Assembly (NCBI GenBank): GCA_002293725.1
Contig: DBDU01000015.1
Coordinates: forward strand, 19,793-83,792
Origin: Patescibacteria group bacterium UBA924
GTDB lineage: Bacteria > Patescibacteriota > Microgenomatia > UBA1400 > PJMF01
Direction: 5' to 3'
DNA: 64,000 bases
Part shown: one piece after another, positions 1 through 64,000 of the stretch
Position numbering within the stretch: position 1 is the stretch's first letter
Layout: each line of letters opens with the position of its first letter
Made by a program: the position numbers and the translations under genes
The notes under the pieces: generated by a model
Databases searched by the model: none
Told to the model about the DNA's origin: nothing
What the model saw: the letters and a program-made list of their open reading frames with translations, nothing else

Positions 1-788
1 TTTAACTCTTCCACCTCGCTTGCGTTGTCATTTAACAGCTCATGGTAGATAAATACTGGGTTTCCCTCTACAGTACCGGGATCAGTAGCTTTTTTACGAT
101 TGGGATCAGTGAACGAGCTCATGATCTGCTTACGAATGACTGCCTCATCTTCAAAGATTCCAATTGTGTTACCGAGAGATTTGCTCATCTTTCGCTGCCC
201 GTCTGTGCCAACTACTTTCCCCACTTCTTTCGAAATAAGAGGTTCTGGGAGTGGAAAAACGTCTGTTTGGTAGGCTTTATTGAAGTTCTCGGCAATATCA
301 CGGGTGAGCTCGATATGTTGACGTTGATCTTCTCCTACTGGAACACCGTAGGGTTTGTAAAGCAGAATATCTGCAGCCATCAAGATGGGATAGTTAAAAA
401 GACCCATATTAATAGACTCTTCGTTCGCATCCTTCTGTAACTTATCTTTAAATGCATGCATACGCTGCATTTGGCCATACATAACATAGTTCCCTAGAAC
501 AACCATTAACTGACTGTGTGCGGGAACGTCCGACTGACGAAAGAATACTGACTTGGCTGGATCTAAGCCTAAGGCAATGTAATCCAAGACCACGCCGGTA
601 ATATTTTTTTCTAAAGTCTCTTTGTCATGAATCGTAGTTAAGGCATGTAAGTCTGCCATGAAGTAGTAGGTTTCTGCCGTATTTTGAAGCTCTAACTGAG
701 GTTTTACGGCGCCAAAATAGTTCCCAATGTGGAGCGAGCTTCCACTGGGAGTGATACCAGACAGAATACGTTTATTTGTTTGTGTCAT
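1..788 (-). CDS. trpS: Tryptophanyl-tRNA synthetase (C-terminus lies beyond window start)
   Basis: Reverse-strand translation from ATG at 786-788 gives MTQTNKRILSGITPSGSSLHIGNYFGAV (class I HIGH motif) and a downstream KMSKSLGN motif; RBS AAAGGA 6 nt upstream; the +strand ORF 42..440 is the shadow frame. Confidence 0.85.
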   Translation of the reverse strand, partial: MTQTNKRILSGITPSGSSLHIGNYFGAVKPQLELQNTAETYYFMADLHALTTIHDKETLEKNITGVVLDYIALGLDPAKSVFFRQSDVPAHSQLMVVLGNYVMYGQMQRMHAFKDKLQKDANEESINMGLFNYPILMAADILLYKPYGVPVGEDQRQHIELTRDIAENFNKAYQTDVFPLPEPLISKEVGKVVGTDGQRKMSKSLGNTIGIFEDEAVIRKQIMSSFTDPNRKKATDPGTVEGNPVFIYHELLNDNASEVEEL

Positions 789-820
789 ATTTCCTTTATT
801 GTACTTTATATATACCTGAT

Positions 821-858
821 TTCAGGCGGAGAGGAGAAAGTTCTCCTCTCCGCCCTTC
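821..858. promoter_or_regulatory. Perfect 14-bp inverted repeat hairpin (ggcggagaggagaa-agtt-ttctcctctccgcc) between small CxxC ORF and trpS start
   Basis: Seen directly; lies 3' of the minus-strand ORF 880..1179 and ~30 nt 5' of the trpS start; no clear U-run, so terminator vs attenuator/leader element unresolved. Confidence 0.4.
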
Positions 859-879
859 GAGAAGGGTGGTGCATGCTCT

Positions 880-1179
880 TCAACTCTCTGTAGACACCGG
901 CGAGTACTCTGCACACGCGCCGCAATGGCGACAGCGCAGGATGTATCGTTTCACCACTGTGGAAAGCGATAGCCAGTGATCAGAGACATTTACATAGTCA
1001 TCGATGATCTTCTCTTCCAGATTAGAGATAGCTCGTCCCTGCTTTTTATCCAGAAGCCGATCACACTGACAGTACTGATGGTGAGGAAAGTTACTCCGTA
1101 CCTCCTCTTCTGCCAGCAGTGCAAACTGGCTGAAGAACTTCTCAATCTTGCTCAGGATGTAGCTGATGAGCTTTTTCAC
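880..1179 (-). CDS. Small hypothetical protein with CxC...CxxCxxC cysteine cluster (possible Zn-ribbon)
   Basis: GTG start preceded by strong RBS AAAGGAG at proper spacing; cysteines CQCD and CRHCGAC near C-terminus; no family recognised. Confidence 0.4.
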   Translation of the reverse strand: MKKLISYILSKIEKFFSQFALLAEEEVRSNFPHHQYCQCDRLLDKKQGRAISNLEEKIIDDYVNVSDHWLSLSTVVKRYILRCRHCGACAEYSPVSTES

Positions 1180-1343
1180 GGTTTTGCTCCTTTTAACTAG
1201 TCACACAGCTTCTTTGCACCATGCACCATACCCTCCCCTGGTAATGGCCAACTGAGATCGCTTCAGCCATTAGCAAGGAAGGATAGAATCCTTCTCTGTT
1301 AAAGAACAAAGGGAGTTGAGTAGTCTATAGATGTATGAAGTGG

Positions 1344-1367
1344 TACAAAAAAACTCCCTTTTGGGAG
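1344..1367 (-). terminator. Rho-independent terminator downstream of xerC-like gene
   Basis: Minus strand reads ctccc-aaaa-gggag followed by TTTTTTT (plus strand aaaaaaactcccttttgggag). Confidence 0.5.
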
Positions 1368-1484
1368 CCTTTAACACATGTATGCACGTTAAGTGACTCC
1401 CTTGTTAACTGAGAGAGGTCCACCAAGAAGATTGGGTGGTGTGTCGTGTCATACAGGCGTAGTATAGCAAAAAGTGCCGAACTA

Positions 1485-2360
1485 TTAAAGCTCTTCGATC
1501 CGAACTGTCGGATTCATATCTGGAGCGTCAATCAACTTGAGATACTTTTCGGTGGTGGTAATTCGTTTGTGTCCAACCAGTTGGGAAACATAGACTAAAG
1601 GAGTACCAGCCTTTAACTGCTCAATAATAAAGGTGTGACGAAGATCATTGACCTTGCCATCTTTAATACCAGCCAAGCGGAAGTAACGATCAATAGCGGT
1701 ACGAATGTTACGAACTAAGAATGGACGGCAAGTTTTAGTCAAGAAGAGTGTTTTTTCCCGAGCGCGTGGACGAACCTTCATGTACTCCATAATGGCTGTC
1801 TTGGCAGCGGCGTTTAAAGGAACTTTACGAGCTTCACGAGAGTTCTGAGGCTCGATCACAATCACGTTGTGCTCCATGTCCACTTCGCTCATCTGCAAAG
1901 CTGCTAACTCACTAATTCTCATGCCTGTTTGCAACAGTACTTCGACAATGGCATAGATACGAATGTCAGAGCGGCAGGCATCACGCAGCGCCCGATACTC
2001 CAACTTCGAGAGAACTCGAGGAGGAGCTTGATCGTACTTAGGATGAACGATGACTTCGGCAGGGTTCTCAGTTAAGAGTCCCTCATTAATCACGAAACGG
2101 AAGAATGCCTTGATGGAGTTAATCTTGCGAGAGATTGATTTGCCCGTGTAGCGCTGTTTCTTTAAGAGCTCTTTAAACTCTTCAATATCATCAGCAGTAA
2201 CTTGCTCTACCAATGTCTTCCCTTTCTCGGCAAGAAACTGGATAATCTGTTCAACGTCTTTACTATAGGCAATCACGGTCGCGTGGGCGCGGCCGGATGT
2301 CTGTAAAAAGCTGGTAAACTTATTATGCAAGTCAAGCAATGCGTTATTCATACTTCTCAC
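1485..2360 (-). CDS. Tyrosine site-specific recombinase XerC/XerD family
   Basis: 291 aa; N-terminal SAM-like core-binding domain, C-terminal catalytic region with RHTF...HKRITTTEKYLKL (R-H-R-Y signature) typical of Xer recombinases. Confidence 0.8.
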   Translation of the reverse strand: MRSMNNALLDLHNKFTSFLQTSGRAHATVIAYSKDVEQIIQFLAEKGKTLVEQVTADDIEEFKELLKKQRYTGKSISRKINSIKAFFRFVINEGLLTENPAEVIVHPKYDQAPPRVLSKLEYRALRDACRSDIRIYAIVEVLLQTGMRISELAALQMSEVDMEHNVIVIEPQNSREARKVPLNAAAKTAIMEYMKVRPRAREKTLFLTKTCRPFLVRNIRTAIDRYFRLAGIKDGKVNDLRHTFIIEQLKAGTPLVYVSQLVGHKRITTTEKYLKLIDAPDMNPTVRIEEL

Positions 2361-2453
2361 ACTTCTTACAAATTCGATTTACAGATGTATAGTAATAACT
2401 TTTTGTCTAAAATCAAAGACTTATAATATCACATTCGAGGTTTTTTCGCAATC

Positions 2454-2804
2454 ATGCGTATCCTTTACTCACCTCTGGCAGCGCTGATTATTACCGGAAT
2501 CGTCGGAGTTATTTGCGTGTCCTTATATATGAACGGTCGACGTATTCAACAATCAGCGCTCACTGTCCAAAAAATGGAAGTTGAAGTCGCTAGTATAGAG
2601 GCCAAAGTCAATCTGGTCGAGCGGAACGCACTCGAGGCAACCTCTAGTACGGCAAAAGAACGGATATTTCGCGATGAACTACTTTTGCAAAAACCTGGCG
2701 AGTTTATCGTCCAAATTCCAGATCAGCCATTGCCTTCCGTCAAGCCAACCCAAACAGTGACTTCTTTAAGACCCTGGCAGCAGTGGCAACAGCTTCTTTT
2801 TTAA
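2454..2804 (+). CDS. Septum formation initiator FtsB/DivIC/FtsL-like protein
   Basis: 116 aa, single N-terminal TM helix followed by coiled-coil and C-terminal ...RIFRDELLLQKPGEFIVQIP resembling FtsB C-terminal motif. Confidence 0.45.
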   Translation: MRILYSPLAALIITGIVGVICVSLYMNGRRIQQSALTVQKMEVEVASIEAKVNLVERNALEATSSTAKERIFRDELLLQKPGEFIVQIPDQPLPSVKPTQTVTSLRPWQQWQQLLF

Positions 2805-2887
2805 GCTCTCAAGTTCTCAGGCTTTTTTCTCTAGTAAAAAAATGTTATACTCACGCCTTGTCGCTAACGAATACATGTATTCAATCG

Positions 2888-2956
2888 CGCGGGGTAGTGT
2901 ACGGTGCACGTGGGGCTCATAATCCCACAGGCCGGGTTCGACTCCCGGCCCCGCAA
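2888..2956 (+). tRNA. tRNA with CAT anticodon, initiator-like (C1:A72 mismatch); compact D-arm
   Basis: Cloverleaf traced by hand: acceptor 2888-2894/2949-2955 (6 GC pairs plus C1.A72 mismatch), anticodon stem tgggg/tccca with loop cTCATAa, T-arm ccggg-ttcgact-cccgg; three G:C pairs in anticodon stem; no encoded CCA. Confidence 0.7.
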
Positions 2957-2964
2957 CATTTAAC

Positions 2965-2994
2965 CAAAAAACCACCTTTTTAGGTGGTTTTTTG
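2965..2994. terminator. Bidirectional intrinsic terminator (tRNA on +, SP-repeat protein gene on -)
   Basis: aaaaa-accacct-tttt-aggtggt-tttttt: 7-bp perfect stem flanked by A-run and T-run. Confidence 0.6.
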
Positions 2995-3011
2995 TACTTA
3001 TTGATCTCTAC

Positions 3012-3596
3012 TTATCCTTTTCTTTTGAATCGTGCAAAAAAGGTCGTTACTTTTACTTTTAATCTTGGATTACTCTCCACTACGAACCATCCCACTGGTG
3101 CCCCTACACCAATCAACACACCTAAAACCAAGAGTACAAGAATCGTCGGAAACTCTCTCTTTTCCCCAGTGTTTGTAGTCGGTGATGCTGAGGGTTCAGG
3201 ACTGGTGGAAGGACTAGGACTCGCCTCTGGAGATGGTGTCTGAGAAGGTGAAGGCGAAACACTTGGCGAAGGAGTCGGCCGCGGAGTTGGTCTGACTGAT
3301 GCTCTGACTGTAGGACTAGGACTCACAGCTGGACTGGGTGATGGCGAGGGTGACGGTGACGGGCTGGGTGATGGACTAGGGCTGGGACTTGGAGAAGGAC
3401 TAGGTGAAGGAGACGGAGATGGTGAAACGGAAGGCGATGGCGAGGGTGAAGGACTCGGAGAGGCTTCTGGAGAGGGAGTTTGGGCTGCCAGAGGAACCAA
3501 AAGAGCAGCTGTAATCGTCAGAAACATCCACAGAGGAAGTATCACCAAGAAGAACCGAGAACCTTTGATCATTGTTTGAACAGTATACCCTATCAA
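3012..3596 (-). CDS. Secreted (Ser-Pro)n repeat protein with C-terminal TM anchor and basic tail
   Basis: 194 aa; N-terminal signal-like hydrophobic segment, ~40 consecutive SP dipeptides, then TNTGEKREFP-hydrophobic helix-RLKVKV...KRKG; encoded by imperfect hexanucleotide DNA repeat at ~3240-3480. Confidence 0.5.
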   Translation of the reverse strand: MIGYTVQTMIKGSRFFLVILPLWMFLTITAALLVPLAAQTPSPEASPSPSPSPSPSVSPSPSPSPSPSPSPSPSPSPSPSPSPSPSPSPAVSPSPTVRASVRPTPRPTPSPSVSPSPSQTPSPEASPSPSTSPEPSASPTTNTGEKREFPTILVLLVLGVLIGVGAPVGWFVVESNPRLKVKVTTFFARFKRKG

Positions 3597-3607
3597 TTTC
3601 CGTACAC

Positions 3608-4315
3608 TTACTTCTGTAGCGACATCAAGGCATCTACAAACTGCTGTGGTTCACTAACTTCTTGTGCTTTATACACCCCCATCAATAGCTTTCGCACATT
3701 CGCACTCAGTGTGCTCTCTAAAATATAAATGGGTCGTTTTTCGTGTAAAGCGTGGTTCGCTGTACTCATAGAACCACTCTGTTCTCTCGATACACCGGAA
3801 ATTAACACTGCTTGGCTCAGACCAACGGTAATTCTGTTACGAACCAAGGGCTTTCTGATACTTTTCTGATCATCTGGGATAGGAGGATACTCAGAAACGA
3901 TCGCCGTACCTGGTTGGCGAACCTGTAACATCTGTTGAGCAATACTAAGGTTGGCGGGAGGATCCATTCGATTAATTGACGTAGGAAGTACTCCAACCGT
4001 ATGAGCGTTATTTAACGCCACACGATGACTTTGTGCGTCTACTCCTAAAGCCAAGCCCGATACGATTACTAGAGGTGTTTGAGCAGTATCTTGATAGGCA
4101 ACACACACTTTCTCTAAAAAGACGGCTAAGTGACTTAAAATTTCTGGTGGTACTTCTCGGGAACCGATACTGGCCAGATGAAAGAGCTCAGGAACAACTC
4201 CTGATCCTCGGACCCACAACGATGTAGGCGGCTGCTTAATCGTAGCTAAACGTGCGGGATACTCCCTATCTGTAGGCGTGACGTTCCGTATGCCTTCTGG
4301 AATAATCATATACAA
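3608..4315 (-). CDS. dprA: DNA processing protein DprA/Smf (short form, Rossmann domain only)
   Basis: 235 aa; IVSGLALGVDAQSHRVAL...GVLPTSIN...YPP motif pattern characteristic of DprA. Confidence 0.6.
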   Translation of the reverse strand: MYMIIPEGIRNVTPTDREYPARLATIKQPPTSLWVRGSGVVPELFHLASIGSREVPPEILSHLAVFLEKVCVAYQDTAQTPLVIVSGLALGVDAQSHRVALNNAHTVGVLPTSINRMDPPANLSIAQQMLQVRQPGTAIVSEYPPIPDDQKSIRKPLVRNRITVGLSQAVLISGVSREQSGSMSTANHALHEKRPIYILESTLSANVRKLLMGVYKAQEVSEPQQFVDALMSLQK

Positions 4316-4357
4316 ATTATATCAAAGAAGAGCTTACTCAAAACCTAGCGAGTAAAG

Positions 4358-7300
4358 TTACACAGCCGCAAATGGGTTGGTAATAGTGGTCATCTCAATC
4401 GTCAGAGGCTTTGCTCCAACCGCAGCTGTCACCATCGACATGGTACCAGCCTTTGCTTCTTTCCACACCATGTTGGGTGAGATGACGTTGATTCCGTACT
4501 TCCCTTTTGGAGCATAGAGCTCGAAGTTCCCATGTGCATCAGACTTGCTAATTGCAACGACACTTCCATCCTGACGTGTTAGCACAATCGTGGCGTTAGC
4601 TATCCCGCGTCGATCGCCATCGGCGATGATTCTTCCTTTAAGGGTCGGTTTCTTAAAGAGGCTGACTAACTTGGGCAGGAGTACTACGGCATACACAACC
4701 AGAATCAAACCATTTATCACGGTTGGGGCAATCCAAAATGCCAGGATTGAAAGTGCTGCGAGTGGATAAACTGCCCACTGTAACCAGTGTAATGTTCTGT
4801 TGAGTAACAACAGCAAGGAGTACTTCAACGAACCACCTTTATCGCCGAGTTTGTTGTCCATTGGAACCAGGACCGCTTGAGATTGTTTAGCTGAAGCAAT
4901 CCCCAACACTTCCCCTTTATAGAAGTCTTTGAAAGAAAGGTGTGCAGGTCGTTGTAGCTTAGTTGGAAAGACATGACCATCATGTCCAACTGTCATCGTA
5001 TACTCGCCTTTTGGCAAGAATGGCTCTAGGTAGACACCATACATGTCAGAAACAAGTGAGACAAATGGGGCTCCAAGTTGATTCTTTCCTTCATAGACAG
5101 AGATAGCCGCGAATGGAATTGGACTACCATTCTTTGTCTGATGGACAAAACCTTTTCGTTGTTTCGCAGGTAGCACCCCAGCCGTGCGGAATAAGTTCAG
5201 CAAAGTGCGTAGATTCAGTGCGGCCATAATTCCAGCTTGTGAAGCAACGGCGAGGGCTAACAACCCGACCACTGCGAGTTCAAGCGCTGCAGCGGCAGCT
5301 AGCCCAATTTTGGGAAGGGTTTTACTTGCTTGGATGGCACCACTAATAAGCGGGGTTGACCAAGGTAGGCGTTCTTGCAAGGCTCGTGCGATCTGCTGCA
5401 CTTCTGCTGGTGCATCTAAAACAGTGACAGTGATCTTTTTAGTGACTACCTCATCTCCTTTGCGGGCGGTAATCGTAATTACTGTTGTATCAAGAGGGAA
5501 GAACTCAAAGCTGCCATTGGGCGAGATCGTTCTTGTTTCTGGATAGTCGATAGTCACCTCATCAGCATCAGGAATGTTCCAAGAGATCTCAGCTTTTTGA
5601 CCGCGAACAATAGTTTGATCTGCTGATGAGACGATCCCAAATGAAGCTGGAACTGGCGTTGCACTAGGGTTAGCTAGGCCACCACCGGCCCCTGCTGTAG
5701 CGGAAGGATCAACTGAAGATGTCGGTGTCGCAGATGCATCTGGTGTGGGAGAAGGACTACTAGAAGTTCCTGAGCTCAACTCTCCTTCGACTTTAATTTC
5801 CAGCGATGCTACTGCTGATCCATACGGACCTGTTCCTGTAATTGTGTAAGTGGTTGTTTCAGTTGGATGCACATAGAAAGTTCCAGTTGGCGCACTCAGC
5901 TGATTATTTCCAGGGTTAATGACAAAACTAGTTAAGTTACTTGAAGCCCAGTGGAGCTCAACTATCTCTCCTTTTTGAATCTTAAACTTACTCGCTGAGA
6001 AGCCCAAGTACGGAGACGGTAAACTTGCACCGGACGTAATGGTGATCGTGCCAGATTCTTGCGTAAACGTTCCATCAGTGACTCGAATTTTAAATGTTCC
6101 CGTCTTGTTAATTTGCACACCCGAGGCTGTGCCTGTTCCATCGTTAATGGCAAGATTGGTAACATTTAAGCCATCAGTAGGGTTCCCTGTTCCAGTATCA
6201 ATCAATGTGAAAGTAACATTGCCATCATAGTTAGGATTTTTGTAGCCAAGGACATCAATGCCTTCTACGGTTACTGAAAATGAGGCGTTGGTAGTCGTAG
6301 CATTTGTAGATGGGGAAACTGATAATCCGGTAGTTGTAGTTGCCAACTCCTCTTCTGGGTAACCAGCATAGGATAAGGAGTAAGAGGTTAGTACTGGTGT
6401 GGCATTGTCTACCTCATACAGCTCAATCTTAAACTTGACTCGATAGTCACTTTGCTGCAACTGCTGCAACTGTCCCAGGGTAACTTCTTGCCACGTTACG
6501 CCGCCATCCGTCGAGACATAGTAACGAATTGGATCACCAGGTGCGGCATACGCTTGGGGAATAAGATGTTCTCCCACAGCTGCCATAAATGAGAAGTTAC
6601 TGCCACCAACTCCGCTGGCATCTGCGATTGGAGCACTAGCATTTGCTTCGGCCACAAAGTTATCTACTACTAACTGTTGAGGTGGACGGGTAGGAATCGC
6701 AACAGCCGCACCACCGTCTACCCAACCGCGTGTCATCGCGGACTTGTAAAAACCTTGATTTTTATTGACGCTATATAAGGTGCTGTAGTTATCCAGGTAT
6801 GTCCAAGCGTTACTTGGGCGGACACCCCCCGTTAAGTCAAACTCAATGAATGTATCGTCAGTTAAGTTTGTATAGGTATCGTTAAAGTTCAGATAAACTG
6901 GGATACTTCCCTCTGTATTGAGCAACAGCTGATCTCCCACTCCGTTTTGACCTTCGATGTACTGAATACCATAAATATTGCGGTAGCCAATTTGGGCAGG
7001 ATAAGCCAGCTGAACAATAGTGTCATCGTCCCAGGAGTATGGATCGTCGCCATCATCGGTGATCACGAATAAACGGCCATTTGAGTTGTTGGCTGTACCA
7101 AAGATTAAACGACCATCAGGATCAAGAATCATTCCGGTAAAGACGTTTTGGTAATCACCATCAGTCGTTACATCCACAATATCGTCACTGGGATCGGAAG
7201 GTGTATTGTTATCTCCCCAAACGTAAAAGCCATCAAAGTAGCTTCCCGCATAGACTCTGTTTTCTGCTGAATCAATCAGAGATCCCAAAAAGGATTGGGA

Positions 7301-9667
7301 GTTCAGATCACTCAGCGCGTAATGAGTGAAGACGTCATCACCTTGGTCCATGTGTGTTCCATTGAGATCAAGGTAAGCAAGATTAGAGTTGCCACCTGTA
7401 GGTGTGGTTGTCATGTAAGCGCCGAGGCGACCACGCTCAAAATCCAACCGAATTGCGCCAATATCTGTATAGGTAAAGTTTTGGAAGCCCACCCCATCGG
7501 TCAGGTTAAAGACATATAACCGATAAATATCTGACATCCATAAATACTTCTTTCCTTCATAAACTCCCAAAGCAAAGCCGTTCAAGTCTGAGCTCATTGC
7601 ATTTACGCCAAACAACGCAGGATAGTTAAATAAAGTACTGACCTCTGTAGTTTTGTTGTATTGGTAAATCTGTCCGCCTAAGTAGTACCACAGCATATTG
7701 CTATCTTGGGGATCTTGCCAAACTTCCCACAGCCCACGGCAGTCTCCATAACGAGGACAGATGTTGGTGTTATTCAGGAGTTGACGAGAAACGGTAATAT
7801 CTTCTTTTAAGCGAAGCTTTCCATTTCCCCAAATAATATTTGAGGAGCTAGGGATGTCTTGGTTGGCAGTACTTTCGAAGTTCTCCTCAAACGTAAACTC
7901 ACCTGGCATTGGATCTTCAGGATCAACAATCGTGAATGTGTCATCAACTACTGCTGAGCGTCCTGCGCCATCAGTACATCGCACATCGACGGTGTGGACT
8001 CCCAAACCCAGTTCAGGCAGATCAACAGAGAATGTTTCTGTGTAGCTGTCATCATAAACACCGCCATTGGGTAAGGTGATCAGTTCATACCCGCCATCAT
8101 CAATCTGATACTCTAACTCACTGATAAAGCTGTTCGTATCTCGATAGGTATTATCAGTACAGCTTCCAGTAATGGTCGGCGTCCTATCGGTTAATGGATC
8201 TGGAGTAACCTCGTCCATACTGACGATAGGATCAGAGTTATCCAGTGCATCAATAATGACAGGGTCGTAATCAGCACTATAGTTGCCAGCTTCATCCTCT
8301 ACACGGAAGTTAACTAAAATCACTCCATCAATATCACCAAAAGAACTTAAGTCCACAGTGAAGTCAAAAGTCTCTTCTGTGGCACCAAATGAAGAGTCAA
8401 CAGGCTGAACCGGGTGATCTGCATAGAACTGCAAAGTTCCTTGAACAACGTGGTAGATCTCATACGCAGCACCAACAATGCCCCGATCATCGGTACAGGT
8501 AATACCCTCGTACTCCAAAATCTTAGAGTAGTGTGGACTTGGATGATTAATAAAACCTTCGGTACATGAAGGAGCTATAGGATCGATATCGACTTCAAAT
8601 GATTGCGAGGCCTCATTGCCCCACATATCACCCGCATAGAAAGTAATAGTATGCGGACCAGCGGAAGGTGAGAACTCAATCTCCCACTCCTTATACGTTT
8701 CAGAAGACTCGTCTTCATCAATCAGTACATAGTTTCTTCCCTCATAGTCAACTTCGTACTGGATGTAACTAATGTAACTGGCATCACTGACCGTTCCTGA
8801 GTACTCCAGTGGATTTTTAGTCACGCCTTCTGGCGCCTCAGTAAAGTTAAAGATGGGCAGGTCTTCTTCATACTCATAATCTTCACCACCACCATCTTCT
8901 AGGTAGGTAAAGTAGTAAGACTGCTGTGACTCATTACCATACGGGTCTCTGGCATAGACAGAAAACTCATGCTCGTTTCCATCGAAAAGATCAGACGGGC
9001 CAGGATAACCGCTTGAAAGATTTAAATCGTAGTATTGGTGGTCATAGTTACTACTGTTTGGATAAACATCCCAAGGTTGTCCGTCAACATAGACGACTAC
9101 TTCTTCTAAATAGTCATCGTAGACTTGAAAGTAATAGGGCATTGAAGTTGATTCAACTTCTCCCTCAGTGTACGTATCAAAGTAAATAACGGGACTACTT
9201 GCATCTGGATAAGGCTCAAATGAGAACTGTTCAGAAATTTCTTCGTCTGCCTCTGTCGTGGCATAGAAAGTAATAGTATGAGGATTAAAGTCAGCGTACG
9301 CTCGTTGATCTAGATAGAAATAAACATACTCATCAATATCATTAAACGGACCAGAATCACTAAACTCTTCTAAACTTACTCGTCCACTGTTATCAATTTC
9401 GTAGGAAATATCGACGATCGCCGACTCATCACTATGGACTGAGAAGTTATAGTAGTACTCCCAATAGCCGTTATTGATATCTGCACCATAAGTATTTGGG
9501 CTCTCTCCGCTGGAATAAAAATCAAAGTAGACCACTGAGTCGGCCATTGCTTGGTGCGTAGCTAGCAAAGTAGCCGCTGTAACAGCAACAAAGATGAAGG
9601 CTGCAGCAAGTAATTTTGCTTGGAGACTGAAGAGTTTTTGTCTAAAGATAAGCATAAGCCAAAACAC
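4358..9667 (-). CDS. Giant cell-surface protein (1769 aa) with signal peptide, multiple Ig/beta-sandwich-like regions, S/T/P-rich linker, C-terminal multi-TM anchor and carboxypeptidase-regulatory-like (CarbopepD_reg) beta-sandwich
   Basis: N-terminal hydrophobic signal; acidic Y/D/E-rich repeats; low-complexity SSGTSSSPSPTPDASATPTSS linker; 3 predicted TM helices near residue 1480-1600; C-terminal GRIIADGDRRGIANATIVLTRQDGSVVAISKSDAHGNFEL motif typical of CarbopepD_reg domain; all +strand ORFs inside are shadows. Confidence 0.65.
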   Translation of the reverse strand: MFWLMLIFRQKLFSLQAKLLAAAFIFVAVTAATLLATHQAMADSVVYFDFYSSGESPNTYGADINNGYWEYYYNFSVHSDESAIVDISYEIDNSGRVSLEEFSDSGPFNDIDEYVYFYLDQRAYADFNPHTITFYATTEADEEISEQFSFEPYPDASSPVIYFDTYTEGEVESTSMPYYFQVYDDYLEEVVVYVDGQPWDVYPNSSNYDHQYYDLNLSSGYPGPSDLFDGNEHEFSVYARDPYGNESQQSYYFTYLEDGGGEDYEYEEDLPIFNFTEAPEGVTKNPLEYSGTVSDASYISYIQYEVDYEGRNYVLIDEDESSETYKEWEIEFSPSAGPHTITFYAGDMWGNEASQSFEVDIDPIAPSCTEGFINHPSPHYSKILEYEGITCTDDRGIVGAAYEIYHVVQGTLQFYADHPVQPVDSSFGATEETFDFTVDLSSFGDIDGVILVNFRVEDEAGNYSADYDPVIIDALDNSDPIVSMDEVTPDPLTDRTPTITGSCTDNTYRDTNSFISELEYQIDDGGYELITLPNGGVYDDSYTETFSVDLPELGLGVHTVDVRCTDGAGRSAVVDDTFTIVDPEDPMPGEFTFEENFESTANQDIPSSSNIIWGNGKLRLKEDITVSRQLLNNTNICPRYGDCRGLWEVWQDPQDSNMLWYYLGGQIYQYNKTTEVSTLFNYPALFGVNAMSSDLNGFALGVYEGKKYLWMSDIYRLYVFNLTDGVGFQNFTYTDIGAIRLDFERGRLGAYMTTTPTGGNSNLAYLDLNGTHMDQGDDVFTHYALSDLNSQSFLGSLIDSAENRVYAGSYFDGFYVWGDNNTPSDPSDDIVDVTTDGDYQNVFTGMILDPDGRLIFGTANNSNGRLFVITDDGDDPYSWDDDTIVQLAYPAQIGYRNIYGIQYIEGQNGVGDQLLLNTEGSIPVYLNFNDTYTNLTDDTFIEFDLTGGVRPSNAWTYLDNYSTLYSVNKNQGFYKSAMTRGWVDGGAAVAIPTRPPQQLVVDNFVAEANASAPIADASGVGGSNFSFMAAVGEHLIPQAYAAPGDPIRYYVSTDGGVTWQEVTLGQLQQLQQSDYRVKFKIELYEVDNATPVLTSYSLSYAGYPEEELATTTTGLSVSPSTNATTTNASFSVTVEGIDVLGYKNPNYDGNVTFTLIDTGTGNPTDGLNVTNLAINDGTGTASGVQINKTGTFKIRVTDGTFTQESGTITITSGASLPSPYLGFSASKFKIQKGEIVELHWASSNLTSFVINPGNNQLSAPTGTFYVHPTETTTYTITGTGPYGSAVASLEIKVEGELSSGTSSSPSPTPDASATPTSSVDPSATAGAGGGLANPSATPVPASFGIVSSADQTIVRGQKAEISWNIPDADEVTIDYPETRTISPNGSFEFFPLDTTVITITARKGDEVVTKKITVTVLDAPAEVQQIARALQERLPWSTPLISGAIQASKTLPKIGLAAAAALELAVVGLLALAVASQAGIMAALNLRTLLNLFRTAGVLPAKQRKGFVHQTKNGSPIPFAAISVYEGKNQLGAPFVSLVSDMYGVYLEPFLPKGEYTMTVGHDGHVFPTKLQRPAHLSFKDFYKGEVLGIASAKQSQAVLVPMDNKLGDKGGSLKYSLLLLLNRTLHWLQWAVYPLAALSILAFWIAPTVINGLILVVYAVVLLPKLVSLFKKPTLKGRIIADGDRRGIANATIVLTRQDGSVVAISKSDAHGNFELYAPKGKYGINVISPNMVWKEAKAGTMSMVTAAVGAKPLTIEMTTITNPFAAV

Positions 9668-9825
9668 AAAAGATTCCCTTTTGTGTTGTCAAAACCAGTA
9701 TGGCTGTTTTTTTACACGAGGGCAACCGTGAGTTTGGAGCGTTTTTGTAGAATAAGGAAGAGAGTCTGTGCTCACGTTTAGCCAAACTCTTGATATAATA
9801 AGCCGTCCACGCTGGTCATAGACAT

Positions 9826-9899
9826 GTCAGGGTAGCTCAACCGGTTAGAGCGCCACACTCATAACGTGGAGGTTGGGAGTTCGAGTCTCCCCCTTGACA
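9826..9899 (+). tRNA. tRNA-Met or tRNA-Ile2 (CAT anticodon), elongator type
   Basis: Acceptor gtcaggg/ccttgac (one G.U), D-arm gctc-aaccggtta-gagc, anticodon loop cTCATAa, T-arm gggag-ttcgagt-ctccc; 74 nt; no encoded CCA. Confidence 0.8.
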
Positions 9900-9920
9900 C
9901 ATTTTTTTAATTTTCGATCT

Positions 9921-10205
9921 TTATTCCCAGCCGTACATTCTGCGGAAAATAGCTGTTAGTGGCGCAGCTTCTTCTGGAGTGTAGACGTGTTTCACAATGA
10001 ACTTACCAACTGTTTTGCCATCACGACGCGTCTGTTCGATGATCTGAATCTCCGCCACTGCAGTCCAGTCTTTTTGAGTCAACCAAATTTGAATGTCATC
10101 AGCTAATACGCTTAGTTCTTTGGCAAACGAGTACTCTTGTCCCACTTGTAGCTGACCGCCAATGTCTGAGCGCAAAATGTTATTTACATTAATCACAAAT
10201 CCCAT
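9921..10205 (-). CDS. Hypothetical protein (94 aa)
   Basis: ORF with no recognised motif. Confidence 0.3.
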   Translation of the reverse strand: MGFVINVNNILRSDIGGQLQVGQEYSFAKELSVLADDIQIWLTQKDWTAVAEIQIIEQTRRDGKTVGKFIVKHVYTPEEAAPLTAIFRRMYGWE

Positions 10206-10235
10206 ACAGACTCCTTTGTCTGTTTGACTATACCA

Positions 10236-10264
10236 AAACGGCTCCCTTTCGGAAGCCGTTTTTT
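10236..10264 (-). terminator. Intrinsic terminator downstream of groEL
   Basis: aaaacggctccc-tttc-ggaagccgtttttt hairpin with flanking A/T runs. Confidence 0.45.
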
Positions 10265-10301
10265 ATTGCTGTTTTTATAAGCAAGTACCTTCAAAAACGT
10301 C

Positions 10302-11936
<1,635 letters not shown>

Positions 11937-12239
11937 TTACTTAATTGTTGCTAAAATATCTTCAAACTTTAAGAACTGGTACTCAACGTCCCCAACCTTA
12001 AAGTCATTTCCACCCCAGCGTTTATAGATGACATGATCACCTTTCTTGACTGGTGAAGAAACTTTTTGACCATCAATAACAGTCTCGCCGCCCACGGCTA
12101 AGACGACACCGTACTGTGGTTTTTCTTCATGATTGTCAGGTAAGTAAATGCCTGACGCAGTTTGTTTTTGGGATTTAGCTGGCTCTACGAGTACATATCC
12201 GGCCAGTGGATGAAGTTGTGAAACAGAAAGATCTGCCAT
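11937..12239 (-). CDS. groES: Co-chaperonin GroES (Cpn10)
   Basis: 100 aa, ...LAGYVLVEP...SGIYLPD...GDHVIYKRWGGNDFKVGDVEYQFLKFEDILATI; 9-nt spacing to groEL. Confidence 0.9.
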   Translation of the reverse strand: MADLSVSQLHPLAGYVLVEPAKSQKQTASGIYLPDNHEEKPQYGVVLAVGGETVIDGQKVSSPVKKGDHVIYKRWGGNDFKVGDVEYQFLKFEDILATIK

Positions 12240-12269
12240 ACGACCTCCTCATGTAAGTAATTAAAATTT

Positions 12270-12296
12270 CTAGCAGCGAATATAGTTGACTGCTAA
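12270..12296. promoter_or_regulatory. CIRCE-like HrcA operator (9-N9-9 inverted repeat) upstream of groES
   Basis: CTAGCAGCG-AATATAGTT-GACTGCTAA; right half matches CIRCE consensus GAGTGCTAA at 8/9, left half 6/9 to TTAGCACTC; located ~30 nt upstream of groES start. Confidence 0.5.
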
Positions 12297-12331
12297 TTTT
12301 CTGTCAAGACGTAAGCAGACTCAACTCAATA

Positions 12332-12994
12332 TTAGTGAGTCAGGGGCGTAGTAGGCTCGCTGAGTACCACGTTGGGGGTGGACTGAGCAATCATGGCAAT
12401 ATCTTCTTTAATGACCGTTTCTTCTTTGCCACGGCTAGTCAGGTGTTTAACTTCAGAAAGCAAGAATCCTTCGCAGTTCAAGCCACGATTTTGGAAGTGA
12501 TAGTTTAGGTCATCTTTGACCATCTGCTCAACAGCTGATCGATTTTGTTTAATTTGATCTAGCGTTAACTCGGAAAAAACGGAAGCGACGCGACTACGAG
12601 AGAAAGGACGAACAACTTTAGAAACCATGTTCTCACCAATGTTCTCCCACAGCTCAGGAGCATTATGGCGATCAATTCGGAAGAGGATCGAACCTTCAAT
12701 AGAGATATCTTTACCATCTTTTGTGCTGGTATTAATTGGTTGATCACCAAGTGACTCTTTATTGGCTGAGAGATCGAAGTCACGACGGATGGAGTACTCC
12801 AGGATCTGAGCATTAAAAAGTTTGGCAATCTGCCAAAAAGGAATCTTTAAGTGAAGTCCTGGTCCCCAAACTCGAGGAAGAACACCTCTCCCACGATCGT
12901 ATACACAGGCAACATGGCCTGGCGGGACAGAAATAAAGAAGCCTCCAACGACTTCATCAACCATGAAAGATACAACTAAGCGGTCAAGCTCCAT
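12332..12994 (-). CDS. SPFH/Band-7 (prohibitin/flotillin-like) domain membrane protein
   Basis: 220 aa, N-terminal hydrophobic anchor followed by SPFH-like core (KDGKDISIEGSILFRIDRHNAPELWENIG...). Confidence 0.55.
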   Translation of the reverse strand: MELDRLVVSFMVDEVVGGFFISVPPGHVACVYDRGRGVLPRVWGPGLHLKIPFWQIAKLFNAQILEYSIRRDFDLSANKESLGDQPINTSTKDGKDISIEGSILFRIDRHNAPELWENIGENMVSKVVRPFSRSRVASVFSELTLDQIKQNRSAVEQMVKDDLNYHFQNRGLNCEGFLLSEVKHLTSRGKEETVIKEDIAMIAQSTPNVVLSEPTTPLTH

Positions 12995-13033
12995 AGTGGA
13001 TGTATTCTACTCCAGTTCTGTGTGTTTGTCTGC

Positions 13034-13816
13034 CTACTTTGTCTGAACGATAACTGTCTCTTCACCCATCTCGGCCAAGCGCTGCTTCTCTTCTTGCTCA
13101 AGCTGATACTGTTCCCATCGTCTACGAACATACTTAAACAGAACAAGCATCAAGCTAATTATGAGCGTAGTAATCACAAATAATTTCTTTCCTGCGGGGA
13201 AACTCATAAACACAATGAAAGATAAAACGGGCAAGATCAGTTGTAAGCGAACGACTTCACCTTTGGCTGGTGGATAAGGTGAAGTTAAGATAGATGCTGT
13301 TTCTACTAGGAAAATGAGCAGTGACTGTAAAAAGTTCAACAGAATGTTGGTGTGAGTAAGGTCATATTTATTTAAAAAGACCAAGTTGAATGGCAGATCA
13401 ACTTTAGGCATAAAGGGATAGATCAGATGAATATCTTCACCTGATAACCCGGTCGCAAACATTCGCCATAGCATGATCGCGATCATCACCTGGACAAACA
13501 GTGAGAATAGCTCACCTACTACTACTCCACGATTGCGGCGGAAAAGTCGCTTAGTCTCGCTGCGCAAACGAATGGGATCGTTGGAATAAATTTGGTTCAA
13601 CTCTTCGTTTCTCTTGACCAACTCTCGCCGTTCTTTCTCGCCGCGATCCTCCATTAAAGAAATAGGTAAAAGTAAGATTCGGATCACAATCGTCAGTAAG
13701 ATAACGGCGATACCCATGTCTGGATTCCCCCGAGTGACGAAGTCCAACATCCAGTAGAAAAAGACCAAAACATTCAACAGCGGCTGGTAGATCAGAACAA
13801 CAAAAAGGTGTGCCAT
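13034..13816 (-). CDS. yidC: Membrane protein insertase YidC/Oxa1 family (short form)
   Basis: 260 aa; LIYQPLLNVLVFFY...GIAVILLTIVIRILLLPISL...ELNQIY.NDP pattern diagnostic of YidC. Confidence 0.75.
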   Translation of the reverse strand: MAHLFVVLIYQPLLNVLVFFYWMLDFVTRGNPDMGIAVILLTIVIRILLLPISLMEDRGEKERRELVKRNEELNQIYSNDPIRLRSETKRLFRRNRGVVVGELFSLFVQVMIAIMLWRMFATGLSGEDIHLIYPFMPKVDLPFNLVFLNKYDLTHTNILLNFLQSLLIFLVETASILTSPYPPAKGEVVRLQLILPVLSFIVFMSFPAGKKLFVITTLIISLMLVLFKYVRRRWEQYQLEQEEKQRLAEMGEETVIVQTK

Positions 13817-13830
13817 GGTGTTTTATATTT

Positions 13831-14175
13831 CTATCCCTGAAGTCTTTCCTCGGGAAATAGCGCGTGAATATATGCTGCGCATTCCTGGAGCGCTCTTGAA
13901 TACTCCGTTAATAACCCTAACATCTCTTGATCAACATCATCGTGTTCAAAGTCCAAGTTAACGTACTCTTGAAAAGCTTTAAACATTTTGAAGGTTGTCT
14001 GTTGGTGTTCTTTCAGCCAACCTTGTTTTTCATCGAGGGGAAGGTTTGCAACCCGCTCTAATTGATCCACAACTCCCTGTAATTGGTGTAGCTTACTAAA
14101 GACGCTAACCTTGAGTGGCGGATGGAGTAAGTGATCTTGGTAAAAGCCAAGTGGCTGTCGTTGCATGCTGACCAA
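13831..14175 (-). CDS. Hypothetical acidic protein (114 aa)
   Basis: ORF only. Confidence 0.3.
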   Translation of the reverse strand: MVSMQRQPLGFYQDHLLHPPLKVSVFSKLHQLQGVVDQLERVANLPLDEKQGWLKEHQQTTFKMFKAFQEYVNLDFEHDDVDQEMLGLLTEYSRALQECAAYIHALFPEERLQG

Positions 14176-15292
14176 TTATAATACAGCAACGATGCATACC
14201 CTAATTGATATCAAACAAACTGATGAAGCCCACGTTATTGCCGAGGCTTGCCGTGTTTTAGCCGCTGGCGGATTGCTCATCTTCCCTACCGAAACAACCT
14301 ATGGAGCGGGAGTCGATGCCACCAACCAGGAAGCAGTCAATAAGCTTCTCTCTTATAAAAGCCGCCGTGAGGGAAAACCTCTTTCCATTGCGGTAACAGA
14401 TCAGGAGATGGCAGCGAAGTATGTTGAGATTACGGACTCGGCTCGTCGTCTGTATGAACGGTTTCTTCCAGGACCAGTCACAGTCGTCTCGCGTAGTAAG
14501 GGTACGGTAGCTGACGGAGTTGCCTCTGAGTACGGAACACTTGGAGTTCGTATTCCGGCATATCCACTGATCTTGAAGATTGTGGCAGCGTATGGCAAAC
14601 CGATCACTGCAACTTCGGCTAATGGCTCGGGAGAAAAACGCCCTTATACGATTCAAGATATCTTTGACGGACTTTCTGAAAAACAAAAATCACTAGTGGA
14701 CTTTGTTTTGGATGCTGGTGAGCTTCCCAAGAATCCTCCCTCTACAGTAATTGATACTACTTTAGAAACACCTGTGGTTTTCCGCCAAGGTAATGTAGCA
14801 GTTGAGGGTGCGACAGATGCGGCGACGGCTCGTTACACCACTCGATCAGAAGCAGAAACACAAGAAGTGGCACAACGGATCATGCTCCAGCACTGGGAAG
14901 ACCTCAAAGAACGCGGTCTTTTTATTGCCCTTCATGGTTCATTGGGCGCTGGTAAAACTGTTTTTGTGAAGGGAATAGCGCAGTTTCTCGGTATTAAGGA
15001 AACACTCACCTCACCAACGTACGTTTTTATGCAGCAGTATGCTTTTAATCGTCATAATGTTGAGGGACGGCTGCATCACTTAGATATTTGGAGACTTGAA
15101 AAACCAGAGCTGATTCATCAACTTGGCATTGAAGAGTTGTTGGGACCTCGAGAAGTGGTTGCTATAGAATGGTCTAGCCTTGCCGATACCGACTTACAAA
15201 ACATGATCAAGAAACATAACGTCAAGTACATTGATATTCATTTGACTGACCAGAAAGACACCCACCTGATTGAAGTGAAGGCTACAGATTAA
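14165..15292 (+). CDS. Fusion protein: threonylcarbamoyl-AMP synthase (TsaC/YrdC/Sua5 domain) + tRNA t6A ATPase TsaE
   Basis: N-terminal half GGLLIFPTETTYGAGVDA...KSRREGKPLSIAV (YrdC fold); C-terminal half LHGSLGAGKTVFVKGIAQFLGI...TSPTYVFMQQY (TsaE P-loop and SPTF motif). Confidence 0.7.
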   Translation: MLTNYNTATMHTLIDIKQTDEAHVIAEACRVLAAGGLLIFPTETTYGAGVDATNQEAVNKLLSYKSRREGKPLSIAVTDQEMAAKYVEITDSARRLYERFLPGPVTVVSRSKGTVADGVASEYGTLGVRIPAYPLILKIVAAYGKPITATSANGSGEKRPYTIQDIFDGLSEKQKSLVDFVLDAGELPKNPPSTVIDTTLETPVVFRQGNVAVEGATDAATARYTTRSEAETQEVAQRIMLQHWEDLKERGLFIALHGSLGAGKTVFVKGIAQFLGIKETLTSPTYVFMQQYAFNRHNVEGRLHHLDIWRLEKPELIHQLGIEELLGPREVVAIEWSSLADTDLQNMIKKHNVKYIDIHLTDQKDTHLIEVKATD

Positions 15293-15296
15293 TACC

Positions 15297-16379
15297 ATGT
15301 CAAACTTTATTCTCTCCATTGATACGTCCTGCGACGATACTTCAGCTGCTGTTACCTCTGGAACTGCGGTGTTATCAAATATTGTGGCTTCTCAGGTAGA
15401 GTTACATAAAGAGTTTGGCGGCGTCTTTCCCACGGTAGCCAAACAAGCGCATCGTGAACGAATCAAACCAGTAGTTGAGTTAGCACTCAAACGAGCAAAG
15501 CTCACTACCGACCAACTAGCCGCGATTGCGGTCACTCAAGGACCAGGTCTCGCTCCGGCTCTTGAAGTAGGTGTAGAGTTTGCCAAACAGTTGGCTGGAC
15601 AGCTGCAACTCCCTTTACTTCCGATCAACCACATTGAGGGCCATGTTTTATCCGTTCTGGCAAAACCAAGTACTAAGCTTGGCTCGCAGCAACCAAACTC
15701 TTTTCCTGCGCTGTCGGTGATTGTCTCTGGTGGGCATACCGAGTTTGTACTAGTAAAAGAGCCAGGTAAGTATCAACGGATTGGTTGGACGGTTGATGAT
15801 GCTGCTGGTGAGGCACTTGATAAGTTCGGACGAATGGTGGACTTGGGCTATCCAGCTGGTCCAGTCGTTGAAGAGTTTGCCAAACGCGGTGACGCAAAAG
15901 CCTTTGCCTTTCCTTTACCGATGACTACCACTGATAACTTTTTGATGAGCTTCTCCGGATTGAAGACAGCAGTCCGAAGAAAAGTCGAAGAACTGGAGAG
16001 TGGGTCAACTCTTTCACAACAACACATTTTTGATTTATGTGCAAGTTTTCAATACGCGGTATTTCATGCCATTACTTATAAATTGAATAAATATTTACAG
16101 AAAAGAAATAATGATCTCACTCAGCCCAAACTCTTCGGTGTTTGGCTGGGTGGTGGAGTAGCTGCCAACACGACGCTAAGAGCTATGTTAAGAGAGACAA
16201 TACGTCCCTACCAGCTCTCTCTTGCTGTTCCATATAGCAAGAAGTTGTGCAGTGATAATGCAGCCATGATTGGCGTAGCAGCTGGGTTTGTTTTAACTGA
16301 GTTTAAGGAACACTCTCATCCAGAAACGCTTCAGATTGAACGACTGCCCAACTGGCAGATTGGATCAACAACCTCTTAG
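15297..16379 (+). CDS. tsaD: tRNA N6-adenosine threonylcarbamoyltransferase TsaD (Kae1/Gcp)
   Basis: 360 aa, SIDTSCDDTSAAV and metal-binding INHIEGHV motifs. Confidence 0.8.
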   Translation: MSNFILSIDTSCDDTSAAVTSGTAVLSNIVASQVELHKEFGGVFPTVAKQAHRERIKPVVELALKRAKLTTDQLAAIAVTQGPGLAPALEVGVEFAKQLAGQLQLPLLPINHIEGHVLSVLAKPSTKLGSQQPNSFPALSVIVSGGHTEFVLVKEPGKYQRIGWTVDDAAGEALDKFGRMVDLGYPAGPVVEEFAKRGDAKAFAFPLPMTTTDNFLMSFSGLKTAVRRKVEELESGSTLSQQHIFDLCASFQYAVFHAITYKLNKYLQKRNNDLTQPKLFGVWLGGGVAANTTLRAMLRETIRPYQLSLAVPYSKKLCSDNAAMIGVAAGFVLTEFKEHSHPETLQIERLPNWQIGSTTS

Positions 16380-16385
16380 CTTTTA

Positions 16386-16425
16386 AGTAAAAAAAGCGAC
16401 CCTCTCGGATCGCTTTTCTTTGTTT
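16386..16425. terminator. Putative bidirectional terminator between tsaD and nrdJ
   Basis: aaaaaaagcgaccctctcggatcgcttttctttgtttcttttt: short stem agcga/tcgct flanked by A- and T-runs; weak. Confidence 0.3.
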
Positions 16426-16434
16426 CTTTTTCTT

Positions 16435-18645
16435 TTAGATCGGACATGCTCCGTTCTCACATTTGAGATGTTCGTAGTCAATGTCTTCCAAGAGCGTCTC
16501 GTCTTTTTCAATCTCGTTCAGCGCTTTCATGAACTCAGAGATAGTCACTGGTTGCTCTGGCTGATACTCATACGCAGTGGAGTCTTGCTGTGGCATGACT
16601 GAACAGCATTTGATTAACCCTTGGTACTTACCCACCATCTCACTGTACTCTTTGAAGCTGACTTTTTTCGGATCGTACTTCAAGGTGTAAGACACTTGGT
16701 TCCCAGTATCTGGCAAAGCATTTCCTTGCTCATCTACACCAACGATCCAGTACTTCTCTAAAAGCATTAACCATTTGTACTGTTCCTCTGGGGTAGCTTC
16801 AGCAGCGGTTACCAGCTCACCATTCATTCCAATTCGGCAGATCAAAGGCTGGGTTGGGAAGCCGACAGCGGTAGACCCTTGGTAGCTTTTTAGCTCTTTA
16901 ATTGGGTAGCCTTTTTTCTGGTATTTTTTAACCATTGGATCATCACTTCGATACTGCACCCAGCGAATGTACTCGCGCATACTTGGCAAGTGAGCCCCTT
17001 CGGTTAAGGCGAACAGTTTAGAGATCGTTCCAGATGGTTTGATCGTAGTATTGGTATGAGGTACTGTAACTCCTAACAACTTGGAGTACTTCTCGGCTTC
17101 ATCAACTACAGCGCGTTTGAAACGAGCAATCGTTAACCAGAACTCTTTTGACTTCTCTTCGTCAATTAAGTCACGGAAAGAAAAGCCAAACTGATTCCAG
17201 GCAAACTCATGAATACCTGTCATCCCAACACCAATTCTGTTGGTACGTTGGACCTCACGGTTGTAGAGACAGTCCATGGTATTGACCCGAATTAAAGCCC
17301 GAGTGGCAGCTCGATAGGCTTCCTCAGCATCGTCGAGAGTAGGAGCAAAGTAAGGAACCACGTCGGCGATGACACAGTATCCACCAAGCATGTTCAACGA
17401 GATCTCACCACATGGATTAGGAATCTGTGAGTAAACCTTGGCTCCTGCATTGCGGGCAACGTGGGCCAACATCTTCTCGGTACGACCAAATGGTTTGTAC
17501 TTGCTGCTCTCGGCATATTTGCCATCTTGATACCCTTCGTAGCCGTCATCATTCTGGACCAGTCGGTGTTGATTAATGAATCCTGGCTCACCTGTCCCGT
17601 CTTCGTAAGAAGCTTTTAGAATAGCCTCCAGAACTTTTCGAGCGTGATTGGTGCGCTGTTTCCAGAACTTGTCATCAACAGCTACCGAGTTGTTTGCACT
17701 CCATAGGAAGCCACCTCGTTTGATGTTAATGAAGTCGAAGACTTCTGGATCCGTCCATACTTTAGTTGCAATTCGGGCACTGCGACGAGCACCGCCAACT
17801 AAGACGCACTCTGCTAAGTAGTGATCGACAAACATGGCTTGTTTCCATGGAGAGAGACCAGAACCTTTGAGGGTAGCGGCTTTTTCAATTGCATTCATTA
17901 ATGGTTTAGGACCTGAGGAAGGACGATTCTGCATTCCTTTAATTGGCATGCCTTTGGCCCGTACTTTGGAGAAGTCTAAGATTAAGATGTCATCTTTATA
18001 TTTTTTCTCGTAGGCCATGATCTCCATCATCTCAATGGCTTGAGCCCAACCTTCACGGCTATCAGGGACTTCAAACCAGTGAACTGAGTCACTCTCGCCA
18101 TACTTGTGTTTGGCGTCACGAACGCTCTCATCAAAGCCCCACACAAAGTCTGGATGGTCATCGGCAATCACGCAGCGAACGTTGGGCATGTTGTCCCAGT
18201 TCACTACACACATATCATCATCGTAGGGACGACCTACACCAGAGCCATTCATCAAAAGGTAGAACAAGATGTACGAAGAAGAAGCAGTACTACAGTTGGT
18301 AAAGACCTCCATGTTACGGTTAGGCTGAGTCTCGTCACCGTGTTGGAGGTGACGACCTGACATCAAGATTGAGCCATTAGCGATGTGTTTTCTCATCAGC
18401 TCGTACTCGGCTTTTTGATGTTTTTTGTCAGTTTTCCCTTTGAGGGCTTTGGTGGTTAAAAGAAGCGTGTTTCCATTCGCTACGCGATCAGCAACTTCGG
18501 TCCAGGTTTCATAACGCTCTTCACCATTTTTCTCTTCAATCTTGCGAAGGTATGTTCGCTTGGCAACAGCCATGCCCATTCCACCATCGAGCTTACGCTC
18601 AATAAATTTCATTTTTCTTTTCGGCAATGCCGCGGCTGCTGTCAT
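16435..18645 (-). CDS. nrdJ: Class II (adenosylcobalamin-dependent) monomeric ribonucleoside-triphosphate reductase NrdJ (L. leichmannii RTPR type)
   Basis: 736 aa; N-terminal AVAKRTYLRKIEEKNGEERYETWTEVADRV resembles RTPR N-terminus; active-site thiyl loop PNPCGEISL; C-terminal redox pair CENGACPI at extreme C-terminus. Confidence 0.7.
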   Translation of the reverse strand: MTAAAALPKRKMKFIERKLDGGMGMAVAKRTYLRKIEEKNGEERYETWTEVADRVANGNTLLLTTKALKGKTDKKHQKAEYELMRKHIANGSILMSGRHLQHGDETQPNRNMEVFTNCSTASSSYILFYLLMNGSGVGRPYDDDMCVVNWDNMPNVRCVIADDHPDFVWGFDESVRDAKHKYGESDSVHWFEVPDSREGWAQAIEMMEIMAYEKKYKDDILILDFSKVRAKGMPIKGMQNRPSSGPKPLMNAIEKAATLKGSGLSPWKQAMFVDHYLAECVLVGGARRSARIATKVWTDPEVFDFINIKRGGFLWSANNSVAVDDKFWKQRTNHARKVLEAILKASYEDGTGEPGFINQHRLVQNDDGYEGYQDGKYAESSKYKPFGRTEKMLAHVARNAGAKVYSQIPNPCGEISLNMLGGYCVIADVVPYFAPTLDDAEEAYRAATRALIRVNTMDCLYNREVQRTNRIGVGMTGIHEFAWNQFGFSFRDLIDEEKSKEFWLTIARFKRAVVDEAEKYSKLLGVTVPHTNTTIKPSGTISKLFALTEGAHLPSMREYIRWVQYRSDDPMVKKYQKKGYPIKELKSYQGSTAVGFPTQPLICRIGMNGELVTAAEATPEEQYKWLMLLEKYWIVGVDEQGNALPDTGNQVSYTLKYDPKKVSFKEYSEMVGKYQGLIKCCSVMPQQDSTAYEYQPEQPVTISEFMKALNEIEKDETLLEDIDYEHLKCENGACPI

Positions 18646-19097
18646 ACATTCCTCCTCAATTTGTCGATTTCCTGCTCAAAGTCTTCCAGACTATCAAAGT
18701 CACGATAAACACTCGCAAAGAGCAGGTACGAGAGCTTATCCATTTTCTTCAACTTGTTGATGACTAAATTGCCGATCTCCCAGCTTTTAACTTCCGTCGA
18801 AGTTTTGGCCCGGAGCTTCCTCTCAACATCGTTAATCATCTCCTCAATCTGGTCCATCGAGATTGGACGCTTCCAGGTTGCCTTCGCAATACCTCGGCGC
18901 AGTTTGTCTCGATTAAACGGTTCGCGTTCCCCATCTTTCTTCACCACATTTAAGTCGACGCCTTCTACCCGCTCATACGTCGTAAATCGTTTTGAGCAGC
19001 GGTCACAGCGTCGCCGACGACGGATGCAGCTTTGGTCTTCTGCATCTCGTGTATCGGTGACTGTAGTTTGGCAGGCAAAGCAATACGGACACTTCAT
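18642..19097 (-). CDS. nrdR: Transcriptional repressor NrdR
   Basis: True start is the internal ATG (MKCPYCFACQTTVTDTRDAEDQSCIRRRRRCDRCSKRFTTYERVEG: Zn-ribbon + ATP-cone); 4-nt ATGA overlap with nrdJ; the longer tracked ORF (to 19238) is upstream read-through. Confidence 0.8.
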   Translation of the reverse strand: MKCPYCFACQTTVTDTRDAEDQSCIRRRRRCDRCSKRFTTYERVEGVDLNVVKKDGEREPFNRDKLRRGIAKATWKRPISMDQIEEMINDVERKLRAKTSTEVKSWEIGNLVINKLKKMDKLSYLLFASVYRDFDSLEDFEQEIDKLRRNV

Positions 19098-19256
19098 ATT
19101 CTTTACAGATTCGATCTTTATTACTCTGCCGATACTGTATTTAGTGTTTTTGTGAGGATTAAATACTAAATATAGTTGTCGTTGGGGAAATAGGATCTCA
19201 CGGAGGGGGGTAAGGGGCAACGATCGTAAATAGATCAAACTATATTAGTTTTGGAC

Positions 19257-19841
19257 TTACTTTTGAGCGATACTCGCTCGAAGTTCCGACATGAGCAAGT
19301 CATGTTCTTTTAAGATTTGATCAAGCTGTGCGCGATGGGCATCGGTCAGCTGAGGAGCCAGTTCCACGAGTTCTTTAGAGTGGTATGCAATGGCTTTAGC
19401 AATGCGCTCTTTCATAGAAGCGTCAACGTCGCTGGCCAGTGCATCTTGAGTCGCTTGATTGAGGTAGTTTTGGGACTTTAATAAAGTTGTCATTGCCAAC
19501 TCTTCATTCTCTTTTTGCAGCAACGCCTTCGCATAATCGAGACGGCGGTGGGCATACTCTATCTTGATGAAGATCTGCTCTTGGGGAGTAGCCGTTTCCA
19601 GCTGTAAACGGTCCATCGCCATGATGACTTTATACAGAGAGTGATCTGGTAAAACTTGGTGCGAAAAGTACAACTTACTCTCTGAAGCAGCCTGCCCCCC
19701 AGTTGAAGAAACTTGAGTGGCACTGAAGAGCGAGATAATTAAGATGCTGCTACCAAATCCCAATCCTAGCAGCGAGAAGAGAAAGCGAGTTCTCATAAGT
19801 AATACAGATGTAAATTGTACCAAGTACTTGAGGAGAGTCAA
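19257..19841 (-). CDS. Hypothetical secreted/anchored helical protein
   Basis: 194 aa, N-terminal hydrophobic segment, Q/E/A/L-rich predicted coiled coil. Confidence 0.3.
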   Translation of the reverse strand: MTLLKYLVQFTSVLLMRTRFLFSLLGLGFGSSILIISLFSATQVSSTGGQAASESKLYFSHQVLPDHSLYKVIMAMDRLQLETATPQEQIFIKIEYAHRRLDYAKALLQKENEELAMTTLLKSQNYLNQATQDALASDVDASMKERIAKAIAYHSKELVELAPQLTDAHRAQLDQILKEHDLLMSELRASIAQK

Positions 19842-19881
19842 ATTAAAGAAGTCTTGAATCGTCCACGTAATCAGACATTAA

Positions 19882-20676
19882 CTATCGAGTATGGACCAAA
19901 AGGACCATTCCCCAGATGGCATGGGACAGTGAGAGGGCGTAAATATTTCTGACTCGAGCAAATAACAACGCTTGTCCAAGGCCAAAGAAGAAGAGTAAGA
20001 AAAGCTGTCCGCCAATCAAACTCAGGTCGAAACGAAGAATCGTGTTAGGGATATGGAAGACTAAGAAGATAACAGCAGTGACGAGTACTTGATTAAGCAA
20101 TGACCAATTTTTGAACTTCTCCATGATCACGGTCATGATCCAGCAGTAGAAGAAAAGTGACTCCCAAAAGCCTGTCATCATTGCTAAAGCAAACTCCCAC
20201 CAGAAGCTATCAGAAGCAAACAGCGGTGCAGCTTGAACGACGACGCCTTTGCGCATCAATGAGGCCAGTGCTCCTGCGAAGCCAAATAGTCCACCAATCG
20301 CTAATCCCATCCATAAACCAGATTGGAGGTAACGGGGACTAATGGTGTCGGCAATTGATTTTGATCGAGTGATGGAAACGTACAACCACACTGGTAGACC
20401 GAAGAACACAGCTTTACCAATACTCTCGTCAAACCAAACTGGAAAACGGAAAAGGTAGCGATATACACACCACATTACAAAAACGAGCAATAATAACGGA
20501 ATAAAAGCAATGTGCTGCGCGATAGGACCTGAGCTAGTGACAGTTACCCGACGAGAAGTCGTCGGTTGTTGGTAACGTCGTCTAAGTTGCACAATCCCTG
20601 GTTTGGCGCTGGAAACCCGCGTAGCTGTACTACGTTTCCCAACTTTACCAGAATTAGCTTTGGGCTTGGATGGCAT
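19882..20676 (-). CDS. Polytopic membrane protein, possible CPBP (CAAX protease/Abi) family intramembrane metalloprotease with basic N-terminal tail
   Basis: FWESLFFY (degenerate EExxxR), FLVFH (FxxxH), SHAIWG (HxxxN-like) motifs in TM helices. Confidence 0.35.
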   Translation of the reverse strand: MPSKPKANSGKVGKRSTATRVSSAKPGIVQLRRRYQQPTTSRRVTVTSSGPIAQHIAFIPLLLLVFVMWCVYRYLFRFPVWFDESIGKAVFFGLPVWLYVSITRSKSIADTISPRYLQSGLWMGLAIGGLFGFAGALASLMRKGVVVQAAPLFASDSFWWEFALAMMTGFWESLFFYCWIMTVIMEKFKNWSLLNQVLVTAVIFLVFHIPNTILRFDLSLIGGQLFLLFFFGLGQALLFARVRNIYALSLSHAIWGMVLLVHTR

Positions 20677-21280
20677 TAAGGACAGTTTGAAGCGTTTCTT
20701 CCCTACTTACTTTGTAGGTATCAATGATTAAATCGTAGAGTTTTGGGTTCCAAAAATCAATCGGATCCTCGGCAGTGAGAACTCCGTTGGCGACGACCCA
20801 TGCTTTCCATTGATCGCCGTACATATCGATCCATTTGGCGGTGTTCTTTTCGTAACGAGTTCTCATGTTCTCGATAGCCTGTTTAGGAGTAACGTTATCT
20901 CGGTTCACAATTCGATCAACGCGAACAGCCTCATCACTGCAGGTCATCAGAACTTTCAAGGTTCCCAAAACCCCTTGAGCCATAAATCCCGATAACCAAG
21001 ACTCTAAAATTTGAAACTTACCCGTTTCTAAACGCTGACGCATACCAAGGTCAACCTGGCGATCAAAGTCGGGTGGATAAGCAGTCGCATCATGATGAAG
21101 TGCAGTCGTATCTTTAAACAAACCCTGGGAGATGGCATAGTCACGCATGAACTCACCGCCGCTAAAACCTGTCCAACCCCTTGGCCCCAACTCTTCTTTC
21201 AATAACTTCAGGAGGGTAGTTGAGCCACTTCCTGGCAAACCAGAAATGGTAATGTTTGGATAACGATACTTCTCACTCAT
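20654..21280 (-). CDS. P-loop NTPase, cytidylate-kinase-like/nucleotide kinase family
   Basis: Walker A ISGLPGSGSTTLL near N-terminus; 208 aa. Confidence 0.45.
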   Translation of the reverse strand: MSEKYRYPNITISGLPGSGSTTLLKLLKEELGPRGWTGFSGGEFMRDYAISQGLFKDTTALHHDATAYPPDFDRQVDLGMRQRLETGKFQILESWLSGFMAQGVLGTLKVLMTCSDEAVRVDRIVNRDNVTPKQAIENMRTRYEKNTAKWIDMYGDQWKAWVVANGVLTAEDPIDFWNPKLYDLIIDTYKVSREETLQTVLNAIQAQS

Positions 21281-21330
21281 AATAGCTCTCCTGATCAGAC
21301 TGTGTCTCTTTGGGCGATTGTACCTGTAAC

Positions 21331-21825
21331 TTAATCGTTTTTCAGCTGGCAGTGTGTAGCCTGTTCCATACTGGAAATTACCATTGAAATTTTGGATGCT
21401 GCCTCTTGGAGGGTCAAACGACGCTCATTGTGAGGGAAGTAGTGAAAGATTTGATTACGACACTCTAACCATGTTTTCCAGAGAGACGCCGCAATATCAG
21501 GGCCACAGATTTTCTTGACATCATCGTATAACCACCATTGGTCTCGTTGCTTTGGATGAACGTCCGGATTCATGGCTCGTCCGATTCGAAAGCGCTTATC
21601 AGCGTAGGTGACGGCGTTAATTAACCCTAAGTCAAACAAATATTGCTTGAGAAAGCCCTCATATGCTTTAGAGATTGGAAAAACAACGAAGGAGTAGTCA
21701 GTAAATGCTGAGTGCATCCGCTCTTCACGCTCGTATAATTCTAGAGTGGTCTCTGTTAACTCTTTCTGCCAACTAGAGAGTTGCATAAACCAGGGCTGCA
21801 TAAGAATCGAGCGGAAACGTTGCAT
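21331..21825 (-). CDS. Hypothetical protein with C-terminal R-x4-H (HEPN-like) motif
   Basis: 164 aa; ...WLECRNQIFHYFPHNER... Rx4H motif; otherwise unrecognised. Confidence 0.3.
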   Translation of the reverse strand: MQRFRSILMQPWFMQLSSWQKELTETTLELYEREERMHSAFTDYSFVVFPISKAYEGFLKQYLFDLGLINAVTYADKRFRIGRAMNPDVHPKQRDQWWLYDDVKKICGPDIAASLWKTWLECRNQIFHYFPHNERRLTLQEAASKISMVISSMEQATHCQLKND

Positions 21826-21908
21826 AGGGACAGGTCAATGATAGATAATACTCTCCCAATATAGAATGGGTGGCAGCTCGAAACAAGGTACGGTAACGTT
21901 TATCTACT

Positions 21909-24386
21909 GTGAGTAATACGTCCTCTCCCCACCAGCCCTCCAAGCCAAGTTTGAAAGACAAAGTTTTGACGCCGATCACCACCATGAAAAGCAAACAGTG
22001 GCAGAAAGCATTTACGGGCAAGTACCAGCCCAAAAGTAAGACTGCCAAAAATACTAAAGAGACGACGGGCACTTCTAAACGAAAGTTGCCGAAATGGTTG
22101 CGGATCTTATTGCTCCCAATTACTAATCCGTTCTTGCGCTTCGGCTTGATCGCCTTAGCACTGTGTGGCGTCTTAGCTCTGCTTTATATTTTGCGTGATC
22201 TCCCCTCACCTCGTCGTTTAACTTCCAGCGAAAACTTTGCGGTTAGTACCCAAATTTTTGATCGCAAGGGCAGGCTACTCTACGAGATTTTTGCTGATGA
22301 AAATCGAATCCCTATCTCAATTGACTCCCTGCCACCACACGTTTACCAAGCAACTATCGCCATTGAAGATCAGAATTTTTACAAGCACTGGGGTTTTGAC
22401 ATTATTGGAATTACCCGCGCAATTCGTAACACTCTTCAAGGTAGACGTTTAGAGGGTGGTTCCACAATTACTCAACAGTTAGTCAAAACGGCACTGCTAA
22501 CTCCGGAACGCTCTTTACAACGTAAAGCTAAGGAAGGAGTCCTCTCTGTTGTTACTGAGTTACTCTACTCAAAAGAAGAAATCTTGGAGATGTACCTGAA
22601 CTATATTTCCTACGGCGGCACCTCGGTGGGAATTGAGTCAGCGGCGCAGCGCTACTTTGATAAACCAGCGAAGGACTTAAGTATTGCCGAAGCAGCGTTG
22701 CTGGCTGGTTTACCACAAGCGCCTTCACAGTACTCACCGTTTGGGAGCAGCCCAGAGCGTGCTAAAGCTCGCCAGCAAGACGTTATTCGCCGGATGCAAG
22801 AAGACGGCTACATTACCGCCGAACAAGCCGAGCAAGCGAAAAATGAGGTCTTACAGTTCGCCATTTCTAGAACGGACATCCAAGCTCCTCACTTTGTCTT
22901 CTATGTTCGTGACTTACTGTACGAAAAGTATGGTGAAGAACGCGTCGAAACAGGCGGCCTACGGGTAACTACATCACTAGATCTTGATTTGCAAAATGTA
23001 GCCCAAGCTTCTCTTTCGGCTCAAATTGACAAGCTGCAAACTGCCCGTGTCAGTAATGGTGCCAGTATCGTGATGAAGCCAAACACTGGTGAGATCTTAG
23101 CCATGATTGGCTCCAAAGACTACTTTAATACGGCTGAAGATGGTCAAGTGAACGTCACCCTTAGACCTCGCCAGCCAGGTTCTTCCATCAAACCAATCAT
23201 GTACGCGACTGCATTTCAAGAAAAACTTTTAAACCCTGGTTCTTACTTGTTAGATATTCCCACCTGTTTTGAAGTCGCAGGCCAGAAACCATACTGTCCG
23301 AAAAACTACGACGGTGGCTTCAAAGGTCCAGTATCGATTCGCCAAGCACTCGGAAACTCGTTAAACATTCCTGCCGTGAAAGGACTGCGACTGATTGGTT
23401 TAGAAAAGTTCATTGACCAAGCAACCGACATGGGAATTACCAGCTGGAAAGATCCATCTAACTACGGCTTATCGCTTACTCTTGGTGGTGGTGAGATTCG
23501 GATGATCGACCTTGCTCAGGCGTTTGGCGTCATCGCCAATCAAGGCGTGAAAGTTCCTGTGACACCAATCCTCAAAATCGAAGACTACAAAGGCAACGTT
23601 ATTGAAGAGCTTAGCTTTGATGAACGACAGCGAGACTTAGTCGATCTGACTGCGGATGAAGACACGAATGAGTTAGGAGACTTAGAACGAGTCATGAACA
23701 GAGCTCCTGCCTATCTCACGTCGCATATCATGCAAGATAACAATGCTCGGATGGCTGCTTTCGGTCCCAACTCAAAGTTAGTTATTCCCGGTCAAATTGT
23801 CAGTGCTAAAACGGGAACCACCAATGACCTGAAAGATAACTGGACAGTTGGCTTTACGCCGCAGTTCTTAGTTATCACGTGGGTGGGTAATAACGATGGA
23901 TCACCCATGAATCGTAACTTGGTATCTGGCATTACTGGTGCAGCACCAATTTTCAATGACATTATGTCCTACGTATTGAGAGATCAAGAACCAATCATTC
24001 CGGAGAAACCTGATGACGTGACCGCGGGAGCAGTCTGTGTGACCGGTATGCCACCACAACCAGGAGAAAACTGTCCGCAACAAGCGAATGAGCTGTACTG
24101 GCGTAAGTCATTACCATCAAAAGCTCAGTTCGTGACCAAAGAAGTTTGGGTTCATCCTGAAACTGGCTTGCCATTCCAAGCCGGTGAGTCAACCGATGGT
24201 CTTCAACTACAGATGCGAACAATCTTGACTGATCCATTTACTGCTGACTACTGTCAGGACTGTGCGCGTCCTGTCGATGAACAAGGGCAGCCCGTCTTTG
24301 AGCAACACAACATCGACGCGGCGGCTACATTTGATGAGGTGTTTAACACCACAAGCGAGACAAACCAAGAATCAGCTGCCCAATAA
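21909..24386 (+). CDS. Class A penicillin-binding protein (bifunctional glycosyltransferase GT51 / transpeptidase)
   Basis: 825 aa; N-terminal TM; GT51 motifs IAIEDQNFYKHWGFD, GGSTITQQLVK; transpeptidase SxxK (PGSSIKP), SxN and KTG (SAKTGTTND) motifs. Confidence 0.85.
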   Translation: MSNTSSPHQPSKPSLKDKVLTPITTMKSKQWQKAFTGKYQPKSKTAKNTKETTGTSKRKLPKWLRILLLPITNPFLRFGLIALALCGVLALLYILRDLPSPRRLTSSENFAVSTQIFDRKGRLLYEIFADENRIPISIDSLPPHVYQATIAIEDQNFYKHWGFDIIGITRAIRNTLQGRRLEGGSTITQQLVKTALLTPERSLQRKAKEGVLSVVTELLYSKEEILEMYLNYISYGGTSVGIESAAQRYFDKPAKDLSIAEAALLAGLPQAPSQYSPFGSSPERAKARQQDVIRRMQEDGYITAEQAEQAKNEVLQFAISRTDIQAPHFVFYVRDLLYEKYGEERVETGGLRVTTSLDLDLQNVAQASLSAQIDKLQTARVSNGASIVMKPNTGEILAMIGSKDYFNTAEDGQVNVTLRPRQPGSSIKPIMYATAFQEKLLNPGSYLLDIPTCFEVAGQKPYCPKNYDGGFKGPVSIRQALGNSLNIPAVKGLRLIGLEKFIDQATDMGITSWKDPSNYGLSLTLGGGEIRMIDLAQAFGVIANQGVKVPVTPILKIEDYKGNVIEELSFDERQRDLVDLTADEDTNELGDLERVMNRAPAYLTSHIMQDNNARMAAFGPNSKLVIPGQIVSAKTGTTNDLKDNWTVGFTPQFLVITWVGNNDGSPMNRNLVSGITGAAPIFNDIMSYVLRDQEPIIPEKPDDVTAGAVCVTGMPPQPGENCPQQANELYWRKSLPSKAQFVTKEVWVHPETGLPFQAGESTDGLQLQMRTILTDPFTADYCQDCARPVDEQGQPVFEQHNIDAAATFDEVFNTTSETNQESAAQ

Positions 24387-24401
24387 GAAGAAAGGTGCCT
24401 C

Positions 24402-25646
24402 ATGCGTTCACCGAGAATAAAGTCTCGACTCCTCGGTTTTCTGCTGCTCTTCGCTTTGGTTGTGATCGGCGGAGCGGGATGGTACTGGTACACACACGTC
24501 CGAATTGCTAGTTTGCTCTCACCATTTATGAGAGATTTGGACGATACACCTCCTCTCTCGAGTCTCGACTCACCACAGTACATTGTCTACGGTTTCGTTC
24601 CTTACTGGAACCTAACTAAGACCATCGTCCAGCCAGAGATCACACACCTCGCCTACTTCTCATTGCCGATTAGTGAGGAGGGACATCTGGATGGAATTAC
24701 TAGCCCTGTCAGTGACGATCCTGATGCAGATATTAGTAGCCGCCGCTGGCGCTCTGCACAACTCGATCGCGTGGTCAACGAACTCCGCCCAAATCAAAAG
24801 CTAACTATTACCTTAACTCAGTTCGATACCGAGGTAATTGAAAACTTCTTAGGCTCTACGCAAGCTCAAGATACTTTTCAAGCTGACATGAAGTCTTTTC
24901 TAGAAACAACCACTCGCCCGGTGGCAGGAGTGAATGTAGATATCGAGTATGCCGGTGAAGCTAGTCCAGAACTTCGACAGCAGTACGTTGAGTTCATCAA
25001 ACGGACGCGTCAAACCTTAGATACCTATGCCAAGTCTGCTGGCAAACAACCACTCCAACTTTCTATGAGTGTCTTTGCCAGCGCTGCGAGCCGACACTTA
25101 CTTTGGGATCTACCAGCACTCACTCCTTACATCGACCAAACCGTGGTGATGGCCTACGACTTTCACCGGCCGTCTTCACCAGTAGCAGGTCCCGTTGCTC
25201 CGTTGTTTGGAGCCAAAAACGTCTGGGACAATGACGTGGTACTTCACTTACGAGAGTTCTTGGAGGTGATGCCTGCAGAGAAAATTCTCTTAGGGGTTCC
25301 TTTTTACGGATACGAGTGGGAAACAACTGAAACTGAGAATCCTCGGGCTCTATCTTTTCCTGGAACTGGCGGGACTGCCAGTTATGGACGGGTGCAACAG
25401 CTTCTTCAAGATCCTGAGTACTTTCCGATCACTCAAGGTTGGGATGAAGAAGCACTCTCGCCTTACTTGGTCTACTTCAAAGACGGCCGACAGCACGTGA
25501 TCTACTACGAAGATGCAAAGTCACTAGGATACAAACTGGAACTCGTTACTGGCCTTCGTTTAGGAGGAATTGCAATTTGGGCATTAGGATATGAAGATGG
25601 CTCTCGTGAGTTATGGGATGCAATTGATCAATACTTAGCTGAGTAA
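24402..25646 (+). CDS. Glycoside hydrolase family 18-like protein (chitinase/cortex-lytic-like), membrane-anchored
   Basis: 414 aa; N-terminal TM; AGVNVDIEYAG resembling GH18 DGxDxDWE catalytic motif with Glu retained. Confidence 0.5.
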   Translation: MRSPRIKSRLLGFLLLFALVVIGGAGWYWYTHVRIASLLSPFMRDLDDTPPLSSLDSPQYIVYGFVPYWNLTKTIVQPEITHLAYFSLPISEEGHLDGITSPVSDDPDADISSRRWRSAQLDRVVNELRPNQKLTITLTQFDTEVIENFLGSTQAQDTFQADMKSFLETTTRPVAGVNVDIEYAGEASPELRQQYVEFIKRTRQTLDTYAKSAGKQPLQLSMSVFASAASRHLLWDLPALTPYIDQTVVMAYDFHRPSSPVAGPVAPLFGAKNVWDNDVVLHLREFLEVMPAEKILLGVPFYGYEWETTETENPRALSFPGTGGTASYGRVQQLLQDPEYFPITQGWDEEALSPYLVYFKDGRQHVIYYEDAKSLGYKLELVTGLRLGGIAIWALGYEDGSRELWDAIDQYLAE

Positions 25647-25723
25647 ATTTTTACCCTATAAATCTTTTTTACTAAACTTCTCAAAGAAGATCAAAACACG
25701 ACAATTGAATACACTACCGCCCC

Positions 25724-28195
25724 ATGCTAAGATCGGGCAAAATGCCGAAGAAAACGCGTCGTAGCCAGAAGAAAGTTCGCAAAGCTGCCCGCAAAAAAAC
25801 ACGCATTCTTGAACAGTCAGCTCCAACTAAAAAAAAGCCTCTCCCATCCACTGAAAAAAAGAAAACGATCACACGAAAACGGACGTTAAGTTCTAAGACT
25901 ACTTCAAAGGTCAAAACGGTTAGTGCTACAAAAAGACGCAAGAAAGCAGTCGCTGTTCAAGTTTTTCCAGAGCCATTGGGAAGTCGTGTCTTCCGCCAGT
26001 TGCGTACAGTTCTTTCCGCACTCTTTCGTGAGTTGATCTATCCTTTTTATTATCTCTTTCGCTATCACTTTTTTGCGACGCTCTTTGCTTTACTACTGAC
26101 CGGTCTAATTCTGGGTGGTGCATACCTCACGTACGACACAGCATTCAAAGACTTACCCCCAGTAACACAGATGAGGCAACGCAAGCAGCCTCTCACTACA
26201 AAGATTCTCGATCGCAATGGAAAGCTACTGTATAGCATCTATAAAGACCAAAATCGGACGTTAGTCCCACTTTCCAAGGTTCCACCGTCCATGATTCAAG
26301 CCACGATCGCAATCGAGGACCGTGAGTTTTACACCCACCACGGGCTGTCGTTTAAAGGAATCGCCCGTGCTATCAAAGTGAATAGCGAAGGAGAACGTAT
26401 CCAAGGTGGTTCAACGATCACTCAGCAGCTAGTTAAGATGACTCTGCTCACCCCTGAGAAAACGCTAAAACGTAAAATCCGAGAAGCAATCCTGTCATTT
26501 CTGGTTGAACGAACCTACACCAAAGAAGAGATCCTAGAGATGTACTTAAACGAGACCCCATACGGGGGCTCAACTTATGGTGTAGAAGAAGCTGCCCAAC
26601 GTTACTTTGGAAAGTCAGCCCAAAGACTCAACTTAGCGGAGAGTGCTTTTTTAGCGGGACTACCACAATCACCCAGTCTATACTCGCCGTTTGGAAGCAG
26701 TCCTGAGTTAGCATATGCCCGTCAACGTGAAGTTCTCCGCAGAATGGTGGAGGACGAGTATATTACCCAGCAACAAGCTGATGCAGCTCGGGAGTATACC
26801 CTTTCGTTCCGAGCCAATGTGACAGACATTCAAGCCCCTCACTTTGTGATGTACGTCCGCGAACTACTGGCTCAACAGTATGGCGAAGAGTTAGTCAATC
26901 AAGGTGGTCTAGAAGTACGAACAACTCTTGATTTTGATCTACAAACCGAGACAGAAAAAATTCTGACAGAAGAGATGAACCTCCTTTCGCGTCTCAGAAT
27001 TAGTAACGGGGCAGTTTTAGTTACCGATCCACAAACCGGCGAAGTCCTAACTATGGTCGGAAGTAAAGACTACTTTGATTTTGAACATGATGGTCAGGTA
27101 AATGTCACTATGCGCCCCCGGCAACCAGGCTCGTCTATTAAACCAGTTACTTACGCAGCGGCTTTTGAACGGGGTTTAAGCCCAACGAGTATGATTCGGG
27201 ATGAGGCCATTACCTACAACATTCAAGGTTCACCTCCATACTCCCCCAAGAACTACGATGGACGCTTTCATGGAAACGTCAGCATTCGGGAAGCATTGGC
27301 TTCTTCCTATAACATCCCGGCAGTAAAAACCCTTGATGGAGTTGGCATTACTAACGTGATCGATCTAGCCGAAACTTTAGGTATTACTACCTGGAAAGAT
27401 CGCACCCGCTTTGGACTGTCTCTGACATTAGGCGGCGGCGAAGTTTTAATGACTGATATGGCAAAAGTGTATGGCACGTTTGCGAATAACGGGGTCACGA
27501 CTGATCTGTCCCCGATTCTGGAAATCAAAACAGCTAAGGGTGATGTCCTTTATCACAATAACTGTGCTCTCGATAATAATGACTGTCCCTCTCGCAAAAC
27601 GCTTTCCACTAAAACTGCCTATCAGATCACTGATATCCTGACCGATAACGTTGCCCGAATCCCTGCCTTCGGACCAAACTCAGTGCTCCATATTCCAGAG
27701 CAGCAAGTAGCCGTTAAAACGGGTACCACCAATAACCTTCGTGATAACTGGACGATTGGCTATACCACTGATCGGGTAGTAGCTGTTTGGGTTGGCAATA
27801 ATGACAACACCCCTATGAGTTATGTAGCATCGGGTATTACCGGCGCTTCGCCCATTTGGAACAAGGTTATTCGGCTGACACTGAGCGATGAAGCCCCTCA
27901 TCAGTTTCCATTACCGGAAGGTTTAGTGAGAGTAAAAGTTTGCGTTCAAACCCAAACTCTTCCATGTAATGGCTGTCCAACGGTGCGAGATGAACTTTTC
28001 GCCGTAGGGTCAGAGCCCCAAACGGCCTGTAATCCAAACCAGTTCTCGTCACCAATAGTCCAACCTACTGCGCCAACTCGACCTCAAGCAACCTATCGTC
28101 CACAACCACAAGCTCCCCGCGTTACTACACCAAGGCAAACCACAGCACCTCAGACGCCCTCGCGACCACTGCAGAACACCATTCCCTTACGCTAA
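25724..28195 (+). CDS. Class A penicillin-binding protein paralog with Lys/Arg-rich cytoplasmic N-terminal extension
   Basis: 823 aa; IAIEDREFYTHHGLS, GGSTITQQLVK, PGSSIKP, VAVKTGTTNN motifs; first ~90 aa are K/R/T/S-rich low complexity; Pro/Thr/Gln-rich C-terminal tail. Confidence 0.85.
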   Translation: MLRSGKMPKKTRRSQKKVRKAARKKTRILEQSAPTKKKPLPSTEKKKTITRKRTLSSKTTSKVKTVSATKRRKKAVAVQVFPEPLGSRVFRQLRTVLSALFRELIYPFYYLFRYHFFATLFALLLTGLILGGAYLTYDTAFKDLPPVTQMRQRKQPLTTKILDRNGKLLYSIYKDQNRTLVPLSKVPPSMIQATIAIEDREFYTHHGLSFKGIARAIKVNSEGERIQGGSTITQQLVKMTLLTPEKTLKRKIREAILSFLVERTYTKEEILEMYLNETPYGGSTYGVEEAAQRYFGKSAQRLNLAESAFLAGLPQSPSLYSPFGSSPELAYARQREVLRRMVEDEYITQQQADAAREYTLSFRANVTDIQAPHFVMYVRELLAQQYGEELVNQGGLEVRTTLDFDLQTETEKILTEEMNLLSRLRISNGAVLVTDPQTGEVLTMVGSKDYFDFEHDGQVNVTMRPRQPGSSIKPVTYAAAFERGLSPTSMIRDEAITYNIQGSPPYSPKNYDGRFHGNVSIREALASSYNIPAVKTLDGVGITNVIDLAETLGITTWKDRTRFGLSLTLGGGEVLMTDMAKVYGTFANNGVTTDLSPILEIKTAKGDVLYHNNCALDNNDCPSRKTLSTKTAYQITDILTDNVARIPAFGPNSVLHIPEQQVAVKTGTTNNLRDNWTIGYTTDRVVAVWVGNNDNTPMSYVASGITGASPIWNKVIRLTLSDEAPHQFPLPEGLVRVKVCVQTQTLPCNGCPTVRDELFAVGSEPQTACNPNQFSSPIVQPTAPTRPQATYRPQPQAPRVTTPRQTTAPQTPSRPLQNTIPLR

Positions 28196-28213
28196 ATAGA
28201 TTTTTTGTCTGTG

Positions 28214-28870
28214 TTACTTTTGAAATAGAGCGTCAAAGTACTCTAGAAATGAGAGTGATCTTTTCTCTCGTTCTGCATATGCCCAGTCAGTGTTGAGCTT
28301 CTGATTCAGAATCGTACGGCGGAAGATCTTCACCCGCCAAGCAGAGGCAAAGGCAAAAATTCCTTTCCCACGGGAGATCCGTTCTTGACTCCAGAGATCA
28401 AGGTCATCTAAATCACGAAGGATCTTTGCTTCTAAGGTACGAATTGGTAAGAACTGAAAGTGAGCATGCTTACGAATTGAGTAACTCACTTCGCTCCGCA
28501 GCTCTGCTTTTAAATGGGCAGTCTTGGCAGCTCGCTCAAAGATTCTCACCGAACCAAGTCCATCCCAAAACTGATGATAGAGTAGCTCCAAGTTATTACG
28601 AGCAAGTCGACCGGCCTTCCAAGAGTCATGCCAACAAATACTCAACACTACTACTTCCGGATTGATCATGCTCAAAAGATGTTCGTCTTTTTTAAGCATA
28701 AATGAGAAGTCTTGTAACATTCGCTCGGCGTGAGTAACGTCGTGGTAGGGATCTTTACTCTTTGACATCACCTCTAAACCCCGAGTACTAAGCTGCAGTA
28801 CAGGATCAGAAAGATACTGTCGTAATGAGTCAAGTGCGCGACTATGCATTAAGAACGATTCATCATCCAC
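28214..28870 (-). CDS. HD-domain-like phosphohydrolase (putative)
   Basis: 218 aa; YHDVTHAER and CWHDSWK H/HD motifs. Confidence 0.35.
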   Translation of the reverse strand: MDDESFLMHSRALDSLRQYLSDPVLQLSTRGLEVMSKSKDPYHDVTHAERMLQDFSFMLKKDEHLLSMINPEVVVLSICWHDSWKAGRLARNNLELLYHQFWDGLGSVRIFERAAKTAHLKAELRSEVSYSIRKHAHFQFLPIRTLEAKILRDLDDLDLWSQERISRGKGIFAFASAWRVKIFRRTILNQKLNTDWAYAEREKRSLSFLEYFDALFQK

Positions 28871-29115
28871 AGAACTACTGAGATTAAAATTGTGAGTAAG
28901 AGTAAGACCGGAGCAACAAAGCGTTCTCGTTGTTTGCGCTTTCGTTCTTGTTCTTTAAGAAACTTTTTCTCTTCCCGAGCGATTCGGCGAGCTTCCTTTT
29001 CGGCTTCAGTTTCTTCGGTCGTTTTTTGTAACTCATCCAGTTGAGATAAGAGCTCTTGGTCTTGAGACTCAACAGATTCTTCTGTTTCTTCTTTTTTGCG
29101 ACCAAACCACCCCAT
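28849..29115 (-). CDS. Small charged protein with C-terminal TM helix
   Basis: 88 aa, E/K-rich then hydrophobic helix; 22-nt overlap with downstream gene. Confidence 0.25.
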   Translation of the reverse strand: MGWFGRKKEETEESVESQDQELLSQLDELQKTTEETEAEKEARRIAREEKKFLKEQERKRKQRERFVAPVLLLLTILISVVLWMMNRS

Positions 29116-29119
29116 ACGA

Positions 29120-29806
29120 TTATCCCTTCAGCTCTTTTGCTCGTTCAACAATCAGATCAACAACTTCTTCAATTGTGAGGTTAGAAGAATCTAGCACCCA
29201 AGCTCCTTCAACCACGTGCAGCGGATCAATAGCTCTGTTCATGTCACGGTCGTCACGTTCTTGGAGATCTTTATAAACATCTTCAAAAGTAACATCCTGA
29301 CCACGGGTTTGTAGCTCATAGTGACGTCTTTTGGCACGAGTTTCAGTAGAAGCAGTTAAGTAAATCTTGAGTTTAGAGTCGGGAAGAACTTTAAAGGTAA
29401 TATCTCTACCTTCCATTACCACATCCTGGTTGGCAGCAATCTCTTGTTGTTTCTCAACTAAGTGTTCGCGAACTTTCACCAGTGCCGCAACTTTGGAAGA
29501 GCCTTGACCTACGGCTTCGGTGCGAATATCCCAAGAAACGTCTTCACCATTCAAAAGAACAGTCGTTAAACGACCATCCTGTTCAGTTTCATTCGGATTA
29601 CGCATCTCAATCTTATTTTGTTTGAGAAGCTCTACGATCTTCTCTTCATCTTCAAAAGGAACTGTATTGCGAAGAGCTATTAAAGCTGTTACACGATACA
29701 TAGCTCCAGTATCAACGTATAACGACCCCAGACGTTGGGCAACCAAACGAGCTACAGTTCCTTTTCCCGCAGCAACTGGCCCATCTATTGCAATGTGCAG
29801 TGGCAT
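29120..29806 (-). CDS. cmk: Cytidylate kinase
   Basis: 228 aa; IAIDGPVAAGKGTVARLVAQRLG...DTGAMYR. Confidence 0.85.
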   Translation of the reverse strand: MPLHIAIDGPVAAGKGTVARLVAQRLGSLYVDTGAMYRVTALIALRNTVPFEDEEKIVELLKQNKIEMRNPNETEQDGRLTTVLLNGEDVSWDIRTEAVGQGSSKVAALVKVREHLVEKQQEIAANQDVVMEGRDITFKVLPDSKLKIYLTASTETRAKRRHYELQTRGQDVTFEDVYKDLQERDDRDMNRAIDPLHVVEGAWVLDSSNLTIEEVVDLIVERAKELKG

Positions 29807-29835
29807 ACCATTCCTCCGATGAGCAGGCTAAAATC

Positions 29836-30060
29836 TTACTTTCGTTTCTTTGGTGTGGATTTTCTCATACTTCGTGATGAAGTTTCGTGCATCCACTCAT
29901 CACGATCACAGGTTAAAAGACCACCAAGTCCCACTACAATTAAAATAAGTGGCCACAGATTTCCGAACTCTCTTGGGAGTAATCCTAAGTTGTGAGCTAG
30001 GAAAACGAGTCCCATAGCGATCATTGCAGCTGGCCAGAATACTTTTTTGGGCATATACAC
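29836..30060 (-). CDS. Small membrane protein (two TM helices)
   Basis: 74 aa. Confidence 0.25.
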   Translation of the reverse strand: MYMPKKVFWPAAMIAMGLVFLAHNLGLLPREFGNLWPLILIVVGLGGLLTCDRDEWMHETSSRSMRKSTPKKRK

Positions 30061-30159
30061 CTCTCTTTCCCTTCATTATTCAAAGTTCTGGGTCTTTTTG
30101 CAACTACTGTCTTCAAGTTAGCAGCAAATGAAAGAAGATATTCAAGATATAATACCTGC

Positions 30160-30612
30160 ATGATCTTGCTCGAGAATCGAAAAGCATCACAAGAATATGA
30201 GTTCCTGGAAAGTTATGTCGCAGGTATCGTTTTGCATGGCTCCGAAGTAAAGAGCTTACGACAGAAAAGTGGCAGCTTCACCGGGAGCTACGTCAAGGTC
30301 TTGGGGAACGAGTTATTCTTATTGAATGCTCAAATCACGCCGTACAAGTTTGCCGATAATCGCGAGTATGACCCCAAACGAACTCGGAAGCTCCTTTTAA
30401 AAAGACGTGAGATTAATCAGCTCATTGAAGCAACTCAGCAAAAAGGGCTGGCATTAATTCCTCAAAAATTTGAACTACTGGGAAATACGATTAAGTTGCG
30501 TTTCGCCTTAGCTCGAGGAAAAAAACAGTATGAGCGCCGCGCTGAGCTAAAGAAAAAAGCGATTGAACGAGACATTCAGCACGAGCTAAAACACAAAGTA
30601 AGAATCAGGTAG
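30160..30612 (+). CDS. smpB: SsrA-binding protein SmpB
   Basis: 150 aa; ...ASQEYEFLESYVAGIVLHGSEVKSLR... and basic C-terminal tail. Confidence 0.85.
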   Translation: MILLENRKASQEYEFLESYVAGIVLHGSEVKSLRQKSGSFTGSYVKVLGNELFLLNAQITPYKFADNREYDPKRTRKLLLKRREINQLIEATQQKGLALIPQKFELLGNTIKLRFALARGKKQYERRAELKKKAIERDIQHELKHKVRIR

Positions 30613-30622
30613 GATGCTACTC

Positions 30623-31762
30623 CGTTCAAATACGGTCACCCGCTAATTTAAAAAAGAGTGGTAGATCAAGGTTTGGATTTTTTGTTAACGATAAGCTTGA
30701 GAACCCATTTAAGTTCGCAAACTTCCCTTCACAATCAGTAAAAGGTTTTAGCCTTCTCCTCAAGAAATATCCGTTTAACCACAATGTAGCGTGTTCAAAT
30801 GAATCAAATCCTTTAATACTCTTTAGTCGGCCTTGAAGGTGGGAGTTAAAACTCTCAATTAAGTTAGTGGTAGTAGGGATTTCTTCATCATGCAGATACC
30901 CCAGCAATAGATCTTTTTTTGCTTCTAAATCAATTAAAATTGACGTGCAAAGTCTATCAGGATAGTGTATCTGAATAATTTGGGTAAGCTCTTGAATAAA
31001 GCTTAGTTCAGAATATCGATGCTTAAAAAGTCGACAGAGCGCAAAAAAAAATGGTCGATAGTGATAGTTAAGGTCTAAACGAAGTAAAAAGCGGATTGAT
31101 CGAAGATAATGCAGTTGACAGAGCTGGACAACTGCACCTGGGAAAACCTCCAAACAAGCCCTGTAAATATTACTATTGTCATCACAGACCAAAACGCGTA
31201 AGGGATAGTTGAGCTCTTTTAACTTCTGAAAAAAAGCTAGACAGGTCTGATAACTCTCGGCAGTTGAAAGCAGATAGTAGGGAATGTCGTGGCTGGCGTA
31301 GTCCAAGCCATACAGAACAGGAATTTTTCTCTTGTATCCTTTTACAGCTAGATACTTTCCATCTACTAAAAGGATGCCAGAGAAATTAGTGCAGTATGTC
31401 CGAGTAATTTCTGCACAGTCTGGAAGTTGTTTTAAAACTTGCGCACAGTAGTTATAAGCACTACCGAGGCTAATGTGATATTGGTTTGAAAGCGCACGAA
31501 AAGGAACTCCATCAATGTGTGCCCACAGAAGTCTGTACTTTTTAAGCGATGCAGCCCTATTAATTTGAAACCAACGATTACATTTTTGGCAGTGATACTT
31601 TATCTTTCCACGCCGAACACCTTTGCGAAAAGTTACTGAAGATTTACATGATGGACATCGAGGGTTTTTTTCATCTGTAAAGCATACTTCACCTAGTCAA
31701 CAGCTGTTTTTCTCTTGGTCGATAAGCGAAAATTGAAGTGTTTTGTGACCAATTTTGAACGG
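30623..31762. mobile_element. Insertion sequence (~1.14 kb) with 18-bp imperfect terminal inverted repeats, IS1595/IS1-like
   Basis: Left end CCGTTCAAATACGGTCAC (30623-30640) vs reverse complement of right end CCGTTCAAAATTGGTCAC (31745-31762), 15/18 identical; encloses one transposase reading frame; sits in intergenic space between smpB and a convergent gene. Confidence 0.6.
30626..31696 (-). pseudogene. IS transposase (Zn-ribbon N-terminus + DDE domain) lacking a canonical start codon
   Basis: Stop-to-stop frame of 357 codons: N-terminal CPSCKSSVTFRKGVRRGKIKYHCQKCNRWF zinc ribbon, then LLVDGKYLAVKG (D1), VLVCDDNSNIY (D2), ESFNSHLQGRLKSIKGF (E) DDE-like signature; no ATG/GTG/TTG in first 127 codons (tracked ORF begins at an internal TTG). 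Confidence 0.55.
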
Positions 31763-31773
31763 TCTCAGGAGTT

Positions 31774-33693
31774 TTATAGTCCCACTTCATACACCAGCGA
31801 ACCACTAAGGGCAAATGCCTTAGAGTGTTTCTCACTGGCTACCACCGCTGTGGCTCCAGCTAGCTCATCACTTTTGATCTCTTTAATGAACTGACCTTCT
31901 TTATTCAGAACGACTACTCTGCTTTTTTCTGGTTCGAGTACATAGAGGTTCTGTAAATCGGGTTTAGTAAAAATACTAATTGGCGTAGTAAATGGGTCTG
32001 CCAGTCCTGAAATCTCAAAAGCAGCTGTTCTCCCCCCTGAAAGCTTCAGAATCTCTCCTGTCTGAGTAGAAAGCCAGACATCACCATCAATCGCAAAGGT
32101 CTGGACATTGTTGAGATCAACACCTTGTCCGGACTGAATCCAAGCGGTAGGTTCGCTATCTAGCTTGTCGTCTTCGGTGTCATAACGGAAGATGTTATTT
32201 CTAGTCTTGTTGAGTACGTATAGGTACTTGTCGAACAGTCCCAATGACTGACCATCAGTAATAACGTCATCTGAGTTTTCTACGATACTTGCGACTTCGG
32301 TGCCACTCAAAGTAAAGCGGAAAAGACCCTGACCCAAGAAGTAGAGAAACTCGTCGTTGGCAACCAGAGCGCGAATATCGGGATACTCGCCAATTGGTAG
32401 CAGCGTAGGCTGTTTTTTCTCGATATTTAACGCCAAGATACGACGTTGGCCAGAGTCTAAGAAAAACAATGTCTCCGCCGTAACATCAATCCTGCTAGCT
32501 AAAAAGTTGGACTGCACCAAACGCAGATCGAAAAAGGTGGGCAGATGTGGTAACTGCGTTTGCCCTGAGATACTTTGATTAAATTCTTTGATGGTGTCTA
32601 GTTGTGCTTGAAGTGCTTCTTGAACAAACTTTGGTTGAGCCTGATCTTGGGCTTTGGCTTCTACCTCAGTGATTAACAGTCCCAGCTGTGCTCGCGCCGT
32701 TACGGGATCGTTGACTGACAGATCTTTGATTTGGGCAAACTGCGTTTGGTAGGGTGTTAGGATCGATGCAACTTGTTTCTGTTGCTCCTGTCTATGATTT
32801 CGCCAAAAACCCAGTGCGCCAATTGCAATCAAGAGCAGCGCCAAAAGAACTAGTCCCACTTTCAAGGCTGAGCGTCGATGTTTCTGTCTAACATATACAT
32901 CCTGAGAAAAGAGCTGTCCGAACTGCGCAGATACTCCTTTAACTGCTCTTCGTACGCCACCGACACCTTTCCCTACTCCGTGAGTAACTTTACCTAAAGG
33001 GGTCGCTGGTGGAGAGATCGTTTGAGACAGCTGCTGGTCTACCTCAGCAGGAGTAAGCATCGCCGGTTGGGAGCTATCATGCAGCTCCACCGAATCCACT
33101 CTGTCATCACTTACCGCTTCAACATCTTTAACAGCAGCTACGCTTAAGCCAGTTAATGGTTCATCAGCACTTCCATGCACTGCTGATCGGAGTTCTGGTA
33201 GCTCAATTAAGGTCGCAGCCGTTTGGGCGGTCGTTTTTGCCAGGGCATCTTGAATGAGGGCTGAAAGTGGCATTGCCTTCTGGGTAAACAGTGCATAGAC
33301 GTCGTCCACCTGAGTTTTTCCTTCAAGCAACTGTAAGGTACTTTCAGCACTCAAAATTTGGCCGACTTTAGATCCTCGCTTCAACCAAACACTTCCGTTA
33401 TATGCCGCCAATACAACTCGATCTTCCATCACTCCCATACTCACCAAAGACAGCTCCACTTCCATCCGCTCAGCTGTGGAGATACATCTATCCAAAAGTT
33501 GGTGCAGCTCTAGGCTACTTTGGGGAGCTTCGTGATCAAACTGCTCTTGGCAGTAGTGTAAAAAGGCTTCACCAGCATTTGCGGAGGAAACGGCATACAG
33601 TACCACCAGGTCTTGTGTCGGGTGAATAAGCACCCCACTCCGTTGGTTGTCTGTTGCTTGACCAACTAATGTCCGTTGAAGAAGTTTCAACAT
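31774..33693 (-). CDS. Hypothetical bitopic membrane protein: cytoplasmic N-domain, single TM, extracytoplasmic repeat (beta-propeller-like) C-domain
   Basis: 639 aa; TM LKVGLVLLALLLIAIGALGFW mid-protein; C-terminal repeats LYFLGQGLFRF / YLYVLNKTRNNIFRY / LYVLEPEKSRVVVLN. Confidence 0.3.
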   Translation of the reverse strand: MLKLLQRTLVGQATDNQRSGVLIHPTQDLVVLYAVSSANAGEAFLHYCQEQFDHEAPQSSLELHQLLDRCISTAERMEVELSLVSMGVMEDRVVLAAYNGSVWLKRGSKVGQILSAESTLQLLEGKTQVDDVYALFTQKAMPLSALIQDALAKTTAQTAATLIELPELRSAVHGSADEPLTGLSVAAVKDVEAVSDDRVDSVELHDSSQPAMLTPAEVDQQLSQTISPPATPLGKVTHGVGKGVGGVRRAVKGVSAQFGQLFSQDVYVRQKHRRSALKVGLVLLALLLIAIGALGFWRNHRQEQQKQVASILTPYQTQFAQIKDLSVNDPVTARAQLGLLITEVEAKAQDQAQPKFVQEALQAQLDTIKEFNQSISGQTQLPHLPTFFDLRLVQSNFLASRIDVTAETLFFLDSGQRRILALNIEKKQPTLLPIGEYPDIRALVANDEFLYFLGQGLFRFTLSGTEVASIVENSDDVITDGQSLGLFDKYLYVLNKTRNNIFRYDTEDDKLDSEPTAWIQSGQGVDLNNVQTFAIDGDVWLSTQTGEILKLSGGRTAAFEISGLADPFTTPISIFTKPDLQNLYVLEPEKSRVVVLNKEGQFIKEIKSDELAGATAVVASEKHSKAFALSGSLVYEVGL

Positions 33694-33726
33694 CGACGTT
33701 ATTTTAACACTGGATAAGAAGAAACC

Positions 33727-33963
33727 TTACATCAAGGTTACAAATGCAAAGGCAAGTGCCAACACAGCAATTAAAACATGCAGTAGTCCGATTAAAAAGA
33801 CCATTCCTGAAAATGGGGTGATCACCGTTTTTCTCATAATCTCAATCTGGCGCAAAGCAATGAAGGTGAAGATGAGATACAGCAAGAAACCGAAGAGGAG
33901 CATTAATCGCACACTGCCTAAAAGGAGAGAGTCAAGTGAGTCGGGAGTGAGTACCGGAAACAT
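33727..33963 (-). CDS. Small membrane protein
   Basis: 78 aa, two TM helices. Confidence 0.2.
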   Translation of the reverse strand: MFPVLTPDSLDSLLLGSVRLMLLFGFLLYLIFTFIALRQIEIMRKTVITPFSGMVFLIGLLHVLIAVLALAFAFVTLM

Positions 33964-34721
33964 TAGTTTGCCCTCTTATCTAGTTTTTCTTGTTCTTCTT
34001 CAATTAATAGCTCATTCAAGAATGCTACTACTCTACTTGGGTGTGGTACGCTTGCAAACTCAAATTGGGTAACAGCACCAGCAGTCTGAATCTTAATATC
34101 ACCAAAGTCAAAAACTGACCCTAAAAAACCAGCAGTCGTGGCCGTAATATCCTCGATGTTATCTAGTTTGGCATACGAAACGTTTTTAAATAAGATCGAG
34201 TGGAAGTCAACATCAATGATCCGTTCATCAGTAATGATGTAGACGTTGTAGAACCACGAGAGAAAAACTTCGAGTGTGTAACTGGCCACAATTAAGTACC
34301 AACCTAAGTTGGCAATCAATTGAAAACGAGTTGGTAAAAAGTCCAACATGCCTACTGCATTAAATAAAACTGGAACAAAAATGAGTCCCAAAATGACAAA
34401 AACGTACTTGATTTGGGTGATCAGACTCTGACGAAGTAAGAGTAAAACTTGCTCGTCAGCGTGTTGAGAGTCGAAACGAGTATTTTCTGGTTTGGGAGCA
34501 TAGGCCGCAAAAACACGATGAGACGGCTTCTCCTTTCGCATCACACTTGAGTACTCATCAACGTGTTTGGCTTTCCGTTTCTCTTCAGTTAAACGATGAA
34601 CAGGGGCTGGATCAGAGACTGCTTCAACCTCAGAGTGTTGAGCCTCGTCAGAATGTACAGGAGTCTTTGCCGCTGACGTTCCTGCTTTAGAAGCTTTCGA
34701 GGAGTTGAAGATTTCCGGCAT
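33963..34721 (-). CDS. Membrane protein with bacterial PH (bPH_2/YdbT-like) domain
   Basis: 252 aa; two TM helices then ...YNVYIITDERIIDVDFHSILFKNVSYAKLDNIEDI... typical bPH_2 core. Confidence 0.4.
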   Translation of the reverse strand: MPEIFNSSKASKAGTSAAKTPVHSDEAQHSEVEAVSDPAPVHRLTEEKRKAKHVDEYSSVMRKEKPSHRVFAAYAPKPENTRFDSQHADEQVLLLLRQSLITQIKYVFVILGLIFVPVLFNAVGMLDFLPTRFQLIANLGWYLIVASYTLEVFLSWFYNVYIITDERIIDVDFHSILFKNVSYAKLDNIEDITATTAGFLGSVFDFGDIKIQTAGAVTQFEFASVPHPSRVVAFLNELLIEEEQEKLDKRAN

Positions 34722-34767
34722 GAGGGAGATTATAGCAGTCGTTTCTCGATCTGTATCTAGTGGCTCT

Positions 34768-36537
34768 TTAGCGCTCTAAGACGGCCATAAACGCTTCTTG
34801 GTTCAGCTGTACTTTACCGATCTCTTTCATTCGTTTCTTGCCTTTGGCTTGCTTTTTCAGCAACTTCTGACGTCGAGTTACGTCACCGCCGTAGAGATGT
34901 GCCGTCACATCTTTTCGGTAGGCTTTAATCGTTTCGCGAGCGATAACTTTTCCGCCAATAGCAGCTTGAATCGGAACTTCAAACTGTTGACGTGGAATAA
35001 CTTCTTTAAGCTTCTTAACCAACTGTCGACCAATTTGTTCTGCCCGCTCGCGAACCACGATGACTGACAATGCATCAATGGGCTCATGCTGAACTACCAC
35101 ATTTAACTTGACTGCATCGATTGGTAGGTACTCAGTGACTTCATACTCTAAAGAAGCAAACCCAGAGGAAACTGACTTTAAGTGATCGTGAAAGTGAACA
35201 ATAATCTCGGCTAGAGGTAGCTCATACTCAATTCTGACCCGCGTCCCTACATCCTGTAAGCTCAGCATCTTGCCGCGATGATCCTCAGTCAACTGCATCA
35301 CTGACCCGAGGTACTCCTTAGGCGTGAACAAGATGGCATGAGTCATTGGTTCTTTGATCAATTTAATAGTGGCAGGATCCGGCATCTCGGCGGGAGTTTT
35401 CACTAACATCTCTGTTCCATCAGTCTTCTCCACTTGATAAGTAACCGAAGGCGATGTGGCAATCAGTTCAAGATTAAACTCACGTTCTAAACGCTCACGA
35501 ACAATCTCAGCATGCAAGATTCCCAAGAATCCTACTCGCAGACCATTTCCGAGCGCTGGTGAGTGTGTACCACTAAAGCGTAGGGCTGCATCATGGAGTG
35601 AAAGCTTAGCCATCGCATCTTGAAGAAGGACGAAGTCGTCTCCATCAATGGGATAAAACTCCATGTACACCATTGGCAGTGGTTCTTTATAGCCAGGTAA
35701 TCTGGTGACTGTATCGGCATTTGCAGCTGAAGTGATCGTGTCACCCACCGTTACTTGGCTCACATCTTTCAATCCAGTACAGATGTATCCAACCTCGCCA
35801 GCTTCTAAGTGATCAGTTGGCGTCATTTGGGGAGTAAATACGCCTATTTCAACAGGCAAGAAGTTGGCTTTAGTAGCCATCAGTTGCAGCTTCTGTTTAT
35901 CCAAGCGCCCATCCACGACGCGAATGTAGGCGATCACACCCTTGTGCTGGTCAAAGTGAGAAGTAAAAACTAAGGCTCGAAGTGGCGTGTTAACATCTCC
36001 CTGCGGGGGACGAATGTGTTGGACCACTGCCTCCATTAACGCCTCTGTGTTGAGTCCTGTTTTCGCAGAGACAGCCACGATCCTTTTTTCATCAATACCA
36101 AATGTTTCCATTAGTTCAAGGGAAACGGCATCGACATCGGCGGAGGGAAGATCAATTTTGTTGATCACTGGAATAATATCTAATCCCAGTTCCTTTGCTT
36201 TTTCATAGTTGGAAAGAGTTTGGGCTTGAACACCTTGAGTAGCGTCTACGACAAGTAGTGCTCCTTCACATGCAGCTAACGACCGACTCACTTCATAACC
36301 AAAATCGACGTGACCTGGAGTATCAATTAAGTTGAGAATGTGACCTTGGTACTCCATTCGGACAGGAGCCAACTTGATGGTGATACCGCGTTCTTTTTCA
36401 ATCGGATTACTATCCATCAACCGCTCAGTAAACTCACGTTGTGAGACAGTATGGGTTAACTCAAGCAAACGATCGGTCAAGGTAGTCTTGCCGTGATCGA
36501 TATGCGCAATGATAGAAAAGTTTCTGATATCGGACAA
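34768..36537 (-). CDS. lepA: Elongation factor 4 (LepA)
   Basis: 589 aa; NFSIIAHIDHGKTTLTDRLL, DTPGHVDF, NKID GTPase motifs. Confidence 0.9.
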   Translation of the reverse strand: MSDIRNFSIIAHIDHGKTTLTDRLLELTHTVSQREFTERLMDSNPIEKERGITIKLAPVRMEYQGHILNLIDTPGHVDFGYEVSRSLAACEGALLVVDATQGVQAQTLSNYEKAKELGLDIIPVINKIDLPSADVDAVSLELMETFGIDEKRIVAVSAKTGLNTEALMEAVVQHIRPPQGDVNTPLRALVFTSHFDQHKGVIAYIRVVDGRLDKQKLQLMATKANFLPVEIGVFTPQMTPTDHLEAGEVGYICTGLKDVSQVTVGDTITSAANADTVTRLPGYKEPLPMVYMEFYPIDGDDFVLLQDAMAKLSLHDAALRFSGTHSPALGNGLRVGFLGILHAEIVRERLEREFNLELIATSPSVTYQVEKTDGTEMLVKTPAEMPDPATIKLIKEPMTHAILFTPKEYLGSVMQLTEDHRGKMLSLQDVGTRVRIEYELPLAEIIVHFHDHLKSVSSGFASLEYEVTEYLPIDAVKLNVVVQHEPIDALSVIVVRERAEQIGRQLVKKLKEVIPRQQFEVPIQAAIGGKVIARETIKAYRKDVTAHLYGGDVTRRQKLLKKQAKGKKRMKEIGKVQLNQEAFMAVLER

Positions 36538-36552
36538 ATTCGAGAGTACAGC

Positions 36553-36849
36553 TTACTTCTTGGAAGCTTTTGCTTTGGGCTTAGCGGCTGCTTTTGGTGC
36601 AGGGGCTGCTTCCGTTTTGGCTGCACGTTTAGCTAGTTGGCTCTTCATGCGAGATGCCTTTTTACGGTGGATGACGTGACGACGGACAGCTTTGTCGATT
36701 GCTGAAAAGGCTGAACTCAATGTTGCTGGCTCGGCTTTTTTCTTAGCAGCATCAACTGTTGTCTTCAAACGAGAACGAACAGGTGTGTTTACTTTAGCTT
36801 TGCGCTTACTCACTTTAAGCGCTTTCTTTGCGTTACGAAGAATTGGCAT
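36553..36849 (-). CDS. rpsT: 30S ribosomal protein S20
   Basis: 98 aa basic, MPILRNAKKALKVSKRKAKVN... with Lys/Ala-rich C-terminal extension. Confidence 0.65.
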   Translation of the reverse strand: MPILRNAKKALKVSKRKAKVNTPVRSRLKTTVDAAKKKAEPATLSSAFSAIDKAVRRHVIHRKKASRMKSQLAKRAAKTEAAPAPKAAAKPKAKASKK

Positions 36850-37003
36850 GTGTATTTCCTTTACTAGACCTGCAATTGTACAAAACTTTTCTCAAGATTA
36901 CAAACCCTTTTCCATTTATTCTCCTTTTTGGAGAGAAGAACTCCTCGCTTTCCAAGCAAGACAGAAGCGATTAAAATGAGAGTTCAAGCGAAAAGTAGTT
37001 TCT

Positions 37004-38695
37004 ATGGTATTCCGCCTCCCCAAGTTATTGAGCACCTACACTGACTGGCTCGAGAAACAGCAGAACAGTATTCTCTCTGCAGCAGTGATTATCACCGTAG
37101 CAAATATTGCCTCAGCTTTGTCTGGGTTAGTTCGTCAACGTTTACTGATCTCTCACTTTTTCGATACGTTATCTTCCCAGCAAGCGTATGAGGCATTTCT
37201 GTTGGCGTTTCAGATTCCCGACTTGATGTTTCAGTTGATCGTACTAGGAGCCGTTTCTGCTGCCTTCATTCCTATCTTGAGCATGTACAAGAACAATAAG
37301 GAAGAAGAGCTCCGTTACATGAACTCGATGATGAACAGCGTCATGTTGCTTTTTATTGCCGTTGGCGTGTTGGTTTTTATCTTTGCCGAACCGCTGACGA
37401 AGCTGCGCACAGGTGACGCTTTCACCGCTGAACAACTTCATATTGCGGTACAGATGACCAGAATCATGGTTTTTGCTCAGTTTTTCTTTGCTATCTCGAA
37501 CTTCTTTACCGGCATGTTGCAGTCCTATAAACGCTTCATTGTGCCTGCACTCGCACCAATTCTCTATAACGTTGGTATTTTGCTAGGAGCCTATCTCCTC
37601 TCTCCGTACTTTGGTATCTATGCGGCTGGAATTGGGGTGGTGCTGGGAGCGGCTCTTCATATGGTGATCCAAACACCACTCGTTTTTAAATTGGGCTTCC
37701 GCTTCAAACCCATTATGGCTTTGAAAGATCCTGCTGTAGTACGAACGTATAAGCTCACACCAGCTCGCACTGCTAGTCTGGCTATTAATCAAGTTCAACA
37801 GTTGGCAGACGGCTTTTTTACTACCTCGATTGGAAAGTTAAGTTACTTGATTATGAACTTGGCGTTCTCATTAATGACGATGCCAATTCGGTTTTTTGGC
37901 GTACCTATTAGTCAAGCAGCCCTGCCATTTTTATCCGATGAAGCCAATAGTCGCGATTTGGGTAGATTTAAAGATTTAGTCTTAAAATCGATTCACCAAA
38001 TCGCTTTCCTGGCTTATCCAGCATCAGTGCTGCTCTTAATCTTGCGTGTTCCCATTGTCCGTATTGCGTATGGAACACACAACTTCCCTTGGGAAACGAC
38101 TCTAATCACCGGCCGAGTTGTAGCGATCATCTCGTTGTCGATTGCTGCCCAATCTATTGTTCAGCTTCTCATCCGCTCTTTTTATGCATTAAAAGACACC
38201 AAAACACCACTGTACATCACTATTATTACGGTGGTTTTCTACATGATTGGCTCTGCGCTTTCCGTCTTCGTGTTTAAGCTGGGGGTAATCGGCATGGCAA
38301 CGGTACTTACAGTAGCCAATATTATTGAAATGCTGCTTTTCTTGTACTGCTTAGATAAACGAGTCAGTGGTTTTGCCCGCAAAGAGTTTTGGATTCCTCA
38401 AATTAAGATGATTATTACCAGCTTCTTGATGGCAATCTTCCTTTACTTACCATTCCGTATTCTTGATGAGTTAGTCTTTGATACTACCAGAACTATCGAA
38501 CTGATCTTACTAACGCTTAGTACGGGCACGATTGGTATGTTGGTCTATATCTACTTTGCGTTGCTCCTTGATATTCGCGAGCTGTATATCATTACCAGTT
38601 TGATTAATAAATTTGGCAACTGGCAGAAGCCTTTGGCTAAAAGTGAAGAAGTACTTGTCGAGTCCCCAAGCGCATCTGAAGACATGCAACCATAG
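37004..38695 (+). CDS. murJ: Lipid II flippase MurJ (MviN, MOP superfamily)
   Basis: 563 aa, 14 predicted TM; N-terminal SALSGLVRQRLLISHFFDT...AYEAFLLAFQIPDLMFQLIVLGAVSAAFIPIL matches MurJ signature. Confidence 0.8.
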   Translation: MVFRLPKLLSTYTDWLEKQQNSILSAAVIITVANIASALSGLVRQRLLISHFFDTLSSQQAYEAFLLAFQIPDLMFQLIVLGAVSAAFIPILSMYKNNKEEELRYMNSMMNSVMLLFIAVGVLVFIFAEPLTKLRTGDAFTAEQLHIAVQMTRIMVFAQFFFAISNFFTGMLQSYKRFIVPALAPILYNVGILLGAYLLSPYFGIYAAGIGVVLGAALHMVIQTPLVFKLGFRFKPIMALKDPAVVRTYKLTPARTASLAINQVQQLADGFFTTSIGKLSYLIMNLAFSLMTMPIRFFGVPISQAALPFLSDEANSRDLGRFKDLVLKSIHQIAFLAYPASVLLLILRVPIVRIAYGTHNFPWETTLITGRVVAIISLSIAAQSIVQLLIRSFYALKDTKTPLYITIITVVFYMIGSALSVFVFKLGVIGMATVLTVANIIEMLLFLYCLDKRVSGFARKEFWIPQIKMIITSFLMAIFLYLPFRILDELVFDTTRTIELILLTLSTGTIGMLVYIYFALLLDIRELYIITSLINKFGNWQKPLAKSEEVLVESPSASEDMQP

Positions 38696-38727
38696 AGAAG
38701 ACAGTTCTTGGTCAGCTGACCAACAGT

Positions 38728-39312
38728 GTGTACAATGGAAAAGGAATGAAGAAGCCTGCCACTATTAAGGTCAATTTACTGCCGAAAGACCCGTTCCTCA
38801 GCACGCCTGTTGGGAAGTTATTGCAGTGGTCCTTATCGATTGGCCGTTACTTAATTATCTTTACCGAGCTGGTAGTGATTGTTAGCTTTGCCAGCCGTTT
38901 TACCATTGACCGACAGATTACAGACTTAAACACTGCCATTTTGCAGAAGGAAACAGTTATCAACTCATATGGTGAACTAGAGCAAAACGTTCGTGATGCC
39001 CAGAAAAAAATTGATAGCTATCAACAGATTCAGCAACAAGAAAATGTCACTGATATCTTCCCCACGTTAACTGAGGTCACACCCCCAGATGTCGTATTGA
39101 CTGATCTTCAGATGCGCCCGGGTCGGGTCACCTTAACAGGTACAACACTTTCAAATGTCTCCCTAGGTATTTTGATTAATAACTTGCAAGTTTCAGGACG
39201 CTTTACCGATGTAAGTGTGGAGCGGATTGGAACAGCAAAGGATACGAACAGCGGCCTTGGTTTTAAGATTGAGGCTAATGTCAAAAAAGTGGTAACCCAA
39301 AATGGCAACTAG
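38728..39312 (+). CDS. Type IV pilus assembly protein PilN-like
   Basis: 194 aa; IKVNLLPKD N-terminal motif typical of PilN, single TM, coiled coil. Confidence 0.5.
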   Translation: MYNGKGMKKPATIKVNLLPKDPFLSTPVGKLLQWSLSIGRYLIIFTELVVIVSFASRFTIDRQITDLNTAILQKETVINSYGELEQNVRDAQKKIDSYQQIQQQENVTDIFPTLTEVTPPDVVLTDLQMRPGRVTLTGTTLSNVSLGILINNLQVSGRFTDVSVERIGTAKDTNSGLGFKIEANVKKVVTQNGN

Positions 39313-39967
39313 TCGCAGTAAACAACTGACCACCATGCTCTTGCAGTTCTACGATCGACCAATCGCCAAGGTCTCGTTGGAGCTTTTCTTTACGATTGGA
39401 GCAGTGATTATCTTTGCCATATTTGCTATTCGTCCCACCCTGCAAACAATGGGCGCTTTAGTCAAAGAACTCGATGATAAGCGTGCGCTTAATCAACGCT
39501 TGGCTCAAAAAGTTGCGGCGCTTTCTACTGCTCAAACGCAGTATCAATCTTTACAGGAGCGCTTAACTATTTTAGATGAAGCAATACCGCCAACCCCAGA
39601 ATTTGAAGAAGCCTTATTAGTGATTGAGAAGATCGCAAGTGAAAGTCAGCTAACAATTATTTCTCTTCAAGCCAAAGAGGTTCCTAAGGAACCGGAAACC
39701 GACGTTCCTTTTGCTCAAAAGTCACGCGTCAGTCGCCCCATTGTGTTGACCGTCATTGGTGACTATCCGTCTATTCGCGAGCTGATTGAGAACTTACAGT
39801 CTAATCGTCGTGTTCTTTCTGTTGATACCGTCGTTTTCTCTATTACTGAGCAACGAGGACGCAAAGTTCTGCAGGCAAACATAACTATAAATGTTCCATT
39901 CTTTGCCTACGATCCTGCTAAAGCGGCAACTCCAGCCCCAGCACCAACAGAAACACCTATTCCATGA
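39302..39967 (+). CDS. Type IV pilus assembly protein PilO-like
   Basis: 221 aa; TM then coiled coil (LAQKVAALSTAQTQYQSLQERL) and C-terminal beta domain; 11-nt overlap with pilN-like gene. Confidence 0.4.
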   Translation: MATSRSKQLTTMLLQFYDRPIAKVSLELFFTIGAVIIFAIFAIRPTLQTMGALVKELDDKRALNQRLAQKVAALSTAQTQYQSLQERLTILDEAIPPTPEFEEALLVIEKIASESQLTIISLQAKEVPKEPETDVPFAQKSRVSRPIVLTVIGDYPSIRELIENLQSNRRVLSVDTVVFSITEQRGRKVLQANITINVPFFAYDPAKAATPAPAPTETPIP

Positions 39968-40479
39968 AAACACAGCTCTCTCAACTCCAGCAAAAACAAA
40001 CCTTCCTGAAAATCCTGATCTTCACTTTAGTGACAGTGATTGTTTGGGTAGGATTGACGCTTTTCAGAACTCAACGAGAAACTGGAATTTCTCCTGAACT
40101 GCTAAAGATGGCGGAGGCTTTGAATCCGAACATTAATGAAGAGGTTATTAGCCAAATTGAACAAAAACGAGCATTTAGCCCAGAGGAGCTGAGTGACTTC
40201 CCTGTGTACTCAATTGTCACTTCTAAAACTGGTGAAGAATCAATCGTTGTCTTTACAGCTTCAGATAGATCTCGGCGTGTACTGGAAACTGGAACAGGAA
40301 CAAATGCCCCAGCAACTCCAAATCAAGATACAGCTCCTGGCATTCCGACAGAAACACAACCAACTGAAAATGGCGGAACGGTGAGTGTAGAACCCGCTAA
40401 TCCACAGCAACCCATCGACGTGATTCCCCCCGACCAAGCTCCTCCTGAAACAGGACCTGTTCCACCTCCAGGTACATAG
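39964..40479 (+). CDS. Membrane-anchored Pro/Thr-rich protein (PilP-like?)
   Basis: 171 aa; 4-nt overlap with upstream gene; TM then P/T/Q-rich tail. Confidence 0.25.
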   Translation: MKTQLSQLQQKQTFLKILIFTLVTVIVWVGLTLFRTQRETGISPELLKMAEALNPNINEEVISQIEQKRAFSPEELSDFPVYSIVTSKTGEESIVVFTASDRSRRVLETGTGTNAPATPNQDTAPGIPTETQPTENGGTVSVEPANPQQPIDVIPPDQAPPETGPVPPPGT

Positions 40480-40575
40480 GTTTTCAACTCTGCCTTAATG
40501 TATCGTTTTGTTCTATTTATTTCGTATCTTTTTCGCGTTGTTTTCCCAGACTAAGTTCTCTACAGTAATAAGGAC

Positions 40576-42141
40576 ATGAAACGCGCGTTTGCCCAACGTC
40601 AAATCCCGACTTTGCTAGGCTTAGGAGTATTAATTGCTTCTTTAGTGGGTGGTATTGCCTTCATTGGTACTGGAGGTGGCGTTTTTGCACCCCGAGCAAC
40701 TCCACAAACTACACCTAAAAATCTAAAAATCACCAATGTCAAAGACACTGGACTGACGATCTCGTTCATGACCGACGAAGCTACAGCTGGCTTCGTCAAG
40801 TATGGTAAGTCTGCTGACAGTATGACTACCCAAGCTAGCGATGATCGAGACCAACTCGCTGGGACGGTTAATCAATACAGTAGTCACTACATCACTTTGC
40901 GAGATCTTGATCCAGGAACAGAGTACTTCTTCACCGTCGGGACAACCTCCGTCCCCAAGTTTGATAATAATGGCGTACCTTTTACCGTAAAAACTGCTAA
41001 TCGAGGTGGAAGCCCCACCGCAGCCAAAACTGCGTATGGAACTATTAATAACTCCACTGGCGCTCCAGCTGATGGAGCTATCGTTTACATGACGATGAAT
41101 GGCGTAGCAGAGCTTTCAGCATTGGTCAAAGGTTCTGGTAGTTGGGCAATTCCACTCTCTAATGCTCGTACTGCAGATCTCTCTGGTTACGCGAACTTGC
41201 AGCCAACAGATACTGTTCAAATCTTTGTTCAAGGTACCCAAATTAACGAAACTGGCGCAGCTCAACTCCCTGTTTCAGATACACAACCAGTTCCCACCAT
41301 TACGTTAGGGAGCGGGAGTGCCGCCACCGACACTGGCCTTCAGGCAGAATCAACGCAAACAGCTCCTGAAGAGTTTACAACGGCTTCCGAAGACTCTCTG
41401 GCTTCCTTATCAACAACCGAGACAGATACAGAAAATACTGGGGCAGGTCCAATAACTGACCCTAATGAACTTACTGCAATTGCAATGCGCTCACCTGTTC
41501 CTTCTACTCAACCTGAGATGGAAACCCAAAATACTCAAATGGTTGATACTGTGGATCTGACAATTCCCGAACAGCAAACGGTAGAAACAGGACAGCCAAC
41601 AATCACCGGTAAGGCAGCTCCTAACATTCTTATTACTGTTCAAGTAAACTCCGAGACCCAGATTACAACTCAAGTTCAAACAGACGCTGAGGGAAACTTT
41701 GTCTTGCCTTTAAGTAACGGTGATCAAACCTTAGAGCCTGGTGAGCACACCGTGACTTATAGTTATACTGATCCAGTTACGGGAGAAGAAAAAAGCGTTA
41801 CAAGAACTTTTTTTGTTTCAGGGCCAGGAAATGATACTGCACTACTGGCTCAAGCCAATCCTAGTCCAACCCCATTTGGCTCTCAAAACCCATTCACTAT
41901 TCCGTCACCTTCTCCATCACCAAGCCTGTTACCGTCGCCAACAGCTTCGGCTAGTGCCACGCCTTCAGCTTCTCCAAGAGTTGTCGTGCCGGCGACCGAC
42001 AGTGCTATTCCAAGATCTGGGTCTACAAGTGTAACAATAGCGTTAATTGTGGGTGGGTTCTTCATGATTGGCTTAGGCGTATGGAGTTATCGCTATAACT
42101 TGCGACAGGCGCTTATTGATTCAGAAGAAGACTCCGCCTAA
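40576..42141 (+). CDS. Surface protein with N-terminal anchor, FN3/purple-acid-phosphatase-N-like domain, Ig-like domains, Ser/Pro-rich stalk and C-terminal TM anchor
   Basis: 521 aa; LKITNVKDTGLTISFMTDEATAGFVKYG...YSSHYITLRDLDPGTEYFFTV FN3-like; ...IPSPSPSPSLLPSPTASASATPSASP... then TIALIVGGFFMIGLGVWSYRY. Confidence 0.4.
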   Translation: MKRAFAQRQIPTLLGLGVLIASLVGGIAFIGTGGGVFAPRATPQTTPKNLKITNVKDTGLTISFMTDEATAGFVKYGKSADSMTTQASDDRDQLAGTVNQYSSHYITLRDLDPGTEYFFTVGTTSVPKFDNNGVPFTVKTANRGGSPTAAKTAYGTINNSTGAPADGAIVYMTMNGVAELSALVKGSGSWAIPLSNARTADLSGYANLQPTDTVQIFVQGTQINETGAAQLPVSDTQPVPTITLGSGSAATDTGLQAESTQTAPEEFTTASEDSLASLSTTETDTENTGAGPITDPNELTAIAMRSPVPSTQPEMETQNTQMVDTVDLTIPEQQTVETGQPTITGKAAPNILITVQVNSETQITTQVQTDAEGNFVLPLSNGDQTLEPGEHTVTYSYTDPVTGEEKSVTRTFFVSGPGNDTALLAQANPSPTPFGSQNPFTIPSPSPSPSLLPSPTASASATPSASPRVVVPATDSAIPRSGSTSVTIALIVGGFFMIGLGVWSYRYNLRQALIDSEEDSA

Positions 42142-42153
42142 CATACAAGTCTT

Positions 42154-42879
42154 GTGCACACTGCTTCGTATCACCTCAGCTGGCAGAAAAGGCTCTTTGA
42201 CATTTGCATGTCCTTAGTTTTGGTGACGGCGCTTCTGCCGGTCTTTTGCACAGTGGTTCTACTAGTTCTCGCTTTCTCAGGACAGCCAATTCTTTTTTGG
42301 CAAGAGCGGATGGGTCATGGTAAAAAACCATTTAAAATGCTGAAGTTTCGAACCATGCGACATGACGCAGAGAAAGAAAAAAAGAAGCTCCTCAAGTATA
42401 ACGAAGCACCGCAACCCATGTTTAAGATGCGAAATGATCCTCGCTTTACAAAGGTTGGCCGCTTCCTGTCTCGAACAGGTCTAGATGAACTTCCTCAGTT
42501 CTTTCATGTTCTAACTGGAAAGATGAGCTTTATTGGGCCCCGACCTTTACCGATTAAAGAAGCTCAAAAACTCCCTAAAGATTGGGACTTCCGCTATAAC
42601 ATTAAACCAGGAATTATCTCTCACTGGGCTGTAGCAACCGATCGTTATACATCCCTTAAACGCTGGCGAGAGCTTGATCAGCAGACTGTCGACACTGGTT
42701 CGCTTCGTTCAGATATGAAGTTAATCGGACAGTGTTTCTACTTTTTACTACCGTCAAAAATCAAGGCACTGTTAAAGAAAAGCCGTGTAGGAGCTGGCGG
42801 TACGCTGCCACGTATATCGTCGCAAAACACGACGGTCGTTAGTCGAAAACGGGCGCCGCTTCGCTCTTTTGTGCAGTAG
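42154..42879 (+). CDS. Initiating phosphoglycosyl transferase (bacterial sugar transferase, PglC/WbaP C-domain type)
   Basis: 241 aa; single N-terminal TM; KMLKFRTMRHDAE...PQPMFKMRNDPRFTKVGRFLSRTGLDELPQF...SFIGPRPL hallmark motifs. Confidence 0.8.
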   Translation: MHTASYHLSWQKRLFDICMSLVLVTALLPVFCTVVLLVLAFSGQPILFWQERMGHGKKPFKMLKFRTMRHDAEKEKKKLLKYNEAPQPMFKMRNDPRFTKVGRFLSRTGLDELPQFFHVLTGKMSFIGPRPLPIKEAQKLPKDWDFRYNIKPGIISHWAVATDRYTSLKRWRELDQQTVDTGSLRSDMKLIGQCFYFLLPSKIKALLKKSRVGAGGTLPRISSQNTTVVSRKRAPLRSFVQ

Positions 42880-43860
42880 CTGTTTGAGTACCCGATTAAA
42901 ATCTTCCTGACTACTTGCTTCAAATGTTTCAATAAGTGGCAAACTGGCAAAGTCACTAGGCAAGATACCGTGTGCAAGGAGGGAGGGCGTCCTCATTGCT
43001 ACTGCCTCCAGAATAGTAATAGGAAAGCCTTCTAGTTCTGAAGGAAGAACTAAGTACTTGGCTTGGGCTAAGACTTCCCATTTTTCTTGACCAATTGCTG
43101 AGCCATACCAATTCACGTACTTACTTTGATACTGCTGACGCAGTTTCTTTTCGTAGTCTGGCGTATTGCCATGTGTTCCCACGATCAAACAAGGCACACC
43201 TTGCGTTGCACTAAACTCCAGTAACCACTCAACTCTTTTTTCTGGTACGAGACGACCTAGATACAACAGATAGTCCTGACGTTTCATGTGATGATCAAGG
43301 TGTGGCGGATGCGGGATGCCAGGATAGGCTACGTGACACTCTCTCTTACTAATCTGGCGAATTTTTTCGGCCAAGGCTTCGGTTACTGCAAACAGCTCTC
43401 CATTGCGGACCACTCGCATAATAAACTCAGAAGAGATCCTAAAACTGAGGCTTTCTGTTCTTCCCCATTTTTTGCGTTGCCAGTCTAAACTGTGAATAGT
43501 GACCCAAATTTTTTTGCCAAATAAAGCAGGGATCCAAGCACCAATTGCCATACCGGCAGTGTGATACCAGACCACATCTGCTTTGGAAAAAGCAGCAATG
43601 ATGGAGGCCATCAGACTATAACTCACCGCTTCCAGAATTTTTCCTGGTAAAGCAATTAGACCTCGGACTTGGACTCGCTCCAATGGAGTACTAGAGACAA
43701 CTTGCTCCTGGTAGGTAGTTCTGGTCAGAACAGTAACTTCTAACTCTTTTTCTGCCTGTACAAGCGCTGACACAGCCGAGTAGACGTATGTTTCCACCCC
43801 ACTTGTTCCCACAAAGTCAGCTGGAAAAGCACGTGGCCCAATAATAAGTAATTTTTTCAT
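42772..43860 (-). CDS. Glycosyltransferase family 4 (GT-B)
   Basis: 362 aa; C-terminal ...LVLPSELEGFPITILEAVAMRTPSL... EX7E motif. Confidence 0.7.
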   Translation of the reverse strand: MKKLLIIGPRAFPADFVGTSGVETYVYSAVSALVQAEKELEVTVLTRTTYQEQVVSSTPLERVQVRGLIALPGKILEAVSYSLMASIIAAFSKADVVWYHTAGMAIGAWIPALFGKKIWVTIHSLDWQRKKWGRTESLSFRISSEFIMRVVRNGELFAVTEALAEKIRQISKRECHVAYPGIPHPPHLDHHMKRQDYLLYLGRLVPEKRVEWLLEFSATQGVPCLIVGTHGNTPDYEKKLRQQYQSKYVNWYGSAIGQEKWEVLAQAKYLVLPSELEGFPITILEAVAMRTPSLLAHGILPSDFASLPLIETFEASSQEDFNRVLKQLLHKRAKRRPFSTNDRRVLRRYTWQRTASSYTAFL

Positions 43861-43866
43861 GACACA

Positions 43867-44967
43867 TCACCTAGTTTTTAGTACTTCTTCGATCCTTCGG
43901 GCAAAGACCTCGGGCCGAAAGCCTTTGGCAAAGGTAACGCAAGCACTGGGTTGTAGGGGCTGGCGTTCTAACTTTCGTACTGCTGCGTACAATGCTGCTG
44001 GCGTTTTATCTTTAAAATAATACCCTGTTTTCCCTTCCTTAATCGTCTCAAGTACACCACCACTTCGATATGCTATTACTGGAACACCCAACATTTGTGC
44101 CTCCAACGGGACAATGCCAAAATCTTCCTCCTCTGCAGCATACAGCAGGGCAATAGCAGATTGATAGAGTTTAGGTAGTTTTTGATCATCAACAAAACCT
44201 AAGAACTCGACTGTTTTCCCAGCACTCTGTTGGAGTAAAGAGTGCAAGTACCCTGTTCCTACCACTTTCAATGGCAGTTCATATTGAGTACAAGTTCTCA
44301 CAATCAGGTCCAAACCCTTCTGCTTCACCAGACGACTATGGGCAACATAGTACTGTTTGTGCTTCATTGCTGTGTTTTTGGTGGTTACTTGCTTAACAGA
44401 TACAGGTGGGTAAACAATAGCTGCTGTCCGACGATATATCTTCTGAACTCGTTGTTGAACTTCTTGCGAGTTAGCTACCAGGTGGGTAGGTCGCTGAGCA
44501 GCTCGGAAGTCAACTCGCTTTAAGTAGGCAAAAAACCATCCCAAAAAAGGAAGTTTGGTGAGATGAGCTAGTTCATGTCGATAGCCATATAGAAAACGGG
44601 GCGGTGTATGAATATAAGAAAGATGAACTGCTTCCTTATCTACTTTAACAGCCTTAGCGTTGTATGAATGCGTAGAGCTGATAACAAGATCGTAATCTCG
44701 GAGGTCAAGGTGGTGAAAGTGCCACCATGCTAAGGGCTTCAAGACCGAAAAGTACTGCTTAAGAAAAGATAACCATTGAAATGGTTGAATAAATGATCCA
44801 TGCCATCGGTGAGCATCAAACTGTTTACTGAGCTGTTCGTTCTTAGTATTAAAGAAAAAAGTATAGAGATCAGCATGGGGGAATATTTTGATCAGCGCTT
44901 CCACTACTCGTTCAGAACCGCCATATTCAAGTAAGTTATCGTGAACAATAGCAACTTTTCTTTTCAT
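43867..44967 (-). CDS. Glycosyltransferase family 4 (GT-B)
   Basis: 366 aa; ...AAEEEDFGIVPLEAQMLGVPVIAYRSGGVLETI... Confidence 0.75.
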   Translation of the reverse strand: MKRKVAIVHDNLLEYGGSERVVEALIKIFPHADLYTFFFNTKNEQLSKQFDAHRWHGSFIQPFQWLSFLKQYFSVLKPLAWWHFHHLDLRDYDLVISSTHSYNAKAVKVDKEAVHLSYIHTPPRFLYGYRHELAHLTKLPFLGWFFAYLKRVDFRAAQRPTHLVANSQEVQQRVQKIYRRTAAIVYPPVSVKQVTTKNTAMKHKQYYVAHSRLVKQKGLDLIVRTCTQYELPLKVVGTGYLHSLLQQSAGKTVEFLGFVDDQKLPKLYQSAIALLYAAEEEDFGIVPLEAQMLGVPVIAYRSGGVLETIKEGKTGYYFKDKTPAALYAAVRKLERQPLQPSACVTFAKGFRPEVFARRIEEVLKTR

Positions 44968-46064
44968 ACAGCAGGAACAGTTCTGTTATGAAATGTCCGA
45001 AACGAGTATTTTGCTAGAAGGTCTGAAAAACGTACCGTCTTGGAGTATCCCGCCAAAGTTTTTCGCCGATAACGGAGTAATTGCGGAAACATGTGAGTGG
45101 TTTCGCCAATGATCTTCGGATACGTCAACATCCCATTCGTTACACTACCATATAGGCAAAGCCAGACTTGCACCAGCAAGATATTAAACATATTTCTGAA
45201 AATTACTGTCACTGGCCAACAACAGATAATTACCCACAACAGATTTCGATATGTGTGATAAAGCGCGAAGCGATTTTTTCTTCCTCCTGAGCTCAGTGAG
45301 CCATGATGGTAGACGTTTAAGTTTCTATCTTTCTTAATTACTCCTCCCATCATGCAGATCCGAAGGCTAAGATCAACATCTTCAAGATAGTAAAAGTAAA
45401 GCGGATTGAAAAAGTACCCATACTGCTGAGTAAGTTTTTGAATAAGTGAAAACCTGATAGCTATACACCCTGCGGTAGCCAAAGTTGTATGAATATCTTC
45501 ACTTCTACAGTTTTTAGCATAACCAGAACGAAAGTACTCAACGCCAAACGACTCTATCTGTTGAGGGTTTGATGCTTCGAAGATACAAGGTGCGTAAACA
45601 TCAACTTTTTCTTGCTTTTGCTGACTTAAACTAGCCAGTCTTTTTATAAAATCTTTTCTTAACCAGGCATCATCATTTAAAAGGAGTACCCAATCTATTT
45701 TTGCTGGTTGATGAAGTAACAGCTGGATAGCCTCATTATTCAACTCACCAAATCCAAACCCGGAAGGTGCCGATACAAAGATAACGGTCGAAAAACGTTT
45801 TTTGATAACTTGCGTCGGTTTTTTATCAGAAACGATATACGTCGTAATCTTAGCTACTTTTGATTGCTCTTGAATACTCTTTACACAAGTAGTCAAATGA
45901 GCCAAGTGTTTGGGTTCAAGTGTTGAAGGGATAATGACTGCCACATGAAGATGGGGCATAATACGCTGTTGTATGGTCATCGCTCGCAAAGAACTTTTTT
46001 CGCCACTTTTTCTTTCTACTTGCTTTGGATCACTGTACTTTCTGCTCTTATTTTTTTCTGACAC
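44964..46064 (-). CDS. Glycosyltransferase family 2 (GT-A)
   Basis: 366 aa; VAVIIPSTLEPKHLAHLTTCVKSIQEQ... and LLLNDDAWL DXD motif. Confidence 0.6.
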   Translation of the reverse strand: MSEKNKSRKYSDPKQVERKSGEKSSLRAMTIQQRIMPHLHVAVIIPSTLEPKHLAHLTTCVKSIQEQSKVAKITTYIVSDKKPTQVIKKRFSTVIFVSAPSGFGFGELNNEAIQLLLHQPAKIDWVLLLNDDAWLRKDFIKRLASLSQQKQEKVDVYAPCIFEASNPQQIESFGVEYFRSGYAKNCRSEDIHTTLATAGCIAIRFSLIQKLTQQYGYFFNPLYFYYLEDVDLSLRICMMGGVIKKDRNLNVYHHGSLSSGGRKNRFALYHTYRNLLWVIICCWPVTVIFRNMFNILLVQVWLCLYGSVTNGMLTYPKIIGETTHMFPQLLRYRRKTLAGYSKTVRFSDLLAKYSFRTFHNRTVPAV

Positions 46065-48189
46065 TCAGTACTTACTGTGGTTTGGTCCAGCCTTGCTGAT
46101 ATTGTACTTAGTTACAGCGTATTACAAGCTCAGAACGGACGCAAAATCTTTCCAAGCGGGACAAAGCTTTATTTCGATCGGCTGCTTGGCAGTCGTGCTT
46201 CTTCTGTTCGCCCTTATTCCTGTGAGCATCTCTATCCCACTGGCCATTGGCCGGTGGCTGGTGCTCGCCTTGGCAGGAATAAGCTTTAGTGTTTTTTATG
46301 CCGTACCGCTTTTCAAGTCCGAAGAACAAAGTGTTTTTCTTAAAACCATCTTATGTGTCAATGTCTTATTCGTTTGTCTCAGCATCTTCTTTTTGTCATT
46401 CGATGGCTTAGTTGATTTTCTGCCCTCTCGAAGTTTGGTTAGTTTCTTAGTTGGTCATAACCATGCATACATCCTCTTCCTGTGTGGATTTCCTTTAGCA
46501 ACGTACTTTGCTCTAACAAGTAAAAGGAACCTCGTCTGGATTGTATTGATGTTTCTCTTCTTTTTAGGCACAGTGCTTTCTTTTAGTAGGTTTGGCCTTC
46601 TCTTTCTGGCTATTGAGATAGGATATGTTCTTACCGTTTTCAAATGGAAAACAGCAAAAGTAGTTCAAAAAATCCTTCAGCTTTTTTTAGGTTTGAGCCT
46701 TTTATACGGAGCCGCCCTTTTCTTTTTTTCCGCCCTTCCCCAACTCAGTTTTGGCCAGAACTGTAAGTCTCCCATCTTTCAAGATCAACTTTGCAAAAAC
46801 ATTCAGGCTGATATGCGTCTTGAATACTGGCGCCAGGCGGCACGAGTTATTTCAGACCATCCCTTAATTGGTGCCGGCGGCAGTGCTTTTCGAGTGTTGT
46901 CATACAAGTATCGGAAAGATGAGTTCTCATTCACTTCTACACCACATAATGAGTATTTACAGCTGATTGTCGAGTACGGACTAGTAGGAATGGGAATCGT
47001 AGTTCTTTATCTTTGGGCTCTTTTCTCCCTGCTCAGAAAGTGGAAAACACAGAATGCTCTTACTCAAACATTAATCTTTATTTTGTGCATCGTAAGTGCA
47101 GATGCTCTGTTTAACTTTAACTGGGCATTTCCTGGCTATACACTGCTACTCGCCACACTTTTTGGTATCACCTTTCGACGAGCTGAAATAGCCAAGAATT
47201 TTGTGCCACCACTTCGCTTCTCACCGCTGCTTCTTTTAGGAGCATTTTTAATAACTTCTCTGCCAGTATTTTGGCTCAGTGGACGCTTCATTCATGCCGA
47301 GCTTTTACTAGGAAACAACCTGACACAGTACGTGAAACGGTTTCCTTTCTTAATTGACAAGTCTTTGACAGCCGTCCGTAGTACCGACGTCCCACTAGAA
47401 GTAAAGGAAGATCTTTTCTCTCTTTATCGGAATCATCCTGCATTTACGGATGTGGCTCTTGACCTTGAGCTTGATCCTCAGAAAAGAATGGCTGTGTTTG
47501 CTCGCACTGTCCCCCTAGATCCATACGATGCCAACCTACGTATTCAATACATGATACTTGCTGCGCAAACGGATCAACCTGATATCGTGATCGAGAATGC
47601 CGAAGCGCTATTAAAGATCTTCAATGTTCATGAACGCCATGAGATCAAGTTTTCCTATCCTGACTATCTAGAACGGCTGATCACCTATGCAAACCAACTT
47701 GCCAAAAATGATCCATCAAAAGCACGAGAGATTACGATTCTTGCGTATCAGTTTGAACCTTGGCGAGTGAATGATGTCTCTACTCTTTTTTTTCAAGAAC
47801 CGAGTGCTTTCTCAACACGTGACGTTACTCTCATCTTAGAGTCCACACCTAAGGTAGAACTATGGAAGTATGCAGAGACTCTGCCAGCTTGGTTACTAGA
47901 AAAAATGCTTACCTCCATTGAAGAAGAGAACTTTTCTATGCTCCCACAGAACCTTACTTTGCTACTGACTCGCACGAACATTGGCCCGCATGTGATCTGG
48001 GGAAAAGCATCACAAGCCTTTACAGAGAAGTTGAATAAACTAGAAGTACACAGTCCCGAGACTTTCTTACAAAAGCAGCAGATCATCAAATCCTGGCAAG
48101 AAAGCCTTGCAACCATCAAGAAATTTGGTACTGTTGGCGATACTACTATTGAAGAGTGGAATACACAGGTAGAGTCGTTTGCCCATTAA
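45973..48189 (+). CDS. Wzy_C-domain (O-antigen ligase / PglL-type O-oligosaccharyltransferase-like) membrane protein with ~300-aa C-terminal helical (TPR-like) domain
   Basis: 738 aa; ~12 TM; periplasmic loop with conserved NCKSPIFQDQLCKNI Cys pair followed by ...TSTPHNEYLQLIVEYGLVGMGIV... (Wzy_C HxxEY...G motif). Confidence 0.6.
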   Translation: MVIARKELFSPLFLSTCFGSLYFLLLFFSDTQYLLWFGPALLILYLVTAYYKLRTDAKSFQAGQSFISIGCLAVVLLLFALIPVSISIPLAIGRWLVLALAGISFSVFYAVPLFKSEEQSVFLKTILCVNVLFVCLSIFFLSFDGLVDFLPSRSLVSFLVGHNHAYILFLCGFPLATYFALTSKRNLVWIVLMFLFFLGTVLSFSRFGLLFLAIEIGYVLTVFKWKTAKVVQKILQLFLGLSLLYGAALFFFSALPQLSFGQNCKSPIFQDQLCKNIQADMRLEYWRQAARVISDHPLIGAGGSAFRVLSYKYRKDEFSFTSTPHNEYLQLIVEYGLVGMGIVVLYLWALFSLLRKWKTQNALTQTLIFILCIVSADALFNFNWAFPGYTLLLATLFGITFRRAEIAKNFVPPLRFSPLLLLGAFLITSLPVFWLSGRFIHAELLLGNNLTQYVKRFPFLIDKSLTAVRSTDVPLEVKEDLFSLYRNHPAFTDVALDLELDPQKRMAVFARTVPLDPYDANLRIQYMILAAQTDQPDIVIENAEALLKIFNVHERHEIKFSYPDYLERLITYANQLAKNDPSKAREITILAYQFEPWRVNDVSTLFFQEPSAFSTRDVTLILESTPKVELWKYAETLPAWLLEKMLTSIEEENFSMLPQNLTLLLTRTNIGPHVIWGKASQAFTEKLNKLEVHSPETFLQKQQIIKSWQESLATIKKFGTVGDTTIEEWNTQVESFAH

Positions 48190-48207
48190 CGTTCTCAACA
48201 GGAATGC

Positions 48208-49050
48208 ATGTCGAGAGCTAAGTTTTCATTTTTTTCTCAGTACTCGTCAGTCTATGGCATAGTGTATGCGCTTCGTGGGGACGGGATTCCAGATAAAAGA
48301 ATTGCTCAAGCACTCCGAAGCAATAACCAGCGACAAGCCTTGCGGATCGCCTTAGGATCAAGTTCAGCCCGACATCGTTACTTGGCGCTCGGACTTCTTT
48401 TTTTGAAAGAACGGTTGCATTGGCTGCCCCCATTTCAAGTAATGCTGTGGGTTTTCAGAATTATCGGACCATCGAGATCTTGGTTCGCTTATTTGCAACA
48501 ACAGAATCGTTCTTCCCTGGTGTTAACCAAGGAAATCTTAGGACAAACGCCAAGTCGAGCTGAACTGATTTTGGATGTCGGGAGTGGACTAGGAGATCTC
48601 CCCAAGATGTTCCCAGTTAACCGAAAACGAAGATGGATCTGTATAGACAAGAATTTTTTCTCACTTTTCTTGGCCCAGCTCTATAACAAACGCCAAGATA
48701 TTACGTATGTTTGTGGAGATATTGAGTTGCAACGACTTTTTCCTGATCGTACTTTTGAACGAGTCGTCTGTGCCGACTGTTTTGCCTATATCTATGAGAA
48801 ACCCGCTTTCACTCACCAAGTTCATCGTCTTTTAAAGAGTAAAGGAACATTTGTGATGGTTAATGTTCACGAAGAACAACGCGGAACGGAGAGTTGGGGA
48901 TACGGTATCCCCCATCATCAGATGCAAGGTATACTGCGAAAGCTATTTACCACATTTTCATGGTATGACGTACGACAGCCTAAAGCTGGACCTATTCGTC
49001 GTTTCAGCTTGCTAGACTCTACCAACTACAGCTTTGTTGCGTACAAGTAA
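48208..49050 (+). CDS. Class I SAM-dependent methyltransferase
   Basis: 280 aa; motif I ILDVGSGLGDL. Confidence 0.55.
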   Translation: MSRAKFSFFSQYSSVYGIVYALRGDGIPDKRIAQALRSNNQRQALRIALGSSSARHRYLALGLLFLKERLHWLPPFQVMLWVFRIIGPSRSWFAYLQQQNRSSLVLTKEILGQTPSRAELILDVGSGLGDLPKMFPVNRKRRWICIDKNFFSLFLAQLYNKRQDITYVCGDIELQRLFPDRTFERVVCADCFAYIYEKPAFTHQVHRLLKSKGTFVMVNVHEEQRGTESWGYGIPHHQMQGILRKLFTTFSWYDVRQPKAGPIRRFSLLDSTNYSFVAYK

Positions 49051-50194
49051 GATTATGCAGATATTAGCAATCTTGGAACACGACAGTGGTGGAGAGCTTA
49101 AAGCAGCCAAGTCACTTTTAGATGCCGTTACACGAACTGGTTCTCCAGTTATGTATACGTATGGAGCGCCGCTACGCCGCACAGGACTCCTTCACTACCT
49201 GTTCTGGATCGTCACTTCCCTCGTTCAGAGCTCTTGGCTGGCACTCAAACATCGACGGTTTGAGGTTGTATATACCACCTCTTATACCGCTGCGTTGGGG
49301 TCTTTGATTGCTCGACCTTTTACCCAGCAATTTATCTGCTTTCACTATCACGGAAGTCGGATCCCACCTCAAGAAGTTCCTGATACAAGCTGGTTGCAGC
49401 GTCATACGCAGTCTATCAAGCACGCTATGGTGAGTTACCTTCATCGATGGACATGGTCTCAAGTCAATCTCTTCATCTCTCCTTCGGAACACACCCAACT
49501 GAGGTTGGCAAAAAGCTTCCCTAACTTAGGAAGAGCTCAACTTATTCTTCCTAATGGCGTAGACACAACATTCTTCTATCCGGTGAGCGAAGCATACAAA
49601 CAAAAGTTGCGAAAACAGTTTCATATCCCTAAAACAGCACTCGTCTGTTTGGTAATTGCTCGTGCAGAACCTCAAAAAAAGATAGAGGACTCTATTGCTT
49701 TTATTACCGATATTCAGCGATACAGCCGCAAACAAGTTCTGCTCCTCCTCGCTACTCCCCAGATTGGAAATAACCCTGAATATCTTGTTTCTTTACAGCA
49801 GTTTTTAGCTCGTACAGAGCTACCTCATCTGTTGATTCAGGATCATCCGAATACTCCTGAACTGTACCAAGTAAGCGACTGTGTAATTAGTCATTCCCTT
49901 CAGGAGGTTTTTCCTCTAGTCTTACTTGAAGCAAGCGCCTGTGGAGTGCCTTACTTTGCAAAGAAGAACGGGGCGGTCGAACATTACCTTGTCCCACTTG
50001 ACCCAAACCTGATTTTGTCAGATGACTCAGTCCAAGCCGCCCGTCAGGTACTTTCCATCACACACAAGCAGAAACGAGCTGAGCTTCTCCGCCAATTTGC
50101 CTGTCACCATACTTGGCAAGCGAGCGCCTCACTTCTACTGATAACCTTACAAAAACAACGAAGAAATGAAAAAAAAAGTTTCGCCACCATTTAG
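49034..50194 (+). CDS. Glycosyltransferase family 4-like (GT-B)
   Basis: 386 aa; C-terminal ...HSLQEVFPLVLLEASACGVPYFAKKNGAVEHYL... Confidence 0.5.
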   Translation: MLRTSKIMQILAILEHDSGGELKAAKSLLDAVTRTGSPVMYTYGAPLRRTGLLHYLFWIVTSLVQSSWLALKHRRFEVVYTTSYTAALGSLIARPFTQQFICFHYHGSRIPPQEVPDTSWLQRHTQSIKHAMVSYLHRWTWSQVNLFISPSEHTQLRLAKSFPNLGRAQLILPNGVDTTFFYPVSEAYKQKLRKQFHIPKTALVCLVIARAEPQKKIEDSIAFITDIQRYSRKQVLLLLATPQIGNNPEYLVSLQQFLARTELPHLLIQDHPNTPELYQVSDCVISHSLQEVFPLVLLEASACGVPYFAKKNGAVEHYLVPLDPNLILSDDSVQAARQVLSITHKQKRAELLRQFACHHTWQASASLLLITLQKQRRNEKKSFATI

Positions 50195-53111
50195 TCTGCT
50201 CCGAAACTGCCTCCGTTTACGGTACCTTTTTGTTATTACTGTGCTGCTTATAGGGGTAGTCATTTGGCAAGCACTCCAACCTCCCCCATGGTGGCAGTTT
50301 GCTCTCGGTGAACAGATTACTCAGCAACCTGTTCCCTTTAGGGATAGCGTTATTTTGGCAACAAACCATGGGACGATCACTGCGATTGATCAGCGATCAG
50401 GTAAGGTTCGCTGGGAGTATCAAAGAGCGAAAGAGATTTTTTCTCAACCCACCATAAAACACGGCAAACTTTTTGTCGCATACAACGACAGTGTGATCGT
50501 AGCTTTAAACCCCAATGATGGCTCTTTGAGTTGGCAGCATGCTATACCAAATGGCAGTACTATTCATGGAAATGTGCTAATTACTGAGACGAAGTTTATT
50601 TATGGTGACGCTGAAGGCAATGTGCGTGGCCTTTCACTGCGAACTGGCGAAGTCGCTTGGTCTCTATCGACACCCCAACCTGAGTCCGTTGACCAACTAT
50701 TAACTAAAGATGGCTTACAGTGGTTTGGTTATATTTTGATGGATAGAGGCGAACTCTACATCGTGCGTACTCACGGTCTCGTTTTTTCAGTGAATCCAGA
50801 TAATGGCAAAGTTCGCTGGGAACAAAAAGTGGCAGGAACCTTAGTTGCTGATCCTTTAATCACCAGGACAAGCATCTTATTAAGCACCAATGCCGTTTCG
50901 CTGGCTTCAATTCAGCGGCAAAATGGCGAACTAACAGTTGCAACTAAAACTGAAAACGCTAGCCAGGTGTACTGCCAAATTGAGTTCAGTCAAAAGGGGG
51001 CTTTAACTGATTTACTAGAAAGAACCAAGCAACTTCGACCTAAAAAAAACTTGGTCTATGAAACAGAACGCAGTCAACAAATTGTTCAAATCGATACGAC
51101 CGGAAAGTTGGTTAGTTATCGTAGATCTAACTTAGAGCCGATCTGGCAGTTAGAGCTTGGATACCAACCCAAAAGATGTTTCTATGATCAAAAGGAAGGA
51201 CTGTATGTAACATCTGCTGAAGGTAAGTTAACTAAGGTAGCTTTATCTACTCAAAAAATAAGTTGGGAGAAACAGTTTGCACAGAAACTGTTGTCTATTT
51301 CCTCAATTCAAAAACCACAAACCTTAAATAAGCAGCGTTACAACCCTGACTACTACACAGAGTACTTATTTGTCACTGATGAGAATGAAACTCTCTATCG
51401 CCTCAAATCTTCTACTGGTGAAATCAACTGGCAGTTTCAAACAGATGGGAGTGTCTACATTGGGCCTACTTTACTCCATGGCAGGCTTTTCATCGTTAGT
51501 ACCAATGGTGGTTTATATAGACTATTGGCAACAAATGGCAAACCTGATCAACCTACTCTTTTTCAACCAAAGGTACAGGTTGATGCCAACACAAATAGTG
51601 TGGAACAAAGTCAAATATACGAGCTACAGCTTCGTTCACCTTCAAATAGGTACGCAAACCCACATACAGCTGTAGCTATTCAAGCAGAGTTTAAAAATCA
51701 GGAAGGAAGAGTCATTCCAATTCAGGGCTTCTTCTATGATACCAATGAGTGGCGCATTCGATTTAACCCTCCTACTGCTGGTAAGTGGGAGTGGACAGCC
51801 ACTTGGGGTGATGCATTTGGAACGCAACACCTTTCTGGTCAGTTTGAAAGCCAACGAGCACACACCTATCTTCATCCTGCACCCGATGCACCTAAATGGT
51901 TAACAAAAGATAATCAAACCATTACCTCTTTGGTTGGTATCAACGACTGCATCACGGACCGAAACTTTGATGGCTCTCCTTTGAATGACTTTTACATTGG
52001 CGATGACTCTTATAAGGTAGCTACGATAGCTGGTGAGGTTCCACAGACACTTCGTTTTAATACGAAGTTAGTTCCATTAACTACTTTCCTAGATACGTAT
52101 CGCACTGGATTTAATACCTTCCGTCAAGGTGTGAGTAACTGTTCACCTTTTCTTTCTTATCCAGGAGATATTATTTCTTCAAAGTTTCTGATACCGGAAG
52201 GAAAACAACATGATGAACTTAGCCGCCAACTCTATGAGAAGGACTACATCGTCTGGTTCACTATGTTTGGTTTCTCACTGCCATTTGGGGAAGATCTCAC
52301 TTATCCAGACGAGAAGTTTGCAATCGAGAAGTATGTTCAGTATGTCGTGGCAAGATACGGAGCATATGTAGATATTTGGGAAATCAGTAATGAAGCCGTA
52401 GCAAGCGATAAATACGTTCAACGTATTGCTGAGTATATTCAAAAGTACGATCCTTATCAGAGACTGATCAGCGTCAGCTGGGAAAAACCTGCACTAAAAG
52501 AAATTACTTTGATCTCACCACATTGGTACCAGTCAGAGCTTGACTCCGAATCTGACTTAGCTACGGTAGCTCAAATTGACAAGTTTAAAACATACCAAAA
52601 ACCGGTGATCTTTGGTGAACAAGGTAACCAAATAAAAAATTGGGACGAAACTTCAGCTGATCGAATGAGAGTACGGATTTGGACAGCTTTTTTCAATCAA
52701 GCTTCACTTATTTTTTGGAATCAAAGTAATGATCGCAACTTCTACAACCCAACCTACCAGAATAGTAACCTCTTTCTGGGTGAAGTCGAACGAGGATACG
52801 CTGGCACTTTTCTTCAACTGACCAAGGATTTGGCTTTAGATCTTCAACCAACCAAAGGTGAAACTCAAGGTACGGTTCGATCATACCAACTTCAAAATCA
52901 GAGTACTGTACTCACGTATTTCTTTAACTCCGCAGTAGCTGAAAAGAAAAACATTTTGACTACCAATACACTCAATACGTCAGCTCGTTATGAATGGTTC
53001 GATACTCGTACAGGTGAGCTTCTCAGCAGTGGAGAAGTTGAACGGAATGCAGCTATTTCTTCACCACTTTTTTCAGTCGATATCTTTTTGAAGGTGACTG
53101 CTCTTCAGTAG
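50166..53111 (+). CDS. Membrane-anchored fusion: PQQ-like beta-propeller repeats + C-terminal glycoside-hydrolase-like TIM barrel (GH5/GH140-like)
   Basis: 981 aa; N-terminal TM; repeated G(S/T/K)xxWxx motifs (TAIDQRSGKVRWEY, LNPNDGSLSWQH, SLRTGEVAWS, NPDNGKVRWEQ, KSSTGEINWQF); C-terminal ...DIWEISNEAV... (NEP-like acid/base) and ...VIFGEQG... (nucleophile-like). Confidence 0.45.
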   Translation: MKKKVSPPFSLLRNCLRLRYLFVITVLLIGVVIWQALQPPPWWQFALGEQITQQPVPFRDSVILATNHGTITAIDQRSGKVRWEYQRAKEIFSQPTIKHGKLFVAYNDSVIVALNPNDGSLSWQHAIPNGSTIHGNVLITETKFIYGDAEGNVRGLSLRTGEVAWSLSTPQPESVDQLLTKDGLQWFGYILMDRGELYIVRTHGLVFSVNPDNGKVRWEQKVAGTLVADPLITRTSILLSTNAVSLASIQRQNGELTVATKTENASQVYCQIEFSQKGALTDLLERTKQLRPKKNLVYETERSQQIVQIDTTGKLVSYRRSNLEPIWQLELGYQPKRCFYDQKEGLYVTSAEGKLTKVALSTQKISWEKQFAQKLLSISSIQKPQTLNKQRYNPDYYTEYLFVTDENETLYRLKSSTGEINWQFQTDGSVYIGPTLLHGRLFIVSTNGGLYRLLATNGKPDQPTLFQPKVQVDANTNSVEQSQIYELQLRSPSNRYANPHTAVAIQAEFKNQEGRVIPIQGFFYDTNEWRIRFNPPTAGKWEWTATWGDAFGTQHLSGQFESQRAHTYLHPAPDAPKWLTKDNQTITSLVGINDCITDRNFDGSPLNDFYIGDDSYKVATIAGEVPQTLRFNTKLVPLTTFLDTYRTGFNTFRQGVSNCSPFLSYPGDIISSKFLIPEGKQHDELSRQLYEKDYIVWFTMFGFSLPFGEDLTYPDEKFAIEKYVQYVVARYGAYVDIWEISNEAVASDKYVQRIAEYIQKYDPYQRLISVSWEKPALKEITLISPHWYQSELDSESDLATVAQIDKFKTYQKPVIFGEQGNQIKNWDETSADRMRVRIWTAFFNQASLIFWNQSNDRNFYNPTYQNSNLFLGEVERGYAGTFLQLTKDLALDLQPTKGETQGTVRSYQLQNQSTVLTYFFNSAVAEKKNILTTNTLNTSARYEWFDTRTGELLSSGEVERNAAISSPLFSVDIFLKVTALQ

Positions 53112-54333
53112 AGTGAAGATTCTCAAAGTTTAACAAAGATAAGAAGAGTGATGAGAAGAATGATTGAATACCTAGAATTATAAAAACAACTCCCGGAATA
53201 AAAATTCTCATTGTCATTCTGGGGTTTAAGTTTCCTAGATCTTTCTCTAACCAGTACCAAGCAGTCCAGCCACAAAAAAGTAGTCCCAAAACAAAAACAA
53301 CTCCGCCAATTCCCATTATCAGTTCATTATTTTTTTTACTTAGTTTTTCAATAATCGAGGGAGACCTAACGGGAAGATCAATTCTTTGTGCGAATGCATG
53401 TACACAAAATGACCAATGAAAAAGTTGGTATCCAACTATGAGCAGAGCACCCAAAACCAACATGGTGTGTACTCCAAATGCAATTTCTCCGATCTGGACA
53501 CTTTCCATAATCATATATGAAAGAAGAAACAAAGATGTTAACAGCAAAATAATAGCTGGATAGAAAAAGATCCAAGTTGGTGAAAATAACATCAAAAAGC
53601 GTAAGTGCCGCCAACCATCTCTAAACGTGCGAATATGTGACTTCCGACCCCGCCCATCTTTACGGTAAGGAACCGGGACTTGGCCTATCTTAAAATTGAG
53701 CAGCTTAGCTCTGACTATCATCTCTGACGCAAACTCCATTCCCACGCTGTGAAGATGAAGCTCTGCGACTTTGCTTTTTCTTATTGCTCTAACTCCCGAG
53801 TGATAATCTCCTAAGGAGGTATTAAAAAAAACATTCGCGATCGTGGTTAAGAGAGGGTTCCCAATATAACGATGGAGGAAAGGCATGGCATCAGGCTCAA
53901 TTCCACCTGCAAACCTATTCCCAATTACCAACTCATCACCAGCTGCCAGTTTGTTCACGAAAGGCGTCAAGTTGCTTAAATCGTAGCTTAAATCAGCATC
54001 CGCAATAATAATGAATGCATATTTAGCTTTGCGTAAGCCTGCGTAGATAGCGGCTCCATATCCCCTTTTTCTTTCCACGATCACCCGAGCCCCGGCTTGC
54101 CGAGCAACTTGGATAGAAGCGTCCGTACTTCCATTATCAACGACGAGAACTTCTCCAGTTTTTCTTCCTAACCACTTTTTAGCCTCTTTCACACACTTGC
54201 CAACCGTTTTTTCTTCATTTAAGCATGGAAGTACTATCGATACTGAGTATTTCTGAGGCTTCGCTTTTCGTGCTATTCTCTCTTGATACATAATTCTCTC
54301 TTTATAGCTTGTGCGTCGTTGAATGCAACTCAA
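53053..54333 (-). CDS. GT2 polyprenyl-phosphate sugar synthase (DPM1/ArnC/GtrB-like) with C-terminal TM domain
   Basis: 426 aa; VSIVLPCLNEEKTV...VVDNGSTDAS...IIIADADLSYD; 4 C-terminal TM helices. Confidence 0.7.
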   Translation of the reverse strand: MSCIQRRTSYKERIMYQERIARKAKPQKYSVSIVLPCLNEEKTVGKCVKEAKKWLGRKTGEVLVVDNGSTDASIQVARQAGARVIVERKRGYGAAIYAGLRKAKYAFIIIADADLSYDLSNLTPFVNKLAAGDELVIGNRFAGGIEPDAMPFLHRYIGNPLLTTIANVFFNTSLGDYHSGVRAIRKSKVAELHLHSVGMEFASEMIVRAKLLNFKIGQVPVPYRKDGRGRKSHIRTFRDGWRHLRFLMLFSPTWIFFYPAIILLLTSLFLLSYMIMESVQIGEIAFGVHTMLVLGALLIVGYQLFHWSFCVHAFAQRIDLPVRSPSIIEKLSKKNNELIMGIGGVVFVLGLLFCGWTAWYWLEKDLGNLNPRMTMRIFIPGVVFIILGIQSFFSSLFLSLLNFENLHSTEEQSPSKRYRLKKVVKK

Positions 54334-56056
54334 GAAACTTCGTTTTTCTTTACTTTCTTTTTTCTGGATTTTACTCTTCTGTGGAGTCGTATTATTTCGT
54401 TTCTGGCTCGTTGATGTACAAGATCTGACTTATCAAGGATCAGGATACCATGATGATCGATTATTTATCGAACATTCTAGATCAATTTATAACGGTGAGT
54501 GGCTTGGTCCATTTACGCAAACTACCTTAGCTAAAGGTCCCTTTTACCCGTTTTTCATTGCGTCACTGCGGTTTTTAGGGGTTCCACTCTTACTAGGGCA
54601 GAACATTCTGTATGTTCTCGCCGTTTCAGCAATCTGTTGGTCCCTTCACCCTATTTTAAAAAAAAGATGGCTAACTTTCCTTCTCTTTGTGATCCTCATG
54701 TTTCAACCAGCTGGCTTTGAGTCAGATGTCACCGCTCGAGTCATTCGGGCTGGCGTAAGTGTTAGCCTAACACTTTTAATTTTAGCTGGACTTATTCGTG
54801 CCTTTGTCTCTCCTCTTCGCCCTCTAAACTCTATTGTGTTGGGAAGTGCTACCGGACTATTCATTGCCGCTTTTTGGATGAACAGAGAAGACAATATTTG
54901 GCTCATTCCAGCTGTCATTATCTTGCTGACTGGAATATGGATTCGTGCTTTTATCCAACGAAAAATCAATCGACCACTTTTCACTTTCAGTTCTGCCTTA
55001 CTGTGTTTCTTATCTATTCCCATTCTGGTAGTAATGATCTTAAACGCACATTACTACCAACTGTTTGTTATTACTGACTTTCAACACTCAGCATTTCCTT
55101 CAGCCTATGGATCGTTAGTAAACGTCAAGCCTGAGCAGAGATACCCATATGTTCCCGTCACTGCCAGTACTCGACACGCAATTTACCAAGTAAGTCCGTT
55201 GTTCAAGCAGCTTGAACCCGTCTTAGAAGATCAGCTGGCCGCTGACTGGGCAACCTATAGCCAAGAACTAACAGGTTTTCCTCCACAGAAAAAAGAAATT
55301 GGGGGTGGCTGGTGGATGTGGGCTCTCCGTGATGCTGTCTTTCTGACTGGACACTACACATCAGGCGCAGACGCAGCTGCCTACTACATGCAACTTTCCG
55401 AAGAGGTGACACGACTCTGTGAAGAAAAGAAGTTAAGCTGTTACTCCACTGAAGAGAGTCTCTCATTTCTGTTTTTAAGACACGGCTTACAACCAAGAAA
55501 TGGGCTTCAGCCTTATCTCGACAACGAAGATTTCATTAAGATCATAACCAAAACACCTCAAGTTTTTTTGTTGTACTTTGCCGACGATATTTTCTCACCG
55601 TTTAACCAACCTTCTGATGGAACAGCTGCCGAAGCCCGTATTTTTCAGACAGCTACCAATGAAAAACTTTTTTTTAACCAAAGCTACTTCTTTGAAGATT
55701 GGAACCTTGTAGACTGGACTGCACGAAGATTTCGAATCCTTGAAAACATCTCCATGTACTATCAAACTTGGACAGTGTTTGTCGTTATCATCGGAATTGG
55801 GTGCTTCTTACATTTAGCTTATCTGAGAGATACCATGGCAGTTCCACTTTTAGCCATCTTGGCTTCAGGTGGGTTGCTTTTCTTTATTGTGACAACAATT
55901 GATCTCACTTCATTTCCAGCGTATGGGAACATTTACTTAGCAGCCGAGTACCCTCTCTTTATTATCTTTTCATTTGTGAGTATTTATCGTTATACCACTC
56001 TGACATTCACGCGAATAAAACGTTACCGTTCGAGAAAAGCAAAAGATTTGTCCTGA
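54323..56056 (+). CDS. Polytopic GT-C-like membrane glycosyltransferase (ArnT/PMT/GtrC-like), putative partner of adjacent GT2
   Basis: 577 aa; >=10 TM; first extracytoplasmic loop GYHDDRLF acidic motif; divergent from and overlapping start of GT2 gene by 11 nt. Confidence 0.35.
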   Translation: MQLKKLRFSLLSFFWILLFCGVVLFRFWLVDVQDLTYQGSGYHDDRLFIEHSRSIYNGEWLGPFTQTTLAKGPFYPFFIASLRFLGVPLLLGQNILYVLAVSAICWSLHPILKKRWLTFLLFVILMFQPAGFESDVTARVIRAGVSVSLTLLILAGLIRAFVSPLRPLNSIVLGSATGLFIAAFWMNREDNIWLIPAVIILLTGIWIRAFIQRKINRPLFTFSSALLCFLSIPILVVMILNAHYYQLFVITDFQHSAFPSAYGSLVNVKPEQRYPYVPVTASTRHAIYQVSPLFKQLEPVLEDQLAADWATYSQELTGFPPQKKEIGGGWWMWALRDAVFLTGHYTSGADAAAYYMQLSEEVTRLCEEKKLSCYSTEESLSFLFLRHGLQPRNGLQPYLDNEDFIKIITKTPQVFLLYFADDIFSPFNQPSDGTAAEARIFQTATNEKLFFNQSYFFEDWNLVDWTARRFRILENISMYYQTWTVFVVIIGIGCFLHLAYLRDTMAVPLLAILASGGLLFFIVTTIDLTSFPAYGNIYLAAEYPLFIIFSFVSIYRYTTLTFTRIKRYRSRKAKDLS

Positions 56057-56994
56057 AGAAGAAGCTTTTCAATTCCCTCTGCATATAAACTATGTGCTAG
56101 TGCCGAAGGGTGCCTCTCCATCTTTGTAACAAATAGTTTTTCTTGTTGCTTGGTGTTATCGAGACCTAGCATTCCAAAAGTCAGAACTGGGAGCCCAAAC
56201 TGACGATATTGATCGGCCATTGCCAAACTGTCAGGGTTAGATGTCAGCAGCGAGTCTAGATCAACATATACTGCATGTTCCCGTGGAAACTCAGGGAGCA
56301 AGGCTTGTACCACACAGTAGTTTTTAGTCCCAGTTTCCAGTGATCGTTTTACTCGTTGAGGATAAACAACGCCTACGTCAACTTGATCGTAATCTTCAGA
56401 GATATCCCAAACAATCTCCCCTTCACAAGCATCTATCTTTTCCTGTCCCTCATTCCCGTACCAGGGATATTTTTTGAGAAAAGCGTCGTTATGAACGATG
56501 GCAAAGACATAGAGGTCAACTTTTGTTCCTGATTTCTGAACAGCAAGATACTTCCGCCATTGGTCAATAATGTTGTCACCTTCTAAGGCAAAAGTGAGTA
56601 CTTGAGTTGGTCGATGTCGGTCTAGTTTTCTTTCCAAGACATCTCCAAGTCGCTGGTCTTCTCTGACACCTTTCCCCCAAATATAGGAGTCTCCAAAGAG
56701 CGCAATCGTAAACTCATTCGAGGCAGTGCTTCCCAGTACTCGGGGTTCTTTTTCTTCTTCAATGTACTCTATCAGAGCCAAAACATCTTCTCCTCGACTG
56801 CCAAAAGTGGAAAGTGCTTTATAACTCCCATCGTCTACCGGCCAATATCCGTGTGCGATGGATTTTTGATAAAAAAACTTATCAAAGAAGTAATGCTCCG
56901 CAACCAAATAACATCCTATCACTGCCACGATGGTAGTAACTGTGAGTGCTCCAAAAACCAGCACAACTGGAAGAGTTTTTTGACGGAGAAACAT
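56023..56994 (-). CDS. SGNH/GDSL hydrolase family protein, membrane-anchored
   Basis: 323 aa; N-terminal TM then FTIALFGDSYIWGKG (GDS block I). Confidence 0.55.
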   Translation of the reverse strand: MFLRQKTLPVVLVFGALTVTTIVAVIGCYLVAEHYFFDKFFYQKSIAHGYWPVDDGSYKALSTFGSRGEDVLALIEYIEEEKEPRVLGSTASNEFTIALFGDSYIWGKGVREDQRLGDVLERKLDRHRPTQVLTFALEGDNIIDQWRKYLAVQKSGTKVDLYVFAIVHNDAFLKKYPWYGNEGQEKIDACEGEIVWDISEDYDQVDVGVVYPQRVKRSLETGTKNYCVVQALLPEFPREHAVYVDLDSLLTSNPDSLAMADQYRQFGLPVLTFGMLGLDNTKQQEKLFVTKMERHPSALAHSLYAEGIEKLLLQDKSFAFLER

Positions 56995-57852
56995 TTACAG
57001 AAGCTCTATATCCTCAATCATAGGATAGATGCTATATGTTTCTGTTGTAAAGGGAAGCCCAGCATTGATACTGACGCGGTAGTTATCCAACATTACGACG
57101 TCCTTGCCATTGACTCGTTTGACTGCAACTTCCATTTCCATCGCTATATCTTGATATAGGGGGTTATAACGCACATGGAAGTTACCTAAGTAATCTTCAG
57201 TAATCTGTTTGGCTTGAGTTACTTTTACATCAGTAACTTTCATAATTACATTCCCGTGCGAGTCGTACATCGCGTCGCCCACTTTAATCTTCCGAGCCAG
57301 ACTGGGCTCTACACCTCTACCAATAGTTTTCACTCGAACCATACGGTCCTCCACATTGAGCTTTACTATATTGGGGGCATCGATAACAAAACCGTCAAAA
57401 GTAACATTATTCAAGTTAAAACGCATAGGCGTACCGTACATCAGTGTTTTACCGCGGGCGGAGTAGGTTTGAGTACGCGTGTCATATGTTGCCCGAACGC
57501 GGAGTGTTAGGTACACAGTTTTTGTTTCTGGAGTAACAGAGAATGACTCTACGTTAGTGATTTCTGTCACGATACGGCCAATCACGTCTCGCTCGAAGTC
57601 TCCAACATGAAACTGCCAAGCATAGATATTTCGCGGTTCTCGATATGCTGAAAGTACTTCTTGGTCTGTCACTTTAACTCGGATATCGATGTACTGCGCC
57701 CGTCGGTAGAAGAAAAGGAAGAAGCCAACTAAAACAACGACTACCGTGATACCAATCACTGCATCAAACCAATGAATTTTAGGAATTTTCTTTAATAGTT
57801 TTTTCATCTTTTCCCTTAACAGACACCGAAAGATAGTACCAATATCCCCCAA
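56995..57852 (-). CDS. Hypothetical membrane-anchored protein
   Basis: 285 aa; single N-terminal TM; start codon abuts stop of SGNH gene. Confidence 0.3.
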   Translation of the reverse strand: MGDIGTIFRCLLREKMKKLLKKIPKIHWFDAVIGITVVVVLVGFFLFFYRRAQYIDIRVKVTDQEVLSAYREPRNIYAWQFHVGDFERDVIGRIVTEITNVESFSVTPETKTVYLTLRVRATYDTRTQTYSARGKTLMYGTPMRFNLNNVTFDGFVIDAPNIVKLNVEDRMVRVKTIGRGVEPSLARKIKVGDAMYDSHGNVIMKVTDVKVTQAKQITEDYLGNFHVRYNPLYQDIAMEMEVAVKRVNGKDVVMLDNYRVSINAGLPFTTETYSIYPMIEDIELL

Positions 57853-59356
57853 ATCCTAAAACTATTCCCAAGAAGGGAAACTCAACAATACCAATATGAG
57901 GTAGAAAGATCCAGAATACTATGTTGAGTAGTAAACCCCCAATATACCCCAAACGAAAGTATTTGTGTGAAGAGTATTTTCTGCCTACTACTATGGCAAA
58001 ACGAAGGAGATATAAAAACGGAAGGAGCAGAATGATCAAGCCCACCAGACCAATTTCAAGCCAAAGTTGCAGAAAAGTCATGTGGACCACTGCTGGAAAA
58101 ACGCTCATTACTCCATCTGGAAAAAGACGATGCAGTACATACTCATTTGTTCCTACACCATAGCCAACCAGAGGACTGCCAATGATAGCTTCGATTGCTT
58201 CTTCAAACATACGTAACCGAATCGCCAAACCAGCTCCCTCATAACCAGTATTAACACTCAGAATAACTCTAGGAATTAAGCTAAAGGCACTCAAAATAAA
58301 GGCAGAAAGCGCCAAAAAGGCAATCCTTTTTATACCAACTTTTCTTAATAAGAAGAGTACTTCAGCCGAGTAAACTCGCAAGTTGAGTAACACTACTAAT
58401 GCGGAACCAATCATCACTGATCGGCTTTGGGTAAGGATGATCGTAATAAAGCCAAAACATGCTATGACGCTATAAAGAATAGATTTCTTTTGTAAAGCAT
58501 ATGGAAGAAGTAAAGAGCTTAAGAGACCAACCACTAGCGCCAGTTGGTTCGCCATCATAAAGGTTGCCATTACGCGAAAAACTGCGTTGTTTTCATCGAG
58601 GCCTGTTGCAAAAGTACCAGCAGAAAATGCTTCAAATGGCAGTCCCACACTACGCTGAAAGATGAGCTGTAACATACTGACTACAAACTGGGTACAGAGC
58701 ACCCCGCTGATGGTAATCATTAAGTATTTTTTAAAACGAGGCTGGGTCATTAATCCAAGGCAAATACCGGTTGCCACGAAGTACATAAATGAGTACTGCC
58801 ATAACCAAACTAAAGAGAGCTGAAAGTACGGCGAGAACCGACTACTGCTATATAGTCCAATTCCCAAAAAGGCAGTCCAAACTATAACCATTCCTAATAA
58901 CACTCGGGTCATGTAGGTCGTTAACTGTTTTCTCTTTAGGATTAGCTCGCGAAAAAATGCGCCAAAGCTCAAGATAAAAAAGAAGCTTGCTAGATGATAG
59001 TAATACGTAATCGAGTAACCAAAGCTATAGACCCTTTCTGCAATCTCACTACCTCGAATAACCTCGATGCTATACCCCTTATTTGGGTGAACGAACTGGA
59101 GTGTAAAAAGAAATGTCAAAAAAAAGCCAGCAAAAGCGTTTTTAAGCCTATAGGAAATAATGCTGGCAACGATGAGGTATAGTACAAAGAATGACCGAAT
59201 CCCGCCGAAAAAAGAAACCGAGGAGATCAACACCGCGCCTGCAAAAAGAAACGCCAAGGTTAAAGAAGAGCTTGCCCAAATGTTACGTGCTTGTACGAGG
59301 CAGAAATGCAGAAGCCTTTGTTGAGCGTTGTCTTGAGTCAATTTTGAACCAAACAT
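57779..59356 (-). CDS. Polytopic membrane protein, Wzy-like oligosaccharide repeat-unit polymerase (putative)
   Basis: 525 aa, ~12-14 TM, large periplasmic loop; no soluble domain. Confidence 0.4.
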   Translation of the reverse strand: MFGSKLTQDNAQQRLLHFCLVQARNIWASSSLTLAFLFAGAVLISSVSFFGGIRSFFVLYLIVASIISYRLKNAFAGFFLTFLFTLQFVHPNKGYSIEVIRGSEIAERVYSFGYSITYYYHLASFFFILSFGAFFRELILKRKQLTTYMTRVLLGMVIVWTAFLGIGLYSSSRFSPYFQLSLVWLWQYSFMYFVATGICLGLMTQPRFKKYLMITISGVLCTQFVVSMLQLIFQRSVGLPFEAFSAGTFATGLDENNAVFRVMATFMMANQLALVVGLLSSLLLPYALQKKSILYSVIACFGFITIILTQSRSVMIGSALVVLLNLRVYSAEVLFLLRKVGIKRIAFLALSAFILSAFSLIPRVILSVNTGYEGAGLAIRLRMFEEAIEAIIGSPLVGYGVGTNEYVLHRLFPDGVMSVFPAVVHMTFLQLWLEIGLVGLIILLLPFLYLLRFAIVVGRKYSSHKYFRLGYIGGLLLNIVFWIFLPHIGIVEFPFLGIVLGFGGYWYYLSVSVKGKDEKTIKENS

Positions 59357-60039
59357 ATAAAAACGTTACGATCCTCTTCGTCGATGACGCCTCTGACTAT
59401 ACCAAAGAAGTACGAAAAAGAATTAACCATCTCTTACGTGACCATGTCGTGGTCTGGCGCAAAGAGCGTTACTTCTCAGTCCGAAATGCTTATGAAATGA
59501 TCACAACTTTTTGTGATGACCCCGATGGAGTAGTTGTCAACGTTGATGCTGACGATTGGCTGGCTCACCGTACTGCGCTCAAAACTATCATCCAGTTTTA
59601 TAAGACTGAACGTTGTCTCTTTAGCTATGGCAACTGTTATGTCTGGCAAGGTCAGGATCTCGATAGACTGCCGATTGCTTCTGAAGTTATGCCTGCCTGT
59701 AACATCCCGTACTCTAAAGATGTCATTAAAAACCATACTTTTCGCTCTGTTCCATTTTTAATTTACCATCCAAGAACTTGGAAAGTGGGCGCTTTTAAGT
59801 CTATTCCACTAGACGCTTTTAAACGAAGCGATGGCCATTGGCTGCAGTTTTGTGAAGATCAAGCAATCTTCTTTCCATTGTTAGAGATGTATCCGAAACA
59901 GTGGTACTTCTGTCCTACTCCGTTATCTGTCTATAACCAAGCAAACGTTTCGGCAGATATAAAATTGCATCGTTTAGAAACCCTGAGAGATGAGATTGAG
60001 ATACGTCGAAAGACACCATATGCGCCAGTCAGCATATAA
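59191..60039 (+). CDS. Glycosyltransferase family 2 (start likely at TTG ~59266)
   Basis: ...KCYVLVRGRNAEAFVERCLESILNQTYKNVTILFVDDASD... and NVDADDWL DXD motif; annotated ATG start overlaps opposite-strand gene by 166 nt. Confidence 0.55.
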   Translation: MTESRRKKKPRRSTPRLQKETPRLKKSLPKCYVLVRGRNAEAFVERCLESILNQTYKNVTILFVDDASDYTKEVRKRINHLLRDHVVVWRKERYFSVRNAYEMITTFCDDPDGVVVNVDADDWLAHRTALKTIIQFYKTERCLFSYGNCYVWQGQDLDRLPIASEVMPACNIPYSKDVIKNHTFRSVPFLIYHPRTWKVGAFKSIPLDAFKRSDGHWLQFCEDQAIFFPLLEMYPKQWYFCPTPLSVYNQANVSADIKLHRLETLRDEIEIRRKTPYAPVSI

Positions 60040-61603
60040 CCTTCGCTACTCTCGATTGTTAAGTCTTCCTCTTATTGGAGTTAGTCTTTACTTTTTACAA
60101 CTCTTCCTCTTACGAGTTGGTTTTCTCCATACAGTCTGGATCTCTCGGAAAGCAGTTCCTGTGCGCACACGGTTGCTTCATCTATTACAACAAAAAGCTA
60201 GCGTAATTTTTTGCCAAGCATGGCAGCTCGGCGAGCAACTCAGACCTCTTCAACATAACTTTGTTCTAGTTTACCGAGAGTCACATCCCAGAAATTTAGA
60301 CTTATCAGACCTTTACTGTCTACAGTGGTCTCTAACATTAGCTCAGGCTGTCACTCCAGAGAGTATCTCTTCCCTAGGTGAACTACTTCCCAAAAACTAC
60401 CCAGTCTGGCGGACAGTAGCTCTTTCCGTCCACCAAGAGCTATCTGTGCAGTGTGATTTTATCGAGCAAACAGTAAAAGAGTTGGTTCGTAGAAAGTTTG
60501 TTGTCGTACTCGTTAGTCATGTTAAACAACCATCTCACATTAAAGAACGATACACCGATCAAGCTAAAGTTTTACTGATTGAAACCCCACCACCTTCTTT
60601 CTTTAGCCATCTTCCCTATCGTTTACAACTCTCTGCGACTAACATTTGGAAGATCTTCATCACCTTGCGCATTAAGTACATCCTTCAGCTATTTCGCAAC
60701 CCGCTGTTGTGGTGTTTTGACCCTGATGACATTCAGTCACTTGAGTTATTCCCTCCTCAAATCCCTACTTTATATGACTGCGTTGACTTCTATACCAGTC
60801 TCGATGAAAAACTAAAGAAAAAAATTGAAAAAAACCAGCAGAAACTGCTCCGACGAGCAACTTTTGTATGCGTTAACTCTCGAACCCTAGACAAGATTCA
60901 CAAGAAGATCAGAAAAGATGTCAGACTTGTCCCACAAGGTTTTGATCGGTCTTCATTTTTAACAGTAGCGAGAAAGGCAAAAAGTGAGCAAGTCAGAGCA
61001 TTTTTTTCGGCACTCAGAGAGCGACAAAAAAGCTACAGAGGAGTTGTAACCTATGTCGGGACATTATCCTACCGAGTTGACTACCAACTTTTAATTCAGG
61101 TTATTCGTTCCACTCCTAAACTTCTTTTCTGTTTACCACAAACGGTACTGCCTTGGCAGGCTGAAGATGAAACGACACTTTGGCAACAGTTTCTCCAGGA
61201 ACTCAAAGCCCTTCCGAATGTACTGTGGTTTCCTCAACTCAAACGAGTCGAAGTAAAAATGCTTTTAGCTCAAAGTAATGTTGGTTTTATTCCTTACAAC
61301 ACACGATTTCTCTTTAACCGCTACTGCTTTCCAATGAAACTCTTTGAGCACTTTAGCGTTGGCATTCCTACTGTTTCTACTCCTATCGAAGAGTTAAAGT
61401 ACTACGCTGATTACGTCAAAGTTGGAAGAGACAGCCTCCAAGTGCGAAAACACCTACTAGCCTCAGTTAAAAAACCACTTAGTTCAGTACAAAAAAAAGA
61501 ACTAGAAAAACTCTGTCAACAACATAGTTGGCAGGCAAAGGTTGGCACAATCGTTAATTTGTTGAATGAAGAGTACTACTCAAAGTCTCAATTTTTGCTT
61601 TAA
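59990..61603 (+). CDS. Divergent GT4-like glycosyltransferase (GT-B C-terminal domain)
   Basis: 537 aa; ...NRYCFPMKLFEHFSVGIPTVSTPIEEL... EX7E-like motif. Confidence 0.35.
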   Translation: MRLRYVERHHMRQSAYNLRYSRLLSLPLIGVSLYFLQLFLLRVGFLHTVWISRKAVPVRTRLLHLLQQKASVIFCQAWQLGEQLRPLQHNFVLVYRESHPRNLDLSDLYCLQWSLTLAQAVTPESISSLGELLPKNYPVWRTVALSVHQELSVQCDFIEQTVKELVRRKFVVVLVSHVKQPSHIKERYTDQAKVLLIETPPPSFFSHLPYRLQLSATNIWKIFITLRIKYILQLFRNPLLWCFDPDDIQSLELFPPQIPTLYDCVDFYTSLDEKLKKKIEKNQQKLLRRATFVCVNSRTLDKIHKKIRKDVRLVPQGFDRSSFLTVARKAKSEQVRAFFSALRERQKSYRGVVTYVGTLSYRVDYQLLIQVIRSTPKLLFCLPQTVLPWQAEDETTLWQQFLQELKALPNVLWFPQLKRVEVKMLLAQSNVGFIPYNTRFLFNRYCFPMKLFEHFSVGIPTVSTPIEELKYYADYVKVGRDSLQVRKHLLASVKKPLSSVQKKELEKLCQQHSWQAKVGTIVNLLNEEYYSKSQFLL

Positions 61604-63761
61604 CTTCATCTACCGTTTGCCGATCAAAATCTCTCTTTTCTTCACTGCCAGTCTCCCAAGTTTCTATCGCTTTTTGATAAGAAAGCAAGATATTTTTGAG
61701 TTCTTCAGCTGAAGAACTCAAACGAGTTTTATGAGACTGCCACTGTGTTTTAACTAACTCATAGATGCCCCAATCGTGACCTTGTTTCAGCAAGACTGTT
61801 ACCAGTCGTTCGGTAGCATAAATATCTCCATCGATGAGTGCTCGCTGAAGCTGTAGTGCTTCAGCTTGGTAGATGAGCTCATCGTATCGCGCCACGGTTC
61901 CAAACTCTACTGTTTCTAATAAATTGAGCAACTGTGGTCTGGAGAGTTCATTCAGCCGATGCATAATCGGAACTTCAGAAATATAAAATCTGTTTGGATT
62001 AATTTCATATCCAAGTTGGTAGAAACGTACTGCTTTATCTTTGTCGCTCTCAAAGAGAGAGTCACCTGCTTCAGTAGCCCAAGCCGCGACTTCACGGTGC
62101 TGATCATACTCAATGTCTTGCAGCTTCCCTGCAATCAGCTTTGCTCTCCACTTTTCTAGCGCAACTTCAAACTGCGACCAATCTTTAGATTCATATACGG
62201 CTTGAAGGTAATAAAGCTGTCTTTCCTGAGAAAGTGGGTCAAGCTGATTCGCTTTTTCTAAAAACTTTGCTTTATCGGCAGCTGACGTGTGAGCAGCACT
62301 TGCAGCCGTAACCCAAACTCGGTAATGCGCATCGTAAAGCCAAAGATAGTACTGACGGGACTTCTCATCAATTGGGTGAGAGTCCACCAGCAGATCTTCC
62401 ACTCGCCAGAAAGCAAAAGGAAACAACTGAACCGCTCGCTGTTTATCTCCCAATCTCCATACTCCTACGGAAATGACGTATAGCCCTGCCCATAACACAA
62501 CAATGCTACCTAAAGTAAAAAAGGAAAGTCGTACTACCTTGTTCCATCTTGCTAAAAAAGGGGCTGACTTTGCAGACAAGTCAATTTTTTGTTCAGTTAT
62601 CCAAACTCCCGTCAGTAACAAGAACACTAACCACAAACCGACCATGTGAAAGTTAAAGTCAAAAAGTGCTTGGAAAAGCACCATCACCGTACCTAGTCCA
62701 ATCCCAAACTGCACCCTCTCTTGGGGTGAATGTAATGCACGAACTGCCATTAAGAGCAGCCACCCAGTGAAACCAAGAAAGATCATGCCACCCAAGACTC
62801 CCAATTCTGTGAACATCTGTAAGTACTCGTTGTGAGCATATCCAGAGTACTCTCCAGAATGCTCTTGAAAACGCGGTGAAAGTAGCGCAAACGTTCCTGC
62901 TCCCCAACCTGTCAACGGACGTTGTTGCCAAGCTCGAATGGCTTGCGACCAATACGCTGGACGAAGCTCCGTATGAATCGACTTACACAACTGGTCTTTA
63001 AACTGAAGAACTGGACAGGCTCCATCCAAAAAACGAGATGAAAAACTGAGTACAAGAAAGATAACTCCCACCGATAAGATCACTCCAAAAAAGAGTCCGC
63101 CTACCCTTCGCAATTTTTTGTCCATCGTCGTTCGCCAAAGCACTAAAACTTCAACTGCACCAAGCAAGATCCCTACCCGAGAAAAACTAAGAAGTAATGC
63201 CAAGAGAATAATTACTACACCTAAACGAGCAACTTTTTTTCTTTCTCGTTCGGCTAAACTCCAAACCAGCGGCAAAATAAGTAAAAACAATGTAACTGCT
63301 TGGTTATGACCAAAGTATGAGGTCAATAAAGTGCTAGATGGAAGGAATGTTTGCAGCTGCGGTGAGAAAGTGTAAAACACTGTCATCACAGCAAAGATAA
63401 TGGACAGCACCACGCTCCCCAATAACAGCATAGCGTTTGGCATCCAGACTCTATCTCGATAGATTACAAATAGAAAAAGTAGAAAAGAAGCAGATAGATT
63501 GATGGATGAGTACAAGGTAAAGGGAAAGCTAATTGTTGTGATCAGTGATAGCAATGAAAACAGGGTGAGTAGACCCATCAAAGCGACTGGGACAAGTGTT
63601 TGAAACGTATTAGTAATCTTTAACTGTCGATGAAACAGAAGTAACAAAAGTACCAATCCGCCTAAAAGAGGAATGCCAGGAGTGGTTTCTCCAAAAATAA
63701 GAAGCAAAAAAAGAAGAGTGAAAAACAACAGAAAAAAAACCGTTTGAGACGCGGAATACAT
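61554..63761 (-). CDS. Second Wzy_C-domain (O-antigen ligase / O-oligosaccharyltransferase-like) membrane protein with C-terminal helical domain; paralog of 45973..48189
   Basis: 735 aa; ACPVLQFKDQLCKSI Cys pair and ...YAHNEYLQMFTELGVLGGMIF... Wzy_C motif; C-terminal ~300 aa helical. Confidence 0.6.
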   Translation of the reverse strand: MYSASQTVFFLLFFTLLFLLLIFGETTPGIPLLGGLVLLLLLFHRQLKITNTFQTLVPVALMGLLTLFSLLSLITTISFPFTLYSSINLSASFLLFLFVIYRDRVWMPNAMLLLGSVVLSIIFAVMTVFYTFSPQLQTFLPSSTLLTSYFGHNQAVTLFLLILPLVWSLAERERKKVARLGVVIILLALLLSFSRVGILLGAVEVLVLWRTTMDKKLRRVGGLFFGVILSVGVIFLVLSFSSRFLDGACPVLQFKDQLCKSIHTELRPAYWSQAIRAWQQRPLTGWGAGTFALLSPRFQEHSGEYSGYAHNEYLQMFTELGVLGGMIFLGFTGWLLLMAVRALHSPQERVQFGIGLGTVMVLFQALFDFNFHMVGLWLVFLLLTGVWITEQKIDLSAKSAPFLARWNKVVRLSFFTLGSIVVLWAGLYVISVGVWRLGDKQRAVQLFPFAFWRVEDLLVDSHPIDEKSRQYYLWLYDAHYRVWVTAASAAHTSAADKAKFLEKANQLDPLSQERQLYYLQAVYESKDWSQFEVALEKWRAKLIAGKLQDIEYDQHREVAAWATEAGDSLFESDKDKAVRFYQLGYEINPNRFYISEVPIMHRLNELSRPQLLNLLETVEFGTVARYDELIYQAEALQLQRALIDGDIYATERLVTVLLKQGHDWGIYELVKTQWQSHKTRLSSSAEELKNILLSYQKAIETWETGSEEKRDFDRQTVDEVKAKIETLSSTLHSTN

Positions 63762-64000
63762 CAGGGTGATGGTAGCACTTTGTCCAGATAAACATCAACG
63801 CTGTCTATCTTTCTTTTCCAAGTTTGTGCCAGTGCTATTTTTTTGCCTTTTTCTAGCTTTCTTTTCGAAGGTGCTTGCTTCAACGCCTGACTAATCATTT
63901 TTTCAAACTCCGAGACTGTCTGTCCAAATAAGATATCTGTATAAGGTGTTAAAGATGGCAAAGGAGTCGAGACGATTGGTTTGCCCACGTAAAAGTACTC
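63761..64000 (-). CDS. C-terminal fragment of a further glycosyltransferase-like gene (continues beyond window)
   Basis: ...GKPIVSTPLPSL... resembles GT-B C-terminal donor-binding segment; reading frame open to window edge. Confidence 0.3.
   Translation of the reverse strand, partial: EYFYVGKPIVSTPLPSLTPYTDILFGQTVSEFEKMISQALKQAPSKRKLEKGKKIALAQTWKRKIDSVDVYLDKVLPSP

Follow-up and report, generated by a model that had tools for sequence, protein, structure and literature searches.

A reading frame on the minus strand of the 64-kb stretch of Patescibacteria (CPR) DNA analysed here, hereafter the window, encodes a protein dominated by Ser-Pro dipeptides. Is this frame a real gene, how would its product be held at the cell surface, and does the DNA behind so striking a repeat change in length? 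The small Ser/Pro-stalk gene is genuine. On balance, we think it probable that its product is a small envelope protein of the single-pass (type I) kind, with a fixed-length stalk and a retained anchor, a reading that is built on sequence features. Overall, the protein is of an ordinary kind and belongs to a small family not described before.

The Ser/Pro-stalk gene and its exposed tract

The ORF spans 3012-3596 when read from a TTG at 3596. This in-frame TTG would add 8 aa to the product; the ATG at 3572 is the likelier start and is also the one used in public gene calls, with 16 public contigs carrying a call for the exact 186-aa product. This product consists of a signal peptide, a 110-aa Ser/Pro ectodomain (70% S+P), one transmembrane (TM) helix, and a 21-aa tail (Table 1), supporting the view of the initial annotation that the gene specifies a secreted, membrane-anchored envelope protein with an exposed Ser/Pro stalk. 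The AF2 single-sequence model shows only helices and disorder. The ORF is kept in diverged strains and species-level orthologs, is unbroken in every ortholog, and has a dN/dS of 0.17 overall in the sense frame. In all orthologs the signal segment closes with [LVI]-x-A followed by Gln, and signal-peptidase cleavage is predicted before the conserved Gln31; the signal peptide could instead serve as an uncleaved second anchor.

Table 1. Positions, strands, and basis of the features in the window
Feature	Position	Strand	Details	Basis
tRNA-Met	2888-2957	+		
Hairpin flanked by A and T runs	2965..2994	.	symmetrical; 17 nt past stop codon	terminator scan
Ser/Pro-stalk protein CDS	3012..3572	-	186 aa from ATG 3572; stop codon 3012-3014	ORF list and translation
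Basic cytoplasmic tail VKVTTFFARFKRKG	3015..3056	-	amphipathic end	charge, hydrophobic moment; AF2 helix 169-185
Cytoplasmic juxtamembrane motif ESNPRLK	3057..3077	-	consensus [ED]-S-N-P-x-L-[KR]	unique in window
Transmembrane helix FPTILVLLVLGVLIGVGAPVGWFVV	3078..3152	-	glycine-zipper-like face	hydropathy; AF2 helix 141-167
Ser/Pro-rich low-complexity tract	3168..3482	-	105 aa: 39 P, 38 S, 32 SP dipeptides	composition count
Core uninterrupted (SP)16 run	3330..3425	-	scrambled synonymous codons	codon list
N-terminal signal peptide, aa 1-30	3483..3572	-	MIKGSR, hydrophobic core, PLAA	hydropathy peak aa 4-32; AF2 helix 5-30
dprA	3608..4309	-	35 nt upstream of stalk gene	Pfam DNA_processg_A, E=2.5e-36
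Giant envelope protein, 1769 aa	4358..9667	-	Ig-like and CarboxypepD_reg domains, several TM helices near C-terminus	Pfam
Wzy_C protein	45973-48189			Pfam
Wzy_C protein	57779-59356			Pfam
Wzy_C protein	61554-63761			Pfam

The stalk gene comes last in a string that begins with the gene for the giant protein, continues with dprA, and ends at a hairpin that is likely a two-way terminator shared with tRNA-Met; dprA and the stalk gene are probably co-transcribed. Gene order in relatives was obtained by exact-protein look-ups of neighbours and cluster members. The succession of dprA and the stalk gene recurs in L018, L020, and L030, and an orthologous giant protein is encoded directly upstream of the stalk gene in L021/L032 and L023. 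This linkage of the stalk and giant proteins may simply reflect conserved gene order among relatives. Scans of genome contigs and metagenome contigs returned no DprA relatives.

The tract is predicted to be extended or disordered, with a pLDDT of ~50 and no secondary structure over aa 31-140 in the AF2 single-sequence model. If it adopts a polyproline-II or extended conformation, it would measure ~33 nm (about 30-35 nm). It aligns across orthologs with few gaps, keeping landmarks such as A-[ST]-V-x-x-T-P-[RK] and P-S-V-x-P-S-P-S.

One reading, compatible with the favoured one, takes the tract as a heavily O-glycosylated, mucin-like substrate of a Wzy_C protein acting as an O-oligosaccharyltransferase. 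Enzymes of the PglL type also have a Wzy_C domain and modify flexible regions of low complexity (PMC3643930), and the predicted exposed ectodomain is such a flexible Ser/Thr region, with 38 Ser and 9 Thr in 110 aa that are predicted to be unstructured and are Pro-rich. Three Wzy_C proteins are encoded in the same window, along with a glycan-assembly cluster (Bac_transf and GT1/GT2/GT4 enzymes) at 42-64 kb. However, the Wzy_C genes lie 42-58 kb from the stalk gene, within what appears to be a polysaccharide cluster, and a Wzy_C domain alone cannot tell O-oligosaccharyltransferases from ligases (PMC3643930); Pfam scans of the three proteins reported no other family. Glycosylation of the tract by these candidate enzymes is plausible, whereas the full reading as a mucin-like substrate is possible but doubtful. 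The stalk protein resembles PglL substrates such as Neisseria AniA in its exposed, flexible, Ser/Pro-rich low-complexity region and in having Wzy_C enzymes encoded in the same genome region, but differs from them in that its gene is not adjacent to the enzyme genes. Eukaryotic mucin-type membrane proteins and the (Ser-Pro)n modules of plant arabinogalactan-proteins offer a comparable arrangement of signal peptide, unstructured S/T/P-rich ectodomain, single helix, and short tail. This is an analogy only: the organisms and glycosylation machinery are unrelated, and the one Pfam match to the mucin domain Epiglycanin_C, at the C-terminus of one ortholog (E=0.016), is far below threshold.

The C-terminal anchor and its relatives

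A hydrophobic helix followed by a K/R tail had been noted at the C-terminus, and both are borne out, the whole tail including ESNPRLK, ESNPRLKVKVTTFFARFKRKG, having a net charge of +6. Alignment of C-termini revealed a conserved motif among orthologs from other metagenomes, with the common module G-V-x-x-G-V-G-x-P-x-G-W-x-V-x-[ED]-S-N-P-x-L-K. Within the helix, the invariant motif G-V-x-x-G-V-G-x-P-x-G-W corresponds to the columns G151, V152, G155, V156, G157, P159, G161, and W162. Beyond it, S167, N168, P169, L171, and K172 are invariant in the stalk-only orthologs, while the domain-bearing P0136 has R at the last of these positions; the AF2 helix is broken at N168. The invariant residues are thus confined to the inner half of the helix and the segment just beyond, and the outer side lacks conservation. 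Lying in the inner half of the helix and on the cytoplasmic side, the conserved residues fit a retained anchor or a docking element. The membrane anchor appears to be previously undescribed, conserved, and distinct from a sortase signal.

Searches for relatives used the non-repetitive C-terminal 55 aa, which replaced a full-length query that was swamped by unrelated S/P-rich proteins and did not return its own cluster. An exhaustive search of 1.84 billion representative proteins recovered only 4 relatives, none from the source organism, a count that is limited, as are paralog counts from protein databases, by gene callers often missing stalk genes. A profile search of a 90%-clustered database (alignment A1) recovered only two known relatives. 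With a degenerate DNA pattern for the motif, 4 loci were found in JGI metagenomes and no match in 185,579 species-representative genomes. Distant relatives keep the C-terminal module at 42-62% identity. Two relatives, P0133 (388 aa) and P0136 (267 aa), have the same anchor beneath an Ig-like domain and an S/T/P linker; the protein in the window thus represents a stalk-plus-anchor display module in its version without a domain. The stalk protein has no match above threshold to any model of Pfam or NCBIfam.

The initial annotation had compared this C-terminus to a sortase substrate lacking LPXTG. The absence of LPXTG stands: no LPXTG-like pentapeptide precedes the helix (TTNTGEKREFPT), and the orthologs have no conserved motif there. 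The comparison itself is not supported, as no conserved motif lies on the outer side of the helix, no sorting-domain model matches at E<=10, and no sortase was found among the window's ORFs of >=150 aa. Specifically, neither Gram_pos_anchor (Pfam) nor LPXTG (NCBIfam) matched the stalk protein at E<=10, none of the CTERM models of NCBIfam matched the whole protein or its C-terminal 58 aa at the same cut-off, and the sortase domain is absent among the 46 ORFs of >=150 aa in the 64-kb window. The literature on sortase in Patescibacteria yielded passing mentions only.

The module might still be a new kind of sorting signal, with an unknown membrane enzyme that reads GxGxPxGW / [ED]SNPxLK, cleaves the protein, and couples it to the wall or a lipid in the manner of sortase, exosortase, and rhombosortase systems. 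Its tripartite layout of polar segment, helix, and basic tail would suit such a role, as would the strong conservation of the module beside a variable ectodomain (stalk-only versus Ig-like domain plus linker) and the S/T/P linker placed directly before the module, as in PGF-CTERM and LPXTG proteins. However, known sorting enzymes recognise a motif at the outer edge of the helix, whereas the conserved residues here lie in its inner half and on the cytoplasmic side, and the tail is long (21 aa in the target and 18-27 aa among orthologs). A sorting tag is usually found on many paralogs of a genome; no sharing of the module by several paralogs was seen, with one copy per locus and a single match in the window, and its relatives in the protein search are few. 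No candidate enzyme occurs among the conserved neighbours, and the CTERM and LPXTG models of NCBIfam did not match. We consider a sorting function quite unlikely.

Like LPXTG substrates, the target ends with a Pro-rich segment, a hydrophobic helix, and a basic tail; unlike them, it and its orthologs lack the pentapeptide, and its tail is longer than usual and holds a conserved motif. It shares with the PGF-, PEP-, and GlyGly-CTERM domains a short conserved C-terminal module with a helix and basic residues. CTERM modules are often preceded by a Thr/Ser/Pro-rich glycosylated linker, for example in the haloarchaeal S-layer glycoprotein. In contrast to the single-copy module described here, with its inner and cytoplasmic conservation, their motif is located at the outer start of the helix and their tail has only a few residues.

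A second protein of the window (40576-42141) had been credited with the same layout of SP-rich stalk, TM helix, and charged tail, suggestive of a shared anchoring signal. Its S/P-rich segment and terminal TM helix are indeed present, but the K/R tail is not, its tail YRYNLRQALIDSEEDSA having a net charge of -2. Nor is the anchor shared: the second protein lacks the GVxxGVGxPxGW module, is absent from the best 30 matches (down to E ~13) to the C-terminal profile of the stalk family, and carries its own [VILM]PxSG-TM signal, found in 112/120 of its homologs. This conserved signal is LPXTG-like or sortase-like, and the protein has a sub-threshold match to Gram_pos_anchor (E=0.036). The second protein belongs to a pilus-adjacent fn3 protein family.

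Codon make-up, length stability, and coding strand

The tract was originally described as about 40 uninterrupted SP dipeptides encoded by an imperfect (GGNGAN)n repeat. The first figure is too high: there are 32 in total, and the longest run, (SP)16, is followed by runs of 5, 2, 2, and 2. The DNA is not a uniform repeat either. The Ser codons of the (SP)16 run comprise TCA, TCT, TCG, AGT, and AGC, 6/16 being AGY, and its Pro codons include all four (CCA/CCG/CCT/CCC). Because TCN and AGY Ser codons are mixed, with the AGY pair reading GGN-RCT on the plus strand, the repeat unit is non-uniform even at non-wobble positions. Perfect period-6 tandems in the tract reach 14 bp at most, and exact self-matches do not exceed 14 nt. 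At its lowest threshold, Tandem Repeats Finder reported two scraps only, at 3337-3362 (4.3 copies, 80% matches) and 3385-3411.

The initial annotation had also called the tract slippage-prone and open to length variation. On this reading it would be a hypermutable simple-sequence contingency locus, changing in copy number by replication slippage, a tempting idea given the dipeptide repeat of the protein. However, the length of the gene is identical in 7/7 samples, and comparison with strains L018 and L020 (7.7-8.7% nucleotide divergence) shows 45-51 substitutions and zero indels; against L018, the tract has a dN/dS of 0.075 at a dS of 0.30. Among species-level orthologs, the ectodomain measures 110, 118, 111, and 119 aa in four lineages sharing 53-61% identity, a length conservation that rests on few points because only five or six lineages are known.

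Two further observations could be read in favour of slippage. A pair of nearly identical contigs from a related lineage, with natural alleles of 195 aa (L032) and 109 aa (L033), is set apart by a 258-bp in-frame deletion in the tract, but this sole deletion lies between copies of a dispersed 10-bp direct repeat, TGCATCACCT, and involves no change in hexamer number. The 109-aa variant retains only 33 ectodomain residues; a long stalk is thus not indispensable, at least for a variant to persist in a population. Two contigs of SRR2082602 stop within the tract, one at 3446 and the other at 3478. Length heterogeneity was considered here, but the ends share a 33-nt overlap and match the window at 100% identity, and thus give no evidence of an indel. 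With no copy-number polymorphism among the 7 samples or against L018 and L020, the slippage reading is largely refuted for the source species, and we regard it as highly improbable. The repeat is genetically stable, built from scrambled codons, and maintained by selection on the protein.

That the Ser/Pro reading is not a real gene, and that the antisense Gly/Glu/Asp/Leu-rich ORFs (3480-3728 and 2992-3243, +) are real or the region non-coding, is scarcely tenable: such antisense ORFs are called at the locus in L018 (GCA_019454505.1), L019, L020, and L023-L027 and their dN/dS (0.19) is similar to that of the sense frame, but they form two pieces split by stops, with no signal peptide, helix, or conserved motif, while the sense ORF is intact in every lineage and its non-repetitive C-terminal 50 aa keep their identity to distant relatives where the DNA has diverged. 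The dN/dS values are similar because third codon positions are common to the two frames, and this non-discriminating criterion was dropped; the coding strand was settled by ORF integrity and the conservation of the non-repeat C-terminus. The choice of the antisense Gly/Glu/Asp frame by gene callers also explains why automatic annotation often loses the stalk family.

A proposed role in the envelope

In the favoured reading of a single-pass envelope protein with a fixed-length stalk, the Sec signal peptide would be removed by a cut before the conserved Gln, leaving outside the cell a thread of ~110 residues, 70% Ser+Pro, that one TM helix and the basic cytoplasmic tail would hold in the membrane. 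Predicted to have no folded domain, the thread would reach ~30-35 nm when extended, enough to cross a Gram-positive-type wall, and would most likely be a wall-spanning stalk or brush element of fixed length, possibly O-glycosylated. The GVxxGVGxPxGW face and the [ED]SNPxLK turn may form a retained anchor that packs against itself or a partner helix, for which the giant envelope protein, presumably co-transcribed, would be the obvious candidate. Against the stalk role, it is not obvious what activity a stalk could have without anything at its tip.

The staphylococcal Clf/Sdr adhesins (MSCRAMMs) are among the closest known parallels, also having a long Ser-containing dipeptide repeat between the exposed part and a C-terminal anchor. 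Their Ser-Asp repeat is both a wall-spanning stalk and a glycosylation substrate. The only NCBIfam models that the stalk protein matches, weakly, are Clf/Sdr repeats (ClfA 11 bits, SdrC 9.7, SdrD 8.8, against cut-offs of 1150-2500). Unlike these proteins, the target has no ligand-binding domain (no folded domain in the AF2 model), no LPXTG, and no sortase link; its repeat is Ser-Pro rather than Ser-Asp, and its anchor would be a retained helix with its own motif.

A bolder proposal would make GVxxGVGxPxGW-[ED]SNPxLK a Patescibacteria-specific docking or sorting element. Its task would be to link the giant multi-pass envelope protein, whose gene belongs to the same string, to a Ser/Pro "ruler" that is of fixed length and heavily O-glycosylated or, in relatives, to a stalk bearing an Ig-like domain. 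We judge this proposal unlikely; if true, such docking would define a new envelope-organising complex in ultra-small epibiotic bacteria.

For the fixed-length stalk with a retained anchor, the practical gains are modest: a profile for six-frame searches of the family and a clear candidate for glycoproteomics, with the conserved [VILM]PxSG sortase-like signal of the pilus-adjacent fn3 family as a by-product. A more general lesson is that a conspicuous dipeptide repeat at the protein level does not imply slippage-prone DNA if its codons are scrambled. Patescibacteria envelopes, which are central to host attachment, are still poorly understood, and the family described here adds to them a stalk-plus-anchor module that is missing from Pfam and NCBIfam.

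Coding strand and gene context

The target gene (SP gene) is a single minus-strand ORF, in which the ATG at 3572 is the likelier start, yielding a 186-aa product that is called in identical form on 16 public contigs. From the N-terminus, the protein comprises MIKGSR and a hydrophobic core running to PLAA, a Gln, the Ser/Pro tract, TTNTGEKRE, a helix (FPTILVLLVLGVLIGVGAPVGWFVV), and a tail (ESNPRLKVKVTTFFARFKRKG) with a net charge of +6; hydropathy analysis reveals two hydrophobic segments. The AlphaFold single-sequence model displays helices at residues 5-30, 141-167, and 169-185, with residues 31-140 unstructured (pLDDT ~50).

Automatic calls place antisense ORFs rich in Gly, Glu, Asp, and Leu over the SP gene at loci of related strains or lineages (L018, L019, L020, and L023-L027). 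Comparing dN/dS (0.19 antisense versus 0.17 sense) has no power to choose the strand, since the antisense frame has the same third codon positions. Sequence comparison is nevertheless decisive for the sense reading as the real gene: this frame is unbroken in every lineage and encodes a signal peptide and a non-repetitive C-terminal 50 aa conserved in distant relatives, whereas the antisense frame is split by stops and has neither feature. With callers exchanging the gene for antisense ORFs or, in some public assemblies, truncating it to 34 aa, and with the exact 186-aa sequence not found in a 15-billion-protein collection, the family is under-counted in protein databases.

The SP gene closes a string that runs from a giant envelope protein through dprA, with gaps of ~45 and ~35 nt. 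Exact-sequence matches assign the organism to the Patescibacteria group. In one strain (L020, SRR8934087), an inserted gene for a 231-aa protein with no recognised domain separates dprA from the SP gene; neither the window nor GCA_019454505.1 (L018), a relative at roughly 92% identity, carries this insert. Beyond dprA and the SP ortholog at another related locus (L030) lie a bAvd gene, a reverse transcriptase, and a 1558-aa fn3 protein, arranged as in a diversity-generating retroelement. Elsewhere, in the part of the window with the lowest GC (~0.40), a 226-aa ORF whose only match is to the C-terminal half of a Mutator-family transposase is probably a transposase remnant.

Coordinates of the SP gene, its surroundings, and related features (window positions unless a related locus is named)
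Feature	Locus	Coordinates	Strand	Remarks
Symmetrical hairpin terminator	window	2965-2994		directly before convergent tRNA-Met
SP gene ORF	window	3012-3596	-	
Ser/Pro-rich tract	window	3168-3482	-	105 aa
(SP)16 run	window	3330-3425	-	
dprA	window	3608-4309	-	middle of gene string
Giant envelope protein	window	4358-9667	-	1769 aa; first in gene string
Antisense ORF	window	2992-3243	+	over SP gene
Antisense ORF	window	3480-3728	+	over SP gene
Antisense ORF	L018	3776-4285		over SP gene
Antisense ORF	L023	4589-4990		over SP gene
Inserted gene	L020	3725-4420	opposite	
dprA to fn3 protein	L030	520-6992		
SP gene, long allele	L032	7279-7872		195 aa
SP gene, short allele	L033	582-917		109 aa
226-aa ORF	window	30626-31306	-	
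Second protein	window	40576-42141	+	fn3/purple-acid-phosphatase-N and Ig-like domains
Its C-terminus	window	~41990-42138	+	
Glycan-assembly cluster	window	42154-63761		
Wzy_C protein	window	45973-48189		738 aa; Pfam
Wzy_C protein	window	57779-59356		525 aa; Pfam
Wzy_C protein	window	61554-63761		735 aa; Pfam

Composition and length of the Ser/Pro tract

The Ser/Pro repeat is genuine and greatly exceeds chance expectation. The tract contains 39 Pro and 38 Ser, with 32 SP dipeptides and a longest unbroken run of (SP)16, fewer than the ~40 uninterrupted SP counted in the initial annotation. Nor is it encoded by uniform (GGNGAN)n DNA: all four Pro codons are in use, and Ser is drawn from both codon families, with AGY (6 of the 16 Ser codons of the core) differing from TCN at non-wobble positions. 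Perfect period-6 tandems reach 14 bp at most and exact self-matches 14 nt at most, and Tandem Repeats Finder, run with the lowest threshold it allows, picks up just two short scraps.

Tract length was compared at three depths: within the same population, among diverged strains, and among species-level orthologs. In the same population, the full gene is present in seven samples (SRR2119805; JGI 3300005669, 3300006417, and 3300014773; ENA ERZ761604, ERZ761606, and ERZ761591) at 99.7-100% identity without a gap. The diverged strains L018 and L020, reached via cluster members of the neighboring DprA, show 45 and 51 substitutions over 585 nucleotides relative to the window, and no indel. In the diverged-strain comparison, the tract has a dS of 0.30 and a dN of 0.023 (dN/dS 0.075), indicating heavy synonymous turnover while Ser/Pro identity and length are kept. 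This dS is ~3x that of the adjacent dprA (0.10), both relative to L018, which could reflect weak codon constraint or local mutation bias. Species-level orthologs (53-61% identical), found via the C-terminal fragment and a degenerate DNA motif, have predicted mature ectodomains of 110, 118, 111, and 119 aa; their alignment has few gaps in the tract and retains the landmarks A-[ST]-V-x-x-T-P-[RK] and P-S-V-x-P-S-P-S.

The only length variant found, between L032 and L033 of another lineage (contigs Ga0163147 and Ga0163148, flanks 99.97-100% identical), is a 258-bp in-frame deletion within the S/P tract of L033, bounded by the 10-bp direct repeat TGCATCACCT. What separates the two alleles is a deletion between short dispersed repeats, not hexamer slippage, and the L033 allele shows that stalks can persist at a much reduced length. 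On the whole, the tract behaves like a length-conserved spacer rather than a contingency locus. Separately, two contigs of SRR2082602 end within the tract (window 3446-3478) with a 33-nt overlap; as the tract has no exact repeat >14 nt, the break is not due to repeated k-mers, and low coverage or a minor variant may be the cause.

The C-terminal module and the second protein

An exhaustive HMMER search of 1.84 billion representative proteins, with the C-terminal 55 aa as query, yielded only four real relatives. Aligning C-termini for a common motif was productive among relatives and orthologs recovered from DNA, whose six modules share the invariant core G-V-x-x-G-x-G-x-P-x-G-W-x-x-x-[ED]-S-N-P-x-L-[KR], narrowed by five full-length stalk-only orthologs to G-V-x-x-G-V-G-x-P-x-G-W-x-V-x-[ED]-S-N-P-x-L-K. 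The core leads into a basic tail of 18-27 aa. The signature residues occupy the helix's inner half and the cytoplasmic turn, while the outer side of the helix has no conservation across orthologs. This placement, and the lack of any match to the target at E<=10 from LPXTG, PEP-CTERM, PGF-CTERM, and GlyGly-CTERM models, speak against the sortase-like signal initially proposed. None of the six C-terminal fragments reaches the threshold of a Pfam family (four give no match at all, two give unrelated sub-threshold ones), and the module is not represented by a model in Pfam or NCBIfam. The target resembles the wall-spanning Ser-Asp repeat stalks of Gram-positive Clf/Sdr surface proteins, S/T/P linkers preceding C-terminal anchors, and mucin-type membrane proteins, but tested negative for membership in each.

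The module profile matches each locus exactly once, and the window once. In P0133 (388 aa) and P0136 (267 aa), both relatives, the same anchor carries an S/T/P linker together with an Ig-like domain that contains Cys, and P0133 lies in the same broad neighborhood (GroEL, then the P0133 gene, then DivIC, XerC, and FtsH). The family thus consists of single-copy stalk-plus-anchor genes, and its form in the window is without a displayed domain. The degenerate motif has no match among 185,579 GTDB species representatives, and the family is best filed as undescribed and narrowly distributed in Patescibacteria, with only a handful of metagenomic lineages known.

The second protein, encoded directly after PilN and PilO, has the S/P-rich segment and transmembrane helix attributed to it, but its tail is acidic (net charge -2), not basic. 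It is not among the best 30 matches listed for the target's module profile (down to E ~13), and 112 of 120 homologs carry their own motif, [VILM]-P-x-S-G, directly before the helix. The window copy (IPRSG plus TM helix) gives a sub-threshold Pfam Gram_pos_anchor match (E=0.036), and JGI labels one homolog as an LPXTG-motif cell-wall-anchored protein. From these motifs, [VILM]PxSG-TM looks like a variant of the LPXTG-like sortase signal that is widespread in the lineage and has tails of polar or acidic character. The window therefore holds two distinct C-terminal signals, one sortase-like in the second protein and a new one, not sortase-like, in the target. The initial annotation was right in part, its slippage, sortase-like signal, and shared signal being without support.

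A putative wall-spanning stalk

The target helix has a face of spaced glycines, and the tail is long and partly amphipathic; small-xxx-small motifs are an established feature of helix-helix packing. Together with the inner-half signature, these features fit a retained anchor and not a signal cut by an outward-facing transpeptidase. Such an anchor would self-associate or dock on a partner in the membrane. With two class A PBPs and MurJ encoded in the window, the organism evidently builds a peptidoglycan wall. The 110 residues (70% Ser+Pro) compute to ~33 nm if in polyproline-II geometry, and a stalk of this length would be long enough to cross the wall.

The glycan-assembly cluster encodes Bac_transf, at least seven GT1/GT2/GT4 glycosyltransferases, a methyltransferase, a 981-aa PQQ-propeller/apiosidase-like protein, and the three Wzy_C proteins, for which Wzy_C is the sole Pfam family reported and which lie 42-58 kb from the SP gene. 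PglL-type O-oligosaccharyltransferases, which act on flexible low-complexity regions, and O-antigen ligases both carry Wzy_C, so the domain cannot separate them (PMC3643930). The target is a reasonable candidate glycosylation substrate, as suggested at the outset.

Taken together, we favor, with moderate confidence, a Ser/Pro stalk of fixed length that is anchored in the membrane by a specific transmembrane module, spans the wall, and is probably glycosylated. The giant envelope protein, probably co-transcribed and repeatedly linked to the SP gene in other lineages, would be its best candidate partner.

Follow-up and report, generated by a model that had tools for sequence, protein, structure and literature searches.

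In Patescibacteria (CPR), which account for a substantial part of the diversity of bacteria and for the most part probably live on the surface of other cells, it is to our knowledge largely unknown how surface proteins are held and how contact is sensed. The locus studied here raises this question in a concrete form, since a single open reading frame of 1769 aa (positions 4358..9667, minus strand, as for all features below) takes 8.3% of the window, i.e., of the whole stretch of 64,000 nucleotides that was analysed, when the second-largest ORF encodes 981 aa. Is this a genuine gene, how is its product held in the membrane, and what may it do at the cell surface?

Integrity of the gene and its locus

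The complete coding sequence (4358..9667, 1769 aa plus stop) opens with a GTG at 9667, with AAGGGA located 6–7 nt upstream. An alternative ATG lies 4 codons downstream (9655) and matches the annotated starts of the relatives; it may be the true start of the 1769-codon ORF. An earlier annotation made from the letters of the DNA (hereafter the sequence-only reading) had called it the largest gene of the window with ~8% of its length, which the ORF sizes given above bear out. It had also considered that a split or frameshift in related assemblies would betray an artefact. The relatives display the opposite, as five of them (1766–1861 aa, 55–60% identity) align end to end, the more distant ones reaching 35–46% identity. 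In addition, an identical protein is recorded from JGI, and 8 further full-length or near full-length relatives come from independent assemblies.

Three close relatives were identified in GTDB genomes through a locus search with a degenerate pattern drawn from the module alignment, and gene order was compared over three loci (L001, L002 and L003) from two genomes. L001 and L003 retain the order TsaD, TsaC/E, YidC, Band_7, GroES, GroEL ... giant gene, DprA, and L002, whose locus is cut off at one side, retains the giant gene-DprA-XerC side. The GC content is uniform, and the giant gene contains no tandem DNA repeats. Two or more genes joined by a frameshift or a chimeric contig, i.e., an artefact of assembly or annotation, would have to coexist with the identical JGI record, the independent relatives, the conserved flanking genes, the uniform composition and the fusion of the C-terminal module to an N-terminal ectodomain in every case over ~100 clusters; we give it practically no credence, and the gene is intact. 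Scanning for promoters and terminators around the giant gene gave signals that were not above chance, and no terminator was found between this gene and dprA, so that co-transcription of the two is possible.

Domain composition of the ectodomain

Hydropathy and sequence point to a Sec-type signal peptide at aa 1–42 (9542..9667), with a basic n-region, a hydrophobic core at aa ~17–38 and an A-M-A then D cleavage motif, without lipobox; a similar segment is found in 71 of the 92 family proteins that have their N-terminal part. Once this peptide is removed, the Sec-exported and membrane-anchored protein would expose ~1400 very acidic residues outside the cell. The sequence-only reading had described a giant surface protein whose extracellular mass precedes an anchor of several TMs and a terminal beta-sandwich of the CarboxypepD_reg type, and the signal peptide, three TM helices and a PF13620 match agree with it. 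The acidic and Tyr-rich character that it had given to the N-terminal region was also recovered at aa 100–600, where each 100 residues contain 20–24 D+E, 1–4 K+R and up to 14 Tyr. Overall, the net charge of the ectodomain is −157 versus +9 for the two C-terminal sandwiches. All 6 Cys belong to the ectodomain, 4 of them being invariant (Cys368/391 and Cys503/564), and the sandwiches have none.

Following the signal peptide, about five related Ig-like repeats (N1–N5, aa 43–584, 7916..9541) can be proposed, which are very acidic and Tyr-rich and carry the motif 'HTITFYA...D..GNE'. Pairwise hhalign comparisons mostly gave probabilities of 80–98%, the weakest (39–56%) being those of N4 with N1 or N3 and of N2 with N5. 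Pfam support is weak in the target protein itself, where Big_13 (PF19077) scores 14–17 bits (E 0.008–0.07) against a gathering score of 27 bits; in the relatives its best match has an E-value of 4.6e-8, and 7 of the 9 family members match Big_13 or Big_3_3. The N1–N3 segment is the most variable part of the protein, with 39–58% identity among relatives compared to 93% for GroEL and 96% for XerC between L001 and L002, and whole N-terminal repeats have been gained or lost among these relatives. Such values suggest that the tip of the ectodomain (N1–N3) is fast-evolving and variable in copy number.

Downstream of the repeats, an AF2 model covering aa 578–1112 predicts seven four-stranded blades around an axis (pLDDT 85–94), i.e., the fold class of the seven-bladed beta-propellers, at aa ~622–982 (6722..7804). 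The segments on both sides are conserved and were modelled with low confidence as one split beta-sandwich, with its first strands at aa 585–621 (7805..7915; 'PGEF..F....IWGNGKLRLKE', highly conserved among relatives) and the rest at aa 983–1107 (6347..6721; 42–76% identity, with a single Asp-box). Because the pLDDT of these strands is ~40, the insertion of the propeller in a beta-sandwich is a tentative reading.

The stalk would then be formed by three Ig-like domains and a flexible linker. C1 (aa 1108–1214) and C2 (aa 1215–1300) occupy 5768..6346, and their region has a weak PDB sequence match to an Ig-type chain. C3 (aa 1345–1424, 5396..5635) appears as a repeat of C2 (hhalign 96%), the assignment of C1 and C2 following the sequence pattern in other respects. 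Between C2 and C3, the S/T/P-rich linker already recognised by the sequence-only reading is now located at aa ~1301–1344 (5636..5767); this low-complexity segment, which the same reading had put forward as a candidate for glycosylation, differs in length and sequence among relatives (5–39% identity).

A C-terminal module shared by many surface proteins

The last ~320 residues, defined here as the module, comprise TM1, an LQALGLLP-type helix, a first transthyretin-like sandwich (TTL1) with its DFYKGE/IPMDP extension, a TM2-TM3 hairpin and a second sandwich (TTL2). The module begins with juxtamembrane helices (aa 1425–1452) and TM1 (aa 1453–1477), together at 5237..5395, as indicated by AF2 helices (H2-26 and H29-53), hydropathy and insertion-energy sums. 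According to AF2 and the family consensus, a short conserved amphipathic helix (LQALGLLP) and a basic linker (KQRKG) occupy aa 1478–1504 (5156..5236). Then come the transthyretin-like/CarboxypepD_reg sandwich 1 and its extension 'FPTK..RP..L...DFYKGE......IPMD' (aa 1505–1613, 4829..5155; PF13620 and AF2), the TM2-TM3 helical hairpin (aa 1614–1672, 4652..4828; hydropathy, consensus, AF2, charge and insertion energy) and sandwich 2 of the same type, which ends the protein (aa 1673–1769, 4361..4651). The three TM helices expected from the earlier annotation were thus found by hydropathy and AF2 at ~1453–1477, 1628–1646 and 1650–1670, the last two being modelled as helices of 33 and 21 residues separated by a loop of ~5 residues with conserved P and N. 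The terminal CarboxypepD_reg sandwich was confirmed as well, but not as the sole domain of this kind, since a second one lies between TM1 and TM2.

On the whole protein, CarboxypepD_reg (PF13620) scores 48.8 bits over two stretches (cut-off 32.3, E=9e-13), and it is matched by all 9 of 9 family members; each sandwich taken alone remains just under the cut-off (25.2 and 30.4 bits), with E=2.1e-5 for the core of sandwich 1 (aa ~1505–1605) as a separate segment. Sandwich 1 aligns with the terminal one at 80% hhalign probability, and invariant residues as well as a family consensus are found in sandwich 1 and its extension. The AF2 model of the module (pLDDT 88, pTM 0.75) predicts the transthyretin-like 7-strand beta-sandwich fold, sandwich 1 reaching pLDDT 91–97, and the closest matches of the sandwiches among solved structures are carboxypeptidase D, pilins, SdrD B, SusC NTE, NOMO and EMC7. 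Both sandwiches therefore share fold and sequence signature with the CarboxypepD_reg, transthyretin-like and CnaB-type domains. However, these known domains are extracellular, periplasmic or luminal and are not interleaved with TMs, whereas here two of them alternate with three TMs and are predicted to be cytoplasmic; in addition, the DFYKGE...IPMDP extension is specific to the module family, unlike known CarboxypepD_reg domains.

The module is autonomous and recurs at the C-terminus of at least 100 other surface-protein families. Indeed, its profile gave 141 matches at E<1e-30 against 1.84 billion representative sequences, and 104 of the 157 retrieved sequences (proteins of 261–3658 aa) carry the whole module as one stretch that stops 0–65 residues short of the protein end, behind extracellular domains as different as FG-GAP, Big_13, TSP3_bac, fn3 and Big_5. 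Two module paralogues stand in tandem in one genome, and the four members for which an organism name is available are all Patescibacteria. An HMM built from the 104 sequences, the target's own included, covers aa ~1437–1764 with its positions 19–342 of 348 (325.7 bits, E=4e-99) and detects only one copy in the window. Two qualifiers of the sequence-only reading need to be adjusted in this respect: the 'giant' protein is large but mid-sized among module bearers, which extend to 3658 aa, and its domain order, although unusual compared to curated databases, is common in the lineage, as at least 104 of these 157 sequences have the module. Among the Pfam and NCBIfam models and the solved structures searched, none covers the whole module, and literature searches returned no relevant publication on it.

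Known sorting signals of the LPXTG/sortase type and of the exosortase, archaeosortase and rhombosortase types (PEP-CTERM, GlyGly-CTERM) consist of ~25–35 residues with a motif, one TM and a basic tail, and are cleaved by an enzyme. Like them, the module is a conserved C-terminal element shared, within one lineage, by many surface proteins that are unrelated in other respects, but it forms a folded unit of ~320 residues. A sortase substrate was rejected because LP.TG is absent from the whole protein and the C-terminus is a folded sandwich; likewise, the target protein has no NCBIfam CTERM match, and no sorting-enzyme gene was found in the neighbourhoods examined (close loci and distant family members). 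Note that no conserved partner gene was found beside the distant family members either, which gives no pointer to a binding target of the inner domains.

Topology, alternative readings and proposed function

Charge statistics, hydrophobicity and the AF2 model suggest that both sandwiches are probably cytoplasmic. Over the family, the net charge is −0.76 before TM1, +2.65 after TM1, +3.67 before TM2, ~0 over the 5 residues that separate TM2 from TM3, and +1.05 past TM3. In an all-outside topology, TM1 would pair with the amphipathic segment in one hairpin, and TM2 with TM3 in another, leaving both sandwiches extracytoplasmic and close to the membrane, where they might bind peptidoglycan or S-layer. 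This alternative draws on the fact that every close structural match of the sandwiches is an extracellular or luminal domain, and on three relatives (P0007–P0009) whose post-TM1 segment is moderately hydrophobic and without charged residue. Nevertheless, this segment was modelled as a helix of 10 residues only, and its insertion-energy sum (median +7.7 versus +2.1 to +2.8 for the three TMs, with only 9% of members at or below +3) makes it too polar to span the membrane. Moreover, the strongly basic flanks of TM1 and TM2 would end up outside, and the sandwiches, with their positive net charge and lack of Cys, contrast with the ectodomain. We thus regard the all-outside topology as unlikely, while keeping it as a serious alternative to cytoplasmic sandwiches.

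Regarding function, a membrane-tethered extracellular enzyme with a catalytic propeller (sialidase-type or other glycoside hydrolase, or lactonase) would be in line with two weak Pfam matches, SGL (PF08450; 13.9 bits, E=0.041) and a single BNR/Asp-box (E=0.04), but both fall far under curated cut-offs, the gathering score of SGL being 26.3. Sialidase and BNR hydrolases carry several Asp-boxes (SxDxGxTW) in a 6-blade propeller together with a catalytic arginine triad/RIP motif, and the SGL family has a 6-blade propeller with a metal site. Here, the lone Asp-box (STDGGVTW, aa 1052–1059) lies outside the propeller, the RIP motif is absent from the protein and seven blades were modelled instead of six, so that both families were rejected. 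The best structural matches of the propeller are interaction-type 7-blade scaffolds with 6–13% identity (one 17%) and include no enzyme family; neither an enzyme signature in the ectodomain nor a meaningful match of the whole-family profile to PDB sequences was found, and an enzyme is very unlikely. A structural envelope protein of S-layer type, rather than a ligand-specific adhesin, would use the module as the membrane stalk of a lattice, by analogy with archaeal SlaB. We hold this to be improbable: several paralogues with very different ectodomains share the module, which is easier to reconcile with a family of adhesins than with one lattice protein, and the domains at the tip evolve rapidly and vary in number. 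In addition, neither SLH nor any other S-layer family gave a match in Pfam or NCBIfam, which also removed an SLH-type S-layer protein from the candidates.

Altogether, the reading that we favour, with somewhat better than even confidence, is a membrane-riveted, adhesin-like surface protein of Patescibacteria (CPR; Woesebacteria/Microgenomates-like), adhesion being predicted from the domain types. N1–N5 would form the membrane-distal part, followed by the propeller in its beta-sandwich as the most likely ligand-binding platform, and by the stalk of C1–C3 and the S/T/P linker. TM1 would cross the membrane inward, placing the interfacial helix and sandwich 1 with its extension on the cytoplasmic face; the TM2-TM3 hairpin would then dip outside and return, and sandwich 2 would end the protein in the cytoplasm. 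The module may act as an all-purpose rivet by which Patescibacteria hold their surface proteins: with three packed helices and folded domains on the inside, it may be hard to pull out of the membrane under load, and it could promote clustering or a coupling with partners in the cytoplasm. The ectodomain would serve to attach the cell to a host or to a substrate. As a context, the lifestyle put forward by the earlier annotation, episymbiotic or adhesive, fits the Patescibacteria/CPR origin indicated by the names of relatives; attachment by this particular protein is the predicted part.

Integrins of alpha type present a 7-blade propeller head, Ig-like legs, a single TM and a short cytoplasmic tail. 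The target protein differs by its propeller, which is located mid-protein and not at the tip, by its anchor of three TMs and two folded domains, and by having no known beta-subunit partner; no homology is implied, and Pfam gave no FG-GAP repeat match in it, unlike the module proteins P0022 and P0036, which carry such repeats. Nevertheless, a functional analogy can be envisaged, in which the module is a lineage-wide and so far undescribed transmembrane coupling device whose two transthyretin-like domains, in the cytoplasm under interchangeable ectodomains, physically link host contact to the cell interior, be it through clustering, through outside-in signalling or through a force-bearing attachment on some internal structure. 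We consider this extension of the favoured reading speculative and rather unlikely. Closer in lineage, Vampirococcus lugosii has membrane proteins of 1392–4163 aa, and giant membrane proteins of CPR were proposed as host-attachment factors (PMC8080830). Both cases concern large, membrane-localised proteins of a similar lineage with interaction domains (propellers, Ig/PKD-type repeats), whose function is deduced from domain content; however, the 3-TM/2-sandwich module is absent from the passages of that paper found by term search, and the two are compared here by size, localisation and domain content.

If the module is the common anchor of many CPR surface proteins, a single HMM would suffice to list, for any CPR genome, the proteins that are candidates for attachment, and genetic work on those few CPR that can be cultured would have a defined target. 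With an all-outside topology, it would still be an uncurated, lineage-specific anchoring device, and the protein an ordinary large surface protein. If the cytoplasmic topology is true, a normally extracellular transthyretin-like/CarboxypepD_reg fold would be used on the cytoplasmic side of the membrane.

Gene and locus of the large protein

The large gene (4358..9667, minus strand) runs over 1769 codons without interruption from a GTG start and is the longest ORF of the window (the runner-up has 981 aa), of which it takes 8.3%; its GC content is the same as that of its surroundings, and no tandem DNA repeats were found in it with TRF. AAGGGA stands 6–7 nt upstream of the GTG, the annotated start in relatives is an ATG four codons past it, and the choice between the two is immaterial. 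A sequence-only reading had described the largest gene of the window (~8%) as coding for a giant surface protein with an acidic, Tyr-rich N-terminal region, an S/T/P linker, three TM helices and a CarboxypepD_reg-like domain. These observations are confirmed, and their interpretation is partly supported. Indeed, each 100 residues of aa 100–600 hold 20–24 D+E, 1–4 K+R and up to 14 Tyr, an S/T/P-rich segment lies at about aa 1301–1344, hydropathy gives three hydrophobic segments near the C-terminus plus one signal-type segment at the N-terminus, and Pfam returns CarboxypepD_reg (PF13620, E=9e-13, 48.8 bits, cut-off 32.3) on two stretches, the best being 1675–1733.

Among 5.8 billion proteins searched, we found an identical entry from JGI, full-length relatives of 1766–1861 aa (55–60% identity), a Woesebacteria relative (46%) and three further relatives of 1820–2161 aa (35–38%), which align with the large protein along its whole length; two relatives, from Patescibacteria and Candidatus Woesebacteria, are named ‘carboxypeptidase regulatory-like domain-containing protein’ by NCBI. 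The gene is also placed between GroEL and DprA in the genomes of two relatives (three loci), in the order TsaD, TsaC/E, YidC, Band_7, GroES, GroEL, variable gap, large gene, DprA. Since relatives are full-length and the gene position is the same, the split or frameshifted gene that the earlier reading had named as its refutation was not found, and the gene is intact. Identity to the closest relative (L001) is 93% for GroEL and 96% for XerC but only 59% for the large protein, thus the latter is evolving much faster than the surrounding housekeeping genes. Another full-length orthologue (52% identical) lies on a 165-kb contig, L007 (CAZNOF010000002.1), entitled ‘uncultured Pseudomonadales bacterium’ although the protein is of the Patescibacteria type; the label of this bin or contig is probably wrong.

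Several observations concern the neighborhood. The large gene's stop and the start of the DprA-like gene (3608..4315, minus strand) lie 42 nt apart, and as no terminator-like site was found in this interval, co-transcription is possible. The two genes are adjacent in all three relatives' loci examined (L001–L003), and the DprA-like product, like the large protein, is only ~60% identical to relatives, against 93–96% for GroEL and XerC. The second gene on the downstream side of the large one (3012..3596, minus strand) codes for a 194-aa protein that begins with a signal-type segment, continues with a near-perfect (Ser-Pro)n repeat of ~100 residues and ends in a TM helix and a basic tail. It resembles another, far simpler surface protein of a membrane-anchored ‘stalk’ type; tblastn aligns its last 124 residues with translated L001/L002 DNA at 45% identity, and TRF found no DNA tandem repeat in its gene despite the protein repeat. 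These three genes are bracketed by two tRNA genes with CAT anticodon (2888..2957 and 9826..9900, plus strand), and positions 2965–2994 hold a strong hairpin resembling a bidirectional terminator. The interval between GroEL and the large gene (9668..10301) corresponds to 3993..9923 in L001 and 8118..9749 in L003, where extra large ORFs (509, 520 and 881 aa; 543 aa), absent from the window, gave no Pfam matches; this interval is a variable spot directly upstream of the surface-protein gene. It contains a 94-aa gene (9921..10205, minus strand) for which no family match was found, and which is a conserved small gene because its product is 75.5% identical at the matching position in L003. Finally, a single 375-aa ORF (14165..15292, plus strand), an apparent TsaC/Sua5-TsaE fusion, adjoins TsaD (15297..16379), and its orthologues in L001 and L003 match both PF01300 and PF02367.

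Organization of the ectodomain

The protein opens with a signal peptide (aa 1–42), whose basic n-region and hydrophobic core precede the cleavage motif, A-M-A then D. This peptide is followed by five repeats of ~105 residues, N1–N5 (aa 43–584, signature ‘HTITFYA ... D..GNE’), most pairs of which are related at 80–98% profile-profile probability (39–56% for the weakest pairs). Big_13 or Big_3_3 matches occur in seven of nine family members (best E=4.6e-8), those of the large protein itself being weak (Big_13, E 0.008–0.07), and such sequence matches suggest that the repeats are Ig-like. N1–N3 are its most variable part (39–58% identity among close relatives), and whole N-terminal repeats are gained or lost between relatives. 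The predicted seven-bladed propeller (aa ~622–982) is assigned to a fold class only, with no sequence family. Its strongly conserved flanks (aa 585–621 and 983–1107), which bear the sole Asp-box STDGGVTW, might form one beta-sandwich into which the propeller is inserted, a reading kept tentative because pLDDT is ~40. The stalk (aa 1108–1424) adds three more Ig-like units, C1–C3, of which C2 and C3 are repeats of one another (profile-profile 96%) separated by a variable S/T/P linker. All six cysteines of the protein lie in the ectodomain (C368, C391, C503 and C564 are invariant), whose net charge is -157. The ectodomain is modular and made of predicted interaction-type folds, and no catalytic signatures were found in it.

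A conserved C-terminal membrane module

The module, i.e., TM1, sandwich 1, a TM2–TM3 hairpin and sandwich 2, was aligned across nine relatives (last ~345 residues), and this profile was searched against 1.84 billion cluster representatives. Of its 5467 matches at E<1e-3, most were nothing more than CarboxypepD_reg repeats; 141 matches reached E<1e-30. After re-scoring, 104 of 157 retrieved sequences contained the whole module as one stretch, always ending 0–65 residues from the C-terminus. These 104 proteins are between 261 and 3658 aa long and carry varying domains ahead of the module (FG-GAP repeats, Big_13, bacterial TSP3 repeats, fn3, Big_5); among the 92 in which an N-terminal part is present, 71 start with a signal-type hydrophobic segment. 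In the smallest complete ones, a single small domain stands between signal peptide and module; seemingly ‘module-only’ entries are mostly truncated ORFs. As an example, one Patescibacteria genome (L004) encodes tandem module-ended paralogues of 3658 and 2300 aa (10001..20977 and 21561..28463), the C-terminal 1659 residues of the former being 45% identical to the large protein; the window has one copy of the module. All four members with an organism name are Patescibacteria (two ‘Patescibacteria group’, Woesebacteria and Dojkabacteria). The consensus places Pro ahead of TM1, a ‘LQALGLLP’ helix and a basic linker past it, ‘FPTK..RP.YL...DFYKGE.F.V......IPMDP’ past sandwich 1, ‘PL..LS’ in TM2, P and N in a turn of 5 residues, Y in TM3, and a basic linker before sandwich 2. 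Altogether, these results demonstrate a conserved, autonomous C-terminal membrane unit on many differing Patescibacteria surface proteins.

An AF2 model from an alignment of 58 sequences (pLDDT 88, pTM 0.75) contains juxtamembrane helices (1426–1450), TM1 (1453–1477), a short helix of 10 residues (1486–1495), sandwich 1 (1505–1605), a long helix of 33 residues (1614–1646), a helix of 21 residues (1650–1670) and sandwich 2 (1676–1761). As isolated segments, the sandwiches match PF13620 at E=2.1e-5 and E=4.9e-7, respectively, and both are CarboxypepD_reg members by sequence and predicted fold. Over 104 members, net charge is -0.76 before TM1, +2.65 after it, +3.67 before TM2, about 0 in the 5-residue TM2–TM3 loop and +1.05 after TM3. 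Simple insertion-energy sums on a Hessa-type scale, with values from the established literature, have medians of +2.1, +2.6 and +2.8 for TM1 to TM3, and +7.7 for the post-TM1 helix. Together with the secreted N-terminus, these values predict an outer ectodomain, TM1 running inward, TM2 outward and TM3 inward, and both sandwiches in the cytoplasm. The composition agrees with this topology, the sandwiches having a net charge of +9 and no cysteine. The rival topology, in which two helical hairpins would leave both sandwiches outside, is countered by the same charges and sums and appears rather improbable.

Proposed role and known systems

The ectodomain would project from the cell and recognize a ligand of a host or substrate, probably making contact through the propeller and the variable repeats at its tip. 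The module would serve as a general-purpose anchor, keeping the protein in the membrane by means of its three helices and the two folded domains on the inner side. On similar grounds, large membrane proteins of CPR bacteria were proposed as attachment factors (PMC8080830). The inner domains may also cluster the protein or couple it to something inside; that the module is a lineage-wide transmembrane coupling device, functionally analogous to integrin-type receptors, is an unlikely extension. A structural envelope or S-layer protein would be a further reading, which seems quite doubtful. A tethered enzyme is very improbable given the lack of catalytic signatures, and an artefact can practically be dismissed for a gene intact across its relatives. 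The ligand-binding surface protein is our preferred reading.

The large protein was also compared with known classes and lacked what defines sialidases, SGL lactonases, LPXTG substrates and FG-GAP proteins. For the module, Pfam and NCBIfam hold no whole-module model beyond the two sandwich matches, no counterpart was found among solved structures and no mention in the literature searched; the lack of an earlier description holds for these sources. The large protein itself is of an ordinary kind for its lineage, a large surface protein, and the noteworthy element is its conserved C-terminal anchor of three TM helices and two sandwiches, whose transthyretin-like domains are probably cytoplasmic.

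Follow-up and report, generated by a model that had tools for sequence, protein, structure and literature searches.

An insertion sequence of Patescibacteria with a start-less transposase frame and a candidate recoding site directly after an out-of-frame ATG

An insertion sequence (IS) beside smpB in Patescibacteria group bacterium UBA924 is structurally intact, and we consider it likely that its transposase is expressed via obligatory programmed recoding on a run of A residues. All coordinates given here are positions in the window, the 64,000-nt stretch of contig DBDU01000015.1 that was analysed (Table 1). Comparisons of related sequences show that selection keeps the start-less layout and that strong purifying selection acts on the entire frame, zinc ribbon included. 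From the same comparisons we infer the occurrence of the shift, its mechanism, the promoter, the leaderless transcript and the throttling role.

Table 1. Features of the insertion sequence and its start region, in window coordinates
Feature	Position	Strand	Remarks
Whole insertion sequence, ~1,149 bp (probable extent)	about 30618-31766	minus	from terminal inverted repeats (TIRs) and comparison with relatives
TIR, one arm, CCGTTCAAATACGGTCAC	30622-30639	plus	
TIR, transposase-upstream end, GAGA + CCGTTCAAAATTGGTCAC	31745-31766	minus	fits family consensus GAGACCGTTCAAAAACGGTCACC
TIR, downstream end, GTGACCGTATTTGAACGG + AGTA	30618-30639	minus	contains the transposase stop TGA (30626-30628)
Near-palindrome TTGACTAGGTGAA	31688-31700	minus	family pattern TTSAC-N2-3-GTSAA
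-10-like hexamer TATGCT	31681-31686	minus	6 nt upstream of ATG
Probable true start ATG	31672-31674	minus	+1 frame relative to transposase frame
A7 run, proposed recoding site	31665-31671	minus	directly after ATG
Zero-frame mini-ORF without shift, MKKTLDVHHVNLQ then stop, 13 aa	31633-31674	minus	
Transposase frame, 356 codons open between stops, plus stop codon	30626-31696	minus	
Zinc ribbon CxxC...CxxC, C7/C10/C29/C32	31580-31657	minus	N-terminal
Catalytic core, D105 (31361-63), D165 (31181-83), E274 (30854-56)	30854-31363	minus	
226-aa ORF from internal TTG	30626-31306	minus	public annotation P0002/MBW7955221.1, 'transposase'

The element, its location and its family

The element probably extends about 4 nt beyond each end of the TIR-to-TIR core, to 30618 and 31766; these tips were placed from relatives whose 9-bp target duplications mark the ends (L008, L044, L003, L026 and L056). 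The core span from TIR to TIR (30622-31762) is 1,141 bp, its arms are identical at 15/18 positions, and CCGTTCAAAATTGGTCAC is located at 31745-31762 as the reverse complement. The repeats that the original prediction placed around 1,140 bp are therefore real, with the correction that the left arm begins at 30622 and not at 30623. By itself the degenerate TIR pattern is only weakly above chance within the window. The same repeats nevertheless recur in dozens of other copies: the consensus GAGACCGTTCAAAAACGGTCACC flanks about 45 related elements of 1,125-1,233 bp, most of them 1,131-1,171 bp. No target duplication was found at the window copy in any of several registers tried, the best of which gave 5/9 matches, in agreement with what had been predicted.

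The element lies in the intergenic region 3' of smpB, where the original prediction had put it. It begins 6-10 nt past the smpB stop codon (30610-30612), and at its other end a convergent gene, encoding a 639-aa protein, has its stop codon 7 nt away. No tmRNA gene was found near smpB within the window. Searches by tblastn, blastn and TIR pattern found no further copies or fragments inside the window, and a single scan of genome contigs returned only relatives at no more than 53% identity.

A single long open frame occupies the element, bounded by the stops TGA 31697-31699 and TGA 30626-30628; its length is 356 codons and not the 357 first given. The first in-frame ATG, GTG or TTG is indeed late and past the zinc ribbon, as predicted, but it is the TTG of codon 131 (31304-31306) rather than codon 128. 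Both the zinc ribbon and D105 lie upstream of this TTG and are missing from the 226-aa product that would initiate there, and the annotated 226-aa ORF is an annotation artefact of the absent in-frame start. Homologues begin just before the zinc ribbon and not at the position of the internal TTG.

The predicted zinc ribbon and DDE-like triad are both present. Of the four cysteines, C29 and C32 never vary in the family alignment, and C7 and C10 are at least 90% conserved. D105, D165 and E274, whose codons were verified, are invariant columns of the same alignment, show the D...D...E spacing of about 60 plus about 110 residues, and align with the ISCth4 motifs iDAIHF, CaDAL and TTNTIESLNS. The copy is a complete IS element, as predicted.

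Comparison with profiles, which the original prediction had proposed as a check, places the element in the IS256/Mutator superfamily, within what these scores indicate is a distinct, deep, zinc-ribbon-bearing clade. The transposase matches Pfam PF00872 at 28.1 bits (gathering cut-off 21), and the family profile matches ISCth4 (6xg8, 'Mutator family transposase') over the catalytic core with E=2.6e-6. Scores against all NCBIfam IS256 models are far below cut-off, which argues for a separate clade of the superfamily: NF048019 gives 52.5 and NF033543 48.3 bits (cut-off 150 each), and NF033544 (IS1249) gives 37.7 bits (cut-off 300). Membership in IS1 (NF033558, 31.6 bits vs 100) and in IS1595 (Zn_ribbon_IS1595 PF12760, 11.7 bits vs 25.4) was rejected, as was a match to IS1_IS1595_Zn NF050000 (20.3 bits vs 28).

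The element shares its DDE core with IS256/p-Mutator transposases (ISCth4; NF048019, 'IS256 family transposase, variant Zn-binding type') and, like the NF048019 Zn variant, has an N-terminal four-Cys ribbon. It also resembles the IS256 family in carrying a single transposase gene between short TIRs, and its relatives here make 9-bp target duplications. IS256-family elements are usually 1.2-1.5 kb, whereas the window element is smaller, at about 1.15 kb; and unlike the IS256 family, most members of this clade are without an in-frame start codon. Patescibacteria carry the clade in great abundance: the family, which is apparently undescribed, numbers hundreds of members in CPR genomes.

The start region and its conservation across the family

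The probable true start is an ATG that stands out of frame with the transposase and is followed at once by the A7 run. Read as ATG AAA AAA A/CC CTC with a -1 shift, this region would give MKKNPRCPSC, the family consensus N-terminus; homologues with an in-frame start begin MKKNPTCPKC, MKNNPKCPKC or MKNPRCSQC. The predicted recoded product, whether reached through an A added to the mRNA or through a -1 slip of the ribosome, has 349 aa. Any shift must fall within the 17 nt that separate the ATG from the first Cys codon, and in the family 2-5 codons lie ahead of the proposed shift site. The zero-frame peptides of relatives vary in length from 5 to at least 50 aa and show no conservation, so that the mini-ORF is a by-product and not an OrfA. 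An upstream frameshift site had been one of the predicted alternatives, with a search for A6G or A7 as its check. The search finds A7, which supports this alternative, although the run follows an out-of-frame ATG and not the end of an upstream ORF. Because of this position, the arrangement is not an OrfA-OrfB junction of the IS1/IS3 type. A genetic code with TGA as a sense codon was also considered and rejected: there is no start further upstream in frame through the TIR, and relatives use TAA before the run.

We surveyed the 5' regions of 59 distinct relatives, and read seven further types by hand. An out-of-frame ATG or GTG stands before an A run in 44/59, or about three quarters: 35 of the 59 need a -1 shift and nine need +1, while 12 have an in-frame start. 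Among the 35 members of the -1 type, 32 lack any in-frame start. Nearly all surveyed relatives keep intact frames of 333-344 codons. Runs range from A6 to A8 and are mostly A7. In the -1 types the distance from ATG to Cys stays at 17 or 20 nt for all three run lengths; this constancy implies that run length changed via substitution and not through indels.

About 75% of the family share the start-less layout, although identity among members falls to about 44-50%. The closest relative, L008 (85% amino acid identity), sits at another genomic site with an intact 9-bp duplication; it has ATG+A8, the same frame offset as the window copy and no in-frame start. In L002 (53% identity), a TAA stands immediately ahead of AAA AAC CCT in the transposase frame. 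Every major clade of the family tree contains the -1 layout, and members with an in-frame start are grouped in a few derived clades, in most cases with a run that is interrupted (AAAAAYAAT) and longer by one base; this distribution makes the -1 state appear ancestral. The A-run model does not account for a minority of start-less members that lack an A run: the L050-54 group, which is multi-copy, L043, L086 and the L068/L080 group (A4G3).

Upstream of the start, TANNNT occurs exactly 6 nt before the start codon in 32/48 relatives, as against 0-5 for each of the other spacings. The same spacing is seen in host genes, for example as TATAAT-N6-ATG at smpB, and these genes rarely carry a Shine-Dalgarno sequence. 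The pattern suggests that the hexamer acts as a promoter, and its fixed position 6 nt upstream of the ATG suggests that the mRNA is leaderless. No canonical sigma-70 -35/-10 pair was found in this upstream region, and TTGACT was rejected as a -35 box, as it is only 8-10 nt from the -10-like hexamer. The near-palindrome keeps its position across relatives, with symmetric variants, and is possibly an operator or other protein-binding site. Its position, upstream even of the -10-like hexamer and some 25 nt away from the run, led us to reject it as a slippage-promoting RNA hairpin.

Selection on the locus and alternative readings

Between the window copy and L008, dN/dS is 0.058 overall and 0.12 over the N-terminal 115 codons upstream of the internal TTG; for L042 and L057 it is 0.054. 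The N-terminal region shows dN/dS of 0.05-0.12, and its ribbon cysteines are invariant or nearly so, from which it follows that this region is translated. For +1-type pairs, uncorrected pN/pS is 0.14-0.29 as against 0.145 for one in-frame pair, at a pS near saturation.

The same insertion is present in five other assemblies, making six in total from different projects, and in all of them A7 is invariant and the frame has no indels and no stops. Samples in which the locus occurs are SRR12344472, SRR8934087, DRR438452, JGI 3300005669 and JGI 3300014773. These represent four haplotypes of the locus, among which 32 codons vary synonymously and three nonsynonymously (P=3e-18); roughly 70 nonsynonymous changes would be expected under neutral decay. 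The pS of the element among haplotypes is about 0.09, as in the flanking smpB, cmk and 639-aa genes (0.04-0.13 among these neighbours), and its pN/pS of 0.013-0.038 is as low as that of smpB and cmk. Every contig with the 226-aa product represents the same locus, and the element appears to be single-copy.

Strong purifying selection on a fixed, single-copy IS is unexpected for a purely selfish element, and may reflect domestication or another extra role. One reading, which is compatible with recoding, is that the transposase beside smpB has been domesticated and is selected by the host, with the out-of-frame start lowering its dosage. The shared insertion site in all four haplotypes, the co-divergence with the flanks, the low pN/pS and the apparent single-copy state would all fit. 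However, the TIRs are still near the family consensus, and L008 has inserted elsewhere and carries a fresh 9-bp duplication, which indicates that the subfamily is mobile. We regard domestication as an unlikely, if reasonable, account of the window copy.

Homopolymer runs are classic contingency loci, and the A run could in principle vary at the DNA level, with a rare A8 ON allele that transposes and OFF alleles that dominate assemblies. Such phase variation would agree with the fact that sister lineages (L039/L041, L026/L029 and L009/L010) have switched between the -1 and the +1 state, and with the one in-frame, uninterrupted A8 allele, P0013, which came from a separate look-up. It accords poorly with an A7 that is invariant in six assemblies and four haplotypes at a pS of about 0.09, and with run lengths that vary by substitution at a constant distance from ATG to Cys. 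The only run-bearing in-frame member among the 59 surveyed loci is L033, with P0013 in addition, and an exact look-up of ten 'repaired' in-frame products among 15 billion predicted proteins found none. This evidence on ON alleles comes from consensus assemblies and is compatible with rare ON subpopulations; on balance we consider phase variation improbable.

The original prediction had allowed for initiation at a non-canonical codon, which we reject. Rare cases exist in bacteria, but more than 12 relatives have a stop 4-5 codons upstream of the first Cys, and in these only AAA AAY CCN AAA is left open for a start in the transposase frame. Initiation at the internal TTG alone, where the public annotation begins, conflicts with the conserved cysteines and the low dN/dS of the N-terminal region, and its product would lose the zinc ribbon and D105. 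Taken together, we give a start within the transposase frame very little credence.

We also reject the predicted possibility of a recently inactivated copy, in which a 1-nt deletion in an ancestral A8 would have started decay. A homopolymer is a mutation hot spot, the window holds one copy only, the target duplication is absent and the TIRs, at 15/18, are less perfect than those of many relatives. Against this, the same frame offset is found in L008, in L002 and in about 35 other diverged lineages, so that the layout is common to an 85%-identical copy elsewhere and to about three quarters of the family; dN/dS is 0.06, including the portion upstream of the TTG; and the haplotypes carry none of the indels, stops or excess nonsynonymous changes of a decaying gene. 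Decay is a still weaker candidate than a start within the frame. Finally, a sequencing or assembly error that hides a true A8 is next to impossible: homopolymers are error-prone on some platforms, but six independent assemblies, produced by different projects, all read A7, and the same offset recurs in dozens of unrelated metagenomes, with A6, A7 and A8 at a constant total distance.

Routes to the shift, known recoding systems and implications

Under programmed recoding on the A run, translation would begin at the out-of-frame ATG, one base out of the transposase register, and the frame would be corrected within the next seven bases. By one route, RNA polymerase would add one extra A to the mRNA; by the other, a ribosome with Lys-tRNA would slip back one base on AAA AAA. 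Both would lead to the identical 349-aa MKKNPRCPSC... protein, and without a shift only a 13-aa peptide of non-conserved sequence would be made. Because this unshifted product is short and non-conserved, the run would be a pure throttle on transposase synthesis and not a two-protein device.

We lean towards transcriptional slippage, with ribosomal slippage a serious contender. If the mRNA is leaderless, the A run falls at transcript positions +4 to +10, the stretch most prone to reiterative transcription. The runs of A6-A8 are shorter than the usual 8-9 nt quoted for programmed transcriptional realignment (PMC3711429). In the 60 nt after the run, no conserved RNA structure was found in 34 members of the -1 type (mean z = +0.45 vs shuffled sequences). 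The zero frame reads ATG AAA AAA ANN; most members have G or T at the X position and so lack an in-phase X XXY YYZ heptamer. Single-tRNA slippage on AAA AAA is possible. With neither a downstream structure nor, in most members, the heptamer, efficient ribosomal frameshifting in the style of IS1 or IS3 is unsupported. Nor did we find an upstream SD-like stimulator, only 6 nt lying between the -10-like hexamer and the ATG, or a functional OrfA for fusion to an OrfB.

To our knowledge, recoding in IS1, IS3, IS630 and ISMich2 transposases is always at the OrfA/OrfB junction. The element shares with the -1 ribosomal frameshifting of IS1 (A6C) and IS3 (A6G/A7) an A-rich run, the -1 direction and the down-regulation of transposase. 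In those systems a functional OrfA is joined to OrfB with X XXY YYZ phasing, and either a structure downstream or an SD-like sequence upstream acts as stimulator (PMC6211511, PMC3942029). Here, in contrast, the run begins at codon 2, the zero-frame peptide is non-conserved, there is no conserved downstream structure, and +1-requiring members are also under selection.

A homopolymeric A run is also used in the programmed transcriptional slippage of IS1447 and of the Roseiflexus IS630 element. In IS1447, a member of the IS3 family, A7 is sufficient for +1 slippage and the native A9 slips in both directions (PMC6211511), which fits the coexistence of -1 and +1 types in the family studied here. 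In both of those elements, however, the run is mid-gene, at the OrfA/OrfB junction after a hairpin, whereas here no hairpin adjoins the run, which stands at the very 5' end of a transcript that is probably leaderless. In the Mutator-like ISMich2 group (p-MULT), a conserved -1 frameshift restores the full-length transposase and has been read as programmed (PMC3942029). ISMich2 elements have two ORFs and belong to another clade and other hosts, and no run-after-start architecture has been described for them.

Reiterative transcription at start sites commonly leads to productively extended transcripts, and the bases added are mostly A's (PMC4448216). In reiterative transcription (pyrBI, codBA, upp and pyrG; pervasive in Streptococcus agalactiae), the tract lies within the first ~10 transcribed bases, a position that the run here would share given the start site we propose. 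The known cases are nucleotide-metabolism genes that are regulated via the 5' UTR or start-site choice, and we know of no case in which reiteratively added bases restore a transposase reading frame. In the literature that we searched on IS256 frameshifting or slippage, on Patescibacteria/CPR transposases and on leaderless reiterative transcription, we did not find this arrangement described.

A more speculative extension, which we hold to be doubtful but worth stating, is that throughout the clade in Patescibacteria the transposase is made only from leaderless transcripts with non-templated A's, added by reiterative transcription at +4 to +10, so that the frequency of slippage, and possibly also growth state or the ATP pool, would determine transposase output; the window copy would in addition be host-selected, as a domesticated or long-tolerated element. 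If true, this would be the first instance of frame restoration by slippage at the gene start as the normal mode of expression for a whole IS family. Ribosomal protein bL9 helps maintain the reading frame. Such a mode of expression might also be connected with the unusual translation machinery of CPR bacteria, in which several lineages are without bL9 (PMC9297842).

For annotation, these findings mean that gene callers truncate such transposases and may invent upstream starts, a problem that affects about three quarters of the family. For the control of transposition, a shift site at codons 2-3 of a probably leaderless message, with no second protein, would be a minimal throttle, and the family maintains both the -1 and the +1 configuration. 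Given how strongly selection preserves it, a single, vertically inherited transposase copy in a streamlined genome of about 1.2 Mb calls for an explanation. The family offers a natural test bed for polymerase versus ribosome slippage in uncultivated bacteria with reduced genomes.

Anatomy and family of the element

The element fills almost all of the space between smpB and a convergent gene for a 639-aa protein, leaving a handful of intergenic bases on either side. This is the location 3' of smpB that the original prediction gave, and, as it also claimed, no target duplication flanks this copy. The pair of terminal inverted repeats (TIRs) was recovered by sequence search, with its left end at 30622, one base away from the earlier 30623. 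Between the TIRs we found a single long frame, as predicted, but of 356 codons between stops rather than 357; its closing TGA falls within the terminal repeat. The first canonical start does come late, at a TTG that is codon 131 and not 128, and the publicly annotated 226-aa "transposase" (P0002, MBW7955221.1, "Patescibacteria group bacterium") begins there. The N-terminal CxxC...CxxC zinc ribbon (C7, C10, C29 and C32, codons checked) and the DDE-like triad (D105, D165 and E274) are encoded as described.

Features of the element and its surroundings, in window positions
Feature	Position	Strand	Detail
smpB stop codon	30610-30612
TIR, downstream end	30622-30639	element on minus strand	CCGTTCAAATACGGTCAC; sequence search
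Closing TGA of frame	30626-30628	-
Transposase frame	30626-31696	-
First in-frame ATG/GTG/TTG	31304-31306	-	TTG
A7 run directly after ATG	31665-31671	-	within cagATGAAAAAAACCCTCGATGTCCA
ATG, one base out of register with long frame	31672-31674	-	within cagATGAAAAAAACCCTCGATGTCCA
-10-like hexamer	31681-31686	-	TATGCT; TANNNT spacing comparison, 48 members
Near-palindrome	31688-31700	-	TTSAC-N2-3-GTSAA; conserved position in relatives L001-L088, ~8-10 nt upstream of the -10-like hexamer
TGA preceding frame	31697-31699	-
TIR, upstream end	31745-31762		reverse complement of CCGTTCAAAATTGGTCAC; sequence search
Stop codon of 639-aa gene	31774-31776

By its sequence, the element is a bona fide insertion sequence that belongs to a separate clade within the IS256/Mutator superfamily. 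The transposase scores above the gathering score of Pfam Transposase_mut (PF00872; 28.1 against 21 bits), and a profile of 21 family members matches ISCth4 (6xg8), a solved IS256-family transposase, at E=2.6e-6, bringing the D, D and E motifs into register. The best NCBIfam model, "IS256 family transposase, variant Zn-binding type", reaches 52 bits against a cut-off of 150, and all other curated IS models likewise fall far below theirs. A word-indexed protein search returned 733 relatives at E≤0.001; the best 120 of these are mostly ~342 aa long and mostly from Patescibacteria, and many sit on ~1,150-bp contigs that represent the element assembled alone. The TIRs are reproduced at other copies: their family consensus, GAGACCGTTCAAAAACGGTCACC, bounds ~45 fetched relatives of 1,125-1,233 bp (most 1,131-1,171), with clean 9-bp target duplications at L044 (TCACTTGTG), L003 (AAAAATGGA), L008 (CCATTCAGT), L026 (CAGCCACAG) and L056 (TCTGGCGTG). 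An inverted repeat within the TIRs, ACCGT-TCAAAA-ACGGT, could form a small hairpin at each element end.

Neither ATG nor GTG occurs among the 356 codons of the transposase frame, in the window or in the closest relative, L008, and the frame itself therefore specifies a protein without methionine. Methionine makes up 0.8% of residues family-wide and 1.7% in the window's long ORFs, a poverty that may reflect avoidance of internal initiation.

An out-of-frame start followed by an A run

Homologues begin 3-8 residues ahead of the first cysteine of the zinc ribbon (e.g. MKKNPTCPKC, MKNNPKCPKC) and not at the internal TTG. An A6G or A7 shift site upstream, one of the explanations originally offered for the missing start, is indeed present as an A7 run directly after an out-of-frame ATG. 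If ATG AAA AAA is read and the frame then slips back by one base, or if one A is added, the result is M-K-K-N-P-R-C-P-S-C, the family consensus; the unshifted product is a 13-aa peptide, MKKTLDVHHVNLQ. Because the ATG lies 17 nt from the first Cys codon and the N-P encoded just past the run agrees with in-frame members, the shift must fall within the run.

L008 (85% protein identity), which has an intact duplication in another genomic context, also lacks an in-frame start. Its ATG is followed by A8 and CC where the window has A7 and CCC; this change is a substitution, and the frame offset is therefore identical. L002 (53% identity) reads ATG ATT AAA AAA ACC, and its transposase frame has a TAA immediately ahead of AAA AAC CCT AAA TGT, which makes initiation in that frame inconceivable.

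We fetched 80 metagenomic relatives and examined 59 distinct 5' regions. An ATG or GTG followed by A6-A8 and needing a -1 correction (a slip back or one added A) was found in 35, of which 32 are without any in-frame start codon. Nine carry a start and run that need +1, none with an in-frame start; 12 start in frame, and five of the six that keep the run have it broken up and extended by one base (ATG AAA AAY AA...); three are start-less and show no recognisable start and run. Seven more types, read by hand, comprised two -1, one +1, one in-frame and three start-less types without a run. The ATG-to-Cys distance in the -1 group is 17 nt, or 20 nt with one extra codon (11 nt in a single member), always 2 mod 3 and constant for A6, A7 and A8. 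Nearly all members have 333-344 intact codons between the first Cys and the stop (exceptions L005, L066 and L078). Every major clade of a neighbour-joining tree contains the -1 state, +1 members often pair as sisters with -1 members, and the in-frame state makes up a few derived clades; the -1 and +1 configurations are both maintained and interconvert. P0013, from the in-frame clade, has an uninterrupted in-frame A8, which looks like a "slipped" product fixed in DNA, with a substitution later stabilising the in-frame state.

Start-less members without a run are L050-L054, L043 and L086. L050-L054 are multi-copy (two copies on contig Ga0209417_1000079) and have neither an in-frame start nor an A run: their start region reads ATG TAA ATC TAA TCC and their transposase frame TAA TGT AAA TCT AAT CCT AAA TGC. 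Their expression is left unexplained by the A-run model. L068-L072 and L080-L083, under purifying selection (pN/pS 0.15), read ATG AGG TGG TCA AAA GGG TTA in the +1 configuration, with A4G3, perhaps an XmYn-type slippery site, replacing the A run.

Selection on the frame and the fixed copy

The N-terminal 115 codons, upstream of the internal TTG and including the zinc ribbon, are constrained: dN/dS (NG86) is 0.12 there (dS 0.8) and 0.058 over the whole frame for the window and L008, and 0.046 and 0.054 for L042 and L057, all four being -1 members. A product starting at the TTG is thereby excluded. Uncorrected whole-frame pN/pS, with pS near saturation, is 0.14-0.29 for pairs containing +1 members and 0.145 for the in-frame pair L038 and L022.

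The same insertion, between the 639-aa gene and smpB, occurs in five further assemblies from different projects (L089-L093), two identical to the window and three differing at ~2% of positions. A7 is invariant and no indel occurs anywhere in the element, which excludes an assembly error. The four haplotypes differ synonymously at 32 codons and nonsynonymously at three (P = 3e-18 given 78% nonsynonymous sites). Synonymous divergence is ~0.09 in the element and 0.04-0.13 in the flanking genes, whose pN is as low as the element's. On these haplotype data, the window copy is inherited vertically and is as strongly constrained as smpB and cmk. The original alternative of a recently inactivated copy falls, since relatives share the offset, the whole frame is under purifying selection and A7 is invariant. 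Domestication of this single fixed copy, under host-like purifying selection, is possible. All six assemblies, representing four haplotypes, have the insertion fixed at one site, where it has co-diverged with its flanks (30100-32300). The first 117 codons of the transposase frame contain only 4 of the 35 codons that vary, an unusually low synonymous diversity near the 5' end.

Proposed frame correction on a probably leaderless message

Of 48 members, 32 have a TANNNT hexamer exactly 6 nt ahead of the start codon and 8 more have it at 7-8 nt; any other spacing occurs in 0-5. Shine-Dalgarno sequences are rare in the window's host genes (5 of 47 crude start calls), and TATAAT-like hexamers, spaced as TATAAT-N6-8-ATG, occur at several of them (gene starts 30160 (smpB), 4309, 34721, 3572, 33693 and 59191). 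The host apparently makes much use of leaderless mRNAs, which are common in some bacteria (PMC4007540), and together these patterns suggest a transposase mRNA whose 5' end is the AUG. No canonical -35 box was found at the window element. The near-palindrome lies too near the -10-like hexamer to serve as one; it has symmetric variants (TTGAC/GTCAA, TTCAC/GTGAA, TTAAC/GTTAA, TTACACT/AGTGTAA, TTCATCG/CGATGAA) and probably serves as an operator or as a dimeric site for protein binding.

Translation would start at the out-of-register ATG, and a leaderless transcript would place the A run at +4 to +10, where polymerase slippage (reiterative transcription) would add one A. We favour this mechanism, with some reserve, because reiterative transcription in the initial transcribed zone is well documented, with added A's as its main outcome and productive extension possible (PMC4448216), and because in IS1447 an A7 run suffices for slippage and the native A9 slips both ways (PMC6211511). 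A less probable but serious alternative is ribosomal: near the beginning of a leaderless message, Lys-tRNA would slip on AAA AAA without a stimulator, and the same protein would result. The zero frame, read from the ATG without a shift, is phased ATG AAA AAA ANN, most members lack the canonical X XXY YYZ heptamer, and we found no conserved structure after the run (mean z of 60-nt folding energy +0.45, 34 -1-type members). DNA-level phase variation of the run is disfavoured: the run is invariant at the window locus, the frame offset does not change across the family, and a look-up of ten repaired, in-frame products among 15 billion predicted proteins found none.

IS1 and IS3 are the classical cases in which recoding controls the synthesis of transposase. 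For the Mutator-like elements of the ISMich2 group such control has been inferred (PMC3942029), and in IS1447 and a Roseiflexus IS630 it has been demonstrated as transcriptional slippage (PMC6211511). In all of these recoding joins two ORFs, whereas here no upstream protein is made: zero-frame peptides, of 5 to at least 50 aa, are unconserved, so there is no OrfA. The present family differs further in its hosts, which are CPR bacteria, in tolerating shifts in either direction and in having its shift site directly behind the start codon, on a message that is probably leaderless. A full-text literature search found no description of this post-start arrangement.

For most of this family, automated annotation calls the gene wrongly. 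A 988-codon ORF at 50166 (+) begins ATG AAA AAA AAA, with A9 right after its start codon; if post-start A runs slip in this organism, host genes such as this one could be affected too.
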